Shown here: one piece after another, positions 1 through 64,000 of the stretch
Numbering within the stretch: position 1 is the stretch's first letter
How the letters are laid out: every line of letters starts with the position of its first letter
DNA from: Bacteroidales bacterium
GTDB lineage: Bacteria; Bacteroidota; Bacteroidia; Bacteroidales; B18-G4
Assembly (NCBI GenBank): GCA_032250805.1
Contig: JAVVEM010000008.1
Span: forward strand, 25,774-89,773
Length of the DNA stretch: 64,000 nucleotides
Direction: 5' to 3'
Position numbers and translations under genes: made by a program
Notes under the pieces: model-generated
Seen by the model: the letters and a program-made list of their open reading frames with translations, nothing else
Database searches by the model: none
Told to the model about the DNA's origin: nothing

Positions 1-1190
1 GGCTCCACAGCCCTTTCATACATGCCGTTTGTCCAGGCAATGGTCATGCCGTAATTGGTAACGGGCACGCCGGCCTCAATGGCTTCCTGCAGCCTGTTGC
101 TCAATTGTTTTTTTGTGATCATACAGCCACCGCATTGCACAACCAGCGAATATTCGCCAATGGGCCGCGGAAATTCTTCGAGCCCGGCAACAATGTCGAA
201 CATCAGATCTTTACCGGTATGTTTACGCAGCCAGCCGGGGATCTTGTAACGACCGATGTCGTCGCAGTTTACCTGGTGTGTGCATGATTCAAGGATCAGC
301 ACCCGGTCATTGTCTTTGAGCTTGCCAATGGCTGGTGTGCCTTCAAGATAGGCCCTGAAATTTCCCTTGCGGCTTGCCAGCAGCACACTGAAGCCTGTTA
401 AGGGAATATCTTCTGGCACGACCCTGTTCATTTTGTCAAACACCTGGCTGTCGGTAATGGCCAGCTTCGGCTTTATTTTTGTTTTTTTCAGAAATGCTTC
501 AACTTCGGTTTCTTTCAATACAATATTTATACAGTTATTATCAAGCACGTCGCGGATGGCCTGAACCTGAGGCAGGATCATTCTTCCTTCGGGTGCTTCC
601 AGGTCGATCGGCGTGATGAGCATCACAATTTCGCCGGGCTCAAGCAGTGTTCCCAGCAGTGAAGTGCTTGTCCAGGATGATTTTGGCATGAGCCGGATAA
701 TGGCATCCAGCACTTTGTCGATGGCATCGGGCGGGCGGCTGCTGAATTCAATGATCTCGGAACTGAATTTCTCTTTAACCGTTTTGGTCGTAGTGTCAAG
801 AAGCCGTGATTCGTCAGATTTGTTATGAATAAATAGGTAGGGGATGTTATAACGCCTGAATTGTGCGATCAGGCTTTCTTCATATTTCCCTATGGTATTT
901 CGGGCGATGATGATAATGGCCAGGTCGATCGATTTGATCACCTGCATGCTTTTACTCACCCTGAGCGTTCCCAGTTCGCCACGGTCGTCAATACCGGCAG
1001 TATCGATCATTACGGCGGGGCCGATGCCAAAGATCTCGACCGATTTTTTTACCGGATCGGTGGTTGTTCCTGCTTTGCCGGATACAATGGCGATGTCCTG
1101 GCCTGCGATGGCATTGATAAATGAGCTTTTTCCGTTGTTGCGCCGCCCAAAGATGCCAATATGCGGTTTATGTTCTCTCCCTTTTTTCAT
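1..1190 (-). CDS. hydF: [FeFe]-hydrogenase maturation GTPase HydF (C-terminus cut by window edge)
   Basis: Absent from the ORF track because it runs off the window. My translation of the minus strand from ATG (1190-1188) reads MKKGREHKPHIGIFGRRNNGKSSFINAIAG... It has GTPase G1 (GRRNNGKS), G3 (DTAG) and G4 (NKSD) motifs, plus C-terminal CTH...QCGGC cluster-binding cysteines. The start overlaps the hydE stop (ATGA at 1187-1190). Confidence 0.85.
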   Translation of the reverse strand, partial: MKKGREHKPHIGIFGRRNNGKSSFINAIAGQDIAIVSGKAGTTTDPVKKSVEIFGIGPAVMIDTAGIDDRGELGTLRVSKSMQVIKSIDLAIIIIARNTIGKYEESLIAQFRRYNIPYLFIHNKSDESRLLDTTTKTVKEKFSSEIIEFSSRPPDAIDKVLDAIIRLMPKSSWTSTSLLGTLLEPGEIVMLITPIDLEAPEGRMILPQVQAIRDVLDNNCINIVLKETEVEAFLKKTKIKPKLAITDSQVFDKMNRVVPEDIPLTGFSVLLASRKGNFRAYLEGTPAIGKLKDNDRVLILESCTHQVNCDDIGRYKIPGWLRKHTGKDLMFDIVAGLEEFPRPIGEYSLVVQCGGCMITKKQLSNRLQEAIEAGVPVTNYGMTIAWTNGMYERAVE

Positions 1191-2290
1191 TGTTCCGGTT
1201 TTGTGTTTTCAATGCGGTTATGGTAGTGTTTTGAGTCGCCCCATAAATGATAGTTGACACGCATTCCCATACCGGCAATATTTTCTTCCAGGCCGGCCAG
1301 GCTTGCTTCTGCCATATCAGTAAATATGGGCTTGCCTTCGTACAGCATGTAATTGCATGCCTGCGCCGGTGGGGTGATGTTTGGCATGAATATGTTGGCG
1401 CCGGAGGCGATGGCTTTGATCCTTCCGGCCGGATCGAGGGTGTTCATGGCCGTTGACGCGGCCATGTTGATGTCTTTCATCATGATCCGCATCAGTGCTA
1501 TCATCTTCAGGCTGAGATCAATCCGCTCTTCATCCGAAGGGATGTCGGCACATCTGCGGGCCAGAGGGGTGTCGGCATGTGGAATATAGGGGCCCATTCC
1601 CACCATATCGATATTGAAATCACGCATAAAGATCAGGTCGTCGGCAAGATGTCCGGTGTGCTGGAAAGGCAAGCCTATCATCACTCCCGTACCTGTTTGG
1701 TATCCCAGCCGCTGAAGTGTCCTGAGTGCTTCCACACGCTTGTCGAAGCTGTGAAATTCGTCTCTGGGGTGCAGCTTCCCGTAAAGGCTCCGGCTGCTGG
1801 TTTCAATCCTTAAAAGGTAGCGATGGGCCCCGGCTTCATACCATTCGCGGTATATGTCTTCGGATTGTTCTCCGCAACTAAGGGTGATGCCCAGTTCATG
1901 ATTGCTCAGTGATTTTATTTCCCTGAGCAGCTCAGTGATGCTGCTGGTAAATGTCCGGTCGCTGCGCTCGCCGCTCTGGATCACCACTGAGCCGAAGCCT
2001 TTTTTCCAGGCATATTCTGCCGCATGAAGCACTTCCCGGGTATTGAGCAGGTATCGTCCTGACTTATTGTTCCCGCTCCTGATGCCACAATAGTAACAGT
2101 TTTTCCGGCAGATATTCGATAATTCGATCAATCCCCTGAGGCTTACCTGCCTGCCCACATATTTTGCGGCAACCCTTCTTGCACGGGCAAAAAGCAATTG
2201 CCGCTCATCTTCATCCTGTGTTTGCAATATGTAGATGAGGTCCTCCCGGCTCAGGCTTTCTTTGCGGAGTATGCTTTCTGTTGTTTTCAT
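1187..2290 (-). CDS. hydE: [FeFe]-hydrogenase H-cluster radical SAM maturase HydE
   Basis: 367 aa with radical-SAM motif CRKNCYYCGIR and biotin-synthase-like architecture. It sits between hydG and hydF. Confidence 0.9.
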   Translation of the reverse strand: MKTTESILRKESLSREDLIYILQTQDEDERQLLFARARRVAAKYVGRQVSLRGLIELSNICRKNCYYCGIRSGNNKSGRYLLNTREVLHAAEYAWKKGFGSVVIQSGERSDRTFTSSITELLREIKSLSNHELGITLSCGEQSEDIYREWYEAGAHRYLLRIETSSRSLYGKLHPRDEFHSFDKRVEALRTLQRLGYQTGTGVMIGLPFQHTGHLADDLIFMRDFNIDMVGMGPYIPHADTPLARRCADIPSDEERIDLSLKMIALMRIMMKDINMAASTAMNTLDPAGRIKAIASGANIFMPNITPPAQACNYMLYEGKPIFTDMAEASLAGLEENIAGMGMRVNYHLWGDSKHYHNRIENTKPEQ

Positions 2291-2310
2291 CGGTTTTGGC
2301 GTTTTTCCGG

Positions 2311-3750
2311 TCAGAAATAGAGGTCGCGTTTTCCTGCTTTAACTAATTCTATCCGCTTGATCAATTCATTCTTAAGCTGGGGGGCGATTCCTCCATTCAG
2401 GTTATTATTGATGATGGCCCAGCCTTTTTCGGCCTGCTTCGCTGTGGCATAATCCTCGAGATATTCGGCCAGGGTAAGGATGGCATTGGGTGTGCAGAAC
2501 TTCTTTATGAAACCCGGCACCGAAAATTCCATAAAATGTTCGCCGGTTCTTCCTTTCCGGTAGCATGCCGTACAAAATGAGGGCAGGTACTCATGTTCAA
2601 GCAACTCGTCGATGACCTGGGCGAGGCTGCGTGTGTCGTGGATCAGGAATTGTTCTTTATTCAGATCCTGTATGGCTTGCAATTCCTTTTCACCGGCATA
2701 GGCGCCCATTTCCAGTTTTGTGCCGGCATCGATCTGCGAAACCCCGAACGCAAGCACTTCCCTGCGGATATGCTCAGGCTCGCGGGCAGTGAGGATCATC
2801 CCCGTATAGGGCACGGCCAGCCGGAGAATGGCCACCAGCTTAACAAAGTCCTTATCGCTCACGCCATATTTAGTGTCGATCTCATATTCGGCGGCATCCT
2901 GCAAGCGGGGAAAGGAAATGGTGTGCGGGCCAACCTGGTAGCATGCTTCGAGATGGTTGGTATGCCGCACCAGCGCCATCACCTCAAATTTCCAGTCATA
3001 CAGGCCAAAGAGCGCACCGATCCCCACATCGTCGAGGCCGGCTTCCTGTGCACGGTCGAGGGCCGTTAAGCGGTAATTGTAATCTTTTTTCTTTCCCCCC
3101 CGGTGATACCAACTGTATGCTTCGGGGTGGTAAGTTTCCTGAAAAACCTGGTATGTGCCGATGCCGGCTTCTTTTACAATCCTGAAGCCTTCAATATCGA
3201 GCGGGGCGGCATTGATGTTCACTCTCCTGATCTCGCCCCGGCCTTTGCGCACATCATACACTGTCTTTACCGAATCGGCAATAAATTCGGGTGTATACTC
3301 CGGGTGCTCGCCATATACCAGGATGAGCCTTTTTTGCCCTTCCTGCTCCAGGGCTTCAACATTTTTTATTAATTCGTCGCGGCCCAGAGTTTTTCTTATG
3401 GCATCCTTGTTCGATGCCTTAAATCCGCAGTATTTGCAGTTGTTAATGCAATAATTTCCTACATATAAGGGGGCAAACAACACAATTCTGTTTCCATATA
3501 CTTTTTGTTTCAGCCTGCGTGCGCCTTCCTTTATTTCTTCGACGAGGGCGGGGTCGTTGGTGTTCAGGAGCACGGCCACCTCCTGCATGGAGAGACGCTG
3601 TTTGTTCAGCGACTTTGCTATGATCTTTTTCACTGCAGAGCCATCTGTTACGGCTGTGTCGAGCATATCCCGGATCTCACCGGCATCGATGAAATTTTTC
3701 ATGGGCTCGTCCTTGATCGCGTATTGTTCGGGTGTGAACTTCATGGCCAT
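2311..3750 (-). CDS. hydG: [FeFe]-hydrogenase H-cluster radical SAM maturase HydG (ThiH-like tyrosine lyase)
   Basis: 479 aa with radical-SAM motif CINNCKYCGF. A C-terminal auxiliary cluster motif (CTACYRKGRTGEHF...C) is typical of HydG. Sits in hydGEF context. Confidence 0.9.
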   Translation of the reverse strand: MAMKFTPEQYAIKDEPMKNFIDAGEIRDMLDTAVTDGSAVKKIIAKSLNKQRLSMQEVAVLLNTNDPALVEEIKEGARRLKQKVYGNRIVLFAPLYVGNYCINNCKYCGFKASNKDAIRKTLGRDELIKNVEALEQEGQKRLILVYGEHPEYTPEFIADSVKTVYDVRKGRGEIRRVNINAAPLDIEGFRIVKEAGIGTYQVFQETYHPEAYSWYHRGGKKKDYNYRLTALDRAQEAGLDDVGIGALFGLYDWKFEVMALVRHTNHLEACYQVGPHTISFPRLQDAAEYEIDTKYGVSDKDFVKLVAILRLAVPYTGMILTAREPEHIRREVLAFGVSQIDAGTKLEMGAYAGEKELQAIQDLNKEQFLIHDTRSLAQVIDELLEHEYLPSFCTACYRKGRTGEHFMEFSVPGFIKKFCTPNAILTLAEYLEDYATAKQAEKGWAIINNNLNGGIAPQLKNELIKRIELVKAGKRDLYF

Positions 3751-3767
3751 GTGTATTGTGAGTTAAA

Positions 3768-4916
3768 CTATACTGTTATCGTTGTATTGATCTTTGCAGG
3801 CTTAAGCCTCACGGTAAACGTGCTTCCCTTTTCCGGTTCACTCGCCACAGTGATGGTTCCGTCGTAGTTGTTATTTACAAGCTTCTTTACGATAGAGAGC
3901 CCAAGGCCGCTGCCGCTGATGTTTCTTGTTTTATTGTTTTTTATCCTCACAAATTCCTGGAAAAGCATCGAAAGTTCTTCATCGTTCATGCCGATACCCG
4001 TATCCTGAACCGTAATGATGAGCTGTTCTTTGTGTTGTTTAATGCTGATGTTCACCTCGCCATCCTCTTTGTTGTATTTCACGGCATTGGATATGAGGTT
4101 GTTGAAAATGATCTCAAGCTCGTTGGCATCGGCATTAAAATTCAGTTCCTTCGGGGCATGAAGATAAATTTTTACATTTTGCTGTATAGCCATGGGCTCG
4201 ATGGTATCCATCGCCATTCTTGCAACGGCAACAACATCCGACTCCTTTACCTGCCGTATCTTTTTTCCGGATTCAAGCTTGGTGAGGTCGAGCATGTCCA
4301 TGATCAGGTTGCGCATACCTTTAATGCGTTCAATCGAACGGTCGATCATGGTTTCATAATCTTCAATGTTATCGCCCGCCTGTTTGTCTTTCATAATGTT
4401 GAGGTATCCTTCAACTGCATTGATGGGCGATTTTAGTTCGTGCGAAAGTACCGACAGGAACTGGAAGCGCACCTGTTTGCCGGCTTCGTCGAGCTGCCTG
4501 GTCATCCTTTTCAGGAAGAGGTGCTTGGTAATATTGTCGATCGATGCCCTTAATTCGTCAGGAGTAAAGGGCTTGGGAACGAAATTGTATGCACCGTTGT
4601 TGGTGGCTTTAACTGCCAGGTCGAGCGAAGCGTATGAGGTGATCATCATTACGATGGCATCGATATTGTTTTTCCTGATATATTCAAGCACTTCAATGCC
4701 ATCCATGCCGGGCAGCTTATTGTCGAGCAGGACAATATCCGTTTCGCCGCGGTTTAATACCTCAATGGCGTATTCTCCTGTTTCGGCTTCTGTCAGGGCG
4801 AAATCAAAATCCTCCTCCATGAAGGGGTATCCAACAGAATAGTTCCTTAAAATGCGGGAGATGCCTGACCTGATCCCCGGTTCATCATCTACAACAAGTA
4901 TATTGAGCGTAGCCAT
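3768..4916 (-). CDS. Hybrid receiver-histidine kinase (REC-HisKA-HATPase, no sensory domain)
   Basis: N-terminal receiver (ILVVDDEPGIR...VLLDNKLPGMDG...KP), H-box SHELKSPINAVEGY, and a C-terminal ATPase with GSGLGLSIVK. Confidence 0.85.
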   Translation of the reverse strand: MATLNILVVDDEPGIRSGISRILRNYSVGYPFMEEDFDFALTEAETGEYAIEVLNRGETDIVLLDNKLPGMDGIEVLEYIRKNNIDAIVMMITSYASLDLAVKATNNGAYNFVPKPFTPDELRASIDNITKHLFLKRMTRQLDEAGKQVRFQFLSVLSHELKSPINAVEGYLNIMKDKQAGDNIEDYETMIDRSIERIKGMRNLIMDMLDLTKLESGKKIRQVKESDVVAVARMAMDTIEPMAIQQNVKIYLHAPKELNFNADANELEIIFNNLISNAVKYNKEDGEVNISIKQHKEQLIITVQDTGIGMNDEELSMLFQEFVRIKNNKTRNISGSGLGLSIVKKLVNNNYDGTITVASEPEKGSTFTVRLKPAKINTTITV

Positions 4917-4927
4917 AGTGGTTTGAT

Positions 4928-5323
4928 TTAAAGTTTTAACAATTTGTTGATCTCGCGTTCAAGCTGATCTTTTCTTATGCCTTTTTCAAGGAACTTGTCG
5001 GCGTGGATCCACTTTTTATCTGCTTCAGTGTCGAGACTGAAATTCAGACCTGTTTCGGCGGTGACCGCCGAGGCAATGATGATGGGCAGGTGCGGGTATT
5101 TTTTCTTCATTTTGTAACTGAGGATAAATCCGCTGTCTTTTTTTTCCATCATCAGGTCGATAATGGCCAGGTCGGGGGCTGAGTCTGCAATGGATTCTTC
5201 GGCCTCTTTTTCGCCCTGTGCCGTTCTTACTTCAAAGCCCATACTTTTAAGCTGTAGCTCGAGCTGGGCAAGATAATCCATGTCGTCGTCAACGATGAGG
5301 ATGTGTTTTTTTGTGTTGTTCAT
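4928..5323 (-). CDS. Stand-alone response-regulator receiver protein (CheY-like, no output domain)
   Basis: 131 aa with ILIVDDDMDY...LAIIDLMME...IIIASAV...FLEKG. This is a receiver fold only. Confidence 0.8.
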   Translation of the reverse strand: MNNTKKHILIVDDDMDYLAQLELQLKSMGFEVRTAQGEKEAEESIADSAPDLAIIDLMMEKKDSGFILSYKMKKKYPHLPIIIASAVTAETGLNFSLDTEADKKWIHADKFLEKGIRKDQLEREINKLLKL

Positions 5324-5341
5324 AACTTAATCTCCTATAAC

Positions 5342-7327
5342 TTATTTGCCTCTCGGCAACGTAATTGTAAATGTTGTTCCTGTTTGACCTTTAGCGGGGT
5401 CGGCATTCGAGTCGACCGAGATCTTTCCTTTATGCATTTTTACGATCCCGTAAACCAGGGGCAGTCCCAGGCCGGTACCTTTACCAACTTCCTTGGTGGT
5501 AAAGAAGGGTGTAAACAGCTTGTCCATGTGCTTTTCGGGGATGCCATGCCCGGTATCGCTGATCATGATCTTCACACTGTGATCGTTGCCTTCCAGCCTG
5601 ATGCCCAGTTCGCCGCCTTCAGGCATGGCTTCAACGGCATTTTTTTCAAGATTGGTAAGCACCTGCATCATTTGTTCCCGGTCGATACTTGCCGTCAAAT
5701 GATCCGTTTCTACCCTGAAGCTGACCTTCACATTCCTGTCGTGTATGATGCTGCTGATGCTGTCGCTCAAAAATTCTTTCAGATCGGTTTCCTGAAGTCT
5801 TACCTGGTTTTTCCGGGCAAAGTTCAGCAGTCCTCCAACAATATGCTTGCAGCGCTCCGTTTGTTCTACAATGAGCTCGAGGTCTTTATAAACGGGATTT
5901 TCTTTTGATGTTTCATCTTTCAGGATGTTGCTGTACATGGTGATCACCCCGAGCGGGTTGTTCAATTCGTGGGCAATGCCTGCCGATAGTTGGCCCATGT
6001 GGGCAAGCTTTTCAGAGTGTCTGAGTGCTTGCTGGGTATTGGCGAGCTCTTCATTGCTCAGGTTAAGCTCTGCTACCGAGCGGTGAAGCTTTTCAATGGT
6101 AAAGGGCAGGCACATTTCGTCTTCGGCGAGTCCTTCGAAGATGGCAATGGCATGTTCGCGGCATGTTTCGTAACCGCATGCCCCACAGTTCAGGTGGTCA
6201 TTATCATTATATTTTCCCATCGAATGGAGGATGGCCCTGATTTTATCCTTATCAGGTTCCGCTACGCGGCGGTCTTCGGCAATAAATTCCCTCGACAGAT
6301 CCAGTTTATCGTACTTCATCATGTTTTTCTTCCATTCATCCCCGTCGAGCTGTTCAAGCTTTATTCTGGCGTAATTGCTCACGCGCAGCGTTCGTTCAAA
6401 TTTTTTGCCTCCACACGATAATCCCGGGCCCATAATGCATCCGTCGCAGCACAACAGCTCGAGGTGCTGATCTCTGATCACGCCGTTTTCAAATTCTTTG
6501 ATGGCTTCCCTGAAGTTTTCCTTTCCTTCGGCCACCAGCACATTGCCATGGCAAATGTCGTCATCGTGGTCGGTGGTCTGCAACAGACCCCTGCTAACAG
6601 GGAAGATGGCCCCTTTGCCGGAAGTGGGAGCATCAAACCCGCCATTTCCGTCCTTTTGTTCGTTAATGCCGGCTTGCTCCAGCATTCCTCGCAGCTCCCT
6701 GAAGGTAATGGCTTCGTCAATTTCATTGCTTTCGGCTTTCTTGGCAATGCACGGACCTACAAAAACGATCTTCACGTCCTTTCCGTATGTTTTCTTTATC
6801 ATCCTGGCAGTTGCCGTCATGGGCGAAACGATGGGCGCCAGCGATTTTGTGAGTTCCGGATGGTAATACTCAATATACCTGACGATTGCCGGGCAGTCGG
6901 AAGAGATGTAATTCTTTCCGTGGCGGTTTTTCAACAGCTTGCTGTACTCCTTTGCTACCAGGTCGGCACCAAACGAAACTTCAATGACTTTATCAAAGCC
7001 CAGGGCGCGTATCATGCCCGCAATGGCCGCAGGGTTGCTTAATTCTTTGAATTCGGCCGGGAAACTGGGAGCCAAAATGGCAAAAACCAAGTGATCTTTA
7101 TTCAACAATTCATTAACCACATCACTGGTTTCCAGAAACACCTTGGCTCCCTGGTTGCATACTTTTATGCAGTTTCCACAACCGATGCAACGTTCGCTGA
7201 CTACCTCAGCCTGTCCGTTCATGATCCTGATTGCTTTTGCAGGGCACTCGCGCACACAGGTAAAACACATCCTGCACCTGTCCTTTACGGTGAATACCAA
7301 CTGTCTGTGTTTTATATCTGTGTTCAT
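5342..7327 (-). CDS. Ferredoxin + [FeFe]-hydrogenase H-cluster-like domain + CxxCxxxC FeS domain fused to a histidine kinase (putative sensory hydrogenase-kinase)
   Basis: aa 18-57 carry two CxxCxxCxxxCP ferredoxin motifs. H-domain motifs are SSDCPAIV (6881-6904), GPCIAKKAE (6731-6757) and ELLCCDGCIMGPG (6422-6460), which align with TSCCPAW / MPCTAKKFE / EVMACPGGCIAGGG of the adjacent HydA. NCGACGYETC is an RnfB-type FeS domain. H-box is AHELNNPLG. The ATPase has GTGLGLPLV. Confidence 0.8.
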   Translation of the reverse strand: MNTDIKHRQLVFTVKDRCRMCFTCVRECPAKAIRIMNGQAEVVSERCIGCGNCIKVCNQGAKVFLETSDVVNELLNKDHLVFAILAPSFPAEFKELSNPAAIAGMIRALGFDKVIEVSFGADLVAKEYSKLLKNRHGKNYISSDCPAIVRYIEYYHPELTKSLAPIVSPMTATARMIKKTYGKDVKIVFVGPCIAKKAESNEIDEAITFRELRGMLEQAGINEQKDGNGGFDAPTSGKGAIFPVSRGLLQTTDHDDDICHGNVLVAEGKENFREAIKEFENGVIRDQHLELLCCDGCIMGPGLSCGGKKFERTLRVSNYARIKLEQLDGDEWKKNMMKYDKLDLSREFIAEDRRVAEPDKDKIRAILHSMGKYNDNDHLNCGACGYETCREHAIAIFEGLAEDEMCLPFTIEKLHRSVAELNLSNEELANTQQALRHSEKLAHMGQLSAGIAHELNNPLGVITMYSNILKDETSKENPVYKDLELIVEQTERCKHIVGGLLNFARKNQVRLQETDLKEFLSDSISSIIHDRNVKVSFRVETDHLTASIDREQMMQVLTNLEKNAVEAMPEGGELGIRLEGNDHSVKIMISDTGHGIPEKHMDKLFTPFFTTKEVGKGTGLGLPLVYGIVKMHKGKISVDSNADPAKGQTGTTFTITLPRGK

Positions 7328-7361
7328 TATATTTCGTATGATAAATGTTTAATGCAATCCT

Positions 7362-9086
7362 TTACTTCATTACTTCTCTTTCTGTATAATTTGTGTGCAG
7401 CAACTCATGGCTTTTATGCCCGCAGGGTTCTCCAAGGAAAGTGTTGTATATCTCAATGATATCAGGGTTTTTATGCGAAACTTTTATGCTTTCGCCTTCA
7501 TCGATATCATAGAGGCTTTTCATCCTGGCAAGGATATCTTCCTTTTCGGCACCTATTTTTTGTCCTCCGCCGGCGATACATCCTCCCGGGCAGGCCATCA
7601 CTTCAATAAAATGGATGTCGTTTCTTCCGGCCCTGATCTCGTCGAGGAGTATCCTTGCATTATTCAGTCCGCTAACCACTGCGATGCCAAGCTCCAGGTC
7701 GCCGATCTTTATGCTTGTTTCTTTTCTTCCGTTCATCCCCCTGATCTGCGGAATCCGGAATGCCGTGAGCTCTTTTCCTGTGATCTTATTGTAGGCAGTG
7801 CGGATGGCTGCTTCCATAACTCCGCCGGAGGCTCCAAACAGCTTTCCTGCCGAACTGCGGAATCCCATGGGAGAGTCGGCCAGCTCTGGTTCAAGCTTGT
7901 GGATGTCGACACCGTGCATGCGAATAAAATCAGCCAGCTCACGGGTGGTAAGCACGGCATCAACATCGCTAATGCCGTGGCGGGTCATCTCATTGCGCTG
8001 TGCTTCGAATTTTTTCGCCGTACACGGCATAATTGATACGGAGTAAATATTCTCGGGTTTAATGTTTTCCTTTTCGGCATAATAGCTTTTAATCACTGCG
8101 CCGAGCATTTGTTGCGGTGATTTGCAGCTTGAAATATTCGGGAGGAAATCCGCGGCAAACTCCTCTGCATATTTTATCCAGGCAGGGCAGCAACTGGTGA
8201 TCATTGGCAGTGTGCCTCCGTTTGATACGCGCTGGATCAGCTCCGCCGATTCTTCTATAATGGTGAGGTCGGCCGAAAATGTTGTGTCGAACACCGTTTT
8301 GAATCCTATCTTTCGCAGTGCGGCATTCAAAATGCCGTTGATGTCTTTTCCGGGCTCCATGCCGAAGGCTTCTGCCAACGATACCGATATGGCAGGGGCA
8401 TACTGAACGACAAGTGTTTTGGAAGGATCGTTCATGGCCTCTGTGATCTCGGCGAAATGATTCTTCTCGGTGAGTGCGCCTGTAGGGCAAACCATGATGC
8501 ATTGTCCGCAATTCACACAACTGGAAGTGTTCAGTCCGCTGTTGAAAGCTGTTCCGATCACGGTATTGCTTCCGCGTCTGATAAAGTCGATGGCCGAAAC
8601 CCCCATCACCTCTTCACACACCCTTATGCATCTTCCGCATAGAATACATTTGTCGGGGTCGCGCACAATGCTGGGGCTCGACTGGTCGAGGTTATAATTG
8701 TTTTTCACGCCGTGGATGCGGCGCTCGGTAACGTTCAGTTCTTTCGAAAGCCCCTGCAGCTCACAGTTTCCGTTTCTTACACAATACAGGCAATCGTCGG
8801 GATGGTTCGAAAGCAGCAGCTCAACAATGGTTTTGCGTGATTCGATCACCTTATTGGAGTGCGTGTTTATTTTCATTCCATCGGCTACCGGAAACGAGCA
8901 GGAAGAAACCAGCTTGCCGCTGTCTTCAAGTTCTACCACACACATCCTGCACGATCCGCTGGGAAACATATCTTTCATATGGCAGAGGGTGGGTACTTTT
9001 ACGCCATTTCTTTCAAGCACATCCAGAATGGTTTCACCGTTTTCGGCGGCCACTTTTTTCTTGTTTATTACGATTTCAAAGCTCAT
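7362..9086 (-). CDS. hydA: [FeFe]-hydrogenase catalytic subunit HydA (HndD-like, NAD(P)/ferredoxin-linked type)
   Basis: 574 aa with an N-terminal plant-type 2Fe-2S domain, HPDDCLYCVRNGNCELQ, and two 4Fe-4S ferredoxin motifs. H-cluster motifs are TSCCPAW, MPCTAKKFE and EVMACPGGCIAGGGQ. A C-terminal small-subunit-like tail is present. Confidence 0.92.
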   Translation of the reverse strand: MSFEIVINKKKVAAENGETILDVLERNGVKVPTLCHMKDMFPSGSCRMCVVELEDSGKLVSSCSFPVADGMKINTHSNKVIESRKTIVELLLSNHPDDCLYCVRNGNCELQGLSKELNVTERRIHGVKNNYNLDQSSPSIVRDPDKCILCGRCIRVCEEVMGVSAIDFIRRGSNTVIGTAFNSGLNTSSCVNCGQCIMVCPTGALTEKNHFAEITEAMNDPSKTLVVQYAPAISVSLAEAFGMEPGKDINGILNAALRKIGFKTVFDTTFSADLTIIEESAELIQRVSNGGTLPMITSCCPAWIKYAEEFAADFLPNISSCKSPQQMLGAVIKSYYAEKENIKPENIYSVSIMPCTAKKFEAQRNEMTRHGISDVDAVLTTRELADFIRMHGVDIHKLEPELADSPMGFRSSAGKLFGASGGVMEAAIRTAYNKITGKELTAFRIPQIRGMNGRKETSIKIGDLELGIAVVSGLNNARILLDEIRAGRNDIHFIEVMACPGGCIAGGGQKIGAEKEDILARMKSLYDIDEGESIKVSHKNPDIIEIYNTFLGEPCGHKSHELLHTNYTEREVMK

Positions 9087-9106
9087 TGATCTTTGTTGTT
9101 TAAGGA

Positions 9107-11056
9107 TTAATTGATCATTACAGCATCAAACTTGCATACTTCTTCACAGGTGCCGCAGCCAATACATTTATTGTCGACAATAAAGTGGGGGCTTTTTCTT
9201 GTCCCGATGATGGCTGCGGTAGGGCATTTCTTCGCGCAGAGCGTACAGCCTGTACATTTATCCACATCGATGGAGAAGGTCCTGAGCTCAGTACAAACGC
9301 CCGCGGGGCATTTTCTTTCGAAGATGTGTTCTTCGTATTCGTTCCTGAACCAGCGCAGGGTGCTCAGCACTGGATTTGGTGCTGTTTGCCCCAGTCCGCA
9401 CAGCGAAGTGTCTTTGATCACCTGTCCGAGTTTTTCGAGTTGCATAACGCCTTTAAAGCGCTCCAGGGCATCGGCATTGTTGCCATTGGGTTTATGGCTG
9501 ATGCTTTCGAGAATTTCAAGCATCCTTTTGGTACCCTCCCGGCAGGGGATGCACTTGCCGCAGCTTTCGCGCTGAATAAAGTCCATAAAGAACTTCGCCA
9601 CATCCACCATGCAGGTATCTTCATCCATGACCACCAGGCCTCCGCTGCCCATCATGGCACCGGCACTGATCAGCGATTCATAATCGATCTGGATGTCGAG
9701 GTTGGCTTCGGTGATACATCCCCCCGAAGGACCCCCGATCTGTACGGATTTAAATTTCTTGCCGTTGGGTATTCCTCCGGCAATGGTAAAGATGATCTCT
9801 CTTACGGTGGTTCCCATGGGGATCTCAACGAGGCCCGTAAGGGCTACTTTTCCGGAGAGCGCAAATACTTTCGTACCCTTGCTGTTTTCTGTACCGATGG
9901 CGGCAAACTTCTCTTCACCCATCTCCGCGATCGAAGGTATGTTTGAGAGCGTTTCAACATTATTAATAATTGTAGGCTTGCCAAAGAGTCCTTTTACGGC
10001 AGGAAAGGGAGGCCTGGGCCTGGGCATGCCCCGCTTGCCTTCAATGCTGTGGATAAGGGCTGTTTCTTCACCGCATACAAAAGCGCCCGCACCCATTTTA
10101 ATGATCAGCTCCAGACTGAAACCGCTCTGATATATGTTTGCACCGAGAAGTCCGAAATCGCGGGCCTGTTGAATGGCTTCTTTCAGCCTGGCAATGGCCA
10201 GTGGGTATTCGGCACGGATATACACATAGGCTTTTGATGCTCCGATAGCGTATGCTGCAATGGCCATGCCTTCGATGAGCCTGTGCGGATCACCCTCGAT
10301 CACAGCCCTGTCCATGAATGCGCCGGGATCACCCTCATCGGCATTGCAGATCAGGTATTTCTGGCTGGCTTTTTCCCTGTATGCAAATCCCCATTTTCTT
10401 CCTGTGGGAAAGCCCCCGCCACCGCGACCGCGCAAGCCGCTCTTTTCTACCATTTCGCAGACTTCCAGAGGATGCTTTTGTGCAATGATATTTAAAAAAT
10501 TACGATAGCCTCCATGAGCAATATATTCTTCGATCGAGGCCGGGTTGATGAGGCCGCAGTTTTTAAGTACAAGCCTGCTCTGAGGCGCAAAGAATGGGTG
10601 TTCGTCAATGTAGGGCACCTGATCATATGCTTCCAGCGCCAGGCTTCTGAACTGGCCTATGGCGGCTTCCTTATCGGTTTCTCCTGAAAAGGTTTGCTCC
10701 AGCAGTGATCCGGCCTGGCCGGCAGTAACATTTTTATAGGATATCCGGTTTTTCCCCGGAAGCTGTATGTCGACGATGGGCTCTGCCGAACACAGGCCGA
10801 TACATCCTACGCGGATCACTTCCGCATCGATATTGTTTTTGCTTGTCCAGCTTTCGATGGCCGCAATGGTCTTGTCCGCTCCGGCACCCAGACCGCAGGT
10901 TCCGGCTCCTACATAAATACGTGGTTTGGACGTATCTTCACGACGTAGCATTCTTAAACTGTTCCTGTCGGCAGGGGAGAGGTCTTCCGTGTCAACACGC
11001 TGATCCAGTAAGGTCCTTAACACTTCTGCATATTGGTATTTTTTGGTATTGCTCAT
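9107..11056 (-). CDS. hydB: NuoF-like flavoprotein subunit HydB of a multimeric [FeFe]-hydrogenase
   Basis: 649 aa with an N-terminal thioredoxin-like 2Fe-2S domain, FMN/NADH motif GRGGGGFPTG, and ESCGKCIPCREG. The C-terminus has 2x[4Fe-4S] (CTGCTLCAKKCP, CIGCGTCEEVC). The start overlaps the hydC stop (ATGA at 11053-11056). Confidence 0.9.
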   Translation of the reverse strand: MSNTKKYQYAEVLRTLLDQRVDTEDLSPADRNSLRMLRREDTSKPRIYVGAGTCGLGAGADKTIAAIESWTSKNNIDAEVIRVGCIGLCSAEPIVDIQLPGKNRISYKNVTAGQAGSLLEQTFSGETDKEAAIGQFRSLALEAYDQVPYIDEHPFFAPQSRLVLKNCGLINPASIEEYIAHGGYRNFLNIIAQKHPLEVCEMVEKSGLRGRGGGGFPTGRKWGFAYREKASQKYLICNADEGDPGAFMDRAVIEGDPHRLIEGMAIAAYAIGASKAYVYIRAEYPLAIARLKEAIQQARDFGLLGANIYQSGFSLELIIKMGAGAFVCGEETALIHSIEGKRGMPRPRPPFPAVKGLFGKPTIINNVETLSNIPSIAEMGEEKFAAIGTENSKGTKVFALSGKVALTGLVEIPMGTTVREIIFTIAGGIPNGKKFKSVQIGGPSGGCITEANLDIQIDYESLISAGAMMGSGGLVVMDEDTCMVDVAKFFMDFIQRESCGKCIPCREGTKRMLEILESISHKPNGNNADALERFKGVMQLEKLGQVIKDTSLCGLGQTAPNPVLSTLRWFRNEYEEHIFERKCPAGVCTELRTFSIDVDKCTGCTLCAKKCPTAAIIGTRKSPHFIVDNKCIGCGTCEEVCKFDAVMIN

Positions 11057-11523
11057 GACTGATCTTCAGATTTTCTGTAGTTATCAATGATCTGGTCGAT
11101 GCCGGCAGCATCTACCCTGGCATAAAATTCGCCATTAATACATATCACAGGAGCCAGGCCGCAAGCCCCGATGCAAGCCACAACTTCAAGGCTGAAAAGG
11201 CCGTCTCTACTGGTCTGACCCGCTTTGATCCTTAAATTGTCCTGGATTTTTTCCAGTACCGTTGCCGAGCCCAGCACATGGCATGCCGTACCCCGGCATA
11301 CCTGGATGTGGTATTTCCCGAGTGGTTCGAACCTGAACTGGTTGTAAAAGGTCGCAACACCAAAGATTTTGCTGGCAGGCATCCGTAAATGCCTGCCAAC
11401 TTTTACCACGGAACTTTCCGACAGGTAGCCCTCCTTTTCCTGTATGGCCTGCAGTATGGGGATCAACTGATCCTTTCCTGCGCCGGCATTTGCCTCGAGA
11501 ATGATATCTGTTGCTTCTTTCAT
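11053..11523 (-). CDS. hydC: NuoE-like 2Fe-2S subunit HydC of a multimeric [FeFe]-hydrogenase
   Basis: 156 aa with CRGTACHVLG...VACIGACGLAPV, the thioredoxin-like [2Fe-2S] pattern of NuoE/HndA. Confidence 0.9.
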   Translation of the reverse strand: MKEATDIILEANAGAGKDQLIPILQAIQEKEGYLSESSVVKVGRHLRMPASKIFGVATFYNQFRFEPLGKYHIQVCRGTACHVLGSATVLEKIQDNLRIKAGQTSRDGLFSLEVVACIGACGLAPVICINGEFYARVDAAGIDQIIDNYRKSEDQS

Positions 11524-11559
11524 AATAATGATGGATTGGGGAGGATGAACACTGATGGA

Positions 11560-12081
11560 TTAATGGGCTGTAGTTGCCTTCGCTTTTTTATCGAGCAGTA
11601 ATTGTATCTCTGCAAGCAACTTTTCTGCTTCAACCGGTTTCCTTAAAAATCCGTCTACTTTCAGCCAAACCGAAGGGCCTTCCTCGCTTTTGTAGTCAAC
11701 CCCTGCATTGCCACTTACTACATCTTTAATAAGCAATACATCAAGTTCGCGATAGTTGGGGTCCTGGCGGAATTCCCTGGCCATTTCCTGAACACTCGGT
11801 TTGGTGGTTGTAAGAATATCGATAGAAGAAAGCATCATCACCGGCATTTTATTAAAATCAGGGTTTTCGCTAAGTTCCTTTGCCATTTCAAAGCCTTCAA
11901 AGTGAGTGGTCATCATCACATCGAGAATGGCGAGGTCGGGTTTTTCGGTCCAGGCTTTTTTAATGCCTTCGATCTTGTCGTTGGCCGAAACTACTTCGTA
12001 TCCGTTATTTGTAAGGATAGCTTTTACGACGGTGATCACATCAATGTCGTCGTCTACGATCAGAATTTTCTTTGTTTCCAT
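11560..12081 (-). CDS. Stand-alone receiver protein with a large insertion between beta4 and beta5
   Basis: 173 aa with ILIVDDDIDV...LAILDVMM...MMLSS...FLRKP. The Ser85/86 to Lys148 spacing is about 62 residues, against about 22 in CheY. It is the first gene of the hydrogenase block. Confidence 0.7.
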   Translation of the reverse strand: METKKILIVDDDIDVITVVKAILTNNGYEVVSANDKIEGIKKAWTEKPDLAILDVMMTTHFEGFEMAKELSENPDFNKMPVMMLSSIDILTTTKPSVQEMAREFRQDPNYRELDVLLIKDVVSGNAGVDYKSEEGPSVWLKVDGFLRKPVEAEKLLAEIQLLLDKKAKATTAH

Positions 12082-12138
12082 GGTGTTTTTTGTTTAGGTG
12101 ATTTATGATAAAGTTTACGATGCTAAATTACCATGCTA

Positions 12139-12159
12139 ACAAGGTGCTGCACAAGGTGC
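12139..12159 (-). promoter_or_regulatory. Direct repeat ACAAGGTGC x2 (12-bp register) in the upstream region of the hydrogenase block; candidate operator
   Basis: acaaggtgc occurs at 12139-12147 and 12151-12159. On the minus strand this reads GCACCTTGT-GCA-GCACCTTGT and also forms TGCAC-CTT-GTGCA. It lies 58-78 bp upstream of the ATG at 12081. Confidence 0.3.
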
Positions 12160-12306
12160 AAAAGTCGTGATTTGAGGGTGTAAGGAAGTATGAAAATGTA
12201 TGGTAAAAAGAGGAATTACGGAAAGGAAAAACCAGTAAAAAAACGCAATTACAGCAATTCCCGGTCCCCGGGGGTGATAAACGGCAATCCGAAAACGCTT
12301 TTCTGA

Positions 12307-12966
12307 TTATATTGTAACGAGCTTATTTTTAATGGCATACGAGAGCAGGCTGATCGTACTTTTGCAGTTTGTTTTGGATAGGAGGTTGGATTTATGCCCA
12401 ACCACGGTGCGTTCGCTGATAAAGAGTTCTTCTGCCATCTCGCGGTTGTTGAGCCCGTCGCAAATCAACTGCAGTACCTCCTGTTCGCGTTTGGTAAATT
12501 GCAGCTCGCTGCCTTCTTCTTTTTTTTGTTCGGAGAACTTTTTGCCGAAGTACGACCAGAGTTCGGGCGAGTAATAGGTGTTTCCTGCGGCAATGGATTG
12601 AAGCGCCTGGTCGAGGAGTTCCCTGGTAATGTTCTTCAGCAGAAATCCATGTACACCGATATCCATCATCTTGTCGATATATTCCTCATCATCAAACATG
12701 GTAAGGATCACGATCTTCAGGTCGGGGAATTCCCTGATGGCGATCTCGCTGGCTTCAATGCCATTCATAATGGGCATCTGCAGGTCGAGCAGGACCAGGT
12801 CGGCAGGTTTTTCCTTCTGGAGTTCGATAAACTCCTTTCCGTTGGAAGCTTCGCCCGTAACAGTGGCATATTTCAGCCTGTTAACGACCATTTTTAGTCC
12901 ATTCCTGAAAAATTCGTGATCGTCAACGATGATAATTTTGAGCGTATTCTCCGTGTCCTTTATCAT
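12307..12966 (-). CDS. NarL/LuxR-family response regulator (REC + LuxR HTH)
   Basis: 219 aa with IIIVDDHEFF...LVLLDLQMP, and a C-terminal FTKREQEVLQLICDGLNNREMAEELFISERTVVGHKSNLLSK. Confidence 0.9.
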   Translation of the reverse strand: MIKDTENTLKIIIVDDHEFFRNGLKMVVNRLKYATVTGEASNGKEFIELQKEKPADLVLLDLQMPIMNGIEASEIAIREFPDLKIVILTMFDDEEYIDKMMDIGVHGFLLKNITRELLDQALQSIAAGNTYYSPELWSYFGKKFSEQKKEEGSELQFTKREQEVLQLICDGLNNREMAEELFISERTVVGHKSNLLSKTNCKSTISLLSYAIKNKLVTI

Positions 12967-12981
12967 GTGGCAAAGATAAGA

Positions 12982-14295
12982 CTATTTTGCATATCTGCCG
13001 CTTAGTTTTACCTCAACAACGACAAGGGTACCGGCTTCTTTCATGGAATGGATCTTATAGGTGCCATGGATTGATTCGAGGCGGCTGATAATATTTTTCA
13101 GTCCCATGCCAGAGTTCTCAGTATTCAGCACCTTATCAAGGTCGAAACCTATGCCGTCGTCCATGTATGTGAGCTGCAGAATGTCATCGAACTTTTCCAG
13201 GTAGATCTCTATCTTTCCTGCCCCGGAATGCTTTATGCTGTTATTCAGCAGTTCGGTAACCACCCTGTAAAGCACAAGTTCAATGGTTTGGTCGAAACGT
13301 TCCTGTATCGATGCTTCGTAAAGGATGTTGATCTTCTGGCTCAGGTTAATTTTCTTGCAGAACGATTCAACGGCTTTGATCAGCCCAAAGTCGATGATCA
13401 CCCGTGGCGTAAGCAGGTTGGCGATGGTACGGGTTGAGGTGATGGCCTCGTCGAGGATCTCATTCGTTCTCTTGAGAAATTCTGTCCTTTCCTCCATACT
13501 CAGGTCATCCGACTCCAGCTCGTTCACATATAATTTAATTGTCGACATGAGTGGCCCCAGATCGTCGTGTATCTCCCGGGCAATGCGTTCACGCTCTTTT
13601 TCCTCGGCATTGATCACTGCTCTCAGGATCTTGCGTTCCAACTGTTTTCGTTCGGTAATATCCCTGGCGATCGACAATATGGCCTTTTGGCCCTGATAGT
13701 CGATGAGGCGGCTTTTAACTTCAAGCGAAAGGATGCGTCCGTGCCTGGTACGATGTTCGGTTTGGTAGGTATGCTGACCACGTGCCAGGATGAGCTTCAG
13801 GTTTTCATCAACGGCTTCGGTGTATTTCTGTGTTTTGATATCCCTGAAATTCATCCGCTTCATCTCTTCAGCGCTGTAACCCATTGAGTCGATGGCAACC
13901 TGATTAATTTCCAGTAAATTGCCTTCTGTGTCAGCCAGGAATATTTCGTCGCTGCTGTGGTGAAACAAGGTTGAAAAGCGTTTTTCCGATTCTTCGCGCT
14001 CGCGCTCGGTTTTATGGAGGGCGTGGAGAATCCTTGCAATGCCGATCACGGCGATGGCCATAATAATGGATGTGGCAATTCCAAGCCATTCGTCGAGCAG
14101 GATCAGCTCAGGCGAGAGTTCTTTTCCCAAATGTTGCCACAGGTCGACCACCCTGCGAACACCCATGAATATCAGGGCCACGGCAATGAGCATCCACGCG
14201 ACCTTGCTCAGGGCATAGCGCAACAGCCAAAGAGCACCTGCAAAGGCAATAAGCTGCAGCAGAATGGAAACAATAAGTGCATTTGTCGTAAGCAT
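12982..14295 (-). CDS. Membrane sensor histidine kinase (TM-PAS-HisKA_3-HATPase, NarX/DegS class)
   Basis: Hydrophobic N-terminal helices, a PAS-like segment, H-box REIHDDLGP, and an ATPase with MDDGIGF...GMGLKNI. Confidence 0.85.
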   Translation of the reverse strand: MLTTNALIVSILLQLIAFAGALWLLRYALSKVAWMLIAVALIFMGVRRVVDLWQHLGKELSPELILLDEWLGIATSIIMAIAVIGIARILHALHKTEREREESEKRFSTLFHHSSDEIFLADTEGNLLEINQVAIDSMGYSAEEMKRMNFRDIKTQKYTEAVDENLKLILARGQHTYQTEHRTRHGRILSLEVKSRLIDYQGQKAILSIARDITERKQLERKILRAVINAEEKERERIAREIHDDLGPLMSTIKLYVNELESDDLSMEERTEFLKRTNEILDEAITSTRTIANLLTPRVIIDFGLIKAVESFCKKINLSQKINILYEASIQERFDQTIELVLYRVVTELLNNSIKHSGAGKIEIYLEKFDDILQLTYMDDGIGFDLDKVLNTENSGMGLKNIISRLESIHGTYKIHSMKEAGTLVVVEVKLSGRYAK

Positions 14296-14401
14296 GATGC
14301 AATAATAATTATTGCAAATGTATTATTTTTTCCGGGGCACCTGATATGCCTGGATCGACTGTCGTTCCGTGAAGATGATCAGATTAAACCCATCAAAATA
14401 A

Positions 14402-15022
14402 CTACCTCAGCACTTTTTTCCACAGGTAGGTCGCCAGGCTTTGACCGGCTTTGGCATAGGCTTCGCCAATGCGCATCTCGGCATCGAAATCGCCGGCAAA
14501 CAGCCCATTACCCGGAACCTTCGCCATACTTATCCTGGCCACAATATTTTCAGGGGCTTCAGTTTCAACAAAAATGGCTTCAACATTGATCGATGCATTT
14601 TTTCGCGAGATCCCGATGTTAAACCCGGGCTCCAAAAAAGTTGTCTTCAGAATGAGGGTATAATCGGCATTGGTATAGGGCCCGGTCATAATATTTGCGT
14701 CTTTGCTCAGAAAAACCGTATTCATCAACTCCTCAAATCTGCGTTGATAGGTGTTTTCCTTGTCGGCATGCCACTCTGCCTCCCAGTCGTCGCCCTTTCC
14801 GGGCTCATCCTCATTATAATCGTTTTTCTTTTTTTCAATGTATTCAGCTTCGGTGGCGAATTTTCCCACGCCAAAGTCGCTGAAATCGTATTCCACATTG
14901 AGCTCATCGATGCCCTGGATAAAATCAAGGCTTCCTTCCTCCAGTGTGATCTTCTGGGCATGAACGTGAACTGCGAAAAAGGCCACAAGGGCCAGGCTGA
15001 TCATGATCTTTAATGTTTTCAT
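14402..15022 (-). CDS. Secreted hypothetical protein
   Basis: 206 aa with signal peptide MKTLKIMISLALVAFFAVHVHAQ. I do not recognise the family. Confidence 0.6.
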   Translation of the reverse strand: MKTLKIMISLALVAFFAVHVHAQKITLEEGSLDFIQGIDELNVEYDFSDFGVGKFATEAEYIEKKKNDYNEDEPGKGDDWEAEWHADKENTYQRRFEELMNTVFLSKDANIMTGPYTNADYTLILKTTFLEPGFNIGISRKNASINVEAIFVETEAPENIVARISMAKVPGNGLFAGDFDAEMRIGEAYAKAGQSLATYLWKKVLR

Positions 15023-15255
15023 GGTTTTTTGGTTTGTTTATCAGGGTGAATAATATTTTATAGGTTAAGCAGACTTTTGAATATGCTAATTTACGCATTT
15101 TTTATCTGTTTGGCAATACCCGGCTCGTGCTTTTTATACAAGCAAAAAATCAGCTTTTTTGATTAATTAACAATTGCTTAAGAAAAAAATATCGATCTTT
15201 GCCGCTCACTTGAAAAGCAGCATAGCCGGAATTCATTTCCGGCCTGGGAAAGCAG

Positions 15256-16623
15256 ATGTCGAGAAGAAGGATATACATTATAATTATTGCAGTTCTTGTT
15301 ATTGTTGCAGCGTATTTCGTTGTTGCAGCAGCATTTCCGAAAGAGCTTAGCCGTTACCCGGTATTTGTGCTTATCCTGCTGCTCGACCTCTACCTGTGGA
15401 ATGCACTGCGGAGCACGCTCGAAAAATGGAAAAAACCTGTACGGGTCATTTTTAATTCGATATACTGGTTACCCCTCCTGCTTGTGATAAGTATGGGCAT
15501 CTCTTCTTTATTCATCAATTTATATCTCTGGCAGCCGCACCTGGCAACTTATTCAGGAGGCATCGTTTTTATTATTTATGCTTCCAAGCTGTTTGCAATT
15601 GTTTTTTTCCTGCTGGCCGATCTTATCAAGATCATCAGGCATGCCATTCGTTTTGCCTGGCATAAGAAAAAAATGACGGCCTGCCCTGAGGCCGGAAAGC
15701 GCATAAGCAGGGGGAAATTCCTGCAAAACATGGGACTGATCGGCGGGGGCTTTGTGCTCAGCGGACTGATCATTGGTGCTATTCGCTGGGCATACGATTT
15801 CAGGGTGAAACGCGAATACCTCAGGTTTCCCGACCTGCCACCGCAGCTCGACGGCTTAAAGATCGTTCAGATATCCGACCTGCACCTGGGCAGCTGGGCC
15901 AACATTTCAGCATTGCAGGATGCAGTGGATGTGATCAATCAGGAAGATGCCGATTTTATCTTCTTTACTGGCGACCTTGTTAATTTTCTCACAAAAGAAG
16001 CCTACCGGTTTAAGCATATTCTTAGCCAGCTGGAAGCAAAATTTGGCGTATTTGCCGTACTGGGCAATCATGATTATGGCGATTATGTGAAATGGGACTC
16101 TGCAGAGGCAAAAGAGGAAAACCTGCGCGAACTCGAATATTTTTATAAGGAAATTGGCTGGCATCTGCTGCGTAACAACAGCGTTCTGGCAAAGATAAAT
16201 GATGTTACCATTGCCATTGCAGGCGTTGAAAACTGGAGTGCATATGACCGCTTTCCAAGATATGGCGACCTTAAAAAAGCGCTCGAAGGCACTGAAAAGG
16301 CATCGTTTAAAGTACTGCTTTCGCACGATCCCACCCATTGGGACAGGATCGTTAGCCGCAAACACCCCGATATCGACATCACCCTTTCGGGCCATACCCA
16401 TGGTTTTCAGTTTGGCGTGGAATTAAAAAACTTCAAATGGAGCCCCGCCCAGTATATGTATAAGCGCTGGGCCGGCCTTTACGATAATCCTGCCGGCAAC
16501 AAGCCACAATACCTTTACGTGAACAGGGGCCTCGGCATGATTGGCTATCCGGGCCGCATCGGGATACTCCCTGAGATCACCGTTCTGGAACTTACCTCAG
16601 GCTTCTCTGTTTTATCCGCTTAA
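15256..16623 (+). CDS. Membrane-anchored metallophosphoesterase (YaeI-like)
   Basis: N-terminal multi-TM region followed by calcineurin-type motifs SDLHLG, GDLVNF, GNHDYG and SGHTHG. Confidence 0.8.
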   Translation: MSRRRIYIIIIAVLVIVAAYFVVAAAFPKELSRYPVFVLILLLDLYLWNALRSTLEKWKKPVRVIFNSIYWLPLLLVISMGISSLFINLYLWQPHLATYSGGIVFIIYASKLFAIVFFLLADLIKIIRHAIRFAWHKKKMTACPEAGKRISRGKFLQNMGLIGGGFVLSGLIIGAIRWAYDFRVKREYLRFPDLPPQLDGLKIVQISDLHLGSWANISALQDAVDVINQEDADFIFFTGDLVNFLTKEAYRFKHILSQLEAKFGVFAVLGNHDYGDYVKWDSAEAKEENLRELEYFYKEIGWHLLRNNSVLAKINDVTIAIAGVENWSAYDRFPRYGDLKKALEGTEKASFKVLLSHDPTHWDRIVSRKHPDIDITLSGHTHGFQFGVELKNFKWSPAQYMYKRWAGLYDNPAGNKPQYLYVNRGLGMIGYPGRIGILPEITVLELTSGFSVLSA

Positions 16624-16663
16624 TTCCGGTAAAAATCAATTTTTTCTCCTGATCATTGCTTAG

Positions 16664-16677
16664 TGAACATATGTTCA
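16664..16677. repeat. Perfect 14-bp palindrome TGAACATATGTTCA
   Basis: Read directly from the sequence. Core is GAAC-N4-GTTC. It lies in the 300-bp gap between convergent genes. Confidence 0.9.
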
Positions 16678-16922
16678 TTATTTCCGATCAATAGTGTCAT
16701 GCTTGTTATGCCTGTTCGGTGCTATGCCCCGACGGAGCATTAACAATGAAAGAAAAGGGGATGAGATATGACTTCAGGCTCCGTCAATGGCTTGAATTAT
16801 ATTGAGGGGCGCCTGGATGTTGGAGAAGAACAGGCTGTTCCACTTATTGCGCACTCGCTGGAATATATCAATAAAAAATACAGCAGTGATACCAGCGTAA
16901 GCATTGATGCCCCGTAAATCTT

Positions 16923-18926
16923 TCAGGATTCATCTTTGCCCTGATCATCTTCCCTGAAGAGGTCCCTGATATCATTTAATTTTTTTGCCTTGCCCAGAAA
17001 GAACAGGATATCGTTCTCTTCCAAAGTATAATTTTTATTGGGTCGTGGCTTTATTGTTCCGGCACGGCTTACAGCCAAAAGATTTAAGCCTGTCAAATTG
17101 CTGATCTCCAGTTCACCAATTGTTTTTCCATCGGCGGGGGAGTTCTTTCCAACATGTATGTTACGTATTTCTACTTCGGGCACTTGCAATTCCACACTGC
17201 CTTCTGGCATATCTGTGGCCGACAATGAACGAAGCATTTGATAGCCGTCGGAGCGGATCTCTGCAACCAGTTTTTCGATGGTATCATTGGGGATCATGTA
17301 TTTTGCCAGTACCCTGGTAAATATCTCCACCGATGTTTCAAATTCCTCAGGGATAACTTGGTCAGCTCCCAGCTCGTATAGCTCTTCCACATCCCTTACA
17401 AAGCGGGTCCTGATAATAATATGAAGATCCGGATTGAGTTTTCTTGCTTCATGAATAATACGTTTATTATCGCCAAGCATGGGCAGTGTGCTTACCAAAA
17501 TCCTGGCATCTTCGGCGTTTGCGTGCGACAGGATCTCTTCCTGCCCTGCATCGCCATAATGGATGATCTCTCCCTTATTTCTTTCATTACGTACGGTATC
17601 GGGATTAATATCAATGATGGCGTAAGAAATGCCTGCATAGCGGGCTGCATGGGCTACATTCCGTCCATTCAGGCCATAACCGATAATGACCAGGTGGTCT
17701 TTTAATTTGGCGATGGTGCTTTCGGGCCTGGGGATCAGGCCCTGCTTCAGGAACTTCGGCAAAGGCCAGGTATTGATATGATCGGCAACACGTGTTGCCA
17801 TCCAGATAACAAGGGGTGTAGCTGCCATACTCAGCACAGAAACACTCAGAAAGAGTTGGTAGTTTGCCCCTGATATCAAACCTTCCGAAACACCGATACG
17901 TGAAAGTATAAATGAAAACTCTCCTACCTGGCTGAGTGTGAATCCTACAATGATGCTTGTTCGGAGCGGAAAACCAAGGATAAAGGCAGCAAGGCCGGCA
18001 ATAATGGTTTTTATGCTGAGTACAAGGGTGGTGAAGATCAGTACCTCAATGGGATTATCGAATATAAATTGAATGTTGAGGAGCATCCCAACCGAGATAA
18101 AGAAAAAAGATGTAAATACATCCAGAAATGGCGTAACGTTGCCGAGGGCTTGCTGGCTGTACTCTGATTCGGATATCACCAGGCCTGCGATAAAAGCTCC
18201 GAGCGCCAGGGATAAGCCCATGCTATAGGTTAAAAAAGCAGCCGCAAAGGCGATCACTATGATGCTGAGCAGGAACAATTCGCGGTTTTGCGTTCTAGCC
18301 AGCTGATGCAATGCATATGGCACCACGAATTTGGCGCCCAGATATATGATCAAAGCTATGGTTGCAAATTTTAAAATGATCTCCCAGTAAGATGTCCCCA
18401 TGGCTTCAGTATTGCCTGCCAGAAGGGGAGTAATAAGCATCATGGGGACAATGATAATGTCCTGGTATATCAATACTCCCAGTGATATTCTTCCATGTGG
18501 GGCGTCGATTTCGCCTTTGTCCTGTATTAGTTTTAATACAATGGCGGTACTGCTCAGGGCAATAAGAAACCCGATAAACAAAGACTCGTTCATGGAATTG
18601 CCGAGATGAAGGGCAACAAGGGTGATCGCAGCAATGGTGACCAAAACCTGAAAGCTTCCTCCGATAAGCAATATCCTGCCGATCTTGAGGAGGCTTTTTA
18701 ACGAAAATTCAATGCCGATGGTAAACAGCAGCATGATCACCCCGATCTCGGCAATTACTTCAACATCATGAATATCACTAACAATATTTAAACCATGGGG
18801 CCCGGTGATCACTCCGGTTAAAAGAAAACCAATTACAGAAGGGATCTTCAGCCTGTGAAAGACATAAATGACTACAATTGCGAGGGCCAGTATAAGAACA
18901 ATTTCTTTCAGCAGTTCAAATTCCAT
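16923..18926 (-). CDS. Monovalent cation:proton antiporter (CPA2/Kef-type) with TrkA-N and TrkA-C regulatory domains
   Basis: 667 aa with about 12 TM helices. It continues with a Rossmann segment (HLVIIGYGLNGRNVA) and a C-terminal TrkA-C-like domain. Confidence 0.85.
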   Translation of the reverse strand: MEFELLKEIVLILALAIVVIYVFHRLKIPSVIGFLLTGVITGPHGLNIVSDIHDVEVIAEIGVIMLLFTIGIEFSLKSLLKIGRILLIGGSFQVLVTIAAITLVALHLGNSMNESLFIGFLIALSSTAIVLKLIQDKGEIDAPHGRISLGVLIYQDIIIVPMMLITPLLAGNTEAMGTSYWEIILKFATIALIIYLGAKFVVPYALHQLARTQNRELFLLSIIVIAFAAAFLTYSMGLSLALGAFIAGLVISESEYSQQALGNVTPFLDVFTSFFFISVGMLLNIQFIFDNPIEVLIFTTLVLSIKTIIAGLAAFILGFPLRTSIIVGFTLSQVGEFSFILSRIGVSEGLISGANYQLFLSVSVLSMAATPLVIWMATRVADHINTWPLPKFLKQGLIPRPESTIAKLKDHLVIIGYGLNGRNVAHAARYAGISYAIIDINPDTVRNERNKGEIIHYGDAGQEEILSHANAEDARILVSTLPMLGDNKRIIHEARKLNPDLHIIIRTRFVRDVEELYELGADQVIPEEFETSVEIFTRVLAKYMIPNDTIEKLVAEIRSDGYQMLRSLSATDMPEGSVELQVPEVEIRNIHVGKNSPADGKTIGELEISNLTGLNLLAVSRAGTIKPRPNKNYTLEENDILFFLGKAKKLNDIRDLFREDDQGKDES

Positions 18927-18972
18927 TGGCTATAGTTATTTACAAGTTGCTGCTTTTGTTTAGTGACATCTT

Positions 18973-18995
18973 AAAAAGGAAAATTTTCATTTTCC
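18973..18995 (-). terminator. Candidate intrinsic terminator after the LVIVD gene
   Basis: The minus strand reads GGAAAAT-GAAA-ATTTTCC followed by TTTTT. The stem is AT-rich and therefore weak. Confidence 0.4.
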
Positions 18996-19010
18996 GCTAT
19001 GGCATATATT

Positions 19011-19253
19011 CTACTTTTTAATGAATTTTCTACTGTTGACATTGTTCCCCGACGAAAGTTCCAGCACATACATGCCGGGGCTTAAGTTATCGGTCTGTAT
19101 TGTTTTACAGAATATTTCATCTCCCTGAGGATATTCCTGACTGAAAAGGCATTTGCCCATCAGGTCGAAAACTTTAATGTGCACATTTTCTTGTCCTTCA
19201 GCATTATAGCTTATCGATATGCGTGCATCGGCGGGGTTTGGAAACAAGTAGAT
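19011..19253 (-). other. T9SS (Por) C-terminal sorting domain of the LVIVD protein
   Basis: The last 80 aa are IYLFPNPADARISISYNAEGQENVHIKVFDLMGKCLF...GMYVLELSSGNNVNSRKFIKK. Confidence 0.75.
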
Positions 19254-21308
19254 CTGGTCCTTTACACCGATATTCTCTTCAGGAAGTGTTGTTGCCAGCA
19301 GGTTGTCGTAAACCTGCATGCCTGCGGGGCCATCGGCAATCAATGCATATCTGTCCCATGCGGTTACCCCAAGCGCGAAGCAGCCCGATCGCAGGTAGTA
19401 TGCAGAAATTTCAGGGTTTGCCGGATCACTCACGTCCACAATATGCACTCCACCCATGATATATTGCGATACATACACAAAAGGATAGGAGATGTCGATA
19501 TCCCAGGCTACATCCATAAGGGGGAGGTATGATACGGTAAATGGGTTCATGGGATCGGCTACATTGATGATTTCCAGTCCGCCTTCCTGATCAGAAATAT
19601 AGGCATAGTCGCCCCACACCTTTATATCGTTCCCTTTGCTTAACATATCGACATAACGGTTCAGGCGCACAGGCTCCTGGGGGTTTGAGATATCCCAGAT
19701 GTACAAACCCTTCGTATCTTCATCCTCAAAGGGGCCGTAATCAAGTACATATAATGTGTTGCCATAGGTGTCGAGTGCCTGCACAAAGCAGTATTCCTCG
19801 CCGGGTATGGCTCCGTTCACCCATCCCAGTTCATGGCTCAGCAGGTATGGGTTTTCCGGATCAGAATAATTCACAACCCTGAAGCCGTCCCACCAGCATG
19901 CTACATAGGCATGATTATCTTTCAACGCAAGATCATAAGTCATCACCGGAGGTGAATAGTGGCCTGATTTTACAGGGTTTTCCTTATCGGCGATATTCAT
20001 AATATTTACATGATTGCCCGAGCCCATGCTTTTTGGAATATACACTGCCACGGTATCATCGAGCTTTGTGATGGCACCCTGAGTCTCGTTATATCCAATT
20101 TGTACCGGTTCTGCAGGGTTGCTCATATCCAGAACCCTGAACCCGCCAGTACCGATATATGCATAATCGCCCGAGGCCGCAATATTAACGGTCGACCAGG
20201 CTGTTCCTGTTTCTGCTGCATATTGCGGATCTGCCGGATCGCTGATGTCGAGCAACAGAAGCCCGCCGGTATTTCCGCTTGCTGCAATCACGTTGCCACT
20301 GCCCGAAATGTATGTTTCGGGGGGATCGGTGGTTGTAACATACACAGGATTTGCCGGATCGCTGATGTTAACCGTAGTTACACCCCCGCCATTACTGGTT
20401 GTGCTGTTCGCAATATAAAGGTGATCGTTGGCTTTGGTCAGCCGCATGGGATAACCTGTAATGGCGAGCTCGCCAAGCTGCACGATCGATGACAGGTCGC
20501 TGAAATCGTAAATTCGTAAACCAAAATTGGAGGCGAGAACATAGCCGGTATCATTTATTACAATGATGCCTGTGGCATTGGTCGAAAATATTTGCTCAAT
20601 GAAAGGATTATAGGGATCAGACACATTTACGATCCTGAGTCCTGAAGTGCCCACCGAAGCATAGATATGGTCACCCTCGTAGCTTGATGTCCACACCAGC
20701 GATCCGGTAATCGGCTGATGTGAAATGATCTGTGGGTTTGACAGATCACTGATGTCGGCAATATATATGCCGTCGGCTACGGTAACGATGTAAAGATATC
20801 CATCACCGGCAAAAATACCACCCCGGGGATAGCTGTTAAGGGGTATCCTGCTCAACTTTTGTGGGTTTTCCATATCATTCAGATCCCAAATCTCTACACC
20901 CGCAAAATATGCTGCCAGGAAAAGGATTTTTGAAGAAGCATCATAAAATGAGTGATCGACAAGCGCCCGGGCCCTGATATCTGCAATCTGCAGAGGATTG
21001 TACGGATCCTGTACATCATATACCAGAACCCCCCCGCCGGATCCGTAAAATACGGTGTCGCCCGTTGGCGAACTGCTTACTGACAAACTTTGTCCGAAAG
21101 GCCAGTTACCAATGAATTGCATGTTGAGCGAATCGTAATCCAACTCCATGTTAAAGCTGTAATTGCTTCCGGGGATTGTGGGTACTTCCTCCCAAACTTC
21201 TCCGGCAGGGGGGCCGCCTGCTTCAAAGTAATACCTTGCCGGGTTTTGCTGGGCAAGGAGTAAAAGACCAATGATCCCCAAAAGGGCAGTGAATAAAACT
21301 TTTTTCAT
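19011..21308 (-). CDS. Secreted LVIVD-repeat beta-propeller protein with T9SS C-terminal sorting domain
   Basis: Signal peptide MKKVLFTALLGIIGLLLLAQ. Repeated motifs include LRIVNVSDPYNP, GLEIINVADPMNP, GVHIVDVSDPANP and FRVLDMSNPAEP. Por-type tail reads LFPNPADARISISY...YVLEL... Confidence 0.8.
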   Translation of the reverse strand: MKKVLFTALLGIIGLLLLAQQNPARYYFEAGGPPAGEVWEEVPTIPGSNYSFNMELDYDSLNMQFIGNWPFGQSLSVSSSPTGDTVFYGSGGGVLVYDVQDPYNPLQIADIRARALVDHSFYDASSKILFLAAYFAGVEIWDLNDMENPQKLSRIPLNSYPRGGIFAGDGYLYIVTVADGIYIADISDLSNPQIISHQPITGSLVWTSSYEGDHIYASVGTSGLRIVNVSDPYNPFIEQIFSTNATGIIVINDTGYVLASNFGLRIYDFSDLSSIVQLGELAITGYPMRLTKANDHLYIANSTTSNGGGVTTVNISDPANPVYVTTTDPPETYISGSGNVIAASGNTGGLLLLDISDPADPQYAAETGTAWSTVNIAASGDYAYIGTGGFRVLDMSNPAEPVQIGYNETQGAITKLDDTVAVYIPKSMGSGNHVNIMNIADKENPVKSGHYSPPVMTYDLALKDNHAYVACWWDGFRVVNYSDPENPYLLSHELGWVNGAIPGEEYCFVQALDTYGNTLYVLDYGPFEDEDTKGLYIWDISNPQEPVRLNRYVDMLSKGNDIKVWGDYAYISDQEGGLEIINVADPMNPFTVSYLPLMDVAWDIDISYPFVYVSQYIMGGVHIVDVSDPANPEISAYYLRSGCFALGVTAWDRYALIADGPAGMQVYDNLLATTLPEENIGVKDQIYLFPNPADARISISYNAEGQENVHIKVFDLMGKCLFSQEYPQGDEIFCKTIQTDNLSPGMYVLELSSGNNVNSRKFIKK

Positions 21309-21423
21309 AAGAATTCAGGTTTTGGTTTAAAATGCAGCATAAAGATAAATATTTTTTAGATATCTAATCCTGCTGTATGGGTAGTCAATAGTATAAAAGG
21401 GGGATTTCCAAGGACTCACAGCC

Positions 21424-21450
21424 AAAAAATTAACAGGGAGGTGATCCCTG
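21424..21450 (-). terminator. Candidate intrinsic terminator after the aminotransferase gene
   Basis: The minus strand reads CAGGGA-TCACC-TCCCTG followed by TTAATTTTTT. Confidence 0.45.
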
Positions 21451-21469
21451 AGGCGGCTTTTTCGGGAAC

Positions 21470-22933
21470 TTAATCCAGGTCAAACCAGGGGATTACCCAT
21501 TCGGTTTTGTCTTCAGGCTCATCTTTATGCCTGAATTCATTCAGGTGATTGTCGTAAATATAATCCACTGACCATTCTTTGTGATGTTGCCTGATCTGCC
21601 GGAGGGCGTCGATGATGATATCCAGCTCCTCGTCAGTCATGCTTGGATGGAGCGATATCCTTATCCATCCGGGCTTTTCTGAAAGGTCGCCATGATTGAT
21701 CAGGTCGGTAATATGTTTCGACTTCTCGTGACTAACATCCAGGAGAAAGTGGCCGTAGGTGCCGGCACATGCACATCCGCCTCTTACCTGTATGCCCCAG
21801 CGGTCGTTCAATAATTTTACAACCAGGTTAAAATGGATGTTTTCAATGTACAGAGAAATGATCCCGAGCCGATCTTCAATGTTGTCGGCCAGAATATGCA
21901 AACCGTCAATTTTTCGCAATTCGCTGAAAGCTTTCTGTAACAGTTCTTGTTCTCTTTTGCGCATATTGGCGGTGCCGATCTGTTCTTTTAACCTGATCGA
22001 AAGTGCGGTGCGGATGGCCTGGAGGAAGCCCGGTGTGCCACCATCTTCACGGGCCTCAATATCGTCAATATATTTGTATTCGCCCCAGGGATTGGTCCAG
22101 TCAACAGTACCGCCACCAGGCTGATCAGGGGTATGGTGATTATAGAGGTTCTTACAGAATATCAGCACCCCTGAGCTACCCGGTCCGCCAAGAAATTTAT
22201 GGGGAGAGAACATAATAGCATCAAGTTTTTCCATTGGGTCGTCAGGATGCATATTAATATCAACATATGGTGCGGAGGCTGCATAATCAACAAAACAATA
22301 TCCGCCATGTTCGTGCATGATCCTTGCCATGGAATGGATGGGTGTTTCTACTCCCGTTACATTTGAACAGGCAGTAAAGGCTCCGATCTTAACCTTCCGG
22401 TCTTTATATTTTTCAAGTTGCTGCCTTAATTCATCAAGGTCAACGAGCAGATCCCTGGCAGGCTGCAGTTGAACAACATCTGCTATGGTCTCAAACCAGG
22501 AAGTATGGTTTGAATGGTGTTCCATATGGGTAACGAAAACAACAGGTTTTTCCTTTTCCTGAATACAATTTGATCCCGTCAGCCTGCCACACTGTTTCAG
22601 GCCGAGAATACGCTGAAATTTAACCACGGCTGCAGTCATACCAAAACCGGTTGTGAGAATAACATCATCCTCATTTGCATTAACATGCTTTTTGATGATC
22701 TTCTGGGCATAGTGATATGCCTTGGTCATCAATGTGCCTGTTTCGCTTGTTTCGGTGTGGGTGTTGCCGATCCACGGACCAAAGGTATCGCGGATCTTGT
22801 CTTCGATGGGCGCATAAAAGCGGCCACTGGCAATCCAGTCGGCATAGATCAGCCTCTGTTTACCATAGGGTGTATTGAATTCCTGCTGGTGGCCAATGAT
22901 TCGCTGCCTGTATGGTTCAAAATAATTTTCCAT
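21470..22933 (-). CDS. Aminotransferase class V-fold PLP-dependent enzyme (cysteine desulfurase/lyase-like)
   Basis: 487 aa with PLP-lysine context FSPHKFLGGPGSSGVL. The fold-type I layout resembles NifS/CsdB relatives. Confidence 0.75.
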   Translation of the reverse strand: MENYFEPYRQRIIGHQQEFNTPYGKQRLIYADWIASGRFYAPIEDKIRDTFGPWIGNTHTETSETGTLMTKAYHYAQKIIKKHVNANEDDVILTTGFGMTAAVVKFQRILGLKQCGRLTGSNCIQEKEKPVVFVTHMEHHSNHTSWFETIADVVQLQPARDLLVDLDELRQQLEKYKDRKVKIGAFTACSNVTGVETPIHSMARIMHEHGGYCFVDYAASAPYVDINMHPDDPMEKLDAIMFSPHKFLGGPGSSGVLIFCKNLYNHHTPDQPGGGTVDWTNPWGEYKYIDDIEAREDGGTPGFLQAIRTALSIRLKEQIGTANMRKREQELLQKAFSELRKIDGLHILADNIEDRLGIISLYIENIHFNLVVKLLNDRWGIQVRGGCACAGTYGHFLLDVSHEKSKHITDLINHGDLSEKPGWIRISLHPSMTDEELDIIIDALRQIRQHHKEWSVDYIYDNHLNEFRHKDEPEDKTEWVIPWFDLD

Positions 22934-25900
22934 TTAATCAGATTTTGAAATTCGGATCAGGCTCACTTCGATATCACCCCCTTCGGGATAAATGCTCAGC
23001 CAGTTATTGTCTTCGCTGAACCATCTGTAAAGCGCACCGATGCGTATGATGTAATCTTTTACTCCTTCGCCGGCAGGCACCTGCAGCACCACGCCACCGG
23101 TTTTAGAGCCATTGCGGCCAAAATTAACGAGCATTTTATAATCCTGATCACTCAGGTTTCTGGCCTTTATGAGGATATAATTTTGTTTCCTCACGTTTAC
23201 AGGCAGTTCTTCGAAGTCAAAACGGCGGTCGGTATTATTGGGGATGACCTGTGCCAGCTTGTTTACGTCGGTAATGGCATTGTCATTGATGATCTTCGTT
23301 ATCCTGCTGATCATCCGTCCGGGGTATTCTTCATCGGGGAGCAGGGCTCCGGCTAGCCGGTAGCTTTCAATGGCGCCGTCGTAAATTTTTTCTTTAAAAT
23401 AATTATCAGCGTCGGCAATATATTTTTGATAGTCGACCCGCAAGGCCTCCAGCTGGGAGGCGTACAACCTGGTAACTTCATCGAGCCGGTCTCTGGCATA
23501 TTGTTCTTCCGACTTGATGTTGACTGCCGTTTGGTACGACGATTTTGCGCTGCGGTAGTTCCCCATGTCGTAATAGCTGTCGGCCTGGGCGATCGCTGCT
23601 GCATATGCCTTGTCGCGCTCTTCCTGCAGTTCTTCGAGCATTGCATTGATCTCAGCGATCTTCGATCCCGGATAACTTTCTCCGGGTTTGAGGTTTACTG
23701 CTTCTTCATAGAACTGAAGTGCCTCGAGGAAGTTTTTTGTTTCATATTTCTGATCAGCATTGCTTATCGCCCGGGCATAGCTTTCATCAATGGCTTTGTT
23801 ATATGCACGTTGAATTGCCTCTTGCCTGGCCTGTTCCTGCATAATGGAGTCAATCTCTGCGATCTTTATTCCGGGGTAGGGGGCATCGCTTTTTAACTTC
23901 AGTGCTTCGGTGTATGATTTCCTGGCCGATACATAGTTTTCGTTGGCCATAGCCTTATCGCCGGCGGCGATAGCATTGCTGTAACGCTCTTCAATTTCTT
24001 TCAGCCTGTTCATTTCTTCAATGATCCCATTCACCTCTTCAAGTTTTATACCGGCATATTCATCAGCGGGTTTGAGCTCAAGAGCTTCGGTAAATGCTTC
24101 ACGTGCGCCAGTATATTCTTTGTCAATCAGGAGCTTATCGGCCCTTGCAATGGCCGCAGCATAGGCAGTTTCAATTTCCTGTTCCCTGGCCTGTTCTGCC
24201 AGGATACTGTCTATTTCAACTATTTTATCGGCAGGATACTGCTCAGTTGCTTTGATCTCCAGTGCTTTTACAAATTCAGTGCGGGCCTGTTCATATTCTT
24301 TGTTGATCAGGAAGCTTTCGCCCCTTGCGATGGAATTGGCAAAATTTTCTTCCTTCTGACGCTGCTCTTCCATGGCCAGAAGCAGGGCGTCGATCTCTGC
24401 GATCTTCGTGGAGGGATAGGCTTCATCAGCTTTTATCTTCTGCGCACGCACATAGGCTTCGCGGGCTTCCTCATATTGCTGATTACCAAGAAAATTGTCG
24501 GCAGTGCTTATTGCAATACTATATTGTTCGTTTTGTTTTGCAATCCTGGCCTGCTCGTCAAAGATCAGCTCAATAGCGGCAATTCTGTCTGCCGGGTAAG
24601 TCTCATCAGGCTTTATATCGGCAGCTTTGCTGTATGATGCGCTGGCTTCCTCGTATTTTTCTGAGGCAAATAAACTGTCGGCCCTTGCAATGGTCGCGGC
24701 ATAAGCTGCTTCGGTGGCCTGTCTTTGGGCTATTTCGGCCAGGATGCCGTCAATTTCGGTGATCTTTCCGGCAGGATATGTTTCTTCTGCTTTTATCGCC
24801 AATGCTTCATTGTAGGCTGCCCGGGCTTGTTCATATTGCTGGTTTTCGAAGTATGCATCGCCCCTGCCAATGGCTTCGGTATAGCTTTCTTCTATGCCCT
24901 CAAGGCGGGCAATCTCAGCAAGCCTGGAATCAATCGCCCTGATCTGCTCTTGAGGATATTGCTCACCTGGTTTCAGGCCGGCAGCTTTCTGGTAGCCGGC
25001 TTTTGCTTCGGTGTATTTTTCGTCAGCAAGCAGCTCGTCGGCTTCGGCGATCGCTTTGGCATAATTTTCATCCAGGATCCTCTGCTGCTCAATCGCATCA
25101 ACAGTATTGTCAATTTCATTGATCTTTTCCCGTGGATAGCTTTCCTGCGGTTTCAGTTCCAGGGCCCGGGCAAACTTTTCTCTGGCTGCTTTAAAATTCT
25201 CCTGTCCGAGCAATGCGTCCCCCTCGCTTATGGCCTGGGCATAATCGGCATTCAGACGGGCCAGCCGCTCGGCTTCAGCTGCTTCTGCTGCCACAATATT
25301 GCCAATTTCTTCGATCTTTTCTGCCGGGTAAGTCTCATCGGGCTTAATACTTTCAGCTTCGCTGTATGATGCGATGGCTTCCTTGTAATTTGCTGCGGCA
25401 AATAAACGGTCGGCACTTGCAATGGCTGCGGCATAGGCTGCTTCGGTGGCCTGCCTTAGGGCTGTTTCGGCCAGGATACCGTCAATTTCGGTGATCTTTC
25501 CGGCAGGATATGTTTCTTCTGCTTTTATCGCCAATGCTTCATTGTAGGCTGCCCGGGCTTGTTCATATTGCTGGTTTTCGAAGTATGCATCGCCCCTGCC
25601 AATGGCTTCGGTATAGCTTTCTTCTATGCCCTCAAGGCGGGCAATCTCAGCAAGCCTGGAATCAATCGCCCTGATCTGCTCTTGAGGATATTGCTCACCT
25701 GGTTTCAGGCCGGCAGCTTTCTGGTAGCCGGCTTTTGCTTCGGTGTATTTTTCGTCAGCAAGCAGCTTGTCGGCTTCGGCGATCGCATTGGTGTAATTTT
25801 CGTTGAGAATACGCTCCTGCTCAAGGGCGGCAAGTATATTGTTGATTTCTTCTATCTTTTGTCTTGGATATTCTTCGTCGGTGAAGATATCTGCAGCTTT

Positions 25901-27601
25901 TCTGTATTCGGCCAGGGCAGCGGGATAGTCTTTTTCGCTAAAGAGCTGGTCGGCATTTTTAAGTGCAAGGGTATAGGTTTCCTGCTCGGCCTTCAGCCGG
26001 GCAAGAATCTCATTGATCTCATTGATCTTTTCATCAGGATATTCCTCTTCCGGGATCAAATCGTTGGCTTCCACATAATCTAACTTGGCATCTTCCCATT
26101 CCCTTTTTGCGAAATGCTCATCGGCGCGTTCAATGGCAGCCAGGTAAAGATCTCTGGTATTTTTTTCAAGCCCAAGGATCTCATCGATCATCCTGACCTG
26201 ATCAACAGGGTAGGAGCGGTCGCTAAGGATCTCCTGTGCCTTAAGGTATTGTATACGTGCTTCTTTATAATCGCCCACATTAAAAAGCTTGTCGGCCCCC
26301 TGAATGATCTGTTCATACTGTTCGAGCATGTTTTTCAGCTCGGCAAGGATCATGTCAATCTCTTCAATACGCACTTTTGGATATTGCTCAAAGGATTTGA
26401 TCTGCGTGGCCCTGAGGTATTCAGCTCTGGCCTGCTCGTATTCTTTAGCGGCAAAAAGTTTGTCGGCCAGCGAAATGGTGTTTGTATATGCTTCTTCCTG
26501 TGCTTTTTTCAGAGCCATGATCTCTGTAATGCGTCCGATCCTGGCATTTGCGTGCTCGCCCCCAGGCCAATATCTCAGTGCATCGGAATAGGCCAGCATG
26601 GCGGCATCGTAGTTCTCCTGATTGTACAGTTCATCAGCTTTTGCAATAGCTTCTTCGTAGGCGGCCTTGTTCATTTCTGTTTTTTCTGAAAGGGCAACAT
26701 TGATCTTGCTGATGATCTCTTTCGGGTAACTCTCGTCGGGAAGCACCGTGAGCGCCTGTTCGTATTTTGTTTTGGCCTCGACAAATTTTTGCTGGATGTA
26801 TAATTCGTCCGCTTCAGAAACAAAACTGGTATAAGCCTCGTATTTTTTCAGAAATTCATTCAGTTCGCTGATCTTTATCTGGGGAAGGGCTTCATCGGGC
26901 TTCAGTTCTGCAGCGGTCTGATAGGCTTCAAGTTCTTTTTCGTAATCTTTCCTGGCATGGAACATTTTTGCCTCACTCAGGGCTTTTTGATAGCCGCTTT
27001 GCCGGGCAGCGATCTCGGTGAGCTTTTCGTTTGCTAAACTGATCTTGTCTTTGGCTTCCTGCCTGCCGGGGAAAAGGGCCAGTGCATCTTCATACTTTTT
27101 GATGGCTTCAGTATAGTCTTCAGCAGCAAAGAGCTTGTCGCCACTTGTGATCCGGTTCTGGTATTCGGCCAGTTTTTGTGCCTGTTCGGCTTTGCGCTCT
27201 TTTATCAGTTCGATCTGTTCGCGCGGATATTCCTGTGCAGGCATTATTTTGAGGGCTTCCTGGTAAGCAAGGATGGCCTTTTCGTAGGCGCCCTCATTAA
27301 AAAGCGCATCGGCAAATGAAAGTTTTTCGTTGTATACGCCGATATGCTCCATTTGTATGCGGAGCAGGCGGATAGATTCCTGCAACCTGTTTTTGGGGTA
27401 TTCCTCCCCGGGTTTTAACTGGGAGGCTATCTGATACGATGCCTTGGCATTGAGATAGTCTTCTGCCCCGAAGTATTTATCGCCCGACTCAATGGCTTGT
27501 CTGTATTGCTCTTCAGTCCCCTGGCCATAGCCCGGAGAAAAGGCCGTCAGCAAGGCGGAAAACACAAAAAATTTTATGAGATTGCAGATCTTCTTATTCA
27601 T
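22934..27601 (-). CDS. Secreted giant repeat protein: about 24 tandem TPR-like modules plus a unique C-terminal domain
   Basis: 1555 aa with signal peptide MNKKICNLIKFFVFSALLTAFSPGYGQ. A 60-75-aa module recurs: Y..AI..AD.LF....Y..A...Y..A...KP.E.YP..KI.EI..IL. The last ~150 aa are non-repetitive. Confidence 0.8.
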   Translation of the reverse strand: MNKKICNLIKFFVFSALLTAFSPGYGQGTEEQYRQAIESGDKYFGAEDYLNAKASYQIASQLKPGEEYPKNRLQESIRLLRIQMEHIGVYNEKLSFADALFNEGAYEKAILAYQEALKIMPAQEYPREQIELIKERKAEQAQKLAEYQNRITSGDKLFAAEDYTEAIKKYEDALALFPGRQEAKDKISLANEKLTEIAARQSGYQKALSEAKMFHARKDYEKELEAYQTAAELKPDEALPQIKISELNEFLKKYEAYTSFVSEADELYIQQKFVEAKTKYEQALTVLPDESYPKEIISKINVALSEKTEMNKAAYEEAIAKADELYNQENYDAAMLAYSDALRYWPGGEHANARIGRITEIMALKKAQEEAYTNTISLADKLFAAKEYEQARAEYLRATQIKSFEQYPKVRIEEIDMILAELKNMLEQYEQIIQGADKLFNVGDYKEARIQYLKAQEILSDRSYPVDQVRMIDEILGLEKNTRDLYLAAIERADEHFAKREWEDAKLDYVEANDLIPEEEYPDEKINEINEILARLKAEQETYTLALKNADQLFSEKDYPAALAEYRKAADIFTDEEYPRQKIEEINNILAALEQERILNENYTNAIAEADKLLADEKYTEAKAGYQKAAGLKPGEQYPQEQIRAIDSRLAEIARLEGIEESYTEAIGRGDAYFENQQYEQARAAYNEALAIKAEETYPAGKITEIDGILAETALRQATEAAYAAAIASADRLFAAANYKEAIASYSEAESIKPDETYPAEKIEEIGNIVAAEAAEAERLARLNADYAQAISEGDALLGQENFKAAREKFARALELKPQESYPREKINEIDNTVDAIEQQRILDENYAKAIAEADELLADEKYTEAKAGYQKAAGLKPGEQYPQEQIRAIDSRLAEIARLEGIEESYTEAIGRGDAYFENQQYEQARAAYNEALAIKAEETYPAGKITEIDGILAEIAQRQATEAAYAATIARADSLFASEKYEEASASYSKAADIKPDETYPADRIAAIELIFDEQARIAKQNEQYSIAISTADNFLGNQQYEEAREAYVRAQKIKADEAYPSTKIAEIDALLLAMEEQRQKEENFANSIARGESFLINKEYEQARTEFVKALEIKATEQYPADKIVEIDSILAEQAREQEIETAYAAAIARADKLLIDKEYTGAREAFTEALELKPADEYAGIKLEEVNGIIEEMNRLKEIEERYSNAIAAGDKAMANENYVSARKSYTEALKLKSDAPYPGIKIAEIDSIMQEQARQEAIQRAYNKAIDESYARAISNADQKYETKNFLEALQFYEEAVNLKPGESYPGSKIAEINAMLEELQEERDKAYAAAIAQADSYYDMGNYRSAKSSYQTAVNIKSEEQYARDRLDEVTRLYASQLEALRVDYQKYIADADNYFKEKIYDGAIESYRLAGALLPDEEYPGRMISRITKIINDNAITDVNKLAQVIPNNTDRRFDFEELPVNVRKQNYILIKARNLSDQDYKMLVNFGRNGSKTGGVVLQVPAGEGVKDYIIRIGALYRWFSEDNNWLSIYPEGGDIEVSLIRISKSD
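24747..25035. repeat. Intragenic duplication, copy A (289 bp, identical to 25479-25767)
   Basis: My base-by-base comparison of the two stretches found them identical, offset by 732 bp (244 codons). Flanks are about 80-85% identical out to roughly 24600 and 25060. Confidence 0.9.
25479..25767. repeat. Intragenic duplication, copy B (289 bp, identical to 24747-25035)
   Basis: Same comparison as copy A. The protein segment ADEKYTEAKAGYQKAAGLKPGEQYPQEQIRAIDSRLAEIARLEGIEESYTEAIGRGDAYFENQQYEQARAAYNEALAIKAEETYPAGKITEIDGILAE occurs twice. Confidence 0.9.
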
Positions 27602-27682
27602 TTCAGAATATGTCCTATATCCTCTTTTATTATCAACACTTTAAAACGTCTATTGTTAGAATATATTGCAGATTTATCAGCA

Positions 27683-28342
27683 TCATACGGCATTGCTGAT
27701 GATGCCGTCTTTAATAAGAAATTGCCGGTCGGCCATGCTTGCCAGTTCCATGTTGTGGGTAACGATCACAAAGGTTTGATCAAATTCTTTCCTGAGGTTC
27801 AGAAATAGCTTATGCAGTTCGAGGGAATTTGCCGAGTCGAGGTTTCCTGATGGTTCATCGGCCAGCACCACTGCCGGCTTATTTATCAGCGCCCTGGCAA
27901 CGGCAACGCGCTGTTGTTCGCCTCCCGAAAGTGCCGAAGGTTTATGCTCCATACGATCCGATAACTGAAGGTATTCCAGTAAGCTGCCTGCTTTTTTTAC
28001 GGCTTCCTTTTTCGAATGTCCTGCGATGTAGGCAGGGATACAAACATTTTCAAGTGCCGTAAACTCCGGAAGCAAATGGTGAAACTGAAACACAAAGCCG
28101 ATCTCTTTATTTCTGAATGCCGATAGTTTTTTTTCGTTCAATGAAGAAACTTCCAGACCGTTGATCATAAGCTGCCCGCGGTCGGCTTTGTCGAGGGTGC
28201 CCACAATATGAAGTAAAGTTGACTTGCCTGCCCCGGAAGCTCCTACGATGGAAATGATCTCACCCTTGTTTATTTCGAGCGAAATACCTTTGAGAACCTC
28301 CAGGCTTCCATATGATTTGTGAATGTCTTCTGCCTTTATCAT
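27683..28342 (-). CDS. ABC transporter ATP-binding protein (LolD/MacB-ATPase-like)
   Basis: Walker [10 protein letters not shown], signature LSGGEQQRV, Walker B VVLADEP. The start was trimmed to [12 protein letters not shown] (ATG at 28342); the track ORF extends to 28501. Confidence 0.85.
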
Positions 28343-28531
28343 GCTATTGTCAAAATATGCCGCAAAGATAATTCTTTTTCGCTCTTGGTATGATATCCTC
28401 CCGTGTATGCCGGTATAAGTCATTGCGGCATTATACCCATGTATAAAAATTACAATGCAATTGTTTCTGATCAGGGGTTTCACGAATATCCGGAAAAACA
28501 CTATTTTTGTCGCTCATAAAAAAACCAGCAT

Positions 28532-29722
28532 ATGAATTTACATGAATATCAGGGCAAGTCAATCCTCAAAAAATACGGAGTAGCCATACCCCTTGGTTAT
28601 GTGGCTGAATCGCCTGAACAAGCCAGGGAAATGGCCAAGAAAATATTTGATGAAACAGGCATGGATACCTTTGCTGTAAAAGCGCAGATCCATGCAGGCG
28701 GACGTGGCAAGGGCGGTGGTGTGAAGATCGCAAAGTCGCTTGATGAGGTCCAGTCCTATGCCGACCAGATCATCGGCATGCAGCTCGTTACACCTCAGAC
28801 AGGCCCTGAGGGCAAGAAAGTAAGGAAAGTGCTCATCGAACAAAATATCTATTACCCTGGCCAATCCGAACCTGCCGAATATTATATGAGCATCCTTCTG
28901 AATCGCGATAAGGGAAGAAATATGATCATGTATTCACCACGTGGTGGGATGAATATCGAACAGGTTGCCGAAGAAACTCCTGAGGAGATCTTCACTGAGA
29001 TGATCGACCCCAGGGTGGGTTTACAGGGATTTCAGTGCCGCAGGGTGGCCTTTAACCTTGGCTTGTCGGGCGATGCTTTTAAAAACATGGTGAAGTTTGT
29101 TTATGCCCTGTTCAGTGCTTATCAGGGCAGTGATGCATCGCTTTTTGAGATCAATCCCGTGATGAAGACTTCCGACAACAGGATATTTGCTGCTGATGCA
29201 AAAGTTGTGGTCGACAATAATGCCTTGTACCGTCATGAGGATATCCAGGAAATGCGCGACTTTTTTGAAGAAGATCCCATCGAGGTGGAGGCAAGCAAAT
29301 ACGACCTCAGCTATGTAAAGCTCGATGGTAATGTGGGGTGTATGGTAAATGGTGCCGGCCTGGCTATGGCAACCATGGACATTATCAAGCAATCAGGTGC
29401 CGATCCGGCCAATTTTCTTGATGTTGGGGGAACCGCCAGTGCCAAAAGGGTAGAGGAGGCTTTCCGTATCATCCTTAAAGACCCGAATGTTAAGGCCATA
29501 CTTGTGAATATTTTCGGAGGCATCGTAAGATGCGACAGGGTTGCACAGGGCGTGGTTGATGCCTATAAAAATATTGGTGAGATCAATGTCCCGATCATCG
29601 TGCGCCTGCAGGGAACAAATGCCGAAGAGGGCAAGGAGCTCATTGACAATTCAGGGCTGAAAGTTCATTCAGCCATACTGCTCGAAGATGCTGCACGCAT
29701 GGTTACCGAAGTATTGGCATAA
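28532..29722 (+). CDS. sucC: Succinate--CoA ligase (ADP-forming) subunit beta
   Basis: MNLHEYQGKSILKKYGV...KAQIHAGGRGKGGGVK...NIFGGIVRCD, the classic SucC sequence. 396 aa. Confidence 0.95.
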   Translation: MNLHEYQGKSILKKYGVAIPLGYVAESPEQAREMAKKIFDETGMDTFAVKAQIHAGGRGKGGGVKIAKSLDEVQSYADQIIGMQLVTPQTGPEGKKVRKVLIEQNIYYPGQSEPAEYYMSILLNRDKGRNMIMYSPRGGMNIEQVAEETPEEIFTEMIDPRVGLQGFQCRRVAFNLGLSGDAFKNMVKFVYALFSAYQGSDASLFEINPVMKTSDNRIFAADAKVVVDNNALYRHEDIQEMRDFFEEDPIEVEASKYDLSYVKLDGNVGCMVNGAGLAMATMDIIKQSGADPANFLDVGGTASAKRVEEAFRIILKDPNVKAILVNIFGGIVRCDRVAQGVVDAYKNIGEINVPIIVRLQGTNAEEGKELIDNSGLKVHSAILLEDAARMVTEVLA

Positions 29723-29747
29723 GCGCGCCACAAAGCCATTTTATTTG

Positions 29748-29978
29748 CTATTTCTTTTGCTGGTTCATGAGTTCCTGATAAATATTCAGGATCTCATCCC
29801 TGTATTTGGGCGAAGCTTCAATAAATCCCCAACCTTGCTGGTAGGCAAAAAGCCCGTCGTAGGCCGAATCATGATAGGTACGGATAATATAAGGGATGTC
29901 CCTGTCGATCAGTACTGATTCAATCAGGTTGGCAATGCCTTCGTTTTCGAGGTCAAGGATTCTTTCAAGGTCTTCCAT
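29748..29978 (-). CDS. Small hypothetical protein (76 aa)
   Basis: Clean ORF immediately downstream of dnaB on the same strand. I cannot place it in a family with confidence. Confidence 0.5.
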   Translation of the reverse strand: MEDLERILDLENEGIANLIESVLIDRDIPYIIRTYHDSAYDGLFAYQQGWGFIEASPKYRDEILNIYQELMNQQKK

Positions 29979-29989
29979 ATTCTTTTATG

Positions 29990-31492
29990 TTAAAATGGGG
30001 TATCATCATCATCAATATCGTCATTCATTTTCGACGGAATGGTGTAGCTGTCGCCATTGCCGCCAAGGTTTGGAAATCCAAAATCGGGTTCGGCATATTT
30101 TGCAAAGTCGCTGATAAATCTGAGCTTCACATCGCCAAGGGCACCGTTGCGGTGTTTGGCAATATTGATAATGGCCTGGCCCGCCAGGTCGTTGTCCTTA
30201 TCATCCTGTGTGATGCCGTAGTACTCAGGCCGGTAGATAAAGATCACAATATCCGCATCCTGTTCAATGGCACCCGATTCGCGGAGGTCGGAAAGGATCG
30301 GCTTTTTATCGCCGGCCCTGGTTTCCACTGCACGGCTGAGCTGCGAGAGTGCCATCACCGGCACGTCGAGCTCTTTTGCAAGAGCCTTGAGCGAGCGCGA
30401 GATCTGGCTGATCTCCTGTTCACGGTTTCCTTTATTGTCTTGCGTGCCGACCATCAGCTGGAGGTAATCAACAAAAATCATCTGGATATCATTCTGCGCT
30501 TTGAGGCGCCTGCATTTGGCACGAAGTTCAAAAATTGTGAGTGCCGGGGTGTCATCAATGAATATCTTTGCATCTTCCAGCTTACGTATCTTGGTATTCA
30601 ACTGCTGCCATTCAAAATCCTGCAGATCGCCCCTGCGCAGTTTATCGGAATTTAATTGTGTTTCGGCAGAGATCAGCCTGGTGACGAGCTGCACCGACGA
30701 CATTTCGAGTGAGAAAAGGGCAATGGGCTTTTTATGGTCGACGGCCATATTCCTGGCAAGGGTAAGGGCCAGGGCTGTTTTTCCCATACCCGGACGGGAT
30801 GCCAGAATGATAAGGTCTGACTTTTGAAAGCCGTTGGTAATCCTGTCCAGCTCGGTAAAGCCTGAAGGGATACCGCGCATTTTGGTGTCGGAATCCTTGG
30901 CCACTTCAATATCGCGGATGGCATCACGCATCAGTTGGCCCATTTCGCCCTGCTGCCGGCGGATATTCTGTTCGCTAACCTCGAAAAGATTCTTCTCCGC
31001 ACGGTCGAGCAATTCAAACACATCGGTGGTGTCTTCATACGCATCTTTAATGATCTCGCCCGATACCCTGATCAGCTCGCGCTGGATGTATTTCTGGAGG
31101 ATGATACGTGCATGATATTCAACATTGGCAGAAGAAGCAACCCTGTTCGTCAATTGTGAAATATAATAAGCTCCGCCAACAAGGTCGAGTTTTCCGTCGC
31201 TTTTTAACTGGTTCACTACAGTTAATATGTCGACGGGTTCCGATTTATTGAAAAGTTCTAAAATAGCCTGGTAAATATGTTTGTTCACATCTTTGTAAAA
31301 GGCATCGGGCTTGAGGATGTCGATCACGGCGGTAAGTGCATCTTTTTCAAGCATAACGGCTCCCAAAACTGCTTCTTCAAGATCGGTGGCCTGCGGGGGT
31401 ACGCGACCATGGTCGAGGAGGGGATTGCTCTCCGGAGACCTTTTCAGCCTTTTTCGCGCATTTTCCTGCTGACTGCTTAGTTTATTTTCCAT
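29990..31492 (-). CDS. dnaB: Replicative DNA helicase DnaB
   Basis: 500 aa with PPQATDLEEAVLGAVML, Walker A ASRPGMGKTA, Walker B IFVDYLQLM, and SQLSRAVE. Confidence 0.93.
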   Translation of the reverse strand: MENKLSSQQENARKRLKRSPESNPLLDHGRVPPQATDLEEAVLGAVMLEKDALTAVIDILKPDAFYKDVNKHIYQAILELFNKSEPVDILTVVNQLKSDGKLDLVGGAYYISQLTNRVASSANVEYHARIILQKYIQRELIRVSGEIIKDAYEDTTDVFELLDRAEKNLFEVSEQNIRRQQGEMGQLMRDAIRDIEVAKDSDTKMRGIPSGFTELDRITNGFQKSDLIILASRPGMGKTALALTLARNMAVDHKKPIALFSLEMSSVQLVTRLISAETQLNSDKLRRGDLQDFEWQQLNTKIRKLEDAKIFIDDTPALTIFELRAKCRRLKAQNDIQMIFVDYLQLMVGTQDNKGNREQEISQISRSLKALAKELDVPVMALSQLSRAVETRAGDKKPILSDLRESGAIEQDADIVIFIYRPEYYGITQDDKDNDLAGQAIINIAKHRNGALGDVKLRFISDFAKYAEPDFGFPNLGGNGDSYTIPSKMNDDIDDDDTPF

Positions 31493-31659
31493 GCTTCAAA
31501 GTTACAAATAAAGAAGTGCGTGAGGCAATCATGTTGCATAAGTTATCATTATAAATCCTGTTGATAAATTGTTAGTATCTTCATTCCGGACAGGCTTTGC
31601 CTGGCAGGCGTTATCAGGTGTTCGTGCGGTGTTTTAATGCACGAAATTGAGTTTGCTTT

Positions 31660-32748
31660 TTAATGGCTGGAACAATGCTGAAGAATCATTATATTGTCTT
31701 TCAGTAGCTTTGCCGTGAGGCATGAGTGTACCGGTACTATTCCCAGAATATCGCCATGCCTGATCCGGGAAATAAAATCCGGCTCTGATTTAATTATTCC
31801 GTGTTCCTGGCTCAGGGAAATAACATAAGTGTCGTTGACAGGTGTGCTCCAACCATTATCGTTGAAATGAACTACCTGGCCGTAAATGTTCAGTTTATCT
31901 TTTTTCAGGAATTCTTTTGAAAGCTGTGAGGCTCCCCCATAGATCAAAAACTCATTTCTGTCGGTGTATATGCCGCTTACAGGGCAGGCCACACATACTG
32001 CAATATCTTCAAAAGCGCAGCTTCCGAGGTAGTATTGCATAAGATCATAATAAACAAAATTTCCCGGCCGGATCTCATCAACAATGCTCAGGTCATCGAC
32101 AAGGCTGCATGAAGGTGTGTCGCCCATGGAAATAATAATATCAGGGTTGGATGCAGCAAAGTTGTCTTTCAATGACTTTAAAATTCCGGCATCGCGGGTA
32201 AAAATATTTTTGATCCGCTCTCTGTCCTGTGCATTATATGTGTTGCCCGAATGTGTTAAGAACCCCTTGAACCGAAGATGTTTATATTTATTGAGGCTTG
32301 CTATGCAGAGGCTTATCTTTTCCTGATCGGCATAATTCATTCCACTACGCCTGTAGCCTGCGTCGATCTCAATAAATATTCCAACAGTAGAATCGATTTG
32401 TGAGGCCAGAGGAGCGATCACCTCCACGGAGTCGACAAGCAGATTGAGCCGGATTTCTTTCGCCAGAGCCCTGATCATTTCTATCTCCCTGATGTTTACC
32501 GGGAAGGCAATGGTAATGTCGTCCCAGCCGGCTGAAGCAAATTGCCTGGCCATGGATACCGACGATACGGTGATACTGTTCACTCCGTAGTCTTTGAACC
32601 AATGCCCGATCGCCTCAGACTGATGCGTTTTAAAATGCGGACGGAAGGCTACGCCCGAATCCCTGGCCTTGCCGGCCATACGCATAATATTTGCCCGGCA
32701 AACAGCCTCATTGACAATAAAGGTGGGTTTTGTAATTGAAGGGTGCAT
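31660..32748 (-). CDS. D-TA/D-serine dehydratase-like PLP enzyme (alanine racemase N-terminal fold)
   Basis: PLP-lysine context FRPHFKTHQS with a C-terminal D-serine-dehydratase-like segment. The start was trimmed to MHPSITKPTF (ATG at 32748); the track ORF extends to 32835. Confidence 0.65.
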   Translation of the reverse strand: MHPSITKPTFIVNEAVCRANIMRMAGKARDSGVAFRPHFKTHQSEAIGHWFKDYGVNSITVSSVSMARQFASAGWDDITIAFPVNIREIEMIRALAKEIRLNLLVDSVEVIAPLASQIDSTVGIFIEIDAGYRRSGMNYADQEKISLCIASLNKYKHLRFKGFLTHSGNTYNAQDRERIKNIFTRDAGILKSLKDNFAASNPDIIISMGDTPSCSLVDDLSIVDEIRPGNFVYYDLMQYYLGSCAFEDIAVCVACPVSGIYTDRNEFLIYGGASQLSKEFLKKDKLNIYGQVVHFNDNGWSTPVNDTYVISLSQEHGIIKSEPDFISRIRHGDILGIVPVHSCLTAKLLKDNIMILQHCSSH

Positions 32749-32907
32749 GTAATCAAAATAAGTCGTGGTTGTTATGGAAGCACCAATCGCACAAGCCCTG
32801 CCAAAGGCTTTAAGCGTGGTGCACTTTTTACTCAATCCTTACAAGGGATGATATTTTTGCACGCAGATCATTGACCATTAAGCAGTTATAATGCTTTGCA
32901 ATTTGTC

Positions 32908-33912
32908 TCAGGCCTCATCGCTGCTATATTTTTCCCGGTCGCTGAAGTATTTCATGAACTGAACCCTTTCATACAGACTCGGGTTGACATACTCTTCCTG
33001 GCTAAGCTTGCCTTTGAAACCTGAAATGCTGTCGAATCCCTTTTCTTTCATCCAGTCCTGCATTTCTTCGATCACAGTAGCCAGGTATTCGGGCCCGTGC
33101 TTGTACAAGGCCGATACCATCTGAACCGCGTCAGCACCTGCCAGAAGCTGCTTGATCACTGCTTTTCCGTCGTGCACGCCGGTTGATGCTGCCAGATCGC
33201 ATTTAACCCTGTTGGCCATGATGCCGATCCAGCGCAGCGAAGTGGACAGTTCTTTCGGACTGCTCAGCACATTTGTTGAGATGATCTCCATTTTATCCAG
33301 ATCGATGTCGGGGCTGTAAAATCTGTTAAAGAGCACAATGCCGTTTACACCTGTTTTTGAAAGTACTTTTATGGCTCTTCCAAGATTAGAGAAATAATAG
33401 CTGATCTTTATGGATAAGGGTATGCTTATCGAATTCTTCACATCATTTATGATCTCAAGATAAGTGTGGTCAATATCTTCAAGGCTTTTGTCGATTGTGG
33501 AAGGGAGGATGAACATGTTAAGCTCAAGTGCATCGGCCCCGGCTTGCTCAATTTTACTTGCAAAATAAGTCCACTCATGCGAACTAACGCAGTTGATGCT
33601 TGCAATTACCGGGATCTTTACCTTTTTTTTTGAATCGCCGATAAGTTTGATATATTTTTCGATGTTTTGCTCTTTTATCTTGTAATCAAAATAATCGAGG
33701 TAGTCGTCCTTATACCTTGAAGGTGCTTCTTCGGTCAGCACTTTTTCGTATTCCATGGTGATCTCTTCCTCGAAAATAGATTTCAGAACCACCGCTCCGG
33801 CGCCGGATCTTTCCAGATCGGATATTTTTTTTACACTGTCGGTAAGCCCCGAACTGCCTATAATTACCGGGTTTCTGAGTTCGAGTCCTAAGTATTTTGT
33901 CGAAAGATCCAT
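32908..33912 (-). CDS. Dihydroorotate dehydrogenase-like TIM-barrel flavoprotein
   Basis: 334 aa beginning MDLSTKYLGLELRNPVIIGSSGLT, with class-1 DHOD-like barrel signatures. Confidence 0.75.
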   Translation of the reverse strand: MDLSTKYLGLELRNPVIIGSSGLTDSVKKISDLERSGAGAVVLKSIFEEEITMEYEKVLTEEAPSRYKDDYLDYFDYKIKEQNIEKYIKLIGDSKKKVKIPVIASINCVSSHEWTYFASKIEQAGADALELNMFILPSTIDKSLEDIDHTYLEIINDVKNSISIPLSIKISYYFSNLGRAIKVLSKTGVNGIVLFNRFYSPDIDLDKMEIISTNVLSSPKELSTSLRWIGIMANRVKCDLAASTGVHDGKAVIKQLLAGADAVQMVSALYKHGPEYLATVIEEMQDWMKEKGFDSISGFKGKLSQEEYVNPSLYERVQFMKYFSDREKYSSDEA

Positions 33913-33990
33913 AAATGTATATTTTGGTTGAATAGCATTACAAATTTAGCGAATATGATTAAACTTTGAAAGTTTTAGTGCAGGATCAGA

Positions 33991-35253
33991 TCATCGTGCA
34001 GTGATCTGCTTAAAAAGTTCTGCCAAAGCAGCAGCCCATGCGCCGGAATACTCCTCAAGGTTTTTTTGTACATCTTCCGACGGATAAGCCTTCAGATAGT
34101 GGTGTGCACATATGGGATCAGATGTGTATGATGGTGTACTGGTTCCGGCACCGCTTAGTTTTTGGATGTTTTCCAGCAGCGATTCTCCATCTTTAAGGAA
34201 CAAAAGATCGCTGTCGTCAGCAAGAAAGCCGGCCAGGTCGATAATATTTTTACCAGGCAGAAGGTTGCTCACGATGTTCTCCTGTGCAAAGCAAACAACA
34301 GCATGTATATCGTGTGTTGCCTGCAGCAATTGTTTTTGCAACTCTGTTTCGGGATTGCTCAGGTGATCATAAATACTGATCATGGTCTTGTTTGCTGTTT
34401 GCAATGCGAAGGCATAAGGAACCGGCTGATAAGGATGCGTGCCTTTATAGAGTGGAATAGCCGGTCGTATGGGAAGTACCTTCAGAAAAGCGATGTTTCC
34501 TTCAGCCTGTGATTTTTCTGCAGCCGGCAATTCAGGATTGAAGTGCTGCAACAATTCCTTTTTTGGCACTTTTGGCACATGCTTCCAGCAGTGCCCGATA
34601 AAATCGCATTCGTATGGGTCGCTGCAATGCGGGCCAACTTCGATCTTTGGCGAGTGGGGCAGGGTGAGGGTTTCTTTTTCTTTCAGGATCTGGCTCCTGA
34701 TAAATTCCTGGCGCGACAATGCTTCGTCGGTAACATGAACGGTTTTGAAGAGTTTGGCCGGCTCGATCTCATCGCCACGCTCATAGTTTTCATCAATGTG
34801 GATGATCGATATGCTTTGCAGGTCCAGTCCTGTGCCCCGGATAACATAGTACTGCAGGGCCGCGTCCATCAGATATGTGGGAGATATCCCCCTCGAGCTC
34901 TTTACTTCGTATGCATGCCAGCCGGTAGCTGTCTTCACGAGGATGTCGAGGAAAATAAGGATCTGGTCATACTGAAAGCCTGCTTCGTAGATCACCGGAT
35001 AGCCTGATCTGATCTTTTCCTGTGTAAGCATTACAGATCTTCTGTATCCCGAAGGATGTCCGGGGCTCATATCTATACCCCCGGGGAAAAGCTGTTGCGC
35101 CAGCCCGCCCACTTCATGCCCTCTTCTGAAAACGATCATCCGCTCCTGCGGAAGCCTGTCGCGTAAAAAAGGCCTTTTTTTATTAAGGTATAAGGATTTA
35201 AGGCACTGTACGCCCCGGATAAAGGTAGATTTGGAGAGGAGATGCTTTTCCAT
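33991..35253 (-). CDS. DUF2779-like protein (PD-(D/E)XK/Cas4-like nuclease fold with cysteine cluster)
   Basis: N-terminus LSKSTFIRGVQCLKSLYL is typical of DUF2779. Also YEVKSS and HCSDPYECDFIGHCW. Confidence 0.6.
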   Translation of the reverse strand: MEKHLLSKSTFIRGVQCLKSLYLNKKRPFLRDRLPQERMIVFRRGHEVGGLAQQLFPGGIDMSPGHPSGYRRSVMLTQEKIRSGYPVIYEAGFQYDQILIFLDILVKTATGWHAYEVKSSRGISPTYLMDAALQYYVIRGTGLDLQSISIIHIDENYERGDEIEPAKLFKTVHVTDEALSRQEFIRSQILKEKETLTLPHSPKIEVGPHCSDPYECDFIGHCWKHVPKVPKKELLQHFNPELPAAEKSQAEGNIAFLKVLPIRPAIPLYKGTHPYQPVPYAFALQTANKTMISIYDHLSNPETELQKQLLQATHDIHAVVCFAQENIVSNLLPGKNIIDLAGFLADDSDLLFLKDGESLLENIQKLSGAGTSTPSYTSDPICAHHYLKAYPSEDVQKNLEEYSGAWAAALAELFKQITAR

Positions 35254-35278
35254 GCCCCAAATGTAATGAAATTGTTTG

Positions 35279-35998
35279 CTATTCAGCCACCATCACCACC
35301 TGTCCTTCTTCAAGCAGTGGTTTACCCTGATAACGGAGAAACAGTTGTGCAATGGTCAGCACATCTTTCTGGCAATACTTTACGATCCGTTCAAGGTCAT
35401 TTTCCTTCCAGTAAACCTCACCCACCTGGCTCCCGTCAATATCATCCTTCGGTGTAGGAATGTTAAATACAGCAGCAAGCAGTTCAAGCGAAGTGTAATT
35501 TTTGTAATCCCCGAATTTCCATAATTCCATGGTATCGATATGGGCCACTTCCCAGGGCTTTTTGCCGGCAAGATCAAGGATCTCGGGCAATGGAATGCCA
35601 TTGATTAGCATTCTGCGCGACAGATAAGGAAAGTCGAATTCTTTTCCGTTGTGTGCACACAAAAGAAAATTCTTGCTGCTGAACCTGGCCTCAAGCAGAT
35701 CGGCAAAGTCTTTCAGAACCTGTTTTTCATCATCACCATAAAATGACTTGATACGGAAATTTCCATCCATGAGCATACCAAATGAAATACACACCACTTT
35801 CCCGAATTCGGCATAGATGCCTGCCCTGTGAAAAAGTGTTTCGGGTGTATCATCATCCTCTTTTTTCAGGTATCCCGCCTTCTTGTCCCACAATCGCCTG
35901 AATGTTTCAGGCATCTCGCCATAAGCGGCGCACATGGGCACTGTTTCAATGTCGAGAAACAGCAATTTTTGGAAAGGAATGTAATTCATCATAAGCAA
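35279..35998 (-). CDS. 3'-5' exonuclease, RNase H-like fold (PolB-exonuclease-related)
   Basis: LFLDIETVP (Exo I), CAHNGKEFDFPYL (Exo II), and HIDTMEL...CQKDVL (Exo III-like). The start could be any of three near-terminal Met codons. Confidence 0.7.
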   Translation of the reverse strand: MLMMNYIPFQKLLFLDIETVPMCAAYGEMPETFRRLWDKKAGYLKKEDDDTPETLFHRAGIYAEFGKVVCISFGMLMDGNFRIKSFYGDDEKQVLKDFADLLEARFSSKNFLLCAHNGKEFDFPYLSRRMLINGIPLPEILDLAGKKPWEVAHIDTMELWKFGDYKNYTSLELLAAVFNIPTPKDDIDGSQVGEVYWKENDLERIVKYCQKDVLTIAQLFLRYQGKPLLEEGQVVMVAE

Positions 35999-36064
35999 CA
36001 GGATTTTGTTTGGAGCATAAAATTAATGAATTTCCTGTGTTTTTTCGGTAATTTCGCTGTTAAT

Positions 36065-37369
36065 ATGATCATGACAAGTAAAATTGTACATACCGGTGTT
36101 CTGCTGTTCGTGCTTCTGCTGTTGTTTTCATCTTCATGTAAAAAAGAAGACGACAACTCTCCGCCATCGGTAATTGTTGATGCACCGCTCGAAAATGAAG
36201 TGTTTTTTTCGCGCGATACCATACCGCTTAGCGGGTCGGCAAACGACGACATTATGCTGGAGCATATCCGGATCGTGTTGGAGGATAATAATAATCAGCC
36301 GGTAAGCACGCCAAAATACCTGCATCCCAATAGCAGGAATTATGTATTCTCTTTTGATTATATCATTGATGAACCTTTCCTGGCGAGTGGTGAATATACG
36401 CTCGTGGTTTCGGCCTACGATGGCCGGAACAGCAGCAGCGATTATACAGCACTGCAGATCAGGGGCATTGAGCGTGAATTTGAGAAGGTCCTGTTGCTTT
36501 GCCGCCCCAATAATTTAAAAACATATCTGTATTCCATCGACACCTCAGGGGATGTAAAGGCCGAAAAGGTGATTGATCATGGGTATCAGGCTTCTGCCGT
36601 CAATTCAGGCCGGCGAAAGCTCTTTATGATCAAACCGGAGCCTTCGGCCCTCTATGCCTTCGATCTTGACGACCTGGAAGGGGATGAGTTGCTGACTGCC
36701 TCACCGCCTTATCCGTTTTTTACGGATGTGATCGCAGGCTCTTCCCTGACCTTTGTTTCTACTGCAAATGGCGATATCAAAGGCCTGAACGATTACGGGC
36801 AAACTGTTTTTGTGACGGCAACAAATGCCGACACCGTTCCGTTGCGCGTGCATACGCATTTCGATTACATATTATCATACTGCCAGCGCCGGGGTGCTCC
36901 CGGAAAATCGATCAGGCAGTATTATGCCGGCTCAGGTGTGTTCAGGGCGGGAAAGGAGATTACGTTTTCCGTAACGGATTTCTTTAGTCCCCACCAGTCG
37001 AAATGCCTTATTTTTGGAAATGAGGCCGAAGGCGGTCGCGTATATGAGTTCGGCATCACCGAAAATTATATCATCGCACTCAAAGAGCTTCCACAGGATC
37101 TTATCAAAGATGTTGTTGAGATCGCTGCCGGTAATTATATCATCGCCGCCGAAACCGGACTGTATCAATATATGAATGCTTCGAACACGCTTACTTCCTG
37201 GGCTTCCGGACTTGAAGCCGGATTTCTGTGTTTTGATGAAAGCAATTTTATTTTATATGCTGCCTCAGAACAAATGGTTTATGTCATAAATGCCGGCAAT
37301 GGAGAGATCATCAGCGAAATACCAATTCCTTATCCTGTTGTAAACATGCACATTCAGTATAACATCTGA
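36065..37369 (+). CDS. Hypothetical lipoprotein
   Basis: The start was trimmed to MIMTSKIVHTGVLLFVLLLLFSSSCKKEDD, a lipobox with Cys. The track ORF start at 35828 overlaps the exonuclease gene. Confidence 0.6.
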   Translation: MIMTSKIVHTGVLLFVLLLLFSSSCKKEDDNSPPSVIVDAPLENEVFFSRDTIPLSGSANDDIMLEHIRIVLEDNNNQPVSTPKYLHPNSRNYVFSFDYIIDEPFLASGEYTLVVSAYDGRNSSSDYTALQIRGIEREFEKVLLLCRPNNLKTYLYSIDTSGDVKAEKVIDHGYQASAVNSGRRKLFMIKPEPSALYAFDLDDLEGDELLTASPPYPFFTDVIAGSSLTFVSTANGDIKGLNDYGQTVFVTATNADTVPLRVHTHFDYILSYCQRRGAPGKSIRQYYAGSGVFRAGKEITFSVTDFFSPHQSKCLIFGNEAEGGRVYEFGITENYIIALKELPQDLIKDVVEIAAGNYIIAAETGLYQYMNASNTLTSWASGLEAGFLCFDESNFILYAASEQMVYVINAGNGEIISEIPIPYPVVNMHIQYNI

Positions 37370-37370
37370 T

Positions 37371-38048
37371 ATGAATGCATCAGATCTGGTCATAAGCGGA
37401 GATGGGTCACATACCTTAAAACTAAAAGGTGTTGATGAGCATTATCATTCGGTTTACGGCGCTTTGGCCGAATCACGTCATGTATTTATCCGGGCAGGGC
37501 TGAAGCATATTTCCTTACAGGGCAATGAAGAACTGAGCATCCTTGAGCTGGGTTTCGGGACAGGCCTCAACACCCTGCTAACGCTATGTGAACTGCTTGA
37601 TAAAGGGGTTGAAACACTGTATACCGCTATCGAAGCTTTTCCCCTGGAGGATGGTATCTGGCAGCGGCTGAATTATCCTGAACTTATCCGCCACAAACAG
37701 GCCCGTGAACTTTTTTTAACGATCCACGAAGCTGCCTGGGAAAAGACGGTGAAGGTGGAAAAGGGATTCCTGCTGCATAAGCGACAAATAAAATTTCAGG
37801 ATCTGCAGCCAGGCCCTGAGCAATACAATCTGGTGTATTTTGATGCCTTCAGTCCTGAAGTGCAGCCCGAACTGTGGACGGAAGATATTTTCAGGAAGAT
37901 AGCGCAAATGCTTGTAAAAGAAGGTATTTTGGTAACCTACTCGGCTAAGGGAAGCGTCAGGCGTGCATTGGAAACAAGCGGGCTCAGGGTGGAGAGGTTG
38001 CCCGGCCCTGAGGGGAAAAGAGAAATGATCAGGGCAATAAAATGTTAG
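37371..38048 (+). CDS. tRNA (mnm5s2U34)-methyltransferase MnmD-like SAM methyltransferase
   Basis: HSVYGALAESRHVF, ILELGFGTGLN and YFDAFSPEVQPELWT match the methyltransferase domain of MnmC. Confidence 0.7.
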   Translation: MNASDLVISGDGSHTLKLKGVDEHYHSVYGALAESRHVFIRAGLKHISLQGNEELSILELGFGTGLNTLLTLCELLDKGVETLYTAIEAFPLEDGIWQRLNYPELIRHKQARELFLTIHEAAWEKTVKVEKGFLLHKRQIKFQDLQPGPEQYNLVYFDAFSPEVQPELWTEDIFRKIAQMLVKEGILVTYSAKGSVRRALETSGLRVERLPGPEGKREMIRAIKC

Positions 38049-38049
38049 G

Positions 38050-38334
38050 ATGAACAAATTGTTTATGAAAAGAAGTTTTTCTATTACAGTGACGGGCAGG
38101 GTGCAGGGGGTAGGATTCAGGTTTTATACCCAGAAAAAAGCACGTGCACTGGGAATAAATGGCTTTATGAAGAATATGCGCGACGGTTCGGTATATATTG
38201 AGGCCGAAGGCGAAAGTGAAAAGCTAAATGAATTTGTGCTGTGGGTGCAAAAGGGGCCTGAATGGGCCAGAGTGGATGATGTTAAATTACAGGAAAAACC
38301 ACTGGAGCAGTTCGAAGGATTTTCCATCAGATGA
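38050..38334 (+). CDS. acyP: Acylphosphatase
   Basis: VTGRVQGVGFRFYTQKKARALGINGFMKNMRDGSVYIEAEG, the canonical acylphosphatase signature. Confidence 0.85.
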   Translation: MNKLFMKRSFSITVTGRVQGVGFRFYTQKKARALGINGFMKNMRDGSVYIEAEGESEKLNEFVLWVQKGPEWARVDDVKLQEKPLEQFEGFSIR

Positions 38335-38385
38335 ACCTTATCTCTGAATAATTTTCTGGTCGGCCGATGGCAGGCCATCTCCTCT

Positions 38386-38958
38386 TTAATATTCTCCCAG
38401 CCTTTTCATTACCATACTTTCAATCTTATCAAAAAGTGAATTGGGCTGCCATGCCCGCCAATTAAATTCATTGAACCCTCCACCGAAGGCAATGAAATAA
38501 TCCAGCCTGCTGCTCACGAATTCTTCAAGTACATGATTACGGAAATTCAGGCCTACGATCCATCCATCTTCAATATCGTCGAACCATTCGGAGTAATAAT
38601 CGCTGTCGCCTGAGTGAAAGGTTAGCAAATTTTCGCCGATAAGCAGGAAACGGTTAATGCCTTCATCGATCATCCGGTCGATCAAATGCCGTTTCAGATA
38701 CATAATATCATTGTACAACACATCATTCCATTCGCCGATCAGTTCTATAATGCAGAATTGTTTATCGTAATCAGCATAGATCACTTTCAGGAAAAGGGTG
38801 GATGAACCGATCTCATCCCATTGCGGGTGGATCACATAATCGTAAATGGCATGAGAGAATTCAAACTCGCTGTATTCGCGGCCATAAAAGGGCGACCGCT
38901 CATCTTCACTTGCTATGTAAAGATGTCGCCAGTTATAAAATGGTTCAATAGCATGCAT
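38386..38958 (-). CDS. Hypothetical protein (190 aa)
   Basis: Clean ORF with no overlap. Family not recognised. Confidence 0.55.
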   Translation of the reverse strand: MHAIEPFYNWRHLYIASEDERSPFYGREYSEFEFSHAIYDYVIHPQWDEIGSSTLFLKVIYADYDKQFCIIELIGEWNDVLYNDIMYLKRHLIDRMIDEGINRFLLIGENLLTFHSGDSDYYSEWFDDIEDGWIVGLNFRNHVLEEFVSSRLDYFIAFGGGFNEFNWRAWQPNSLFDKIESMVMKRLGEY

Positions 38959-38993
38959 ATATACTTTCCTCGACCCTGTTTATAGTTCTATAT

Positions 38994-39314
38994 CTACAAA
39001 GCAAATTTCAGGCCTTTTATTGTTTTTAATCTTTTATACACATCCTCGAGTGTTTGCTGGCTGGCAATGACCACACTTACCGTATAGCTGATATACTTGC
39101 CGCCTGAACTGGCCTTTTGACGCCAATTGGAAAAGGGGACCCGGAAATCGATAAATATTTTTTCCATGGCCTCTATGCTGTCTTCAGGCTTTATACTGGC
39201 AACAATGATCGCTTTCAGATCAAATTTTACAGGATAATTCACTGATTGTTTTCCAAACAGCCTGCAGGCATCTGCGCCTCCGTTTCCTCCTCCGTTTCCT
39301 CCTGGTAAATCCAT
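38994..39314 (-). CDS. DUF493/YbeD-like small protein
   Basis: YPVKFDLKAIIV...YISYTVSVVIASQQTLEDVYKRLKTIKGL resembles the YbeD fold family. The start was trimmed to MDLPGG (ATG at 39314). Confidence 0.55.
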   Translation of the reverse strand: MDLPGGNGGGNGGADACRLFGKQSVNYPVKFDLKAIIVASIKPEDSIEAMEKIFIDFRVPFSNWRQKASSGGKYISYTVSVVIASQQTLEDVYKRLKTIKGLKFAL

Positions 39315-39382
39315 ATTATGTTTATGATTATTTGACGAACGAATACTCTTTGGTGAATAAACGCTTAAGTGCTTAAACATGT

Positions 39383-40630
39383 TTAAAAGCAATAGCTTAA
39401 ATTAATGTGTCCCCATTGGTGATGCCTGGCATCCCTGAATTCGGGACTGGTATAAAAATGTTCGTAGCTTATTCCGATCTGCCGGTAAGCAAAATAAAAA
39501 CCTATACTGGCTTGTAAAACAAGCCGTTTAATATCACTGGCAGGTATTGTGTAATTGTTGTTCCGGTTAAATGGTCCGCCCTGCAGAGTTGCATCATAAA
39601 AAATGGCTCTTAAGCGGGTACCTGCCATGATCCCATATTGCAAATGTAATGCATTTCTGCCTTCCAATGAACCCGGTTTTGCCAGTGCCGGCATGCTGAA
39701 ATACGAATTTAATTTTCCGGCCCTGAGCCTCAGTCCTGCGCCAAGGTTGTCGTACAGCGTGCCAATCCGGGCATCTGCAAAAATGTTCAAATCAAAGTAT
39801 TGCGGGTTAATCAATCCTTTTTCAAATACTGCCGTATAGTTTAATACAAGGTCGTTCTGTATCTGGTTTTGCCATCCTACGGGTTCAATATTGTGTATTT
39901 GCGATTGCACCAGTCCACCCAGCGAACCCGGTCCCATGAGTCCAATCACGATCTCCGAATACTGCCGGTATTTCTTTTTGTTGCTGAGTGTATTCTTCGA
40001 ATGCCCGATATACAGGTAGGCCGCAAAGGGCCTGTCGCCATCTATTACTGATATGGTGTCGGGATTGGTTGGTGTGTACATGTTTTGCACAACTGTAATT
40101 CCGTGGTAATTCATCGACTCTCTGCGGTACGGGAGCATTGGCCAGGCAAAGGGCGAAGCGGAAAATATTGGTGCTACCATCTCAAAGCGGATGCCATTGG
40201 TGTAATAATAATCGGTATTGCTGAAAATATCGTTGTCGAAGTTTATGCCAAAATAAGAGTTGGTACTGATATAGTTAACGGCATAAAAGGCCTTTTCTAT
40301 CGAGTCGATCCTGCTAAGACTTATTTCTTCTGCCTGGAGCAATATCTTTCCCGGAGCCCTCACAGCTATTCCGCTAATGGTGTCGCGTACAGGCCGGGGT
40401 TGTGGGTTTTGCATAATATCCTCAGGTATTTTCGGGTATACTTCTTCTTTAACCGGCGGCAATGGAATGGCCAACCAATAGTCAGGAACCTGCGGTGGCG
40501 ACCATTGGGGAGCATCCGGCCCTTGTAGCCCTGCTGATGGTTTTTTTATTTCATTTTCGGGTTGGGTGTTGTCGCATGATGCAAGCAACAACATAAACAA
40601 TAGCAGGTATTTAATACAATTGGTTTGCAA
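39383..40630 (-). CDS. Outer-membrane beta-barrel protein, lipid A deacylase LpxR-like (DUF2219)
   Basis: Lipoprotein-type signal LLFMLLLASCDN, FGINFDNDIFSNTDYYYTNGIRFE, and C-terminal HHQWGHINLSYCF. Confidence 0.5.
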   Translation of the reverse strand: MQTNCIKYLLLFMLLLASCDNTQPENEIKKPSAGLQGPDAPQWSPPQVPDYWLAIPLPPVKEEVYPKIPEDIMQNPQPRPVRDTISGIAVRAPGKILLQAEEISLSRIDSIEKAFYAVNYISTNSYFGINFDNDIFSNTDYYYTNGIRFEMVAPIFSASPFAWPMLPYRRESMNYHGITVVQNMYTPTNPDTISVIDGDRPFAAYLYIGHSKNTLSNKKKYRQYSEIVIGLMGPGSLGGLVQSQIHNIEPVGWQNQIQNDLVLNYTAVFEKGLINPQYFDLNIFADARIGTLYDNLGAGLRLRAGKLNSYFSMPALAKPGSLEGRNALHLQYGIMAGTRLRAIFYDATLQGGPFNRNNNYTIPASDIKRLVLQASIGFYFAYRQIGISYEHFYTSPEFRDARHHQWGHINLSYCF

Positions 40631-40722
40631 TATAATGATCCTGTCCGGGCCATTCTTCTGATTATTTTCCCGGGGGGATGAACGGCTTGTCGCAAAATTA
40701 AGGCTTTTCGCCGATGCACCGC

Positions 40723-43173
40723 TCAGAATATTTTAGGATATTTGGCAGGGTTCACATCGTGCATAATATTGTATACCGAGTCAAACACATCTTCAGCATT
40801 CGGATTTGAAAAATAGTCGCCATCCGTGCTGTATGCGGCCCTGTGAGCATGGGCCGTAAGCGTTGCCGGGCCGGCATCGAGGTAGAAGAAAGCTTTTTGT
40901 TCTTCCAACACCTTTTGCATCATGTATGCTGTAGCGCCTCCGGGAACATCTTCGTCGAAAAACAGCACCTTATTTGTTTTTTTAATGGAATCGAGGATCG
41001 TATGGTTGACATCGAACGGCAGAAGGCTCTGCACGTCGATAAGTTCAACATCGATATCGAAATCTTTCAGTTGTTTAACGGCATCCTCTGCAATCCTTAC
41101 ACACGAACCATAAGTTACAAGGGTAATATCTGCACCCGACTTTAAAATTTCGGGCCGGCCCACTGCAACTTTGAATTTTCCAAGGTTCGAAGGCAGTTTT
41201 TCGCGTAGCCGGTAGGCATTGAGCGGCTCTATGATCAGGGCAGGCTCGTCAGATTCCAGCATGGTATTGTAAAAGCCTGCGGCTTGTGTAAGGTTTCGGG
41301 GCACCAGCACATGCACACCCCTGATGGAGTTGATCACCATGCTGAGCGGTGAGCCGGAATGCCAGATTCCCTCCAGCCTGTGCCCGCGCGTACTGATGAT
41401 CATGGGCGCTTTTTGCTGTCCTTTTGTCCGGTAGCGAACCGTGGCAAGGTCATCGCTGAGTACCTGCAGGCCATAAAGCAGGTAGTCGAAATACTGTATC
41501 TCTGCCAGCGGGCGCAGGCCCCTCATGGCCATTCCCAGGCCCTGGCCTAAGATGGTGGCTTCCCTGATGCCGGTATCGAACACACGCAGCTCGCCATATT
41601 TTTTCTGCAGGCCTTCCATGGTTTGGTTTACGCCACCGATCCTGCCAACATCCTCACCGAAGGCACATACCAGGGGGTTGTGTTCAAAAATATGATTGAA
41701 ATTTTTCTGGATGATCTCCCTTCCGGGGATCTTTGGCGCGTCGTCTGCATATTCGGGAGCTACGGCTTTTACTTTGATGGCAGCCTGGTCCGATTCGCTC
41801 CAGAGGTGATCGTTATAGGCATTTTCATTCTCCCTGGAAACCTTGTCACGCCAGGCCATCACATTTTCTTTGAGCGAGTTTTGCGGGTTGCTGCATGAGT
41901 CGCAGATCAAACGCAGGATTTTTTTCCCCGACGACATAATATCTTTCCAGATGGGCTCGCCCACCATGCTCAACTCTTCTTTTATTGCATTTATTTTACT
42001 TGTTTTGGCACAGTTGCAGGTGCTGATGTCGACCATGCGCAAAAAATCATCCCTCTTTTCTGAAAGCGGTTTCTGGAAGTGGGCCCATGCATTTTTTTTG
42101 GCTTCTTTGGCGCGTTTTGCAGCTTCTTTTTCAATTTTTTCGAGTTCTTCGGCTGTGGCTATTTCTTCACCGATCATCCATTCGCGCATCTTTGTTATAC
42201 CGTCATGGGCCTTCTCCCATTCAAGCCTTTCAGGGCTTTTATACCTTTCGTGCGATCCGGAAGTGGAATGGCCCTGGGGCTGCGTGAGCTCATCAACATG
42301 GAAGATTACAGGTACATGTTTTTCCCTGCAGTATGCGATACCTTCATCGTAGGCATTTATCAGGGCAGGATAATCCCATCCCTTAAGTTTGTAGATGCGG
42401 AAACCCCTGGCCTTTTTTGTTTCTTCAAAGCCTTTAAGGATCTCCGAGATGCTGTTTTTGGTGGTCTGATATTCGCGCGGCACCGATATTCCCCATCCAT
42501 CATCCCATACCGATAACGCCATGGGAACCTGCATGACACCTGCAGCATTTATGCTTTCCCAGAATATGCCTTCTGAGGTGCTGGCATCGCCAATGGTACC
42601 AAAGGCCACTTCATTGCCTTTTACAGAAAACTTGCTGAATTCTTTCAGGGCCGGATTGTTGCGATAGTGTTTTGAGGCAAGTGCGAGCCCCACCAGGCGT
42701 GGCATCTGCCCCGCAGTAGGGGAGATGTCGGCCGAAGAGTTTTTCTGTGCAGTAAGATCTTTCCAGTCACCCTTTTCGTCGAGACTTTGTGTAGCGAAAT
42801 GATTGTTCATCATCCGTCCGCCAGTGCCGGGATTGGCGTCAGGGTGGGTGTCGCCATATAATTGTGCGAAAAATTCTTCAAGCTTCATCATCCCCGCGGC
42901 AAGCATAAAGGTTTGGTCGCGATAATAACCCGAGCGCCAGTCACCTTCTTTAAATGCCCTGGCCATAGCCAGTTGGGGTACTTCTTTTCCATCCCCGAAA
43001 ATGCCGAACTTTGCTTTGCCGGAAAGCACTTCACGCCTGCCAAGGAGGCTGGCCTGCCTGCTCTCGCAGGCAATGCGATAATCGCTGAGTATATCTTCTT
43101 TTGATAAAGATATGTGAGGTGCTTTGGTTTTTACGTTACCCATGTTATCTCTGTTTTCCAATGAGAATAACAA
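40723..43173 (-). CDS. Fused alpha/beta E1 component of a 2-oxoacid dehydrogenase (TPP-dependent)
   Basis: The alpha part has a GDASTSEG TPP motif. The beta/transketolase-like part has FGEDVGRIGGV...DTGIREATI. An alternative start MGNVKTK lies at 43143. Confidence 0.8.
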   Translation of the reverse strand: MLFSLENRDNMGNVKTKAPHISLSKEDILSDYRIACESRQASLLGRREVLSGKAKFGIFGDGKEVPQLAMARAFKEGDWRSGYYRDQTFMLAAGMMKLEEFFAQLYGDTHPDANPGTGGRMMNNHFATQSLDEKGDWKDLTAQKNSSADISPTAGQMPRLVGLALASKHYRNNPALKEFSKFSVKGNEVAFGTIGDASTSEGIFWESINAAGVMQVPMALSVWDDGWGISVPREYQTTKNSISEILKGFEETKKARGFRIYKLKGWDYPALINAYDEGIAYCREKHVPVIFHVDELTQPQGHSTSGSHERYKSPERLEWEKAHDGITKMREWMIGEEIATAEELEKIEKEAAKRAKEAKKNAWAHFQKPLSEKRDDFLRMVDISTCNCAKTSKINAIKEELSMVGEPIWKDIMSSGKKILRLICDSCSNPQNSLKENVMAWRDKVSRENENAYNDHLWSESDQAAIKVKAVAPEYADDAPKIPGREIIQKNFNHIFEHNPLVCAFGEDVGRIGGVNQTMEGLQKKYGELRVFDTGIREATILGQGLGMAMRGLRPLAEIQYFDYLLYGLQVLSDDLATVRYRTKGQQKAPMIISTRGHRLEGIWHSGSPLSMVINSIRGVHVLVPRNLTQAAGFYNTMLESDEPALIIEPLNAYRLREKLPSNLGKFKVAVGRPEILKSGADITLVTYGSCVRIAEDAVKQLKDFDIDVELIDVQSLLPFDVNHTILDSIKKTNKVLFFDEDVPGGATAYMMQKVLEEQKAFFYLDAGPATLTAHAHRAAYSTDGDYFSNPNAEDVFDSVYNIMHDVNPAKYPKIF

Positions 43174-43227
43174 AAATAACCAAAAATGGTTTATAATAGA
43201 AGAAAGAGGCCTGCCTTAAACCATCTG

Positions 43228-44910
43228 TTAAAGAAGAGCAGCGATCTGCATCACCACCGGCCGCAGCGCATGCTTCGCAGTACCTGCTTCTTTTAAATGT
43301 ACGGGGCTGATAAAACCTTCCTCATCAGGATCGCGGAGGCCTTCTTCTGTCATGATCCAGGTTTTTCCCGCAAGTTTGTAAGGACTGTAACGACCCCAGT
43401 GCAGGATCTTGCGCATGTTCTTATCAATGCTTACATATTTTCCAACGGGGACTTCAACTTTAAGCCAGATATGCTGGGCGCGCCAGTTGCCCCGCTCACC
43501 AAGTGTAAAATAAGGGTCGAGGATAAGTTTATTTTCTTCCTGAGTGAAATGCCAGAGGGTTTCAGAGGCCTTTTCGCGGGCCAGGCGCGTTGAACGGCCC
43601 CGTGCAGTGGTGACCCGGGAAACTTCAAAATAATCTTCTCCGGCCTTGTGGATGTCAACATCAATTTGCCCGTAAAACTGTCCATCTTCCGTTATAACCA
43701 GATGGACATCATCCGCATTAATATAATCATATGATCCGTAAAGCAGTTCATCCTGAAACTCATCATTCACAGTCAGGTAAAGGGTGTCGTTTGCGGGTTG
43801 TTCTATCTGTATGTTGTCGCTTACTGTTGCCGACTGCCGGTATTCGCGCACTACCCTGAAAGAAAAGAATAAGGTAATGATGAGGCCAACAAGCCATAAA
43901 TTAAGGGCCGTGATGCCAATATACCTGATCCGGTCAATGCCGAATATCATACGAAAGGCATTATACATGAGCATGAGCAGTGGAATGCCAAGGAAGAAGA
44001 TAAGTCCCAGTTTGAGTATGGCTGTACCGCCGGCAGAAATGGGCAATAATCCAAAGAAATCTGTGAGAGGCATCAGCATGACTTCGTGATTATCAAGAAT
44101 AAAGGGACCTCCCCAGCCAAAAAGGGCAAAAAGAAAGGCAATGGCCAGTCCGATACCTGTGATCAGCAGTGCGATCCCAATGATGATCACAATTATTTTT
44201 GCCACAACCTGCAGCAAGGCGATGAACATTCCCAATATTTGCTCGAAAACATTTTCATCGCGGCTATTTTTTTTTTCAACCGTTTTCTTCGCCTGGTTTG
44301 TCAGATCGTTTATCTTATCCTTCAGATGTGAAACCTCGTCTTTTATTGATTTCTCTATATTGGAGATATTCACTTTTTCTCCCTTCATTTGAAGTTTTTC
44401 TGCAGTTGTGCGTGCCTCAGGCATGGCAATCCACAATACAACGTACACCAGCGCGCCTGATAACCAGATAAGTGTGAAGATGACAAATGCCAGTCTTACC
44501 CATAAAACATCCACATTGAGGTAGGCTGCGAGTCCTGCGGCCACACCTCCCACAACTTTCCGGTCGGGATCGCGGTAAAGGCGCTTTGGCCCTTTGATAT
44601 CTTCATAGGAGGCGCTGCCGGCTGTTTCATTTTCAGCTTCGCTTTCTTCGCTTTCAAATTCGCCCGGATCGCCCATAAGCCTGATCACTTCGTTTACATC
44701 ATCAATATTGACCACCTGCTTGGCTTCAGTTATCCGTTCCTGCAGCAGTTCGGCGATGCGACCTTCAATATCGGCGATGATCTCATCCTTGCCCTGGGTG
44801 CCTGCAAAATGCCTCTTCAGAGTGTCAAAATAAACATTCAATTTGTCATAGGCATCTTCATCAATATGAAATATGATACCGCTGATATTAATTGTGAGTG
44901 TCTTTTTCAT
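43228..44910 (-). CDS. PspC domain-containing membrane protein
   Basis: LYRDPDRKVVGGVAAGLAAYLNVDVLWVRLAFVIFTL is the PspC motif. It has multiple TM helices and lies downstream of padR. Confidence 0.8.
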   Translation of the reverse strand: MKKTLTINISGIIFHIDEDAYDKLNVYFDTLKRHFAGTQGKDEIIADIEGRIAELLQERITEAKQVVNIDDVNEVIRLMGDPGEFESEESEAENETAGSASYEDIKGPKRLYRDPDRKVVGGVAAGLAAYLNVDVLWVRLAFVIFTLIWLSGALVYVVLWIAMPEARTTAEKLQMKGEKVNISNIEKSIKDEVSHLKDKINDLTNQAKKTVEKKNSRDENVFEQILGMFIALLQVVAKIIVIIIGIALLITGIGLAIAFLFALFGWGGPFILDNHEVMLMPLTDFFGLLPISAGGTAILKLGLIFFLGIPLLMLMYNAFRMIFGIDRIRYIGITALNLWLVGLIITLFFSFRVVREYRQSATVSDNIQIEQPANDTLYLTVNDEFQDELLYGSYDYINADDVHLVITEDGQFYGQIDVDIHKAGEDYFEVSRVTTARGRSTRLAREKASETLWHFTQEENKLILDPYFTLGERGNWRAQHIWLKVEVPVGKYVSIDKNMRKILHWGRYSPYKLAGKTWIMTEEGLRDPDEEGFISPVHLKEAGTAKHALRPVVMQIAALL

Positions 44911-44935
44911 CGTATGTTTTTATATTCTGTGGTTT

Positions 44936-45271
44936 TTAACTTGCTTTTTTTATGGTGATCGTGTCGACAGCTTTTACCAGGTCCTGCCAACTCATGTTCA
45001 GGTCGTTCAAAACTTTTGTTCCGATCTCTGTCATGGTGTAATACTTCCGCGGAGGCCCTGATTTTGACTCTTCCCAGCGGTATTTTAACAGGCCGTCGTT
45101 TTTGAGCCTTGTGAGCAGGGGATATAAGGTTCCCTCCACAACGATAAGTTTTGCTTCTTTGAGCTTCTCAAGTATATCGGAGGCATAAGCATCCTGCTCT
45201 GCTATGATGCTAAGGATACATAATTCCAGTACCCCTTTCCGCATTTGCGCTTTTGTCTTTTCTAAGTTCAT
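44936..45271 (-). CDS. PadR family transcriptional regulator
   Basis: MRKGVLELCILSIIAEQDAYASDILEKL...GTLYPLLTRLKNDGLL. The start was trimmed to MNLEKTK (ATG at 45271). Confidence 0.85.
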   Translation of the reverse strand: MNLEKTKAQMRKGVLELCILSIIAEQDAYASDILEKLKEAKLIVVEGTLYPLLTRLKNDGLLKYRWEESKSGPPRKYYTMTEIGTKVLNDLNMSWQDLVKAVDTITIKKAS

Positions 45272-45434
45272 GCCGCAAATATAATACAAAATATTAGTAC
45301 TATGCAATGCAAAGTACCAAAATAATTTCAATAGTGGTTAATGCAAGATACTTTTAATATTTGTAATTTACAGTAATTCAGATTATTAATTTGTTATTTA
45401 GATTGAAAATAAATTACATTTACAGCTTTTATTG

Positions 45435-46742
45435 TTATTTCAGGGCCGAAAAGATGGCTTTTGGTGCATAGAGGGTCATGATGACGCCCCTTGCCAGCAT
45501 AAAAATCATCAGGGCGAGCCAGAGGCCGTGGTTACCCATAGGAGGGATAAGAAGGTAGCTGAGGGGAAGGAAAACAAGCAGGCTGGCAATGATCATGGCA
45601 TTTCGCATGGCGGGAGTAGCGGTGCATCCGGTAAATATTCCATCCCATATAAATGCGGCAAAAGAAACCAGCGGTACCAGGGCCAGCCAGGGAAGAAATG
45701 GCCTGGCACTGGCAATTACTCCCTGATTATTTGTTAAGATATAAAGAATGTAATCGCCGGCAGCAAGATAGGCCAGGCTGAACGGAATACTGATCATAAC
45801 GCCCCATATAAATATATAGCGGGTAAATTTCTTCAGGGCGGGGAGGTCTTTGGCCCCGAAAAACCTTCCTGCCAGCGATTCGGCAGCATAGGCAAAGCCA
45901 TCGAGGAAATAGGAAAACAGGAAGAGGAATTGCAGCATCATGGTATTTACCGCAAGGATATCGTCGCCCATCTTTGCCGAGCCTGTGGTAAAAAGCGAAA
46001 ATGCCAGGATCAGCAATACTGTCCTGATCATAATATCGCGGTTAACCATGAAGAAACGCTTTAATGCAGCAAGTTGCATGATGGCCTGTATATTCCAGTA
46101 TTTGAGTATGTGGGTATTATACCTGAAAAAGATAATGAGTCCGCTGATAAATCCGATATACTGGGCGATCAGGGTACCCCAGGCTACACCGTCGGATTTC
46201 AATCCAAATCCATAAACGAACATATAGTTTGCACCCACGTTAACGAGGTTGATAAGTATGGCAAGGATCATGGGTATCCGGGCATTCTGCATCCCGAGGA
46301 ACCACCCCATGAGCACATACAGGCCAAGGGTTGCGGGGGCTGCCCATATGCGAATGAAAAAATATTCTGACGCAAGCTGCTTAACCTCAGAACTGCTTTC
46401 GATCACTTTAAATATAAACCATTCCAGGGGCAGTTGCATGATAATGAGCAGGGCCCCGCCGGCCAGTGCTACCATTAAAGCTCTGGCAAAAATGAGGCTG
46501 CTTTCCTTTACATCGCTTGCTCCATATGCCTGAGCAGTGAAGCCGGTGGTGCCCATGCGGAGAAAACTGAATATGGCGTAGATAAAGTTAAATATCATCC
46601 CGCCCAGGGCAATGGCTCCGATATAGGCTTCGGGCGATGCATCGAGGTGCCCGAGAATGGCCAGATCGGCCATCCCCACCAGGGGAACGGTAATGTTGCT
46701 GATAATGTTCGGAATGGCCAGCCTGAGAATGGATCTGTTCAC
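45435..46742 (-). CDS. MATE family efflux transporter (DinF-like)
   Basis: 435 aa with 12 predicted TM helices. N-terminus ILRLAIPNIISNITVPLVGMADLAILGHL. Confidence 0.85.
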   Translation of the reverse strand: MNRSILRLAIPNIISNITVPLVGMADLAILGHLDASPEAYIGAIALGGMIFNFIYAIFSFLRMGTTGFTAQAYGASDVKESSLIFARALMVALAGGALLIIMQLPLEWFIFKVIESSSEVKQLASEYFFIRIWAAPATLGLYVLMGWFLGMQNARIPMILAILINLVNVGANYMFVYGFGLKSDGVAWGTLIAQYIGFISGLIIFFRYNTHILKYWNIQAIMQLAALKRFFMVNRDIMIRTVLLILAFSLFTTGSAKMGDDILAVNTMMLQFLFLFSYFLDGFAYAAESLAGRFFGAKDLPALKKFTRYIFIWGVMISIPFSLAYLAAGDYILYILTNNQGVIASARPFLPWLALVPLVSFAAFIWDGIFTGCTATPAMRNAMIIASLLVFLPLSYLLIPPMGNHGLWLALMIFMLARGVIMTLYAPKAIFSALK

Positions 46743-46811
46743 GACATGGAAATTTCAGGCGAAAATAAAACTTTTTGGATACGGTATATTGGTTCAGGGT
46801 ACCGGCCTGTG

Positions 46812-47393
46812 TTAATAATTTTCAGCCTTTTCCTCATAATAGGCTTGCGGATGTGCACAAACCGGGCATTTTTCCGGTGCTTTGGTACTAAAATGCACAT
46901 GGCCGCACTTGCGGCAGAACCAGGCAATCTTCTCATCGCGAAGGAAAGCCCGGCCTTCTTCAACGCTCTGTAAAAGTTTCAAGAAGCGTGCTTCATGATC
47001 GGCTTCGATTTTGGCGATCATCCTGAATATTGCGGCGATCTTCTTAAAGCCTTCCGCTGTAGCCACCTGGGCAAACTCAGGATAGAGCTTTGTCCATTCT
47101 TCGTTTTCGCCCATCGCCGCAGCTTTCAGGTTTTCCTCAGTCGTTCCGATCACGCCGGCCGGATAGGCAGCGGTGATCTCCACATCGCCCCCCTCCAGGA
47201 ATTTGAAAAATATCTTGGCATGTTGCTCCTCGTTCATGGCAGTTTCCATAAACAATGCCGAAATTTGCTCATAACCGTCCTTTTTGGCTTGCTTCGCAAA
47301 GAATGTATAACGGTTCTTTGCCTGCGATTCACCTGCAAAAGCTTTCAACAGGTTTTTTTCGGTTTGGGTTCCTTTAATGCTGCTCATATTCAT
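46812..47393 (-). CDS. rbr: Rubrerythrin
   Basis: TEKNLLKAFAGESQAKNRYTFFAKQAKKDGY is the diiron four-helix domain. The C-terminal rubredoxin-like motif is CRKCGH...CPVCAHP. The start is at 47393 or 47387. Confidence 0.9.
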   Translation of the reverse strand: MNMSSIKGTQTEKNLLKAFAGESQAKNRYTFFAKQAKKDGYEQISALFMETAMNEEQHAKIFFKFLEGGDVEITAAYPAGVIGTTEENLKAAAMGENEEWTKLYPEFAQVATAEGFKKIAAIFRMIAKIEADHEARFLKLLQSVEEGRAFLRDEKIAWFCRKCGHVHFSTKAPEKCPVCAHPQAYYEEKAENY

Positions 47394-47409
47394 TTTATTA
47401 ATTTGTTTG

Positions 47410-48117
47410 CTAATCCATTTCTTTGAATTCACTTTTTCCTACACCGCATACCGGACATGTCCAGTCATCGGGAAGGTCATCAAATGATGTTCCTGGGGGG
47501 ATATTTTTGGGTGCGTCACCTTCTTCAGGATCATACATATAACCACAAACGAGGCACTGGAATTTTTTCAGCTTTCCTTCGGCAAGGATTTCTGTTTCAG
47601 CCAGTTTTGATTTATCGGTATAGGTGGGCGCATTTTCGGGCGACAGGCCTTTGATCACATCCCTGTAGTATGCATAGGTAAGGGGCAAGGCTTTATCGAT
47701 GAGTACCTGTGCGTCGACGGCCTCGCCGATAAATAAAATATGTGAACCTGTATCAATTTCCGTATCCACCTTGCAATCGATATAGGCGATGGCCTTATCA
47801 AGCACGATCGGGGCTCCCGAAACACCTGTTTTGTAATTACAGCTGCTGAACTTATCCATCTCTCGTCCGGAATTAAACCCCCAGGGGCCCATAAATTTAA
47901 GGTCGACATCCTGCTGAAGCACTGATATCGAAAACACCCTGCTCTTCCTGATGTAGTCTGTGGTCAGGTTGTCTTTATGTGTGGCAATAGCAAAGCGCGG
48001 CGGTTCGGCCGAAACCTGGAAGACGGTGTTTGAGATATGGCCGTTTAGTTTTTCCCCGTCAGTGGAACTGACAATATACAGGCCATATGTAACTTTGAAA
48101 AATGACTGAATATCCAT
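47410..48117 (-). CDS. Flavin reductase domain fused to rubredoxin (high-molecular-weight rubredoxin type)
   Basis: The N-terminal part is a flavin-reductase-like fold. The C-terminus is FQCLVCGYMYDPEEGD...WTCPVCGVGKSEF. Confidence 0.8.
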   Translation of the reverse strand: MDIQSFFKVTYGLYIVSSTDGEKLNGHISNTVFQVSAEPPRFAIATHKDNLTTDYIRKSRVFSISVLQQDVDLKFMGPWGFNSGREMDKFSSCNYKTGVSGAPIVLDKAIAYIDCKVDTEIDTGSHILFIGEAVDAQVLIDKALPLTYAYYRDVIKGLSPENAPTYTDKSKLAETEILAEGKLKKFQCLVCGYMYDPEEGDAPKNIPPGTSFDDLPDDWTCPVCGVGKSEFKEMD

Positions 48118-48209
48118 TTACCCTCTTTTGAGGATAAATTTAGAGGTTTTTGTAAACCGGGCAAGATAGAATGAATATAAATTAAAAATCAGGCCCGCGC
48201 AAACAATTG

Positions 48210-48746
48210 CTACCCGGTGATCCAGTTTATGATCTTGTCAGCGTATGGCTTGGTTTTTGGCGAGGCATAATCTACGAGATTTCCGTTTTCGTCGATCATG
48301 AATTTCTGGAAGTTCCACGAAACACCGGCATCCATTACGCCATTATTTTCTTTCTTCGTAAGCCATGCGTAAAGGGGATGTATTTCTTTACCTTTTACCG
48401 AGATCTTGGCCATCATGGGGAAAGTAACCCCGTAGTTTATTGAACAGAATTCCTTGATCTCTTCGTTACTGCCGGGCTCCTGCCTCAGGAAATTATTGGC
48501 CGGAAAACCAATGATGGTGAAATTATCACCACCGTACTCTTCATAAAGTTTTTGAAGACCTTCGTATTGCGATGTGAACCCACATTTGGAGGCAACATTC
48601 ACCACCAATACCTTTTTTCCTTTAAACTGTTCAAGGCTAATTTCTTTGCCATCAATTGTTTCAACTGTAAAGCTGTGAAAATTAACATCCTGTGCTTGTG
48701 AAGCCATCGTACTTAAGATTATCATTGACATAATTATTTTTTTCAT
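48210..48746 (-). CDS. Glutathione peroxidase (Cys-type) with signal peptide
   Basis: VLVVNVASKCGFTSQYEGLQKLYEEYG...WNFQKF. The start was trimmed to MKKIIMSMIILSTMASQAQ (ATG at 48746). Confidence 0.9.
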   Translation of the reverse strand: MKKIIMSMIILSTMASQAQDVNFHSFTVETIDGKEISLEQFKGKKVLVVNVASKCGFTSQYEGLQKLYEEYGGDNFTIIGFPANNFLRQEPGSNEEIKEFCSINYGVTFPMMAKISVKGKEIHPLYAWLTKKENNGVMDAGVSWNFQKFMIDENGNLVDYASPKTKPYADKIINWITG

Positions 48747-48845
48747 TTTGTTTGGTTTTGCAATAATAACAATAAACAGGAATACTTGTTCATGCCAATT
48801 TATTCCGGATCGCATTATTGCTTTTATTTTACCTTTGCAGCCATC

Positions 48846-50159
48846 ATGAAACTGGTCCCGGATATCATCCGCAAGCTGAATTCTGACGAGCGAAAGGCTT
48901 TTCGGTTGCATATGATCTATTCTGCCCTGGAAGGGATCATCCTGGGTGTGCTTGCACTGAACGAATACGTTTTTATTTACAGTCTGCGTGGCTCAAACTA
49001 CCAGCTTGCCTTTCTTTTTCAGTTCAGCATGATGGTATTTGTATTCCTTTTTATTTTTAACCAATTCAGAAAGCGTATAGGCAATAAGCGAAAGATGCTT
49101 CGCATTACAGGCCTGCTTACCAGGTTGCCGCTGATCCTGCTGGCCCTGATACCGCCCGACCCGGCCGCACTGAGCGGGCAGTCGGTATGGCATTATCTTT
49201 TTCTGATCGTGTTTTTGGTTTACTTTTTTGGCAATATCATTATTTATCCGGCCATAAATGTTTTGCTTAAAACCAATTACAGGCACGAAAATTTTGGCAA
49301 GCTATACAGCTACGCAACTTCCCTGAACAAGATCATCATCCTGCTGGCTACTTTCTCGTACGGCCTCTGGCTTGATGCCGATAATTTTGCCTTTCGTTTT
49401 GTTTTTCCGGGTATCGGACTGCTCGGGGTGATCTCACTCTTCGTGCTCTCGGGGATCGATTATTCAAAGGTTACACAACATCCCCTTGCAATGAAATTCA
49501 GGGATTCAATAAAAGAATCGTGGCTGAACATGGTAAACATTCTCAAAACCAACAAACCCTATCTGCATTTTGAGATTGGTTTTATGTTCTACGGCTTTTC
49601 TTTCATGATATCAGTTACCATCATCAACATCTTTTTTCAGGATGCCCTTAACCTCAATTATACCAGTGTGGCTTTTTATAAGAATGCCTATAACATACTG
49701 GCGATCATCCTGCTGCCGTTTTTTGGTAAATTGCTGAGCAATATCGATCCCCGCCGCTTTGCTGCACTTACTTTTACAGCCTTATTTCTGTATATTACCT
49801 TTTTGCTGGCAACGGTATATTTTCCCGGAAATTTCGAATTCATGGGCATTAAGGTGTATTATATGCTCATTATTTCATTTTTCTTTTACGGCATTTTTGC
49901 CGCCACCATGGCCCTCCTGTGGTTCATCGGGTCGGCATACTTTTGCAAACCGGGCGATGCCGATGATTATCAGTCGGTTCACCTTTCACTCACCGGAGTG
50001 CGCTCCTTATTTGCCCCTGTTTTCGGCGTATATTTTTACGAGCTGATCGGGTTCAGCGGTACCTTCCTGCTCACCATGGGTACATTGCTTATTGCAATGG
50101 GCCTGATGCGCTGGTCATACAAAAGAGATAAACTCATGGTTATGGAAGAAGACCAGTAG
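48846..50159 (+). CDS. MFS transporter
   Basis: About 12 hydrophobic helices. The start was trimmed to MKLVPDIIRKL (48846) so that it no longer overlaps the divergent gpx gene. Confidence 0.7.
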   Translation: MKLVPDIIRKLNSDERKAFRLHMIYSALEGIILGVLALNEYVFIYSLRGSNYQLAFLFQFSMMVFVFLFIFNQFRKRIGNKRKMLRITGLLTRLPLILLALIPPDPAALSGQSVWHYLFLIVFLVYFFGNIIIYPAINVLLKTNYRHENFGKLYSYATSLNKIIILLATFSYGLWLDADNFAFRFVFPGIGLLGVISLFVLSGIDYSKVTQHPLAMKFRDSIKESWLNMVNILKTNKPYLHFEIGFMFYGFSFMISVTIINIFFQDALNLNYTSVAFYKNAYNILAIILLPFFGKLLSNIDPRRFAALTFTALFLYITFLLATVYFPGNFEFMGIKVYYMLIISFFFYGIFAATMALLWFIGSAYFCKPGDADDYQSVHLSLTGVRSLFAPVFGVYFYELIGFSGTFLLTMGTLLIAMGLMRWSYKRDKLMVMEEDQ

Positions 50160-50216
50160 TTTTTAAATGTCAGGGCAACGCCTGAATCATAAATTTGTTC
50201 ATGTGCTGAAAGAGTC

Positions 50217-50849
50217 CTACGATCTCTTTCTGAAAACCAAATACAATATGGCAGTCAGGGCCGAAATGGCCATGAGATAATCCGGGTAAACCCCGAAATT
50301 AATCGCTGCACTGGTTCCGACAATGGTCCATAAAGCAGGAATGATCAGTAAGTATCTTGGGAACTTCGTACTCGTAAGGATCAAAAAACCAAAGGTGAGG
50401 ATCGTTGAAGGGCAAGGCAATCCCAGTGTGATCGTTTTGTGTAATGAATCTTCCAAAAGAAACAACATTACAGGATAGATGAAAATGCCGATCAGGATAA
50501 ACAGATACGCAAAATAATCAATTCCCTGCCCTTTGATCTCAAACGCAAGTCTTTTTCGGATCAATGCTTCGAACAGGAAAGCCAGTCCCTGCAGGATAAA
50601 CAGTCCGCCAAAGACCCATGCCGCCGGATTGATCTCCGTAAAGAAAATAAAATGATAAGCGATGCCTGTCCATATCCATAAGACGCCAAGAAAACTGCCA
50701 ATCAGCTTGTTTTTACTGTCCTTTCTGGTAAATAACAGGATCGCAGATGCGATGCCAAGTAAAATGATAATGAATTGTGCCGGAAAAACAGTCATATTGT
50801 ATTGTTCAATGACTTCAAAAAACTGCTGGGTGGTAAAGGGGATTTTCAT
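50217..50849 (-). CDS. Integral membrane protein (DUF6064-like)
   Basis: MKIPFTTQQFFEVIEQYNMTVFPAQ followed by about 6 TM helices. The family was recalled from memory, not searched. Confidence 0.5.
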   Translation of the reverse strand: MKIPFTTQQFFEVIEQYNMTVFPAQFIIILLGIASAILLFTRKDSKNKLIGSFLGVLWIWTGIAYHFIFFTEINPAAWVFGGLFILQGLAFLFEALIRKRLAFEIKGQGIDYFAYLFILIGIFIYPVMLFLLEDSLHKTITLGLPCPSTILTFGFLILTSTKFPRYLLIIPALWTIVGTSAAINFGVYPDYLMAISALTAILYLVFRKRS

Positions 50850-51009
50850 CTTTCTATAATTTTTTGTCAGGATCAAAATTATAGATCACGTTAACCAAAG
50901 TCAAATTTTTTGAATTAAAAACAATGGTTTTGAAACTTTTATCATCCGATCACAGTAAAAGCCAATGACCAAATTCACTATAATAATTCAAACCAAAATG
51001 AATTAGTGT

Positions 51010-51040
51010 GCCTCCGATTGATTCGGGGGCTTTTTTATTT
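51010..51040 (+). terminator. Orphan intrinsic terminator (no upstream + strand CDS)
   Basis: GCCTCCGA-TTGAT-TCGGGGGC gives an 8-bp stem with one G-U pair, followed by TTTTTTATTT. The minus-strand reading has no T-run. Confidence 0.6.
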
Positions 51041-51094
51041 CTGACCTTTATCCGGTTACCTGTAACAGTGATACAATACAATTATCTTTGCTGA

Positions 51095-51871
51095 ATGGAT
51101 ATATCTGCCGAAGCAATCGCCGATCTGCTCAACACCAAAGCCGCCTGGTATAATAAATATTGGTTTATTGAAGATGACCCCATATGCATACCTCACAGGT
51201 TTAGCCTGAAAGAGGACAGGGAGATTGCAGGTTTTTTGGCAGCAACGATTGCCTGGGGACAGCGTCCGGTAATTATCCGCAATGCCACTTTGCTGATGCA
51301 GTGGATGGATTTCAGGCCATATGATTTTATAATGAATGCCGGAGCGGATGAGATCAGCTATTTTGACCGTTTTAAGCATCGTACGTTCAATGGGGAAGAT
51401 TGTATTTATTTTATTCGCGAATTGCAGCGTCTTTATCGTGAAGAGGGCGGGCTTGAAAAAATATTTACTTCAGGATTTAATCTGAATGGGGGAGATGCCG
51501 GTCTGGCCATCAGCAGCTTCCGAAATCACTTCTTTTCTTCCCGTGCCCCGGGAAGGACACATAAGCATGTATCCGATCCGGCTTCCGGCTCCGCGGCCAA
51601 ACGTATAAATATGTTTTTACGCTGGATGGTCCGTAAGGATACCAATGGTGTCGACTTCGGACTTTGGGACGGTATCGCGCCATCACAACTCTGCTGCCCT
51701 CTTGATGTGCATACGGCCAGTGTTGCCCGGCAATTGGGTATCCTTAGGCGGAATGCCAACGACTGGCGGTCGGTCATGGAACTTACCACTTATCTCCGTA
51801 CCCTCGACCCCGCCGATCCGGTGAAGTATGATTTTGCCCTCTTTGGCCTGGGCATGTATGAAAATTTCTGA
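51095..51871 (+). CDS. TIGR02757/DUF2400-like protein
   Basis: 258 aa with DPICIPHRF...EIAGFLAATIAWGQR...CPLDVH. The family was recalled from memory. Confidence 0.55.
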   Translation: MDISAEAIADLLNTKAAWYNKYWFIEDDPICIPHRFSLKEDREIAGFLAATIAWGQRPVIIRNATLLMQWMDFRPYDFIMNAGADEISYFDRFKHRTFNGEDCIYFIRELQRLYREEGGLEKIFTSGFNLNGGDAGLAISSFRNHFFSSRAPGRTHKHVSDPASGSAAKRINMFLRWMVRKDTNGVDFGLWDGIAPSQLCCPLDVHTASVARQLGILRRNANDWRSVMELTTYLRTLDPADPVKYDFALFGLGMYENF

Positions 51872-52097
51872 AAAATAATTCACTTTTTTCTTGCTTATTA
51901 TGGGCATATGCCCGGTATTTGCAGTCGCTGACCCTCTTTCGCTACTTATCAGTTGAAGTTTCAGCTAAGGCTCTGAGGCTACGGAGGGAAGCCACTAACA
52001 AGCAACCAGTAACTCCTGAAAAATGAGAGGTGAGGAGAAAGGGAGAAAGGGAAAAAGGGAAAAAGGAATGAAGAACATGGAAGTTTAATGATTTAGC

Positions 52098-52132
52098 GAT
52101 TTTCGATTTTCGATTTTCGATTTTCGATTTTC
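52098..52132. repeat. Tandem heptamer (GATTTTC)x5
   Basis: Read directly from the sequence: gattttc repeated five times without interruption. Confidence 0.95.
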
Positions 52133-52200
52133 GAATTGTCAACCTTTGCATGGGAGATAAGTGAGCTAAAGTGAACGAAATTTGATATTAACCATTTAAC

Positions 52201-52450
52201 CCCCGAGGTTTTGGGGCAGGCATTTAGCCCTTTAACAGTGAATCACTGAAACCACCGAGTTCTCGGGGCAGGCACTGAAACCATGAAACCACCGAGTTCT
52301 CGGGGCAGGCACTGAAACACTGAAGCACTGAAACACTGTCCACCTTCGCCGAGGCTTCGGTGGATGCGAAAACACTGAAACACTGAAACCACCGAGTTCT
52401 CGGGGCGGGCATTTAACAGTTTAACCATTTAACAGTTTAACCATTTAACC
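52201..52450. repeat. Composite array of short word-like repeats
   Basis: A 30-mer CCACCGAGTTCTCGGGGCAGGCACTGAAAC occurs at 52252-52281 and 52289-52318 and is degenerate at 52389-52410. There are many CACTGAAAC words. A 16-mer CATTTAACAGTTTAAC is present in 2.5 copies at 52410-52450, ending 6 bp before the DUF134 ATG. Confidence 0.9.
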
Positions 52451-52456
52451 AGTACA

Positions 52457-52756
52457 ATGCCAAGAAGAAAAAGAAGAAGGAACATAGGTTTTACGGCCAG
52501 CGCAAGTTATTACAAGCCTGCCGGCATTCCCATACGCGCCTGTGTGGATGTCACTATCGGGGAGGATGAAATGGAAGCCCTGCGCCTTGCCGATCTCGAG
52601 GGTTTATATCATGAAGATGCCGCCGCCAGGATGGACGTTTCGAGGCAAACCTTTGGCAGGATCATCGCATCAGCCAGACAGAAAATAGCCGATGCACTGA
52701 TCAACGGGAAGGCCATAAAGATAGAAACAGGAGATTCAGTGGAGAATGACCGCTAA
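52457..52756 (+). CDS. DUF134 (UPF0251) putative DNA-binding protein
   Basis: MPRRKRRR...YKPAGIP...EMEALRLADLEGLYHEDAAARMDVSRQTFGRII. This is a sigma-70 region-4-like HTH, typical of DUF134. Confidence 0.8.
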   Translation: MPRRKRRRNIGFTASASYYKPAGIPIRACVDVTIGEDEMEALRLADLEGLYHEDAAARMDVSRQTFGRIIASARQKIADALINGKAIKIETGDSVENDR

Positions 52757-52830
52757 GGGCGTACCATGTTTGAAAAGTAGTATTAACCTTGTTTGATTAT
52801 GGGAGATAGACAGAGCACTTTAAACTCAAC

Positions 52831-52858
52831 TCAACACCCAAAAATCAACACCCAAAAT
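52831..52858. repeat. Tandem 14-mer TCAACACCCAAAA(A/T) x2 just upstream of the DUF5320 start
   Basis: tcaacacccaaaa occurs at 52831-52843 and 52845-52857, with a partial copy (actcaac) preceding. Confidence 0.85.
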
Positions 52859-52866
52859 TCAATAAA

Positions 52867-53058
52867 ATGCCACATTTAGATTCAACCGGACCAGAAGGAA
52901 AAGGCTCCCGTACAGGAAGAGGCCTCGGACGTTGTAAACCCGCGAAAAACAGCGGCGAATACTCCTTTGGCAGGGGTATGGGGTTACGCAGGAGAGCTCA
53001 GGAGAGCGGAAAGGGCAAAGGCCTGCGGCTGCGCAGCGGCGGGCAGTTCGACGAATAA
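52867..53058 (+). CDS. DUF5320-like small glycine/arginine-rich protein
   Basis: 63 aa with TGPEGKGSRTGRGLGRC...GRGMGLRRR. It sits in the usual position downstream of DUF134. Confidence 0.6.
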   Translation: MPHLDSTGPEGKGSRTGRGLGRCKPAKNSGEYSFGRGMGLRRRAQESGKGKGLRLRSGGQFDE

Positions 53059-53151
53059 GCTATAGCGACAGATGCCACCAGCAAGATGACAACGGAAGCA
53101 TGATGTAAAAAAGCTTCTGAAATGCAATCACTATGTTGGTTGGGGCCAGTC

Positions 53152-53367
53152 TTATTCTGCCACAAATATCTTGCTCATAACCAAGCTTTTGTTGCTTAGG
53201 CTGATCACATATGTGCCTGCCGGCAGCGAGGAGATATTCACGCTGCTGCAGCTGGCATTCTTTTGGATCATCAGTTGTCCCTTGCTGTCGAAAATCTGCA
53301 GTTTTTCGAAATCTTTTTCCGAAGATATGAACAGTATTTCCGATGCCGGGTTGGGATAGATCCTTAG
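53152..53367 (-). other. T9SS (Por) C-terminal sorting domain of the propeller protein
   Basis: The last 71 aa are LRIYPNPASEILFISSEKDFEKLQIFDSKGQLM...LPAGTYVISLSNKSLVMSKIFVAE. Confidence 0.7.
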
Positions 53368-55686
53368 CCAGTCATTACCGCTGTTTTCATTAATATACGG
53401 AGGTGGCCCCAGGTCGATTATGCTCACCAGGTCAGGGCCCGGTATGGGAACGCCCACCATTCCGGCTACTTCATTGAGTGTAAAAGGTGCTGCTGAATAA
53501 GGCAGTATAAATTCAGTCTCGCCGTAAATGATCTTATGGTCAACATTATCATTTCCCTGTATCTGTATGACAGGTATTCCGCTGTAAAATTCAATATGGA
53601 AAGGAGAGCCTTCTGTATTGATGGTTTCCACCACATCGCCACTGGCCGGATCGATCTTAAAGATCTTTTTGCTGTTGGCGCTGCAAATGTAGAACAGGTC
53701 TTCAATTACATTATAGGCTACGTCCATGGGGTAATCAGCGTTCAGTGTGTTATGGTAGGTCACCGTTGAGTTTTCTCCATCAATGGAAACAATATCGTAG
53801 CTGGCATCGAAAGTGTTCACGATACATGCTGTTTTGCTCTCTCCATCAATGGCCGCATCGAGCGGAAAATCGCCGGTTGGCAGACTGGCAACGATCTGCC
53901 TTGTTTGCGTATCGAAAACTTTCAATTCGTCATCGAAGCTGGCAGTTACCAGTACTGTGCCTCCATCCGGGCTGACTGTCACAGCGCTTCTGATACCAAA
54001 AAATGGGGTATATACGCCTATGATCCCGCATGGGACAGAAACAAGCACATTTGAATTTGGGCCATCCATCTCCAGCATTGTGAGTGAATTTTGCTTGATA
54101 TTGCCAATGTATGCATGCTGTCCGTCGGGGGCCATTTCAACGATCATGGGGCGTTGCCCGGTGATCACCGTTGTGGCCAGGCTATTATCCGACATATCGA
54201 TGATCTTCACCCTGTTGTTATCATATCCTCCTGCAACGGCCCATTGCCCGTCGGGAGTAATGGCTACATCATAACAGCTTTCCTCAACAGGTACTGCCGT
54301 AATCGCTTCCATGCTCCCGAGGTTGATTACCGGCACATTATATGAAAGGTTTCCTGCCGCCAAAGCACGCGTTCGGTCATTGTTGATGGCTACAGCCCCG
54401 GGTGTGTCGCCTTCGGGCTGCTCTCCCGCCAGCATTGTACCCCTGTAATCAATATCATCGGGTGTAGTAAAATCGAAGAAATACGCACCTTCATAGCGCA
54501 GGGGATCATAGCCGAACACATGATAATTTACTGGTGATACTGCTCCGAACGACTGGTTTAACCCAGTGTACTGGTCTTCGATCTGTTCGGTATCAAAGTT
54601 CACGATCGAAAACCTGTTCTGTCCGCTTACGGCATAGAGGTGGTCGTATGAAACACCCAGCCAGAAAGCGGTATATGTGGAGTTGAATGTTACGAAGTCT
54701 TCTGTTTCAAACCGCACCAGGGTGCTGGTATTGTTTGTGGTACCGATATATGCTTTGCTTCCATCCTGGTTGGCAACAATGGCATTGGTGCCAAGGCCGT
54801 ATCCGGTAATTTCAACGCTGTCGGTGATCTGGTACGTGGCAAGGTCGATCTGGTAAACCGTGCATTGATTGTCGGGGTTGCTGGCGCAGAGCAGGTAGTT
54901 GCCGTTGCCGGATACTGCTACTGCGCGGGGGCCGTTTATCGCAATACTTCCCACAAGAACGTAAGTGTTCGTTGAAAAAATATCGACACTGCCATCGGGA
55001 TTTGCAATAGCGATCCTGTTGCCCGCGGGCAGCACAACAAAGCCATTGTATTTTTCCCAGCCCCTGTTTACCTGCGCAGCCCAGGAAAAGGTATTGAGAT
55101 AGACAGGGAAATTATCGATCTTGCCAATATATGATTGCGAGGCCATGTCGAAGGCCATACAGGTATTGTCGATATCGCATGCTACATAGGCGATATTGCC
55201 GTCGGGGCTTATCTCAATGCTGCAGGGTTGTTCATCGGTGGGCAATACCGCGGCAATGCTGTAATCAAACAGGTCGATAAAATATATGCTGTCGGAAAAC
55301 TGGCATCCAATTACGGCGAAATCATTGTTTGCACCCACGCAGGAAGGGTATTCACCAACCCCAACATTGGCCAGCACATCCATGCTTGCCCAGTCGTATA
55401 TTGTAACAATGTTGGTGATCCTGCTGGTAAGCAGCACGCTGTTCCCGTCGGGGGTAAAGCTGCAATTTCCCATGTAATCGCCTTCCGGCGCAATACCCGG
55501 ATCGATGTTGAATTGCTCTGCCATATATGCGTGGCCCTTATTGAGATGGTAAGTGCCATGATGTTGAATGACCTCAATATTCAGATCACCATCGGAATTG
55601 GTAAGCAGGCTTTTTGATTCCTGCGCCTGTAGTGTCATGATCCCTGCAGCTGCAATGATCATGGTAAGTAAAAGATTTTTCATCAT
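53152..55686 (-). CDS. Secreted YVTN-type beta-propeller repeat protein with T9SS C-terminal sorting domain
   Basis: Signal peptide MMKNLLLTMIIAAAGIMTLQAQ. Repeated ~40-aa blades include AYVACDIDNTCMAFDM, AYIGTTNNTSTLVRFE and AYIGNIKQNSLTMLEM. Tail reads LRIYPNPASEILFI...GTYVISL. Confidence 0.75.
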   Translation of the reverse strand: MMKNLLLTMIIAAAGIMTLQAQESKSLLTNSDGDLNIEVIQHHGTYHLNKGHAYMAEQFNIDPGIAPEGDYMGNCSFTPDGNSVLLTSRITNIVTIYDWASMDVLANVGVGEYPSCVGANNDFAVIGCQFSDSIYFIDLFDYSIAAVLPTDEQPCSIEISPDGNIAYVACDIDNTCMAFDMASQSYIGKIDNFPVYLNTFSWAAQVNRGWEKYNGFVVLPAGNRIAIANPDGSVDIFSTNTYVLVGSIAINGPRAVAVSGNGNYLLCASNPDNQCTVYQIDLATYQITDSVEITGYGLGTNAIVANQDGSKAYIGTTNNTSTLVRFETEDFVTFNSTYTAFWLGVSYDHLYAVSGQNRFSIVNFDTEQIEDQYTGLNQSFGAVSPVNYHVFGYDPLRYEGAYFFDFTTPDDIDYRGTMLAGEQPEGDTPGAVAINNDRTRALAAGNLSYNVPVINLGSMEAITAVPVEESCYDVAITPDGQWAVAGGYDNNRVKIIDMSDNSLATTVITGQRPMIVEMAPDGQHAYIGNIKQNSLTMLEMDGPNSNVLVSVPCGIIGVYTPFFGIRSAVTVSPDGGTVLVTASFDDELKVFDTQTRQIVASLPTGDFPLDAAIDGESKTACIVNTFDASYDIVSIDGENSTVTYHNTLNADYPMDVAYNVIEDLFYICSANSKKIFKIDPASGDVVETINTEGSPFHIEFYSGIPVIQIQGNDNVDHKIIYGETEFILPYSAAPFTLNEVAGMVGVPIPGPDLVSIIDLGPPPYINENSGNDWLRIYPNPASEILFISSEKDFEKLQIFDSKGQLMIQKNASCSSVNISSLPAGTYVISLSNKSLVMSKIFVAE

Positions 55687-55851
55687 GTATCCAATTTTGA
55701 GCTAAACTGTATTTTACACCGCAATGTAGCAAAATATGCTGTATTTTAGGGCTGAAGCCTGAATATTTATAAATGATGAGGATATTCATACCTTTGTTTG
55801 TATTGAACATCATGCTATTATAAAACGTTATAGACTTAAAAGATTTGAGCC

Positions 55852-56295
55852 ATGGAGAACAAAGCAGTTTTGGTAAGCGTATTCAGAAAATCGCATTTCA
55901 ATGCAGCGCATCGTTTACATAACCCTGACCTTGCCGACGCAACAAACAGGAAGGTATTTGGTGTATGCAATAACCCCAATTATCACGGGCATAATTACGA
56001 CCTGGTGGTAAAAGTAACGGGGCCCATCGATCCCAAAACCGGTTATGTGATGGATATGAAAATATTGCAGGATCTTATTGATGAGCACATTATTGCCCGT
56101 TTCGACCACAAAAACCTTAACCTTGATACAGAGGAATTCAGATCGCTGAATCCCACTGCCGAGAATATTGCCGTGGTGATCTGGGATATTCTCAGGAATT
56201 ATATCGATGCCGGTAAAGCGCTGAGCATTATCCTGTACGAAACGGCGCGGAATTTTGTAGAGTATAGCGGGCCTTCGGAACAAATGCCGGCTTAG
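55852..56295 (+). CDS. queD: 6-carboxytetrahydropterin / 6-pyruvoyl-tetrahydropterin synthase family protein
   Basis: FNAAHRLHNP...CNNPNYHGHNY...FDHKNLN, the PTPS/QueD signature with Zn-binding His residues. Confidence 0.8.
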   Translation: MENKAVLVSVFRKSHFNAAHRLHNPDLADATNRKVFGVCNNPNYHGHNYDLVVKVTGPIDPKTGYVMDMKILQDLIDEHIIARFDHKNLNLDTEEFRSLNPTAENIAVVIWDILRNYIDAGKALSIILYETARNFVEYSGPSEQMPA

Positions 56296-56579
56296 TGGAT
56301 TTTTTCTGATTTTCCACTGTTTTTCAGTTTTACTTTTTTTACGATGATCCTTGGTACCGGGTCAATCCCCGATGTTCCCCAGGGATGACAGCTTGATATG
56401 CGTTTTACGGCCAGCCAGCTGCCACGCAGCGGACCATGCATCTTAATGGCCTGTATGCTGTACTCCGAGCATGTGGGGTAATGCCGGCATGAAGCCGGCG
56501 TAAGGGGCGAAACCACATATTTGTATATATAAATGAGGACAACCAGGGGCAGGGCCAGGATATTTTTAAGGGTCTTCAT
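56292..56579 (-). CDS. yidD: Membrane protein insertion efficiency factor YidD
   Basis: YKYVVSPLTPASCRHYPTCSEYSIQAIKMHGPLRGSWLAVKRISSCHPW. The stop overlaps the queD 3' end by 4 nt (convergent). Confidence 0.85.
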   Translation of the reverse strand: MKTLKNILALPLVVLIYIYKYVVSPLTPASCRHYPTCSEYSIQAIKMHGPLRGSWLAVKRISSCHPWGTSGIDPVPRIIVKKVKLKNSGKSEKIH

Positions 56580-56589
56580 AAATACGGTC

Positions 56590-58575
56590 TTAACTGAGAT
56601 GGTGTTTCAGCAGTTTAAATAATTCGGTTTTTCTTACGGGCTTGCTTAATACCGCGCTGAAGTGTTTTTTTAAATCGCTTTTTGCCTTGCCTTTTAAACT
56701 GCTGTCGAACAGGCCAATAATGCTCTGCAAAGGGTTTTTCTCCCTGATCTTTTTAATGAGTTCAATATCCTGATTGCCGTCCCACCCGATCAGGCACAGG
56801 TCGACCTGTGTGTTTGAGTTGTAAAATTCCAGTGCTTGTTCGGCGCTGTTGAAATAGTGCAGTTTAACCTTGCCTTTAAGCATCTCCTCCAGGGCTATAT
56901 AGTCTTTTATATCATCCTCGATGATCAGCACCTGTTTTTCTTTCCATTCATCTTTTTCGATGGGCTTGCTGCTTTCGTGCGCAACAATTATACGGGGGAT
57001 CTCAAAAAAGAATGTCGACCCTTTTCCACTGGCCGATTCTACCCATATTTTGCCGCCCAGCTTGCTGATCAGGCTTTGCGTGATGGGCAGGCCAAGCCCG
57101 GTACCCTCTTTTTTGGCACCCAGTGGATCGGGCTCCTGGATGAAACGTTCAAAGATCTTTTTCTGATATTGTTTTGAAATGCCAAGACCTGTATCTTTCA
57201 CATGGAAGCGGATGCCCGTTTCATCAATGATCCTGTAACCGTATTCAACATACCCTTCATGCGTGAATTTAAATGCATTGGAAATCAGATTGGTAAGTAC
57301 CTGCCGCAGCCTCGATGGATCAGAGTTAATAACGATCTCTGCTGATCCCGCTCCGAGCGAAGTTTTTAATTTTATGTCTTTTTCTGATCTTTTCTTTTTT
57401 AAGGTTTCGAAAACGGGGAATAATTCTTTCAGGAACAGATTGAGTTCAAAGTTAATGCGGTAAAGTTTTATTTCCTGCGATTGTAGTTTCGTAAATTCAA
57501 GAATATCATTTATAAGGTTCAGCAGTGCGTTGCTGTTGCTTTCGATAATGCTTACCAGTTCCTCGCGCCGTTTTTCGTCCTGGTTGGGGGCATGCAGCAG
57601 GTTACTGAAACTGATGATCGCCTTAATGGGTGTTTGTATCTCATGCGACACATTGGCCAGGAAAACCCCTTTGAGGTGATCCGATTCCTCGGCCTTTTCC
57701 TTGGCTTTGATCAGCTCACGCTCAGCTTTTTCCTTTTCTTTGATCTCATCCGACAGCCGAATGGTTCGCTCTTTAACTTTCTCTTCAAGCTCGAAGTTCA
57801 GGCTGCGCAGCTCTTCCATCATCTTTTTTTGTGAGGTAATATCAACCATAACGCCCCTGATCCCCGACAGTTTGCCATTCTCCGTGGTCCCGCTCGTATA
57901 GATGAGCGCCGGGAACAGATCACCCTTTTTGGTTCTGCACATCAGCTCCTGTTCCTGCATGTTTGCTCCTGAAGCAATGATGTTGCGGATATCTTTTTTT
58001 GTTCTTTTATTCTCCAGGCTGATCACGTCATACATGTATAGTCCCTTTTCAAAATCTTTGCGTGTATACCCGAATTTTTTCAGTGCCAGTCTGTTTACGA
58101 AGGTGAACCTTCCTTCGGGGTCGGCTTCGAATACAACCTGGGGGAGGAGGGCGGCAAAATCCTGGAATTTTTTTTCGGTTTCGGCAACCTTTTTGCTGAG
58201 CTGGATGGTTTCGCCCAGCTCACTGATCTTATTTTCAAGCCTGACATTATCGATGGGCTTAAGCAGATATCCGTCAACGCCCAGGTCGATAGAACGGATA
58301 AAATAATCAATATCTGAATGGCCTGAGATCATGATCACTTTTACCTGCTGATCAATTTTTTTTATCTGCCTGATCATCTCCAGGCCATCCATACCCGGCA
58401 TCATAATATCGGTGATGATAATTTCCGGATGCATCTGCATGAAGGTGTCAAGGCCTTCATTTCCCGACATGGCAGTGTAAACACGGGCAACGATCTTTTT
58501 CAGGAATTCGGAATATACCATTAGCGAAAGACGGTCGTCTTCTACCAGCAACACAGAAATATTATATTTGGCCAT
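56590..58575 (-). CDS. Hybrid sensor kinase REC-PAS-HisKA-HATPase-REC
   Basis: N-terminal receiver (VLLVEDDRLS...IITDIMMPGMDG), a PAS-like segment, H-box SHEIQTPIKAI, ATPase GTGLGLPITQ, and a second C-terminal receiver-like domain (VLIIEDDIKD). Confidence 0.85.
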   Translation of the reverse strand: MAKYNISVLLVEDDRLSLMVYSEFLKKIVARVYTAMSGNEGLDTFMQMHPEIIITDIMMPGMDGLEMIRQIKKIDQQVKVIMISGHSDIDYFIRSIDLGVDGYLLKPIDNVRLENKISELGETIQLSKKVAETEKKFQDFAALLPQVVFEADPEGRFTFVNRLALKKFGYTRKDFEKGLYMYDVISLENKRTKKDIRNIIASGANMQEQELMCRTKKGDLFPALIYTSGTTENGKLSGIRGVMVDITSQKKMMEELRSLNFELEEKVKERTIRLSDEIKEKEKAERELIKAKEKAEESDHLKGVFLANVSHEIQTPIKAIISFSNLLHAPNQDEKRREELVSIIESNSNALLNLINDILEFTKLQSQEIKLYRINFELNLFLKELFPVFETLKKKRSEKDIKLKTSLGAGSAEIVINSDPSRLRQVLTNLISNAFKFTHEGYVEYGYRIIDETGIRFHVKDTGLGISKQYQKKIFERFIQEPDPLGAKKEGTGLGLPITQSLISKLGGKIWVESASGKGSTFFFEIPRIIVAHESSKPIEKDEWKEKQVLIIEDDIKDYIALEEMLKGKVKLHYFNSAEQALEFYNSNTQVDLCLIGWDGNQDIELIKKIREKNPLQSIIGLFDSSLKGKAKSDLKKHFSAVLSKPVRKTELFKLLKHHLS

Positions 58576-58757
58576 CGGGCTTACAATTTTTTTTATAACT
58601 TTAACAAATATATGAATAACATGTGATCCCTGTCTTAAGTAATATCACTGAGATAAAAATCCGTCGCAGCGGGTAGTGGATTTTGCAAGGAAATAGTGTA
58701 TTTTTACATTCTGGTAAATACGTAAATGCATCATGGGGATACATAAATTTCGATAAA

Positions 58758-59408
58758 ATGAAAAAGATCAGGATACTCATTGTTGAAGATCATGAGGTCG
58801 TCATCAAAGGCATCAAAACACTGCTTGAGCCCAACGAAGATCTCGAGATCGTTGGATATGCGCTTGATAGCGACGAGGCCATGCGAAAAGTCGACGAGCT
58901 CCGGCCTGATATCATCATTATGGATATCAACCTGCCCGAAGTTTCGGGTATCGAGATTACCGAAAAGATCAGCGAGCAGTTTCCGCTTAGCAAAGTGATC
59001 TATTATACCTCTCATGTTGATGAGGAACTGATCACTCAGGGTTTTGAAGCCGGGGCTTTTGGATATGTGCCTAAGAATTTCAAACCCCAGGAACTCATCG
59101 AAGCCATTCATATGGTCCATGACGGGCAGAAATTTATGAAAGGCATCGTAAGCGAAAAATTTATTGCCAGCTATTTGAAATCTGAAAAAGAGAAAAAACT
59201 AAAGCAGGATATCCCTCTTTCCGAAAGGGAACTCGAAGTGTTAAAGCATATGAGCCTTGGGCTGAGCAATAAGCAAATTGCCGACAAGCTCTTTATCAGC
59301 ATCCGCACCGTGGAAACCCACAAGCATAACCTGATGAAGAAACTGAACATCTTCTCCACTGCCGAGCTGGTGATCTACGCCATCCAGAACAACATCATTA
59401 AGATCTGA
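58758..59408 (+). CDS. NarL/LuxR-family response regulator
   Basis: MKKIRILIVEDHEVVIKG...IIIMDINLPEVSG, with C-terminal LSERELEVLKHMSLGLSNKQIADKLFISIRTVETHKHN. The start was trimmed from 58683. Confidence 0.88.
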   Translation: MKKIRILIVEDHEVVIKGIKTLLEPNEDLEIVGYALDSDEAMRKVDELRPDIIIMDINLPEVSGIEITEKISEQFPLSKVIYYTSHVDEELITQGFEAGAFGYVPKNFKPQELIEAIHMVHDGQKFMKGIVSEKFIASYLKSEKEKKLKQDIPLSERELEVLKHMSLGLSNKQIADKLFISIRTVETHKHNLMKKLNIFSTAELVIYAIQNNIIKI

Positions 59409-59551
59409 TTTTTGTTACTACGTATTTCCACGTAGCGGCATAAGTAAACGATGCAGGAAGATTCGGTATATAAACCGATTGTTTTGCATTGGCCAGGCGC
59501 CTTATCTTTGGCTCGTAATCGTATCGTAATTTATTAGATTTGGGTTTAGGT

Positions 59552-59590
59552 TCCGGGGCTCTCCCAAAGGGTCCCGGATTCCTTTTTTAT
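59552..59590 (+). terminator. Candidate intrinsic terminator
   Basis: TCCGGG...CCCGGA is a GC stem enclosing CCC-AAA-GGG, followed by TTCCTTTTTTAT. It lies 145 nt downstream of the LuxR-family gene. Confidence 0.35.
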
Positions 59591-59741
59591 ATCCAATATG
59601 CAAGTGAACTCATCCCGACACAGGAGGGATCTCCTTCACCGCACCTTTCTCCAAATTCAGCGAAAACAAATGTTATTTGATACAGGTCCTGGAGAATTTA
59701 CAGTTTACAATGTACATTTTGCAGTTTACAAATTATTGCAG

Positions 59742-59773
59742 TCGTTTAGTCGTTTATTCGTTTAGTCGTTTGG
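59742..59773. repeat. Tandem octamer TCGTTT(AG/AT/GG) x4
   Basis: The four units read tcgtttag, tcgtttat, tcgtttag and tcgtttgg. They are preceded by CAGTTTACAA at 59701-59710 and 59722-59731. Confidence 0.9.
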
Positions 59774-59938
59774 TTGTAACAAGAAAGTAGCAGATTTTTG
59801 TTAACCGTCTACGGGGGGATCAGGCTGAAATGCCCTTCGACTTCGCTCAGGATGACAATTTTGATCGCATCCAACATATTGTTCTCGGCTCCGCTCGAAC
59901 AAGGGTGTGACATTTTTGGGTTTTGGGTACTAATAAGT

Positions 59939-60040
59939 ATGAAGGTATATTATGTTTACTTGCTGGAATGTAGTGATGGTTCTTGTTATGTCGGTGTAAC
60001 AAATGACTTGTCAATGCGGATAACGGGAACCCGGCACTAA
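59939..60040 (+). pseudogene. N-terminal remnant (33 codons) of a GIY-YIG nuclease family gene
   Basis: MKVYYVYLLECSDGSCYVGVTNDLSMRI matches the GIY...YIG/YVG N-terminal half-motif of small (~90-100 aa) GIY-YIG proteins. The reading frame stops at 60040, overlapping the uvrA stop codon. Confidence 0.5.
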
Positions 60041-62838
60041 TACAGGTATTTTCCGGTGTAGGAAGCCGGCTCATGAATGATCTCTTCAGGTGTGCCTTCA
60101 AACACAATATTTCCTCCGGCTTCGCCGCCTTCAGGCCCCAGGTCGATGATCCAGTCGGCTGCCTTGATGATCTCCTGGTTATGCTCAATAATGATCAGGC
60201 TGTGGCCGTGGTCGAGCAGGGCATTGAAGGCATTCAGCAGGTTGTGGATATCATGAAAGTGCAAACCTGTGGTGGGTTCATCGAAAATGAAAAGGGTAGG
60301 GGCTTCGTTGCTTCCTCTTGCAAGGAAAAATGCCAGCTTTATGCGTTGTGCTTCACCGCCGCTGAGGGTGCTCGACGATTGCCCCATGCGCAGGTAGCCA
60401 AGTCCGACATCCTGCAGCGGTTGTAATTTTGAAACAATCCTTCTGGCCGTTGCATTCCCGGCCGATCCTTCTTCAAAAAATAAAACAGCGTCGTTAATCG
60501 TAAGGTCGAGAACCTCGCTGATGTTCTTGCCGCGATACTGAATCTCCAGCACTTCTTCCTTGAAACGTTTGCCTGCACAATGATCGCACTGCAGGTAGAT
60601 ATCGGCCATAAACTGCATTTCTATCTTAACAATACCTTCGCCCTCGCATTCTTCACATCGCCCGCCCGGCACATTAAAGGAGAAAAAGCCGGGTTTATAA
60701 TTCCTCACTTTTGCAAGCTTCTGGTCGGCAAAGAGTGAGCGTATATCATCAAAGGCTTTGATGTAGGTTGCCGGGTTTGACCTTGAAGAACGTCCGATTG
60801 GGTTTTGGTCTACAAATTCCAGTGATCTTACCAGTTCGGTATCGCCGCTCAGACGCACATATTTGCCAGTCTTGCGCGCATAGCCGCCATGCAGTTTCTT
60901 GAGGGCAGGGAAAAGGATGCTGCTCACCAGCGAGGATTTTCCTGATCCGCTCACGCCCGTAACCACTGTCATCACATTGAGGGGGAAGCTTACATCGATA
61001 TTTTTCAGGTTGTTTTCCATGGCCCCGTGCACCCGGACAAAATCTTTCCACTTTCTTCTTTTTTCCCGCAGAGGGATCTTCATGTTTCCACTGATATATT
61101 TTCCCGTGAGGCTTTTTTTATCTTTCTTCAGCTCAGCATAGGTTCCGTTAAATATCAGTTCGCCGCCCTGGCTTCCTGCCAGCGGACCGATATCGATGAT
61201 GTGGTCGGCTGCGCGGATAATATCCTGATCGTGTTCAACTACAATAACAGTATTTCCAAGGTCGCGCAACTGTGTCAGCACGTGGATCAGCCGCATGGTA
61301 TCGCGCGGATGCAAACCAATGCTGGGCTCGTCGAGGATATACATCGAGCCCACCAGGTTGCTTCCCAGCGATGTGGCCAGGTTGATCCTTTGCGACTCAC
61401 CGCCCGAAAGGGATGATGACAGCCGGTTCAGATTGAGGTAACCCAACCCTACATCACTCAGGTATTGCAGTCGGTTGGTGATCTCGGTCAATAAGCGTTT
61501 TGCAATTTTATGCTCATGAGCACTGATCCCGAGGGTGCTCATCTTTTCGAGCAATTGGTCGACGGGCAGGCTTACAGCTTCACTCATGTTCATCCCGTCA
61601 ACTTTAACATAATTGGCATCTTTGCGCAACCGGGTGCCTTTGCATTCAGGACAGATTGTTTTTCCGCGGTAGCGCGATAACATTACCCTGTATTGTATTT
61701 TATAGGTTTGCTCCTCAACTTCCCTGAAAAACTCGTTCAGGCCTGAAAAATATTTATTTCCGGTCCATAACAGATTATATTCTTCTTCGCTGAGCTCAAA
61801 GACCGGCTTGTGTACCGGAAAATTGAATTTATGGGCTTTGGATATGAGCCAGTCTTTCCATTCACCCATTTTTTCTCCTTTCCAGCATGCAATAGCTCCT
61901 TCATATACCGACAGCCCTTTGTCGGGTATCACCAGGTCGGGGTCGATCCCGATAACGCTGCCAAACCCTTCGCAGGTTTTACAGGCCCCGTAAGGGTTGT
62001 TGAATGTAAACAGGTTTACCGATGGTTTTTCGAAAATCATTCCATCACGTTCGTAACGGTCAGAGAACGTCTTCTTATGCCCGCTTTCGCCCATCATCTC
62101 AACCACACAGCGGCCGTTTCCTTCGTAAAAGGATGTTTGTACCGAATCGGCGATGCGCGAGGGCAGGTCTTCGTCGTCATCGCTGATCAGCACCCTGTCG
62201 ACAAGAATAAATACACCATTACCATTACTGTCCAGGTTTTTATTCTCAAAAGCCTCGGTGATCTTCAGCATTTTATCCTTGTAAATGATCCTGCTGAATC
62301 CCTGTTGATGCAATATGTTCAACTGTTCGCTGAGCTTGCGGTCGCCCTTAAGCTGGAGGGGTGCCAGAATGCGTACTTCAGCTTGCTGCGGAAGGGCCAA
62401 AAGGTAATCTACCACATCAGAGACATCATGTTTCTTTACTTCCTTCCCGGAAACGGGTGAGTAGGTTTTGCCAATCCTTGCAAAAAGCAGCTTGAGGTAT
62501 TCATATATCTCCGTTGAGGTGCCCACTGTTGACCTGGGATTGCGTGTATTTACCTTTTGCTCAATGGCGATGGCAGGCGATACCCCGCGTATCAGATCCA
62601 CTTCAGGTTTGCTCATCCTGCCCAGGAACTGCCGGGCATAAGCACTCAGGCTTTCCACATACCGGCGCTGGCCATCAGCATAGAGGGTGTCGAAGGCAAG
62701 TGATGATTTTCCTGATCCCGAAAGCCCGGTGATCACCACCAATTTATTTCTTGGTATGGTGATATTAATATTTTTTAAGTTATGCACCCGGGCACCTTTA
62801 ATGAATATAAACTTCTTAGGATCAGGTATTTCGGTCAT
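60037..62838 (-). CDS. uvrA: Excinuclease ABC subunit A
   Basis: [48 protein letters not shown], two ABC modules, and zinc-finger cysteines. The start was trimmed to MTEIPDPKK (ATG at 62838). Confidence 0.95.
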
Positions 62839-63060
62839 AATTAACGCTTGGTATCGGTTATTTGGAGGTGCAAAATTATTTAAAAAATTTGCATTTCTCA
62901 TCAGAATACCTATATTTGCAGCATAATGTAACAATTTATACGAAAGAAAGTATAAATAATCAAAACCGGCAGGACTTGTTTTTAGCCCGCCACTAAACTG
63001 GAGGACAACTATCGATTAATATTTACCCTTTTTACTAAACATACTTAAAAAGGGAGGCAT

Positions 63061-63648
63061 ATGAAAGCCTGTAACGCTAGCGACAGCGAGCTAATTGCAA
63101 AATATATTGATGGTAGTCAGAACAGTCTCGAATTACTCATCCACCGTCACAAGAACAGAGTCTTTGCTTACATCCTTATGGTTGTAAAAGACAAGCAATT
63201 GGCCGACGATATTTTTCAGGATACTTTTATCAAGGTAATTAACACCATCCAGGCCGGATCATACAAGGAGGAGGGTAAGTTTATCCAATGGGTGATGCGG
63301 ATCGCCCACAACCTGATCATCGATTATTTCAGAAAATCAAAACGTATTCCGGTTGTTGATAATGACAGCTACGACTTTGACATATTTGATACCATACAAT
63401 TCACTGATCCTTCGGTAGAAGATCAAATGATCATTGATCAGATTCATAAGGACGTACGGGAGCTTGTAGAGCATTTGCCCGATGAGCAGAAAGAAGTTTT
63501 GTTTATGCGGCACTATTCGGATATGAGTTTCAAGGATATCGCCGAACAAACCGATGTTAGCATTAATACGGCCCTCGGACGTATGCGCTATGCTCTCATA
63601 AACCTGCGTAAACTGATCAAGGAAAAGGATATTGTCCTTACCCGCTAA
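63061..63648 (+). CDS. RNA polymerase sigma factor, sigma-70/ECF family
   Basis: Region 2 is DIFQDTFIKV...WVMRIAHNLIIDYFRK. Region 4 is QKEVLFMRHYSDMSFKDIAEQTDVSINTALGRMRYA. Confidence 0.85.
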   Translation: MKACNASDSELIAKYIDGSQNSLELLIHRHKNRVFAYILMVVKDKQLADDIFQDTFIKVINTIQAGSYKEEGKFIQWVMRIAHNLIIDYFRKSKRIPVVDNDSYDFDIFDTIQFTDPSVEDQMIIDQIHKDVRELVEHLPDEQKEVLFMRHYSDMSFKDIAEQTDVSINTALGRMRYALINLRKLIKEKDIVLTR

Positions 63649-63726
63649 ATTTTTATCCACAAATAAAATAAAGCATAACTGGTTGCGTTATAGTGATGAA
63701 TTGAATGTTCATCTAATTATAACTCT

Positions 63727-63894
63727 ATGCCAAAAACCTTTACTCCACAAAATCAACCTGACACTACACACTTGAGAAAAGCGCTTCTTGCCGGGCCGGG
63801 GGAACAATCCCTTAAAAATATTTTTGCCTATGCCAGAGCACTTCATGTAGTGAAAACAAAGACGACCGGAACGGTCAACTTACTAATGAATTAA
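63727..63894 (+). CDS. Possible small ORF (55 aa) downstream of the sigma factor
   Basis: Below the track's length cutoff; I translated it myself as MPKTFTPQNQPDTTHLRKALLAGPGEQSLKNIFAYARALHVVKTKTTGTVNLLMN. A strong terminator follows directly. No family recognised. Confidence 0.35.
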   Translation: MPKTFTPQNQPDTTHLRKALLAGPGEQSLKNIFAYARALHVVKTKTTGTVNLLMN

Positions 63895-63898
63895 TCAC

Positions 63899-63925
63899 AG
63901 CCCCGCAACAGGGGCTTTTTTTTTA
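63899..63925 (+). terminator. Rho-independent terminator
   Basis: AGCCCC-GCAACA-GGGGCT followed by a 9-T run. Confidence 0.7.
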
Positions 63926-64000
63926 TTGGTAACTCAGGTGCATGTTGCCTGTTATTCTTAAGCATTCAGGCTTGCTTCCCGCCATTCTGGCTAAAGATTC

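Follow-up and report, generated by a model that had tools for sequence, protein, structure and literature searches.

A block of hydrogenase genes in a Bacteroidales bacterium raises the question whether an [FeFe]-hydrogenase, the signalling proteins encoded behind it and the maturases of its H-cluster form one functional module. In the window, the 64,000-nucleotide stretch of DNA analysed here, ten genes span positions 1–12081 on the minus strand in the order REC173, hydC, hydB, hydA, HydS-HK, REC131, REC-HK, hydG, hydE and hydF. The initial annotation had called ten minus-strand genes from position 12081 to the window edge, and all calls proved correct against the ORF list and Pfam. Read from hydF to REC173, the gaps measure −4, 20, 17, 11, 18, 34, 20, −4 and 36 bp, with ATGA overlaps between the hydF start and the hydE stop and between the hydB start and the hydC stop; inspection of gaps and junctions bore out both the range of spacing and the two overlaps described earlier.

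The structural genes encode HydC (11053–11523), a NuoE-like [2Fe-2S] subunit (Pfam 2Fe-2S_thioredx, E = 4e-49), HydB (9107–11056), a NuoF-like flavoprotein with Complex1_51K, NADH_4Fe-4S and two Fer4 domains, and HydA (7362–9086), composed of Fer2_4, NADH-G_4Fe-4S_3, Fer4, Fe_hyd_lg_C and Fe_hyd_SSU. HydA scores 814 bits against the NCBIfam model NF040763 ('NADH-dependent [FeFe] hydrogenase group A6'; curated cut-off 765 bits), displays the canonical motifs TSCCP, MPCxxKKxE and ExMxCxxGC and keeps the equivalents of E279, E282, R286 and S319 in the alignment. Its top match among solved structures is the bifurcating HydA1 of A. woodii (8a6t_A, 593 bits), and for both HydA and HydB the closest solved structures are the bifurcating subunits of A. 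woodii and T. kivui, aligned over the full length. [quoted passage not shown] As judged from its sequence, HydABC is a bifurcating-type, NuoE/NuoF-associated [FeFe]-hydrogenase, the group to which it had been assigned from the outset. Compared with the Bfu-family enzymes of T. maritima, A. woodii and T. kivui, all three subunits align along their entire length and possess every cofactor domain, and no difference was detected at the level of sequence.

At the other end of the block, hydG (2311–3750; Pfam Radical_SAM and BATS) and hydE (1187–2290) encode radical-SAM maturases and hydF (1–1190; MMR_HSR1, HydF_dimer and HydF_tetramer) the H-cluster maturation GTPase. All three exceed the curated cut-offs of their NCBIfam equivalogs (HydG, TIGR03955, 495 versus 312 bits; HydE, TIGR03956, 326 versus 255 bits; HydF, TIGR03918, 482 versus 325 bits). 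Their presence in the same unit can be rationalized because HydA and the sensor described below both need a [2Fe] subcluster. The last few C-terminal residues of HydF fall outside the window edge; the orthologue at the syntenic locus L081 has 403 residues and is followed by genes on the opposite strand.

Situated between hydA and the maturases is the gene of a 661-residue protein, HydS-HK (5342–7327), in which Pfam detects Fer4, Fe_hyd_lg_C, FeS, HisKA and HATPase domains. The polypeptide comprises two [4Fe-4S] clusters, an H-domain, a Cx2Cx4Cx16C motif, a HisKA domain with His453 and a HATPase domain, in this order, and its kinase part resembles ZraS and AtoS. An AlphaFold2 model has a mean pLDDT of 75, with values of 85–95 in the H-domain and low values in the linker and DHp region. 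Alignment to HydA of the window reveals the motifs SSD144-C145-P, G191-P-C193-xxK196 and E-L-L292-C-C294-DG-C297, so that none of the four H-cluster cysteines has been lost, nor has the K358 equivalent. In the same alignment, C299 is replaced by Asp, M353 by Gly and M497 by Leu, and the proton-pathway residues E279, E282 and S319 by Tyr, Leu and Ala, respectively. Such a loss of proton-pathway and active-site residues is typical of sensory enzymes (PMC8163306; PMC10055695). Among 78 orthologues, Cys145, Cys193, Cys294, Cys297, Cys381, Cys384, Cys389 and Cys406 are invariant, and so are His453 and the N, G1 and G2 boxes. HydS-HK is thus predicted to combine a sensory-type [FeFe]-hydrogenase domain with a histidine kinase and is a putative H2 sensor.

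By its architecture and by published reports, HydS-HK can be placed in [FeFe] group C1 of HydDB, listed by Sondergaard, Pedersen and Greening (2016) as 'histidine kinase-linked (putative)' (PMC5037454). Group A3 or Hnd hydrogenases with a C1 gene as neighbour are described for Petrimonas mucosa, another member of the Bacteroidales (PMC7768429), for Cloacimonadota (PMC8542988) and, with a fused HATPase_c domain in the C1 protein, for Hydrogenedentota (PMC11406978). These systems share a sensory-type H-domain linked to a histidine kinase beside a bifurcating hydrogenase; however, the published accounts mostly describe a separate kinase gene or a HATPase domain only, and these accounts make no mention of conserved REC and REC-HK partners, of rex or maturase genes in the cluster, of the subtype with REC173 and a LuxR-type regulator, or of an Asp at the C299 position.

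The closest experimentally studied relatives in plan are HydS of Thermotoga maritima (TmHydS; group C, M2f) and HydS of Thermoanaerobacter mathranii (TamHydS; group D, M2e), sensory-type proteins that are both encoded beside a bifurcating HydABC (PMC8163306, PMC10055695). HydS-HK shares their core plan of two N-terminal [4Fe-4S] clusters, H-domain and C-terminal Cx2Cx4Cx16C motif as well as the loss of the canonical proton pathway, and it has Gly at M353 as TmHydS and Leu at M497 as TamHydS. In contrast, where HydS-HK carries a fused HisKA-HATPase, TmHydS has a C-terminal PAS domain and TamHydS lacks signalling domains altogether; residue C299 is Ala in TmHydS and Asp in HydS-HK, and the L3 cysteines form CxxC in HydS-HK instead of CxxxC. 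The partners differ as well, with two-component proteins here and PP2C, Ser/Thr-kinase or AraC-type neighbours at TmHydS and TamHydS.

Conservation of the gene order was assessed in 80 species-representative genome loci out of 508 relatives confirmed by genome scan, and counts refer to the informative loci, i.e. those with room for the neighbour. The gene hydA lies directly upstream of the sensor gene in 67/74 loci and the complete hydC-hydB-hydA in 57/63. Directly behind the sensor gene, 68 of 76 loci have a REC131-like gene (some loci of Planctomycetota and Myxococcota carry it in front of the sensor gene instead), and REC-HK comes next in 62 of 71, the median distance between the two being about 3 bp. 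The layout hydC-hydB-hydA-sensor-REC-REC/HK, often accompanied by hydE, hydF or hydG, is nearly universal in the 80 loci and occurs in Bacteroidota, Planctomycetota, Myxococcota, Calditrichota, Marinimicrobia and Hydrogenedentota (the last represented by L067). L081 even shows the same 12-gene order as the window. Given this synteny, adjacency of the block genes is not due to chance. The layout is real and kept across several phyla, and the class, whose members are putative H2 sensors, already bears a name. The novelty attributed to the gene order in the initial annotation consequently holds in part: the order is not unique, but it is correct that this layout is not known from any characterised sensory-hydrogenase locus, as the literature searched contains no characterised C1 member.

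Tight spacing also bears on transcription. In the window, gaps of 11–36 bp are too short to accommodate intergenic promoters, and terminator-like sites show no excess across the block. TAnnTTTG, the Bacteroidetes −7 consensus, does not occur on the sense strand of positions 1–12306, where four to six occurrences are expected; a consensus scan of this kind leaves space for internal promoters. Together with conserved upstream DNA, these features make co-transcription of the block plausible. Internal promoters missed by such scans would fit a different reading, in which enzyme, signalling proteins and maturases are mere neighbours, transcribed and regulated independently, with signalling unrelated to hydrogen. 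Maturase genes are found within 10 kb downstream in 43/63 loci, but directly adjoin REC-HK in just 12/63 and at some loci are encoded on the other strand, which speaks for this reading. It is nevertheless highly improbable, since at least six phyla keep hydA-sensor-REC-REC/HK, with the genes a median of about 3–35 bp apart, the sensor itself has a hydrogenase domain, and neither room for promoters nor a sense-strand −7 consensus is found in these 12.3 kb.

We consider it fairly probable that the locus encodes a self-contained module of HydABC, the H2-sensing HydS-HK, its partners and the maturases; the genes present, their synteny and the conservation of domains and residues are shown, and H2 sensing, the order of phosphotransfer, co-transcription and the regulatory target are what we infer. 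HydABC would act as an NAD- and ferredoxin-linked bifurcating or confurcating [FeFe]-hydrogenase. A slow reaction with H2 at the H-cluster of the sensor would pass its redox state to the accessory clusters, chiefly the C-terminal Cx2Cx4Cx16C site in front of the kinase dimerisation helix, and would thereby alter autophosphorylation at His453. The phosphoryl group may then be transferred to REC131 and to the N-terminal receiver of REC-HK, both encoded next door, and the kinase of REC-HK would constitute a second tier.

Literature searches found no experiments on a group C1 protein, and H2 binding by the Hydrogenedentota C1 domain, in which standard motifs were not found, has been doubted by the authors who described it (PMC11406978). 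HydS-HK might instead sense the cellular redox state, with reduced ferredoxin, or HydABC itself, feeding electrons into the N-terminal [4Fe-4S] clusters and thus setting kinase activity, while the H-domain is vestigial or structural. The largely lost canonical proton pathway would agree with such a role, and the NADH sensor Rex in most clusters identifies redox state as a clearly relevant signal. We regard this as unlikely, however: the H-cluster cysteines, the K358 equivalent and nearby motif residues are invariant across phyla, which is hard to reconcile with a vestigial site, maturases are often encoded alongside, and TmHydS and TamHydS, which show the same pattern of substitutions, have a working H-cluster and do react with H2 (PMC8163306, PMC10055695).

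The Asp at the C299 position points in another direction. In prototypical enzymes it is the sole substitution of this residue that retains activity (PMC10055695), and it is present in 113/120 closest homologues and 53/78 orthologues. Restored proton delivery could make HydS-HK a working hydrogenase or a fourth subunit on HydABC, a metabolic protein whose kinase reports turnover; its gene lies only 34 bp behind hydA, and a role in metabolism or as a subunit is brought up in the papers on Cloacimonadota and Hydrogenedentota (PMC8542988, PMC11406978). Yet substitutions also affect the rest of the proton pathway and the two active-site methionines, and beyond Bacteroidota the position is occupied by Ser, Thr, Ala, Asn or Pro, so that the conserved function does not depend on Asp. 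Since the complete fused kinase with its invariant catalytic boxes argues for signalling as the primary role, a catalytic function is improbable, and the H2-sensing module remains our preferred reading.

Downstream of the sensor, REC131 (4928–5323, 131 aa) is a single-domain response regulator (Pfam Response_reg), in which Asp56 and Lys114 are invariant and position 85 is always Thr or Ser (n = 77 orthologues). REC-HK (3768–4916, 382 aa; REC-HisKA-HATPase) has invariant Asp65, Thr93, Lys115 and His159 (n = 74); cofactor, kinase and receiver residues of the module are thus all invariant in 74–78 orthologues from several phyla. The signalling genes had been taken for a four-protein phosphorelay, an interpretation that the data do not support. 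Pfam detects no HPt or Spo0B-like domain in the neighbourhood, as a classical phosphorelay would require, the receiver of REC-HK is N-terminal, a position that suggests input to the kinase and not output of a relay, and the conserved signalling set is a trio of sensor kinase, REC131 and REC-HK, only three of the four proteins, REC173 being confined to 12/60 loci. Within the proposed mechanism, signalling is a two-tier kinase cascade or a branched two-component pathway and not a His-Asp-His-Asp phosphorelay.

The module plausibly follows the principle of the [NiFe] regulatory hydrogenases of group 2b, HoxBC-HoxJ-HoxA of Cupriavidus necator and HupUV-HupT-HupR of Rhodobacter (class: PMC5665086, PMC5037454), where a low-activity hydrogenase module signals H2 to a histidine kinase and this kinase governs expression of energy-converting hydrogenases. 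Metal site and protein family are unrelated, and in group 2b sensor and kinase are separate proteins in a complex, whereas here they form one polypeptide. Moreover, group 2b output is an NtrC-type DNA-binding regulator; the conserved core described here has a second kinase tier and no DNA-binding output domain.

Transcriptional control appears to differ between subtypes. Rex, an NADH-sensing repressor, is encoded within the cluster in 51/80 loci, which shows that dedicated control linked to redox state or H2 is the general rule for such clusters. None of the loci with REC173 upstream of hydC, all of them from Bacteroidota, contains rex, and a LuxR-type regulator homologue is present in 9/12 of them versus 0/68 others. 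In this subtype, REC173 and a pair of PAS kinase and LuxR-type regulator may take the place that Rex holds in most relatives. REC173 (11560–12081, 173 aa), the first gene of the tight block, is a receiver as annotated, but not a plain one: strands β4 and β5 are set apart by some 55 inserted residues (roughly 86–143) that are conserved, and the Pfam receiver match covers only profile positions 1–85 of 111. Across 33 homologues, Asp54, Ser86, Lys148 and Pro149 do not vary, and conservation of the insertion is high. In the AlphaFold2 model (pLDDT 86.6) only the core overlaps with the closest solved receivers, with a query-normalised TM-score of about 0.6; the single-domain receivers among these matches measure just 113–130 residues.

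The block had been drawn to end at position 12306. On the same strand, however, a 225-bp intergenic region (12082–12306) is followed by a LuxR/NarL-type response regulator (12307–12966; REC and GerE helix-turn-helix), which L081 encodes at the same position, and, 15 bp further, by a membrane PAS kinase (12982–14295; PAS-HisKA_3-HATPase) with three hydrophobic N-terminal segments in its translation. The intergenic region is a likely promoter/operator, and most likely holds the promoter of the REC173-hydF unit. Its proximal part of about 170 bp upstream of REC173 is conserved with L081, including TAATTTAG, CACCTTGTGC and TTTTTTACTGGTTTT, while the distal part is not; TAATTTAG is close to the Bacteroidetes −7 box but an inexact match to the consensus, and other REC173-type loci again contain a −7-like box, together with TACTGGTTTTT, a related block. 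No terminator was seen between the LuxR-type gene and REC173, which renders transcript boundaries uncertain. Of all signalling proteins in this neighbourhood, the LuxR-type regulator alone has a DNA-binding domain. As NarL/LuxR-type regulators are not the usual partners of HisKA-type kinases, a link from sensor to transcription can be drawn only tentatively. The PAS kinase is presumed to be the cognate kinase of this regulator; it is kept beside it in L001, L005, L013, L038, L041, L048 and L081, and an exact TAnnTTTG lies just upstream of its gene (14315–14322, minus strand).

The ten minus-strand genes listed in the initial annotation were reproduced by the ORF table in combination with Pfam. 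From the window edge upward these are hydF (1–1190, cut by the window edge), hydE (1187–2290), hydG (2311–3750), the gene for REC-HK, a receiver followed by HisKA and HATPase domains (3768–4916), the gene for the 131-aa receiver REC131 (4928–5323), the gene for the 661-aa sensor HydS-HK (5342–7327; 2x[4Fe-4S], H-domain, small Fe-S motif, HisKA and HATPase), hydA (7362–9086), hydB (9107–11056), hydC (11053–11523) and the gene for the 173-aa receiver REC173 (11560–12081). In the same direction, the spacing between them is -4, 20, 17, 11, 18, 34, 20, -4 and 36 bp, both 4-bp overlaps (hydE/hydF and hydC/hydB) having the sequence ATGA. HydE, HydF and HydG all exceed the curated cut-offs of their NCBIfam equivalogs (TIGR03956, 326 bits versus 255; TIGR03918, 482 versus 326; TIGR03955, 495 versus 312).

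The extent of the block has to be qualified. The ten tightly spaced genes stand, but two genes upstream on the same strand had been overlooked: a LuxR/NarL-type response regulator with REC and GerE domains (12307–12966, Pfam), separated from REC173 by a gap of 225 bp, and 15 bp further upstream a PAS-HisKA_3-HATPase kinase whose N-terminus contains three hydrophobic segments (12982–14295). They are the sole local signalling proteins with a DNA-binding output and its usual kinase partner type. Another 106 bp upstream of the PAS kinase lies a minus-strand gene (14402–15022) for a 206-aa protein with a signal peptide and no Pfam match; a 205-aa gene without a Pfam family is likewise found near the PAS kinase of L081, the locus of a closer relative. 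The remaining window carries ordinary chromosomal genes, e.g. those for DnaB, a succinyl-CoA-synthetase-like protein and LpxR. A scan of the whole window returned no Rfam family, and thus no riboswitch or leader.

HydA displays canonical H-cluster motifs, namely TSCCP (PMITSCCPAW), MPCxxKKxE (SIMPCTAKKFE) and ExMxCxxGC (EVMACPGGC), and an intact proton pathway in which the equivalents of E279, E282, R286 and S319 (CpI numbering) are all present. Its score against NF040763 ('NADH-dependent [FeFe] hydrogenase, group A6') is 814.5 bits at a cut-off of 765. Comparison with solved structures gave 593 bits for 8a6t_A, 547 bits for 7q4v_A and 459 bits for CpI, HydA1 of the bifurcating enzymes from A. 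woodii and T. kivui thus matching better than CpI. HydB is NuoF-like and matches solved bifurcating B subunits over the full length, including the N- and C-terminal ferredoxin-like domains; it aligns to residues 8–596 of 599 in T. kivui HydB and to residues 13–624 of 626 in T. maritima HydB. According to Pfam, its C-terminal domain is of the 2x[4Fe-4S] type, and the adjoining hydC encodes a NuoE-like protein. The HydA motifs, the NF040763 score, the structure matches and the HydB alignment together support assignment to the predicted bifurcating-type [FeFe]-hydrogenases (HydDB A3, NCBI 'group A6', Bfu), and HydA falls into the NuoEF-associated HydABC group as initially proposed. In some Myxococcota and Planctomycetota, the HydB ORFs, read from stop to stop, span 1082–1106 aa (L070:4520–7765, L071:4421–7738) versus 649 aa in the window, which suggests an extra fused domain.

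Residues of the sensor were assigned by alignment to the window's own HydA. All four H-cluster cysteines are kept (C145, C193, C294 and C297) and are invariant in 78 orthologues, the final two showing CxxC instead of CxxxC spacing. The equivalent of K358 is also retained. Other positions around the cofactor are replaced: C299 by D144 (SSD144CP), M353 by G191 and M497 by L292, and within the proton pathway E279 by Y128, E282 by L131 and S319 by A164. This substitution pattern is shared with TmHydS and TamHydS, the sensory hydrogenases of T. maritima and T. mathranii (PMC8163306, PMC10055695). For C1 proteins of Hydrogenedentota, doubt has been raised after a search for the standard motif strings had failed to detect them (PMC11406978). 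As judged from the alignments, the motifs of this family are modified rather than missing, which answers that doubt, and their invariance across 78 orthologues belonging to several phyla is an argument that the cofactor site is functional. The clade-specific Asp at the C299 position, encoded within codons S142–P146 (6886–6900, minus strand), is shared by 113 of the 120 closest homologues and 53 of 78 orthologues, with Ser, Thr, Ala, Asn or Pro taking its place in other phyla. In prototypical [FeFe]-hydrogenases, Asp is the only C299 substitution reported to be compatible with activity (PMC10055695).

By Pfam, the N-terminal 2x[4Fe-4S] region (Fer4 family) is followed by the H-domain (Fe_hyd_lg_C) and a C-terminal FeS motif, C381-x2-C384-x4-C389-x16-C406, which is present in 120 of 120 closest homologues and invariant in the 78 orthologues. 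A Cx2Cx4Cx16C motif after the H-domain is a feature of the M2e and M2f sensory classes (PMC8163306). However, whereas TmHydS and the M2f type carry a PAS domain of their own at the C-terminus, the window sensor has a complete ZraS/AtoS-like kinase there; no PAS domain was matched by Pfam in this protein, and HisKA and HATPase come after the FeS motif. The kinase residues H453, N563, D591, G593, G595, G617, G619 and G621, covering the phospho-acceptor His and the N, G1 and G2 boxes, are invariant in the orthologues. In the AF2 monomer, the linker and DHp region (residues 418–462) is of low confidence, so that the model gives no basis for judging how the FeS motif is coupled to the kinase. In a library clustered at 50% identity, about 40 clusters could be aligned along the entire fused architecture, the lowest identity being about 31%, which indicates that the sensor family is old and diverse.

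The candidate partners of the sensor and REC173 retain their phosphotransfer residues. D56 and K114 of REC131 as well as D65, K115 and H159 of REC-HK are invariant in orthologues, and REC173 displays the phospho-acceptor residues D54, S86 and K148, with D54 and K148 invariant. A four-protein phosphorelay had been proposed initially. In the strict sense this term is wrong, since no HPt-type domain was detected at Pfam E ≤ 0.001 in the ten block proteins and nine proteins of the upstream flank (including the LuxR-type regulator and the PAS kinase), and since the receiver of REC-HK is N-terminal (residues 6–126), ahead of HisKA (152–217), and not the C-terminal receiver of a hybrid kinase. A two-tier or branched two-component pathway would fit the domain arrangement better. 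Among the receivers, REC173 stands out in that about 55 strongly conserved residues (about 86–143) are inserted between β4 and β5, at the usual output face. The AF2 model folds this insertion into a small α/β subdomain (pLDDT 86.6), and the closest solved receivers match only the receiver core, with query-normalised TM-scores of about 0.6 and single-domain matches of 113–130 residues.

To compare gene order, one genome per species was scanned with the sensor alignment, giving 508 confirmed relatives, of which 80 loci were kept; their ORFs were assigned by BLASTP comparison with the proteins of the window. Of the 74 loci with sufficient room, 67 have hydA immediately upstream of the sensor gene, and the complete order hydC-hydB-hydA precedes the sensor in 57 of 63. 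Downstream of the sensor, 68 of 76 loci have a REC131-like gene, and in 62 of 71 this gene is itself followed by REC-HK, the median gap between the two being about 3 bp. At least one maturase gene occurs no more than 10 kb downstream in 43 of 63 loci, in 12 directly beside REC-HK. The loci are distributed over Bacteroidota, Planctomycetota, Myxococcota, Calditrichota, Marinimicrobia and Hydrogenedentota. In Calditrichota, Marinimicrobia and some Planctomycetota, the order hydC-hydB-hydA-sensor-REC-REC/HK-hydE-hydG-hydF corresponds to the window block minus REC173. On a 1.42-Mb contig, L081 carries a sensor 77% identical to that of the window and reproduces all 12 genes, PAS kinase through hydF, in exactly the same order; the genes that come next are on the opposite strand. 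Thus the layout, for which no counterpart among characterised sensory-hydrogenase loci was initially known, is not unique, recurring in related form in at least six phyla and in identical form in L081. The maturase order varies, being G-E-F in the window versus G-F-E in other loci with REC173 upstream of hydC (REC173-type). Two individual loci contain additional genes: in a myxococcote, one ORF directly upstream of the sensor kinase combines an N-terminal receiver with a formate/nitrite transporter (Form_Nir_trans; L061:8616–9953, plus strand), and in a planctomycetote, a fumarase/aspartase-family lyase gene is placed between hydG and hydF (L071:15691–17097, plus strand).

Around this core, the loci differ in their regulators. 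Rex is an NADH-sensing repressor, and 51 of the 80 loci carry rex within the cluster (L008:13511–14149, L046:13651–14295, L071:3379–4008, L052:5093–5788 and 47 more). Most Bacteroidales loci have rex (Put_DNA-bind_N and CoA_binding), ribF and an MBL-fold gene after REC-HK, while in other phyla rex is situated directly upstream of hydC. In the Bacteroidales loci (e.g. L008:14153–15905, L046:14359–16171), rex is followed by ribF (FAD synthetase/riboflavin kinase), an MBL-fold hydrolase gene and then hydG; this may connect the provision of flavin with HydB, which contains FMN. REC173 upstream of hydC was detected in 12 of 60 loci, all of Bacteroidota, in addition to the window and L081. None of these 12 carries rex (Fisher p = 9e-7, indicative only, as the loci are not phylogenetically independent). 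Instead, 9 of the 12 REC173-type loci, versus 0 of the 68 others, encode a LuxR-type regulator, usually in company with the PAS kinase. The window conforms to this subtype: tblastn with Rex found no match within the 64 kb, and a search for Rex boxes (TTGTGAAN4TTCACAA, up to 3 mismatches) remained at chance level, with none in the hyd promoter region.

A further variable element, absent from the window, is a divergently transcribed PAS-type HydS paralogue upstream of hydC, present in 29 of 60 relatives' loci (e.g. L007:1958–3856, minus strand; L046:3061–4983, minus strand; L056:16609–18459, plus strand). It is about 40% identical over residues 15–455 and gives a weak PAS match where the kinase would be. 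In many genomes, one HydABC is thus accompanied by two different putative H2 sensors. Duplicated sensor kinases, as which these upstream ORFs (labelled 'S-') had been considered, were rejected, since the paralogues lack a kinase.

In HydDB (2016), [FeFe] group C1 is described as 'histidine kinase-linked (putative)' (PMC5037454), a trait found in the window within the sensor's own polypeptide, with REC-HK as a second kinase two genes downstream (Pfam). Hydrogenedentota have been reported to encode C1 proteins with a fused HATPase_c beside A3 genes (PMC11406978), and L067, a locus of that phylum, shows synteny with the window. On the grounds of kinase linkage, this report and the synteny of L067, the sensor would be placed in group C1. 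C1 genes have also been noted beside bifurcating hydrogenases in Petrimonas mucosa (PMC7768429) and Cloacimonadota (PMC8542988) and adjoining Rnf in Vallitalea (PMC6163223). Papers of 2024–2026 still refer to C1 proteins as 'putatively sensory' (PMC11216029; bioRxiv 10.64898/2026.06.24.733704), and an enrichment of C1 carriers in microbiomes of Crohn's disease has recently been reported (bioRxiv 10.64898/2026.06.24.733704). The searched literature yielded neither a characterised hydrogenase-kinase fusion or an experiment on any C1 member, H2-dependent signalling included, nor accounts of conserved REC/REC-HK partners, in-cluster rex or a REC173/LuxR subtype. The locus belongs to an already named, uncharacterised class, and some of its subtype features are not described in the papers searched. 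The closest functional analogue is the [NiFe] system HoxBC-HoxJ-HoxA, in which, however, sensor and kinase are separate proteins. To our knowledge, signalling output has not been demonstrated for the only [FeFe] sensors studied (TmHydS, TamHydS and R. albus HydS).

From gene content, residue conservation and synteny we infer a pathway whose steps, from H2 to the second kinase tier, are all conditional. H2 would reduce the H-cluster of the sensor, and the redox state would be passed to the distal Cx2Cx4Cx16C cluster beside the kinase dimerisation helix, altering autophosphorylation at H453. Acceptors of the phosphoryl group would be REC131 and the N-terminal receiver of REC-HK, the latter protein acting as a second kinase tier. 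Co-encoding of the maturases may reflect that the [2Fe] subcluster is required by the sensor as well as by HydA. This mechanism is weakest at its output, as no DNA-binding domain was found in the conserved trio of HydS-HK, REC and REC-HK in any phylum examined. The LuxR-type regulator was rejected as the default direct target of HydS-HK, because it adjoins a HisKA_3 kinase, its usual partner type; cross-talk from HydS-HK to this regulator is possible. Alternatively, REC131 or REC173, once phosphorylated, might interact directly with HydABC, the PAS kinase or the transcription machinery. The basis for such a non-transcriptional output is the trio without DNA-binding output, the absence of Rex and the position before hydC of REC173 with its structurally unmatched insertion. 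That the locus represents the first [FeFe]-based two-component H2 sensor with an output beyond classical transcription control, in a Bacteroidota clade that re-acquired a proton-relay Asp tuning the H2 response, is considered rather improbable.

The existence of such a locus will not surprise a specialist; its value lies in making [FeFe]-based H2 signalling directly testable. Since sensor and kinase form one polypeptide and the partners are encoded beside it, the relation between input and output can be addressed in vitro, which bears on the question of how anaerobic fermenters perceive the partial pressure of H2 and change over between electron sinks. Because the module has a wide distribution, with carriers from sediments, digesters and guts in Bacteroidota and at least five further phyla, a mechanism would apply to many H2-cycling communities. 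Moreover, the comparative map provides hypotheses on a universal core, on Rex- versus REC173/LuxR-containing subtypes and on the clade-specific Asp at the proton-donor position.

The internal gaps of the block are too short for promoters, and terminator-like sites occur at chance level, with only one weak site on the sense strand. A scan of positions 1–15400 for sigma-70 promoters and intrinsic terminators gave counts not different from those of shuffles, the model being unsuited to Bacteroidota, and the combined Bacteroidetes -33/-7 pattern had no match in the region. The exact Bacteroidetes -7 consensus TAnnTTTG is absent from the sense (minus) strand of 1–12306, where about 4–6 are expected (Poisson p about 0.003–0.012); matches lie immediately ahead of the genes for the PAS kinase and the LuxR-type regulator. 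The whole window contains 60 on both strands, above 97 of 100 shuffles. Within the 225-bp gap (12082–12306), the proximal ~170 bp are conserved with L081, whereas the part beside the stop codon of the LuxR-type gene is not. This gap contains the conserved blocks TACTGGTTTTT and CACCTTGTGC, and a -7-like element, TAATTTAG, lies within the conserved ~170 bp upstream of REC173; related promoter-region blocks recur in other REC173-type loci. The most economical reading would be a single promoter upstream of REC173 driving REC173 through hydF, and a separate upstream unit of PAS kinase and LuxR-type regulator from which read-through is possible. In four REC173-type loci (L011, L016, L018 and L029), an 18-bp Rex-box-like palindrome, TTGTGAAAnnAGTAACAA, is conserved in the promoter region, about 90–110 bp ahead of the start of the REC173-like gene (columns ~182–199 of alignment A2), despite the absence of rex from these clusters. 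The position corresponding to this palindrome is occupied by CACCTTGTGC in the window and L081.

Follow-up and report, generated by a model that had tools for sequence, protein, structure and literature searches.

The window, the whole stretch of 64,000 nucleotides that was analysed from a Bacteroidales bacterium, carries on its minus strand a hydrogenase operon in which gaps between genes are 36 nt or less and the order is REC, hydC, hydB, hydA, sensor kinase, REC, REC/HK, hydG, hydE and hydF. The operon opens with a single-domain receiver of 173 aa (11560..12081, minus strand) that is DVU0259/DivK-like, has an insertion and lacks an output domain; it is kept in the close relatives L001-L003 only. 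The hydrogenase genes follow on the same strand: hydC (11053..11523) encodes a NuoE-like [2Fe-2S] subunit, hydB (9107..11056) a NuoF-like flavoprotein subunit and hydA (7362..9086) a catalytic subunit of the HydABC (bifurcating/NADH-dependent) type. The hydA product scores 814 bits against NF040763 (cut-off 765), with the proton-relay Cys and motifs L1-L3 intact (TSCCPAW, MPCTAKKFE and EVMACPGGC). The sensor-kinase gene, whose product we call HydS-HK, lies 34 nt downstream of hydA, as a sequence-only reading of this DNA had stated, and the description of hydA in that reading as a catalytic paralogue also holds, since it is a full catalytic HydA by NF040763. HydS-HK is encoded by an ATG-started ORF of 661 aa that spans exactly 5342..7327, again as first reported; its strand, on which the earlier reading was silent, is minus. 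The window holds a second ORF of 661 aa (56590-58575), which we rejected as a paralogue: it encodes a REC-PAS-HisKA-HATPase hybrid that matches HydS-HK in length by coincidence.

Downstream of the sensor kinase by 18 nt is a stand-alone REC of 131 aa (4928..5323, minus strand) that adjoins the sensor kinase in 6/6 related loci. A REC-HisKA-HATPase hybrid of 382 aa (3768..4916, minus strand) is the second conserved partner and is probably a relay kinase. The remaining genes, also on the minus strand, encode the H-cluster maturation proteins: the radical-SAM maturases HydG (2311..3750; TIGR03955, 495 bits) and HydE (1187..2290; TIGR03956, 326 bits), and the GTPase HydF (3..1190; TIGR03918, 482 bits), whose gene extends past the window edge. 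Upstream of the operon, a non-coding gap of 225 nt (12082..12306, minus strand) contains blocks conserved in three related MAGs and is, judged from its sequence, a candidate promoter/operator. Positions 12307-12966 encode a LuxR-type regulator. A scan with the sigma-70-type promoter consensus, which is the wrong model for Bacteroidota, yielded no more matches than shuffled sequence did. Within the operon, a DNA-binding response regulator is neither encoded nor conserved.

Six related loci, with identity as low as 63%, preserve the order hydCBA-sensor-REC-REC/HK, and across related loci the sensor (63%) is better conserved than HydA (51-54%). A scan of the genome collection with HydS-HK as query found four true orthologues and otherwise only unrelated kinases.

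Domain architecture and fold of HydS-HK

The sequence-only reading had described a five-part protein, and profile searches bear this out, with all five domains above the curated Pfam cut-offs, among them the PF02906, PF04060, HisKA and HATPase profiles that it had proposed for searching. A Fer4 dicluster (residues 14-61) is followed by Fe_hyd_lg_C (PF02906; residues 81-301, E 3.5e-47, 161.6 bits against a cut-off of 22.1), a PF04060 FeS domain (residues 379-408, E 6e-9, 35.8 bits), HisKA (residues 444-507, 49.8 bits) and HATPase_c (residues 549-659, 88.9 bits). The strings AHELNNPLG, GTGLGLPLV and CGACGYETC, which had been cited as landmarks, are all present in the translation. Two N-terminal [4Fe-4S] ferredoxin motifs (C18/21/24/28 and C47/50/53/57) precede a compact H-domain (approximately residues 65-375) with the motifs APS (86-88), SSDCP (142-146), SPM (168-170), GPCIAKKAE (191-199) and ELLCCDGC (290-297), and this in turn precedes a C-terminal Cx2Cx4Cx16C cluster (C381/384/389/406). 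The cysteines of the N-terminal and C-terminal clusters are invariant in a 39-member alignment of the HydS-HK family. In the kinase, the phospho-acceptor of the DHp domain is H453, and the CA domain has N563, D591xGxG (D591/G593/G595), an FTPFFTTK box and G617xGxG (G617/G619/G621); the H, N, G1, F and G2 boxes are likewise invariant in the family alignment. The best PDB sequence match of HydS-HK is ZraS (1.2e-32), which the kinase part of the predicted structure also matches.

AlphaFold2 gave pLDDT values of approximately 80-95 over most of residues 60-240 and of approximately 45-90 in the rest of the sensor module. The top Foldseek matches in the PDB were CbA5H, DdHydAB, HydABC and CpI (E approximately 1e-19), covering 430-460 aligned columns. 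By its PF02906 profile and its hydrogenase fold, HydS-HK belongs to the [FeFe]-hydrogenase superfamily. The linker to the kinase had been called coiled. AlphaFold2 agrees that it is helical, with a helix at residues 407-424, a low-confidence stretch at 424-438 and the DHp helix at 439-472, while its coiled character is at most suggested by the heptad count (9/13 a/d positions hydrophobic in the best register). Taken together, the domains, alignments, fold and hydA profile score support the view that HydS-HK combines a sensory [FeFe]-hydrogenase module of Group C/D type with a complete histidine kinase in one polypeptide, encoded beside its catalytic paralogue.

The putative H-cluster site

All four cysteines expected to bind the [4Fe-4S] subcluster are retained, as had been claimed: C145, C193, C294 and C297 align with the residues that serve as ligands in HydA (C300, C355, C499 and C503 in CpI numbering, bridging Cys included) and are conserved in 146-149 of 150 diverse representatives. 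The sequence-only reading had left the third ligand as C293/294; of the two, C294 is conserved universally, and C293 is an extra, clade-specific Cys. A feature absent from that reading is the spacing between the last two ligands, which in HydS-HK is Cx2C (C294-D-G-C297), one residue shorter than the canonical Cx3C. This shorter spacing is typical of the whole block of HK, sigma-54 and GGDEF proteins to which HydS-HK belongs (82/146 representatives), whereas Cx3C is found in TamHydS, in the PAS-type relatives and in all solved catalytic enzymes; TmHydS lay outside this comparison. We know of no Cx2C-type protein with a [2Fe] subcluster.

The three motifs read SSDCPAI, GPCIAKKAE and ELLCCDGCIMG in HydS-HK, which therefore fails the strict L1 (TSCCPxW), L2 (MPCxxKxxE) and L3 (ExMxCxxGCxxG) patterns. 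We rejected this failure as proof of H-cluster loss, since the strict P1 and P2 patterns match 0 of the 150 representatives. Because the PAS-type relatives fail the strict patterns too, failure is not diagnostic; the mismatch is a departure from the catalytic consensus that leaves the fold unaffected. Elsewhere in the pocket, APS, SP and GPC are near-invariant among the 150 representatives, and K196 (CpI K358) is conserved in 130 of them. HydS-HK departs from CpI at C299 (D144), M353 (G191) and M497 (L292), its H-domain is about 31 residues shorter than that of HydA, and the proton pathway is mostly gone, with E279 deleted, S319 replaced by A164 and R286 by Leu.

D144 is invariant in the 39-member family alignment. 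In CpI, C299D is the only replacement known to preserve activity, the carboxylate forming a hydrogen bond with the adt amine (PMC6226526). Both characterised sensory enzymes have Ala at this position (PMC10407848), and an Asp there is unusual for the sensory class. The other two replacements have precedents, M353 to Gly in TmHydS and M497 to Leu in TamHydS (PMC8163306, PMC11803613). Measured against the defining features of the Group C/D sensory type (PMC8163306), HydS-HK has the expected order of two [4Fe-4S] clusters, H-domain and Cx2Cx4Cx16C cluster, and, as expected, it has lost the proton relay of group A and carries other residues in place of M353 and M497.

Relatives and characterised sensory hydrogenases

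Searches with HydS-HK gave 7,918 matches at E<=1e-10, and the best 120 of these 7,918 all have the full architecture and are mostly from Bacteroidales. The rarity implied by the sequence-only reading was thus overstated; proteins of this type are common and already catalogued, as the uncharacterised HydDB class C1. The nearest relatives form about a thousand clusters, all bacterial, with the same module of Fer4, compact H-domain and Cx2Cx4Cx16C cluster. All 150 of the nearest cluster representatives align over essentially the entire sensor module, with the C-terminal cluster cysteines conserved in nearly all of them, and the ten that were scanned against Pfam carry bacterial signalling outputs. 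Outputs among the 150 comprise HK (43), PAS only (44), sigma-54 AAA+ (15), GGDEF (4) and GAF-HK (1). The output types are interleaved in a rough tree of the sensor module, in which the PAS-only relatives (Cx3C) separate from the HK/sigma-54/GGDEF block. The sensor module is a modular input domain, as it is joined elsewhere to sigma-54 activators, GGDEF or PAS.

The sequence-only reading had allowed that the domain might group with Nar1/NARF-like proteins. Nar1, NARF and IOP1 belong to eukaryotic cytosolic Fe-S assembly; they have the PF02906 fold and four cubane cysteines, and they neither catalyse hydrogenase reactions, work with HydEFG nor act in signalling. In contrast, the relatives of HydS-HK are all bacterial and share its sensor module, TamHydS aligns with that module over its full length, the C-terminal cluster is of the Group C/D type and hydGEF lie in the operon. 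No Nar1-like protein is among the sequence or fold matches listed for HydS-HK, and we rejected a Nar1-like identity on the relatives, the C-terminal cluster and the operon.

The closest characterised protein is TamHydS of Thermoanaerobacter mathranii (Group D / M2e), which forms an active H-cluster after artificial maturation (PMC8163306). BLASTP aligned it with HydS-HK at 30% identity over 437 aa (E 5e-43), from the first ferredoxin Cys to the helix past the C-terminal cluster. TamHydS scores 132 bits against HydS-HK and 56 bits against the neighbouring HydA, so that by sequence HydS-HK is closer to this characterised sensory member than the adjacent catalytic HydA is. The TamHydS sequence was machine-read from the paper's supplement (434/435 residues, with small numbering shifts), and our statements on it are therefore kept at the level of motifs. 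Both proteins have two N-terminal [4Fe-4S] clusters, a compact H-domain, a Cx2Cx4Cx16C cluster and then a helix; they share SPM, APS and the M497 to Leu replacement, and their P1 regions read ISSACPAVV in TamHydS and ISSDCPAIV in HydS-HK. The TamHydS gene also adjoins a trimeric bifurcating hydrogenase operon (PMC8163306). However, TamHydS has Ala at C299, Ser at M353 and a Cx3C loop (ACIGGC), where HydS-HK has Asp, Gly and CCDGC, and it ends after the helix (435 aa) with no output, whereas in HydS-HK the helix runs into HisKA/HATPase. TmHydS of Thermotoga maritima (Group C / M2f) resembles HydS-HK in module order, in having a signalling domain past the C-terminal cluster, in the M353 to Gly replacement and in the loss of the C299 proton relay (PMC8163306, PMC10055695), but its output is PAS rather than a kinase. 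Residue fingerprints found no cluster representative of TmHydS or TamHydS among the top 150 relatives; TmHydS is more distant than these, since neither its sequence nor its cluster representative is among them.

HydDB describes [FeFe] Group C1 as "histidine kinase-linked (putative)", a putative H2 sensor often found beside A3 genes (PMC5037454). C1 proteins with HATPase_c were described in Hydrogenedentota in 2024 (PMC11406978), and in 2020 a C1 gene close to hndABCD was reported from Petrimonas mucosa, a Bacteroidales isolate (PMC7768429). Some published C1 examples have their kinase encoded separately, by an adjacent gene (PMC8542988), whereas HydS-HK has its histidine kinase in the same polypeptide. 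On architecture and taxonomy, HydS-HK is putatively C1 rather than C2, C3 or D. The literature we found agrees with the statement of the sequence-only reading that no kinase-fused member has been characterised biochemically.

Possible signal and function

HydS-HK is probably an H2-responsive (or H-cluster redox-responsive) kinase that controls the hydrogenase operon. The scheme that we infer covers H-cluster assembly, H2 as the signal, the sign of the response, the partners in phosphotransfer and the targets of regulation. In it, HydS-HK would act in the cytoplasm as a soluble sensor histidine kinase, with a sensory-type [FeFe]-hydrogenase as its input domain. HydG, HydE and HydF would install [2Fe] on the [4Fe-4S] cluster that C145, C193, C294 (or C293) and C297 bind, giving an H-cluster in a pocket without the fast proton pathway of catalytic enzymes. 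Binding and slow turnover of H2 would shift the redox or protonation state of the H-cluster, and a conformational change could then pass through the C-terminal [4Fe-4S] domain, in which C406 would cap the helix leading into the DHp bundle, and alter autophosphorylation at H453. The phosphate would go to the co-conserved stand-alone REC, the REC-HK hybrid or both, and these would relay to a transcriptional output that tunes hydCBA-hydGEF expression to H2 partial pressure. HoxBC/HoxJ of Cupriavidus necator ([NiFe] group 2b) works by the logic proposed here: a catalytically weak hydrogenase serves as H2 receptor to a histidine kinase, which in turn governs expression of the hydrogenase genes (PMC5665086, PMC5037454). 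That system has a [NiFe] site, an unrelated fold and a sensor and kinase that are separate proteins in a complex, and it has been demonstrated experimentally, whereas HydS-HK is known here from sequence. Signalling via the C-terminal cluster is putative, because in TamHydS this cluster stays unreduced under 1 atm H2 (PMC13104023). Reviews still call H2 sensing by this class putative (PMC8924675); for HydS-HK, as for the entire class, it is presumed.

The Cx2C spacing, the roughly 31 residues fewer than in HydA, the largely missing canonical proton pathway and the absence of a conserved DNA-binding response regulator from the operon speak against this scheme, and for the Hydrogenedentota C1 proteins, in which H-cluster motifs could hardly be found, H2 sensing was doubted by the authors themselves (PMC11406978). 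HydS-HK might instead sense redox state: the loop deletion between the C499 and C503 positions would leave it with [4Fe-4S] clusters only, four in total and Nar1-like at the H-site, and it would report how far the ferredoxin/NADH pool, or the HydABC complex to which it might be docked, is reduced. The spacing throughout the HK/sigma-54/GGDEF block, unlike that of the validated H-cluster proteins compared (TamHydS and the catalytic enzymes), fits this idea, as do the failure of strict P1/P2 matching, the C299-equivalent position, where P, T, A, S, N, H and F all occur across the block as though nothing constrained it, and the two N-terminal ferredoxin clusters, an obvious path for electron entry. 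We nevertheless consider a pure redox sensor unlikely, since the residues that hold [2Fe] are conserved: K196, equivalent to the CN-contacting K358, P87/S88, G120-A121 and F242. Holding the [2Fe] subcluster is the sole known role of such K358-type, P/S, G-A and F residues. D144 is moreover invariant exactly at the position that contacts adt (PMC6226526), the clade's C293 restores a canonical CxxGC option, the PAS-type relatives fail the strict patterns as well, and maturase genes lie in the same operon, although hydA alone would account for them.

Sensing of an inhibitor or oxidant of the H-cluster, O2 or CO, with damage or ligation reported so as to protect or shut down the hydrogenase and its maturases, seems very improbable to us. 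TamHydS does form a defined, stable species with O2, both characterised sensory enzymes show unusual CO behaviour (PMC8163306), and the operon's maturases would need re-induction following oxidative damage. However, nothing specific in the sequence favours O2 or CO, dedicated O2/redox sensors are usually simpler, the position right after hydABC fits H2 better, and H2 is likewise favoured by the parallel with R. albus HydS and T. saccharolyticum HfsB, for which H2-linked regulation has been inferred (PMC8924675). It is scarcely credible that HydS-HK is an accessory catalytic or structural subunit of HydABC, comparable to the "T subunit" of some Hydrogenedentota Bfu types, with a secondary or vestigial kinase. 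Its predicted co-transcription directly after hydA (from the gene layout), the treatment of group C3 proteins as a BfuT subunit (PMC11406978) and the possibility that D144 supports proton transfer (PMC6226526) could be read in this way, yet the canonical proton pathway is mostly missing and two receiver partners are co-conserved. The invariance of H453 and of every catalytic box rules out a vestigial kinase, and the occurrence of the same input module on sigma-54, GGDEF and PAS outputs makes sense for signalling only.

In gut, rumen and digester Bacteroidales, H2 partial pressure sets which fermentation routes are thermodynamically open. We know of no demonstrated pathway in which H2 is signalled through an [FeFe] sensor. 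For neither of the two sensory hydrogenases characterised to date is a signalling partner known, and the latest study names the partner as the critical next step (PMC13104023). HydS-HK removes this obstacle, because the kinase is already attached and two conserved receivers are adjacent; H2-dependent autophosphorylation and phosphotransfer are directly assayable in it, which makes for a simple test of H2 sensing. In the Bacteroidales clade, a CC-x-G-C loop replaces A-C-x-G-G-C and Asp occupies the adt-contacting position. Our tentative suggestion, which we hold at slightly less than even confidence, is that the invariant Asp and this loop form a distinct H-cluster environment giving a real H2-dependent kinase switch. 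If so, HydS-HK would be the first sensory [FeFe]-hydrogenase to offer a direct readout of its output, in the form of autophosphorylation of a single polypeptide, and would settle both H2 sensing in Group C/D and [2Fe] binding by the Cx2C HK/sigma-54/GGDEF block. As the family is abundant in Bacteroidales metagenomes, any result would generalise widely.

Domains and relatives of the sensor kinase

The gene at window positions 5342-7327 lies on the minus strand of a Bacteroidales metagenome-assembled genome and encodes, from an ATG start, a protein of 661 residues, exactly where the sequence-only reading had placed it. Pfam assigns five domains to it, each above its curated threshold: a 4Fe-4S dicluster ferredoxin domain (residues 14-61), Fe_hyd_lg_C (residues 81-301, E 3.5e-47), the PF04060 "putative Fe-S cluster" domain (residues 379-408), HisKA (residues 444-507) and HATPase_c (residues 549-659). 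After the hydrogenase-like domain (H-domain) comes the C-terminal cluster motif C381-x2-C384-x4-C389-x16-C406, whose last cysteine starts a helix (407-424) and stands 47 residues ahead of H453. NCBI lists an identical protein under no more specific a name than [quoted passage not shown]. A REC-PAS-HisKA-HATPase hybrid kinase at 56590-58575 (minus strand) is also 661 residues long by chance and is unrelated to the sensor module. Elsewhere in the window, Por_Secre_tail sorting domains of type IX secretion occur on two large beta-propeller/LVIVD-repeat proteins (19011-21308 and 53152-55686, minus strand), as fits a Bacteroidota origin, and two ORFs gave no Pfam hit at E<=1e-6 (33991-35253, minus strand, 420 residues; 35828-37369, plus strand, 513 residues).

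The characterised sensory hydrogenase TamHydS of Thermoanaerobacter mathranii (sequence from the supplement of PMC6984386) aligned with the whole sensor module at 30% identity over 437 columns (E 5e-43). It scored 132 bits with the sensor kinase and 56 bits with the adjacent HydA. The aligned stretch begins at the first ferredoxin cysteine and reaches the helix after the C-terminal cluster, where TamHydS stops, whereas in the sensor kinase this helix runs on into the kinase. An AlphaFold2 model (mean pLDDT 77; ~80-95 for most of residues 60-240 and ~45-90 in the remaining sensor module) superposed on CbA5H, DdHydAB, HydABC and CpI (E ~1e-19, 430-460 columns), and its kinase part on ZraS.

The hydrogenase operon and its conservation

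The sensor kinase belongs to one tight minus-strand cluster, with intergenic gaps of <=36 nt or 4-nt overlaps, in the order receiver (single-domain, 11560-12081), hydC, hydB, hydA, sensor kinase, REC (a stand-alone receiver, 4928-5323), REC-HisKA-HATPase hybrid (3768-4916), hydG, hydE and hydF (TIGR03918, 482 bits), the last running past the window edge. The adjacent hydA (7362-9086), immediately upstream at the claimed distance of 34 nt, is indeed a complete catalytic gene, with TSCCPAW, MPCTAKKFE and EVMACPGGC intact and 814 bits against the NCBIfam NADH-dependent [FeFe] hydrogenase model (cut-off 765). All twelve genes occur in the same order in four close relatives. Two genomes at ~63% identity, the Tenuifilaceae strain CYCD chromosome (locus L009) and a 4.9-Mb contig (L010), keep the order hydC-hydB-hydA-sensor-REC-REC/HK, after which come a Rex-like gene and hydG; the sensor kinase is better conserved between the window and these loci (63% identity) than HydA (51-54%). 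Their conservation in the locus makes the REC-HK hybrid and the stand-alone receiver the likeliest phosphotransfer partners.

Domain scans found no DNA-binding domain in any of the three receiver proteins of the operon. A LuxR/NarL-type response regulator (12307-12966, minus strand) and a PAS-HisKA_3 kinase (12982-14295, minus strand), separated from the hydrogenase cluster by 225 nt, keep this position in three close-relative loci (L001-L003) but not in L009 or L010, and may serve as the DNA-binding output in the window lineage. The Rex-like gene (Put_DNA-bind_N + CoA_binding; L009:13612-14238, L010:13598-14230) could supply the DNA-binding output that the operon lacks, or act in parallel as an NADH-dependent control; it is absent from the window, where hydG comes 17 nt after the hybrid. 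The non-coding gap itself (12082-12306, minus strand) contains blocks conserved in three related MAGs, namely TTGCGTTTTTTTACyGGTT, TTTTTACCAT, ACTTTTsCACCTTGTGC (which includes a small GCAC-N3-GTGC palindrome), ATGGTAATTT and CGTAAACTTT, candidates for promoter and operator. The CYCD genome also encodes a second HydS-like sensor (L009:3358-5244, minus strand; 628 residues) with SSMCP, FYCEGC, Cx2Cx4Cx16C and a non-kinase C-terminal extension, beside a SpoIIE-type phosphatase (L009:2157-3338). Its transcription diverges from that of the hydCBA-sensor-kinase operon, so that two different hydrogenase-like sensors flank one hydrogenase operon.

The putative H-cluster site

Using the adjacent HydA as a ruler, we mapped CpI numbering onto the sensor kinase. 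The four ligands C300, C355, C499 and C503 correspond to C145, C193, C294 and C297, and K358 (K196), A230-P231-S232 (A86-P87-S88), S323-P324 (S168-P169) and F417 (F242) are retained. The proton-relay residue C299 is D144, M353 is G191, M497 is L292, Q325 is M170, S319 is A164 and R286 is Leu; E279 is deleted, as are ~31 HydA residues beyond the F417 loop. In a Bacteroidales-dominated alignment of 39 members (61-81% identity), all ligands, the eight ferredoxin cysteines, the four C-terminal cysteines, D144, K196 and the kinase boxes are invariant. Published work marks out sensory Groups C and D by their loss of C299, M353 and M497; TmHydS of Thermotoga maritima carries Gly in place of M353, TamHydS carries Leu in place of M497, and both still assemble a working H-cluster (PMC8163306, PMC11803613). 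Given the homology to a sensory hydrogenase, these site residues and the fold match, the Nar1/NARF-like alternative, which the sequence-only reading had named as grounds for refutation, is not supported.

Asp144 and the CC-x-G-C loop, neither of which the sequence-only reading had pointed out, are small departures from the characterised members. TmHydS and TamHydS both have Ala at the C299 position (PMC10407848), and 150 diverse relatives have A, P, T, S or C there, with Asp just once. Asp is the sole C299 substitution that leaves CpI active (30-80%), its carboxylate hydrogen-bonding the adt amine in the crystal structure (PMC6226526). That a protic residue is so strictly conserved here argues, without proving it, that the sensor kinase carries a [2Fe] subcluster. 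The universally conserved pair C294/C297 has Cx2C spacing, one residue short of the canonical Cx3C. Among the 150 best representatives from the sensor-module search, 64, mostly PAS-only proteins of ~570 residues, have A-C-x-G-G-C, the spacing of TamHydS and HydA, and 82 have [F/Y/C]-C-x-G-C. An extra Cys293, which the sensor kinase clade shares with its nearest relatives, would bring back a CxxGC option; it also accounts for the earlier assignment of one of the four ligands to "C293/294", in which C294 is the conserved position. Strict L1 and L2 patterns matched none of the 150 relatives though all ligands are present, which explains why a study of Hydrogenedentota C1 proteins could "hardly" find H-cluster motifs (PMC11406978).

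Signal input, rival readings and significance

An exhaustive search with residues 1-425 (6053-7327, minus strand), leaving out the kinase, matched 5,616 cluster representatives at E<=1e-3, of which 986 reached E<=1e-30. In the best 150 of the 5,616 (P0121-P0270), the module is followed by PAS only (44), HisKA/HATPase (43), a sigma-54 AAA+ activator (15, four of them with PAS), GGDEF (4), GAF-GAF-HK (1) or an unclassified extension or fragment (43). The same Fer4, compact H-domain and Cx2Cx4Cx16C are fused directly to sigma-54 activators (for example P0149 and P0163), GGDEF diguanylate cyclases (P0142) and GAF-GAF-HK (P0172); in the literature we found on such modules, the links described are to PAS domains, kinases, chemotaxis and phosphatases only. 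In a rough neighbour-joining tree of the module, a PAS-only block stands apart from a block, that with [F/Y/C]-C-x-G-C, where HK, sigma-54 and GGDEF outputs are intermixed; the conserved input has therefore swapped outputs repeatedly. Such exchange is the usual behaviour of sensory domains, and a purely catalytic or vestigial role would be hard to reconcile with it.

We consider it probable that the sensor kinase is an H2-responsive kinase. HydEFG from the same operon would carry out H-cluster maturation on the compact H-domain; as H2 binds and is slowly turned over, the state of the cluster would alter, the change would pass via the C-terminal cluster domain, where C406 begins helix 407-424, to the DHp, and the conserved receivers would take up the phosphate. 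In TamHydS, H2 does not reduce the C-terminal cluster (PMC13104023), so by analogy conformational coupling is more likely than simple electron transfer to that cluster. To our knowledge, no Cx2C-type protein has been demonstrated to hold a [2Fe] subcluster, which is the main reason why we do not rate H2 responsiveness more highly. The Cx2C loop favours the foremost rival, a pure redox sensor holding only cubane clusters; the invariant D144 points the other way, and we regard this rival as rather unlikely. A sensor of O2 or CO damage seems improbable, and an accessory hydrogenase subunit, set beside the exchange of outputs, slightly more so.

HydDB already names [FeFe] Group C1 "histidine kinase-linked (putative)" (PMC5037454), the group to which we infer that the sensor kinase belongs. 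C1 proteins with a HATPase_c domain were reported from Hydrogenedentota in 2024 (PMC11406978), a C1 gene close to hnd hydrogenase genes from the Bacteroidales isolate Petrimonas mucosa in 2020 (PMC7768429), and C1 genes adjoining a separate kinase gene from Cloacimonadota (PMC8542988). Reviews still term the sensory role putative (PMC8924675, PMC12578642). In the searchable literature up to mid-2026 we found studies of TmHydS and TamHydS only and no biochemistry on any kinase-fused member, and the earlier statement to that effect therefore stands. The gene is real and the sequence-only finding read it correctly, and the sensor kinase is a fresh member of an already known, abundant and uncharacterised class rather than a system of a new kind. 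In practical terms, which is where its value lies, a sensor kinase in one polypeptide, with conserved partners, offers the most direct test of H2 sensing by [FeFe] "sensory hydrogenases".

Follow-up and report, generated by a model that had tools for sequence, protein, structure and literature searches.

Sensory [FeFe]-hydrogenases and the proton-relay position

Only two sensory [FeFe]-hydrogenases, TmHydS and TamHydS, are characterised in detail; both carry Ala at the position of the proton-relay Cys of catalytic Group A enzymes, and neither is fused to an output domain. The second-sphere residues are A131/G177/S267 in TmHydS, while in TamHydS Ala137 occupies the relay position, Met353 is replaced by Ser and Met497 by Leu. 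The initial annotation of the locus described here pointed to changes at these positions in putative sensory enzymes, and all three are indeed varied in both proteins. Its statement that such substitutions slow catalysis does not describe a simple cause, since restoring the Group A residues in TmHydS gave no gain in activity, which fell with A131C and dropped by more than 90% with S267M, while G177M had the same activity per site as before. The proton path of TamHydS runs via E252 and E289. A C-terminal cluster with Cx2Cx4Cx16C spacing (described in PMC8163306) typifies the sensors of Groups C and D.

The replacement of the relay Cys by Asp is known from engineered enzymes. The active clostridial C-to-D variant that the annotation mentioned is real, namely CaHydA C298D, the only one of 19 replacements in which activity was kept (PMC3485046). 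In CpI C299D the carboxylate hydrogen-bonds the amine of the azadithiolate (adt) at 2.7 A and likewise a conserved water; the variant retains 30-80% of H2 release (PMC6226526).

The hydS operon

The window, i.e., the whole analysed stretch of 64,000 nucleotides of a Bacteroidales contig, contains a hydrogenase operon with the order hydC-hydB-hydA-hydS-REC-REC/HK-hydG-hydE around hydS, all genes lying on the (-) strand. The synteny is conserved in two other loci, L006 and L007, on contigs of 3.9 and 4.9 Mb; the order hydC-hydB-hydA-hydS is the same in all three, and the gene of the stand-alone receiver (REC) protein holds the same place beside hydS in L006 and L007. The operon comprises:

11053..11523, (-) strand: hydC, NuoE-like [2Fe-2S] subunit (profile matches)
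9107..11056, (-) strand: hydB, NuoF-like flavoprotein subunit (profile matches)
7362..9086, (-) strand: hydA, catalytic Group A [FeFe]-hydrogenase (NCBIfam NF040763, 814 bits, cut-off 765)
5342..7327, (-) strand: hydS (hydS-HK), putative H2-sensing histidine kinase of 661 aa (open reading frame and Pfam domains)
4928..5323, (-) strand: stand-alone REC protein of 131 aa, 18 nt downstream of hydS
3768..4916, (-) strand: REC-HisKA-HATPase_c hybrid kinase (Pfam domains; synteny conserved in L006 and L007)
2311..3750, (-) strand: hydG, H-cluster maturase (TIGR03955, 494.6 bits, cut-off 312)
1187..2290, (-) strand: hydE, H-cluster maturase (TIGR03956, 326 bits, cut-off 254.6)

The hydA stop codon lies 34 nt upstream of hydS, and the HydA motifs TSCCP, MPC, and EVMACPGGC are canonical. 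The hydS product is 100% identical to a protein of a Bacteroidales MAG at NCBI (P0001). It keeps the four H-cluster Cys, the pocket residues, a complete H-box, and the ATPase domain, and shares its operon with hydG and hydE. A scan of the genome collection with the HydS protein alone gave at least four close loci, all in Bacteroidales, and one further match, a spurious ferredoxin. The stand-alone REC protein is the likely phosphoacceptor of the HydS kinase, and the hybrid kinase is likely the second step of the relay.

Domain architecture of HydS

According to Pfam, HydS comprises, in this order, two [4Fe-4S] motifs, the H-domain, a C-terminal Cx2Cx4Cx16C cluster, HisKA, and HATPase_c. The Pfam scan found no PAS domain in the protein, HisKA and HATPase_c following directly after the C-terminal cluster. 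The modules are listed below, "clade" denoting the closest homologues with Asp at the relay position, discussed further on:

7145..7288, (-) strand: N-terminal ferredoxin-like domain with two [4Fe-4S], residues 14-61 (Fer4_10, Fer4_9, Fer4_7); Cys invariant in the clade
6425..7087, (-) strand: H-domain (Fe_hyd_lg_C, PF02906), residues 81-301, containing L1, L2, and L3
6104..6193, (-) strand: C-terminal cluster C381-x2-C384-x4-C389-x16-C406 (PF04060, "FeS"); Cys invariant in the clade
5807..5998, (-) strand: HisKA dimerisation/phospho-acceptor domain (PF00512, E = 3.7e-13); aligned with ZraS
5969..5971, (-) strand: His453 of the H-box AHELNNPL; H453 to P458 invariant in the clade alignment
5351..5683, (-) strand: HATPase_c ATP-binding catalytic domain (PF02518, E = 4e-25)

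The H-domain is not a chance match, since its E-value for Fe_hyd_lg_C is 3.5e-47. With the AF2 model of HydS, the top Foldseek matches are HydA of HydABC, CbA5H, and CpI (E ~1e-16 to 1e-18), the C299D variant of CpI being also among the fold matches; the kinase part has ZraS as its top PDB match (E = 1e-32). The arrangement of an N-terminal 2x[4Fe-4S] domain, H-domain, and C-terminal cluster is common to the nearest 270 relatives. By virtue of its HisKA and HATPase_c, HydS has a signalling domain, but other than the PAS of the M2f definition. Judged by its sequence, and as one reading with the proton-accepting and signalling role proposed below, HydS is probably a sensory [FeFe]-hydrogenase of Group C ("HydS" type) to which a histidine kinase is directly joined.

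The L1, L2, and L3 motifs

The three motifs that surround the H-cluster lie as follows:

6881..6904, (-) strand: L1, SSDCPAIV, residues 142-149, with C145 (CpI C300) as a ligand of [4Fe-4S]H
6896..6898, (-) strand: codon GAC of D144, which takes the place of the relay Cys of Group A (CpI C299)
6731..6757, (-) strand: L2, GPCIAKKAE, residues 191-199; G191 in place of Met353, C193 a cluster ligand, K196 and E199 equal to CpI K358 and E361
6437..6460, (-) strand: L3, ELLCCDGC, residues 290-297; L292 in place of Met497, C293 extra, C294 and C297 ligands with CxxC spacing

The annotation had aligned these motifs with those of HydA from the same operon. Independent alignments confirm that SSDCPAIV faces TSCCPAWI with Asp opposite the relay Cys, codon 144 being GAC at 6898-6896, and the translations of the two open reading frames show GPCIAKKAE against MPCTAKKFE, with Gly for Met. 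The reading of L3, ELLCCDGC against EVMACPGGC, with Leu for Met, one residue fewer and an extra Cys, is supported by the relatives, in which L3 is D-I-L-F-C-E-G-C and the Cys stand at +4 and +7 from the Glu/Asp. The supernumerary Cys is C293, where Ala stands in two close-clade members with ELLACEGC.

The register is the same in several independent alignments. BLASTP of the sensor against HydA (E = 8e-19) pairs ISSDCPAIVRY with ITSCCPAWIKY, and phmmer against PDB places D144 at the relay Cys of HydA of TmHydABC, of HydA of T. kivui and A. woodii, and of CpI, for which the top-scoring entry is 6GLZ, the engineered C299D variant, with "issdcp" aligned to "ftsDcp". This register also holds when 150 to 380 homologues are aligned with MAFFT, the cluster ligands C145, C193, C294, and C297 being near-invariant; the four align with CpI C300, C355, C499, and C503, and no fewer than 146 of 150 relatives have them. 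Of the two outcomes that would have spoken against the annotation, neither is seen in the form in which it was put: Asp does not shift away from the relay position when many homologues are aligned, and the relatives probably make up a genuine H-cluster-type hydrogenase family rather than one of non-hydrogenase paralogues.

Residues A86-P87-S88, S168-P169, K196, and E199 are invariant in the clade; their roles we take from what is known of CpI, where they line the pocket and presumably hold the diiron site. Their invariance, together with that of the four cluster Cys, and the functional H-cluster bound by the homologous TmHydS and TamHydS make it improbable that the domain no longer binds the diiron subcluster and that HydS is a redox or Fe-S sensor kinase of hydrogenase descent, responding to the state of ferredoxin or NADH instead of to H2. 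In favour of such a reading, a study of Hydrogenedentota reportedly had difficulty in recognising the H-cluster motifs of the Group C1 proteins found there (PMC11406978), and it can also appeal to the facts that kinase-fused HydS proteins are known from sequence alone and that the maturases of the operon are needed for HydA in any case.

The substitutions among relatives of HydS

In 150 diverse relatives, representing clusters at 50% identity, Gly stands at the Met353 position in 141 and Leu at the Met497 position in 100, while the shortened CxxC form of L3 is found in 82, a branch fused to kinase, sigma-54, or GGDEF outputs. A Pfam scan of 74 members of the 82-member CxxC alignment identified kinase fusions in 37, a sigma-54 activator in nine, and GGDEF in four; eight longer representatives of the branch, scanned separately with P0243, added four kinase and four sigma-54 fusions. 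Since Gly at L2, Leu at L3, and a short L3 recur throughout the family of Group C sensors, these traits are ordinary by themselves, and as read from the alignment Gly191, Leu292, and the short L3 of HydS are a generic sensor pocket.

The relay position is different. It is among the most variable of the family (2.79 bits), with Ala, Pro, Thr, Ser, Cys, Asn, His, and Asp all seen; the 150 relatives include 49 with Ala, 24 with Pro, 20 with Thr, 20 with Ser, 15 with Cys, and three with Asp. As Ala and Pro are tolerated there across Group C, sensing as such needs no relay residue. At the same time, and against a widespread simplification, Group C is not uniformly "relay-less": many lineages have Cys, Ser, Thr, Asp, or Glu, and others Ala or Pro. 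The view that Cys to Asp in a natural protein is notable stands as regards rarity (three of 150), but the replacement is not special to this hydS, being fixed in a Bacteroidota clade and having arisen twice. No earlier mention of a natural Asp at the relay position was found in the literature searched, in which tabulations of natural L1 variants may have been missed.

The motif xSDCP is present in 120/120 of the closest homologues of HydS, which in the tree form a monophyletic clade of Bacteroidota whose sister clade has Thr at this position. D144 is one of only two among 420 positions that are fixed in the clade and found at no more than 5% elsewhere, the second being:

6083..6085, (-) strand: H415, in the helix between the C-terminal cluster and the kinase; His in 120/120 of the clade, with Arg, Glu, or Lys outside it

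Asp or Glu also marks a second clade of independent origin, among PAS-type sensors, with named members from Cloacimonetes and Delongbacteria MAGs.

The variability of the relay position could mean that Asp marks the lineage without any effect on function, having become fixed by chance because sensory hydrogenases place no constraint on the site. This we consider very improbable, since Asp is retained by the whole clade despite a divergence of its H-domains down to 54% identity and a near saturation of synonymous sites (four-fold degenerate sites are 21-51% identical across seven orthologues, which use both GAC and GAT for Asp144). Moreover, the clade is invariant at only 15 of 221 positions of comparable variability, the second clade acquired and retained an acidic residue independently, and Asp is the one residue known to replace the relay Cys functionally (PMC3485046). 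Phylogeny and conservation rather suggest that Asp144 is a lineage-specific, selected replacement of Thr, which we judge probable jointly with the explanation of its role preferred below.

Proton pathway and the proposed role of Asp144

In the Group A proton pathway, E279-S319-E282-R286, E279 is the second step. Its possible counterpart in HydS is:

6947..6949, (-) strand: E127, aligned to CpI E278/E279 with an ambiguity of one residue

Further on, HydS has Lys130 for E282 and Ala164 for S319, and R286 has no counterpart. The distal Group A pathway is absent, and the most that Asp could do is accept protons locally or begin some other route. Glu is present at the E127 position in 110/120 (92%) of the Asp clade versus 26-57% in other Group C sets; across 258 relatives, however, the relay residue and the E279 equivalent show no clear association, the fraction of Glu with Cys, Ser, Asp, and Ala at the relay position being 0.57, 0.54, 0.56, and 0.39, respectively. 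As to class, Asp144, Gly191, and Leu292 all depart from Group A, with which only E127 may agree, and HydS scores 103 bits with the NCBIfam Group A model, whose cut-off is 406. We take TamHydS E252 to correspond, through CpI V423, to L248 of HydS; with Leu there, and with Gly rather than Ser or Thr at 191, HydS also lacks the features of Group D (M2e, TamHydS-type).

R246 is fixed in the Asp clade. It was considered as a substitution coupled to D144 and rejected, for the Thr sister clade has it too and R246 thus predates Asp. Even so, D144 might pair with R246, which would speak against the proton-accepting role described next.

We favour, as probable from sequence and from analogy with the engineered enzymes, the reading in which HydS is an H2-sensing kinase with Asp144 as a proximal proton acceptor. 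HydS would be co-transcribed with trimeric HydABC and would presumably report on the activity or expression of the latter. H2 would bind to the H-cluster of HydS and be split heterolytically, whereupon D144, hydrogen-bonded to the azadithiolate amine, would accept the proton and possibly hand it to E127. The ensuing redox or conformational change would reach the kinase by way of the C-terminal [4Fe-4S] module and the helix that follows it, altering phosphorylation of His453 and then that of the adjacent receiver and the REC-kinase hybrid. A redox change of the C-terminal cluster as the carrier of the signal is weakened by the fact that in TamHydS this cluster is not reduced by H2 (PMC13104023). 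On the preferred reading, Asp144 would give the sensors of Bacteroidota a functional proximal proton acceptor, which TmHydS and TamHydS, both with Ala, do not have.

Rather unlikely, in our estimate, is a role of D144 mainly as an electrostatic or hydrogen-bond tuner of the potentials and states of the H-cluster, setting the H2 threshold or pH dependence, perhaps with R246, which is fixed in the same lineage. Engineered Cys-to-Asp variants keep high Hox under reducing conditions, are biased toward H2 evolution, and have an acid pH optimum (PMC9563086, PMC3485046), without accumulation of Hhyd (PMC6226526); S267 of the TmHydS second sphere likewise acts by redox tuning and not by proton transfer, and the onward proton pathway is not conserved in HydS. 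Yet in the sole structure with Asp at the relay site the carboxylate bridges adt-N and water and supports turnover (PMC6226526), and the tuning and proton-accepting roles are not mutually exclusive.

Extending the proton-acceptor reading beyond HydS, we tentatively propose that carboxylate-type H2 sensors (with Asp, occasionally Glu), built at least twice, in kinase-fused HydS of Bacteroidota and in the PAS-type sensors of the second clade, are a distinct functional class in which a "single-proton trap" couples H2 heterolysis to signalling; we hold this to be possible, though with less confidence than the role of Asp144 itself. If so, the class would have a working proximal proton acceptor and no distal pathway, and it would be set apart from the Ala-type sensors studied so far by its pH dependence, its H2 threshold, and the states of its H-cluster.

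Comparison with known systems

These observations bear on how sensory [FeFe]-hydrogenases detect H2 and relay the signal. In a sensor scaffold, the Asp clade is a natural counterpart to Cys to Asp, the most informative of the laboratory exchanges, and because the readout, kinase autophosphorylation, belongs to the same polypeptide, the sensing of H2, the handling of protons, and the output could be followed together.

TmHydS, a putative sensory enzyme from Thermotoga maritima (Group C / M2f), resembles HydS in its N-terminal 2x[4Fe-4S], H-domain, and C-terminal Cx2Cx4Cx16C cluster, in Gly for Met353, and in the loss of both the relay Cys and the Group A proton pathway. It differs in having Ala at the relay position, Ser at Met497, a canonical CxxxC in L3, and PAS without a fused kinase, whereas HydS has Asp, Leu, and CxxC with an extra Cys, lacks PAS, and is fused directly to HisKA/HATPase_c. 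TamHydS, from Thermoanaerobacter mathranii (Group D / M2e), shares with HydS Leu for Met497, the absence of PAS, the C-terminal cluster, and a location beside a bifurcating HydABC. Unlike HydS, it has Ala137 at the relay position and Ser where HydS has Gly, and its histidine-kinase-like ATPase is encoded by a flanking gene, while in HydS the kinase is fused.

CaHydA C298D, CpI C299D (PDB 6GLZ), and CrHydA1 C169D have Asp at the same position adjacent to the H-cluster as HydS. In these engineered variants the scaffold is that of a Group A enzyme, the distal pathway is intact, and both Met353 and Met497 are present; in HydS the Asp is natural, the pocket is of the Gly/Leu type, and there is no such pathway.

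HydDB subgroup C1, "histidine kinase-linked (putative)", corresponds to HydS as a putative H2 sensor coupled to a two-component system and located beside a Group A bifurcating hydrogenase, although the C1 reference is without a fused HATPase_c, some kinase-fused proteins are classed as C3, and C1/C3 calls are inconsistent (PMC11406978). The same logic, a hydrogenase module of low activity steering a histidine kinase that regulates hydrogenase genes, is found in HoxBC, a regulatory [NiFe]-hydrogenase of Group 2b that works with the kinase HoxJ and differs from HydS in its unrelated metal site and fold and in that the kinase is a separate, PAS-containing subunit.

The sensor and the residue at its relay position

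The sensor, a putative Group C (HydS-type) [FeFe]-hydrogenase fused to a histidine kinase, is composed as follows.

Sensor ORF and its Pfam domains (minus strand)
5342..7327: sensor ORF, 661 aa (ORF call)
residues 14-61: two-[4Fe-4S] ferredoxin-like domain
residues 81-301: [FeFe]-hydrogenase H-domain PF02906 (E = 3.5e-47)
residues 379-408: "Putative Fe-S cluster" PF04060
residues 444-507: HisKA (E = 3.7e-13)
residues 549-659: HATPase_c (E = 4e-25)

The PF04060 stretch, C381-x2-C384-x4-C389-x16-C406, exactly matches the Cx2Cx4Cx16C motif described in Group C and D sensory hydrogenases (PMC8163306). An identical, generically named protein from a Bacteroidales MAG is present in NCBI, and no NCBIfam model matched the sensor at or above its cut-off. 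The AlphaFold2 model has a mean pLDDT of 73, the H-domain being mostly at 80-95, and in Foldseek it matches HydA of HydABC, CbA5H, and CpI; the PDB is without any Group C or D structure.

Translation of the ORF gives the H-cluster motifs L1-L3 as read in the initial annotation (SSDCPAIV, GPCIAKKAE, and ELLCCDGC), with the codon of D144 being GAC at 6898-6896. The annotation placed this Asp opposite the proton-relay Cys of catalytic enzymes. This register, which corresponds to Cys299 in CpI, does not depend on a single pairwise alignment: BLASTP of the sensor against HydA of the window paired the motifs (E = 8e-19), and phmmer against all PDB sequences set "issdcp" opposite TSCCP of the TmHydABC, T. 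kivui, A. woodii, and CpI enzymes. The observation is confirmed, and the interpretation given in the annotation is supported. The best-scoring CpI entry in the phmmer search was 6GLZ, the engineered C299D variant (PMC10407848). By the same alignment, most of the remaining residues of the Group A proton pathway have disappeared from the sensor (E282 is replaced by K130 and S319 by A164, while R286 falls in a gap), with E127 lying opposite E278/E279 of CpI, an ambiguity of one residue.

Ordinary and unusual substitutions in the family

The family was sampled as 150 aligned representatives of 50%-identity clusters (33-63% identity to residues 1-420 of the query). Three substitutions had been proposed to distinguish the sensor; those in L2 and L3 proved routine for the family, whereas Asp at the relay position is distinctive. 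The position of Met353 (G191 in the sensor) is Gly in 141/150 representatives, that of Met497 (L292) is Leu in 100/150, and the L3 spacing takes two forms, CxxC as in the sensor (82) and the canonical CxxxC (64), so the L2 and L3 changes represent a generic sensor pocket. The CxxxC proteins (n=64) are of ca. 574 aa and PAS-type, like TmHydS, and the CxxC ones (n=82) have a median length of ca. 675 aa. Among 74 of the latter scanned together, Pfam found HisKA/HATPase_c in 37, a sigma-54 activator in nine, and GGDEF in four; a separate scan of eight longer ones added HATPase_c in four (three with HisKA) and a sigma-54 activator in four. In P0149, P0173, P0180, P0199, and others, the sensory hydrogenase module is fused directly to a sigma-54 activator AAA+ with HTH, or to GGDEF; such fusions would be one-component H2-responsive regulators of transcription or c-di-GMP.

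The relay position itself is occupied by Ala (49), Pro (24), Thr (20), Ser (20), Cys (15), Asn (7), His (5), and Asp in only three representatives, two of them fragments belonging to the query's lineage.

Two clades with an acidic residue at the relay position

All 120 closest homologues (61-100% identity; Bacteroidales, Tenuifilaceae, and Saprospiraceae records) carry xSDCP. Within this Asp clade, H-domain identity falls as low as 54%, a divergence comparable to that of the nearest non-Asp clusters (50-55%), whose motifs are ATTCP, ASTCP, or ATSCP. Neighbour joining with column 144 left out recovered the Asp sequences as one monophyletic group (31/31), sister to a Thr-bearing clade. Neutral drift, by which Asp would have been fixed by chance, is disfavoured by this monophyly and clade-wide invariance, by the synonymous divergence of seven orthologous genes (four-fold degenerate sites 21-51% identical, codon 144 invariably GAC or GAT), and by the finding that, among 221 positions comparable to 144 in their variability across the wider family, no more than 15 show complete invariance within the clade. 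Across 420 positions, D144 and H415 alone combine a frequency of at least 97% in the clade with one of at most 5% elsewhere. Judged from these comparisons, D144 is a selected, clade-defining residue.

H415 (6083-6085, minus strand), replaced by Arg, Glu, or Lys in relatives, is located in a helix between C406 and the kinase H-box residue H453, and by this placement may be relevant to signal transmission. A supernumerary Cys, C293 (6449-6451, minus strand), just before the ligand C294 ("LCC"), occurs in 118/120 members of the Asp clade and in the Thr sister, at a position that is Phe, Ala, or Tyr in other relatives.

Starting from the sole Asp representative unrelated to the query's lineage, the PAS-type P0243, a further clade was recovered that comprises 18 clusters (P0243, P0271-P0287), with Asp in 16 and Glu in two and with Met kept at the Met497 position in most members; those named are Cloacimonetes and Delongbacteria MAGs. 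It is monophyletic with Ala/Ser sisters (neighbour-joining tree), and the common ancestor of both clades spans 286/290 tips, a topology pointing to a second, independent origin of Asp/Glu. Clusters around it have Cys (39), Ser (31), or Ala (23), so the view of Group C as lacking the relay Cys and having "mostly Ala" (PMC10407848) is a simplification. Asp at the relay position is a genuine variant in nature, under selection and arisen more than once; no description of it was found in the searchable literature.

Proposed role of D144

In CaHydA, site-saturation mutagenesis found Asp alone to replace Cys298 with activity retained, at half the kcat and with a pH optimum of 7 instead of 8 (PMC3485046). 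In CpI C299D the carboxylate forms hydrogen bonds of 2.7 A to the amine of the azadithiolate (adt) and to a conserved water, 30-80% of H2 release is kept, and Hhyd does not accumulate (PMC6226526). In Cys-to-Asp variants the catalytic bias moves toward H2 evolution, and Hox stays populated under reduction (PMC9563086).

D144 would act as the proximal proton acceptor/donor in heterolytic H2 splitting, with E127 (Glu in 110/120 of the Asp clade vs 26-57% elsewhere) as a candidate for the step after it. Beyond E127 there is no conserved route to solvent, which is acceptable since a sensor need not turn over fast. The carboxylate might instead tune the site electrostatically or by redox, a role that could coexist with that of a relay and would be difficult to tell apart from it. 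The reading that the diiron site has been lost is disfavoured by the invariance of A86-P87-S88, S168-P169, K196, and E199, which align with H-cluster-pocket positions of CpI. R246 (6590-6592, minus strand), opposite G421 of CpI, is fixed in the Asp clade and the Thr sister, while 216/258 other relatives have Gly; it may be an interaction partner of residue 144.

The signal would then have to reach His453 via the C-terminal cluster module and the H415-bearing helix. As H2 does not reduce the C-terminal cluster of TamHydS (PMC13104023), a purely redox relay through it is doubtful, and a conformational route seems at least as likely. With sensor and kinase readout on one polypeptide, the role of D144 is directly testable.

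The hyd operon

The sensor gene lies within a tight operon, with gaps of 11-34 nt between genes from hydA through hydG.

Other genes of the hyd region (minus strand)
11560-12081: receiver-only gene upstream of hydC, 173 aa, receiver domain partial
11053-11523: hydC
9107-11056: hydB
7362-9086: hydA, NCBIfam "NADH-dependent [FeFe] hydrogenase, group A6" (814 bits, cut-off 765)
4928-5323: receiver, 131 aa
3768-4916: REC-HisKA-HATPase hybrid
2311-3750: hydG (TIGR03955, 495 bits)
1187-2290: hydE (TIGR03956, 326 bits)

The receiver and the REC-kinase hybrid downstream of the sensor are conserved partners, as seen in the hyd loci of two relatives, L006 (Tenuifilaceae bacterium CYCD, AP027304) and L007. 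No DNA-binding output protein was identified inside the operon. Upstream of hydC, at 12307-14295 (minus strand), a PAS-HisKA_3 kinase is found with a LuxR-type response regulator; these two and the partial-receiver protein may be members of the hydrogenase regulatory circuit.

In L006 (13612-14238) and L007 (13598-14230) a Rex-like redox-sensing repressor gene (Put_DNA-bind_N + CoA_binding) is situated between the hybrid and hydG; it is missing from the window, where hydG directly follows the hybrid. L006 also has a second, divergently transcribed sensory hydrogenase at the hydABC locus (3358-5244, minus strand), with Met at the relay position (ISSMCPVV), followed by a SpoIIE/PP2C phosphatase gene (2157-3338, minus strand), so that one hydrogenase is flanked by two different sensors. 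By tblastn, the window has a single sensor.

Comparison with known sensory hydrogenases

Tests for membership of Groups A and D placed the sensor in neither. C1 and C3 subgroup calls for kinase-fused members are inconsistent in the literature (PMC11406978). The sensor shares Gly at the Met353 position with TmHydS and Leu at the Met497 position with TamHydS, and its predicted architecture agrees with how Group C HydS-type sensors are structurally defined, save for a kinase in place of PAS.
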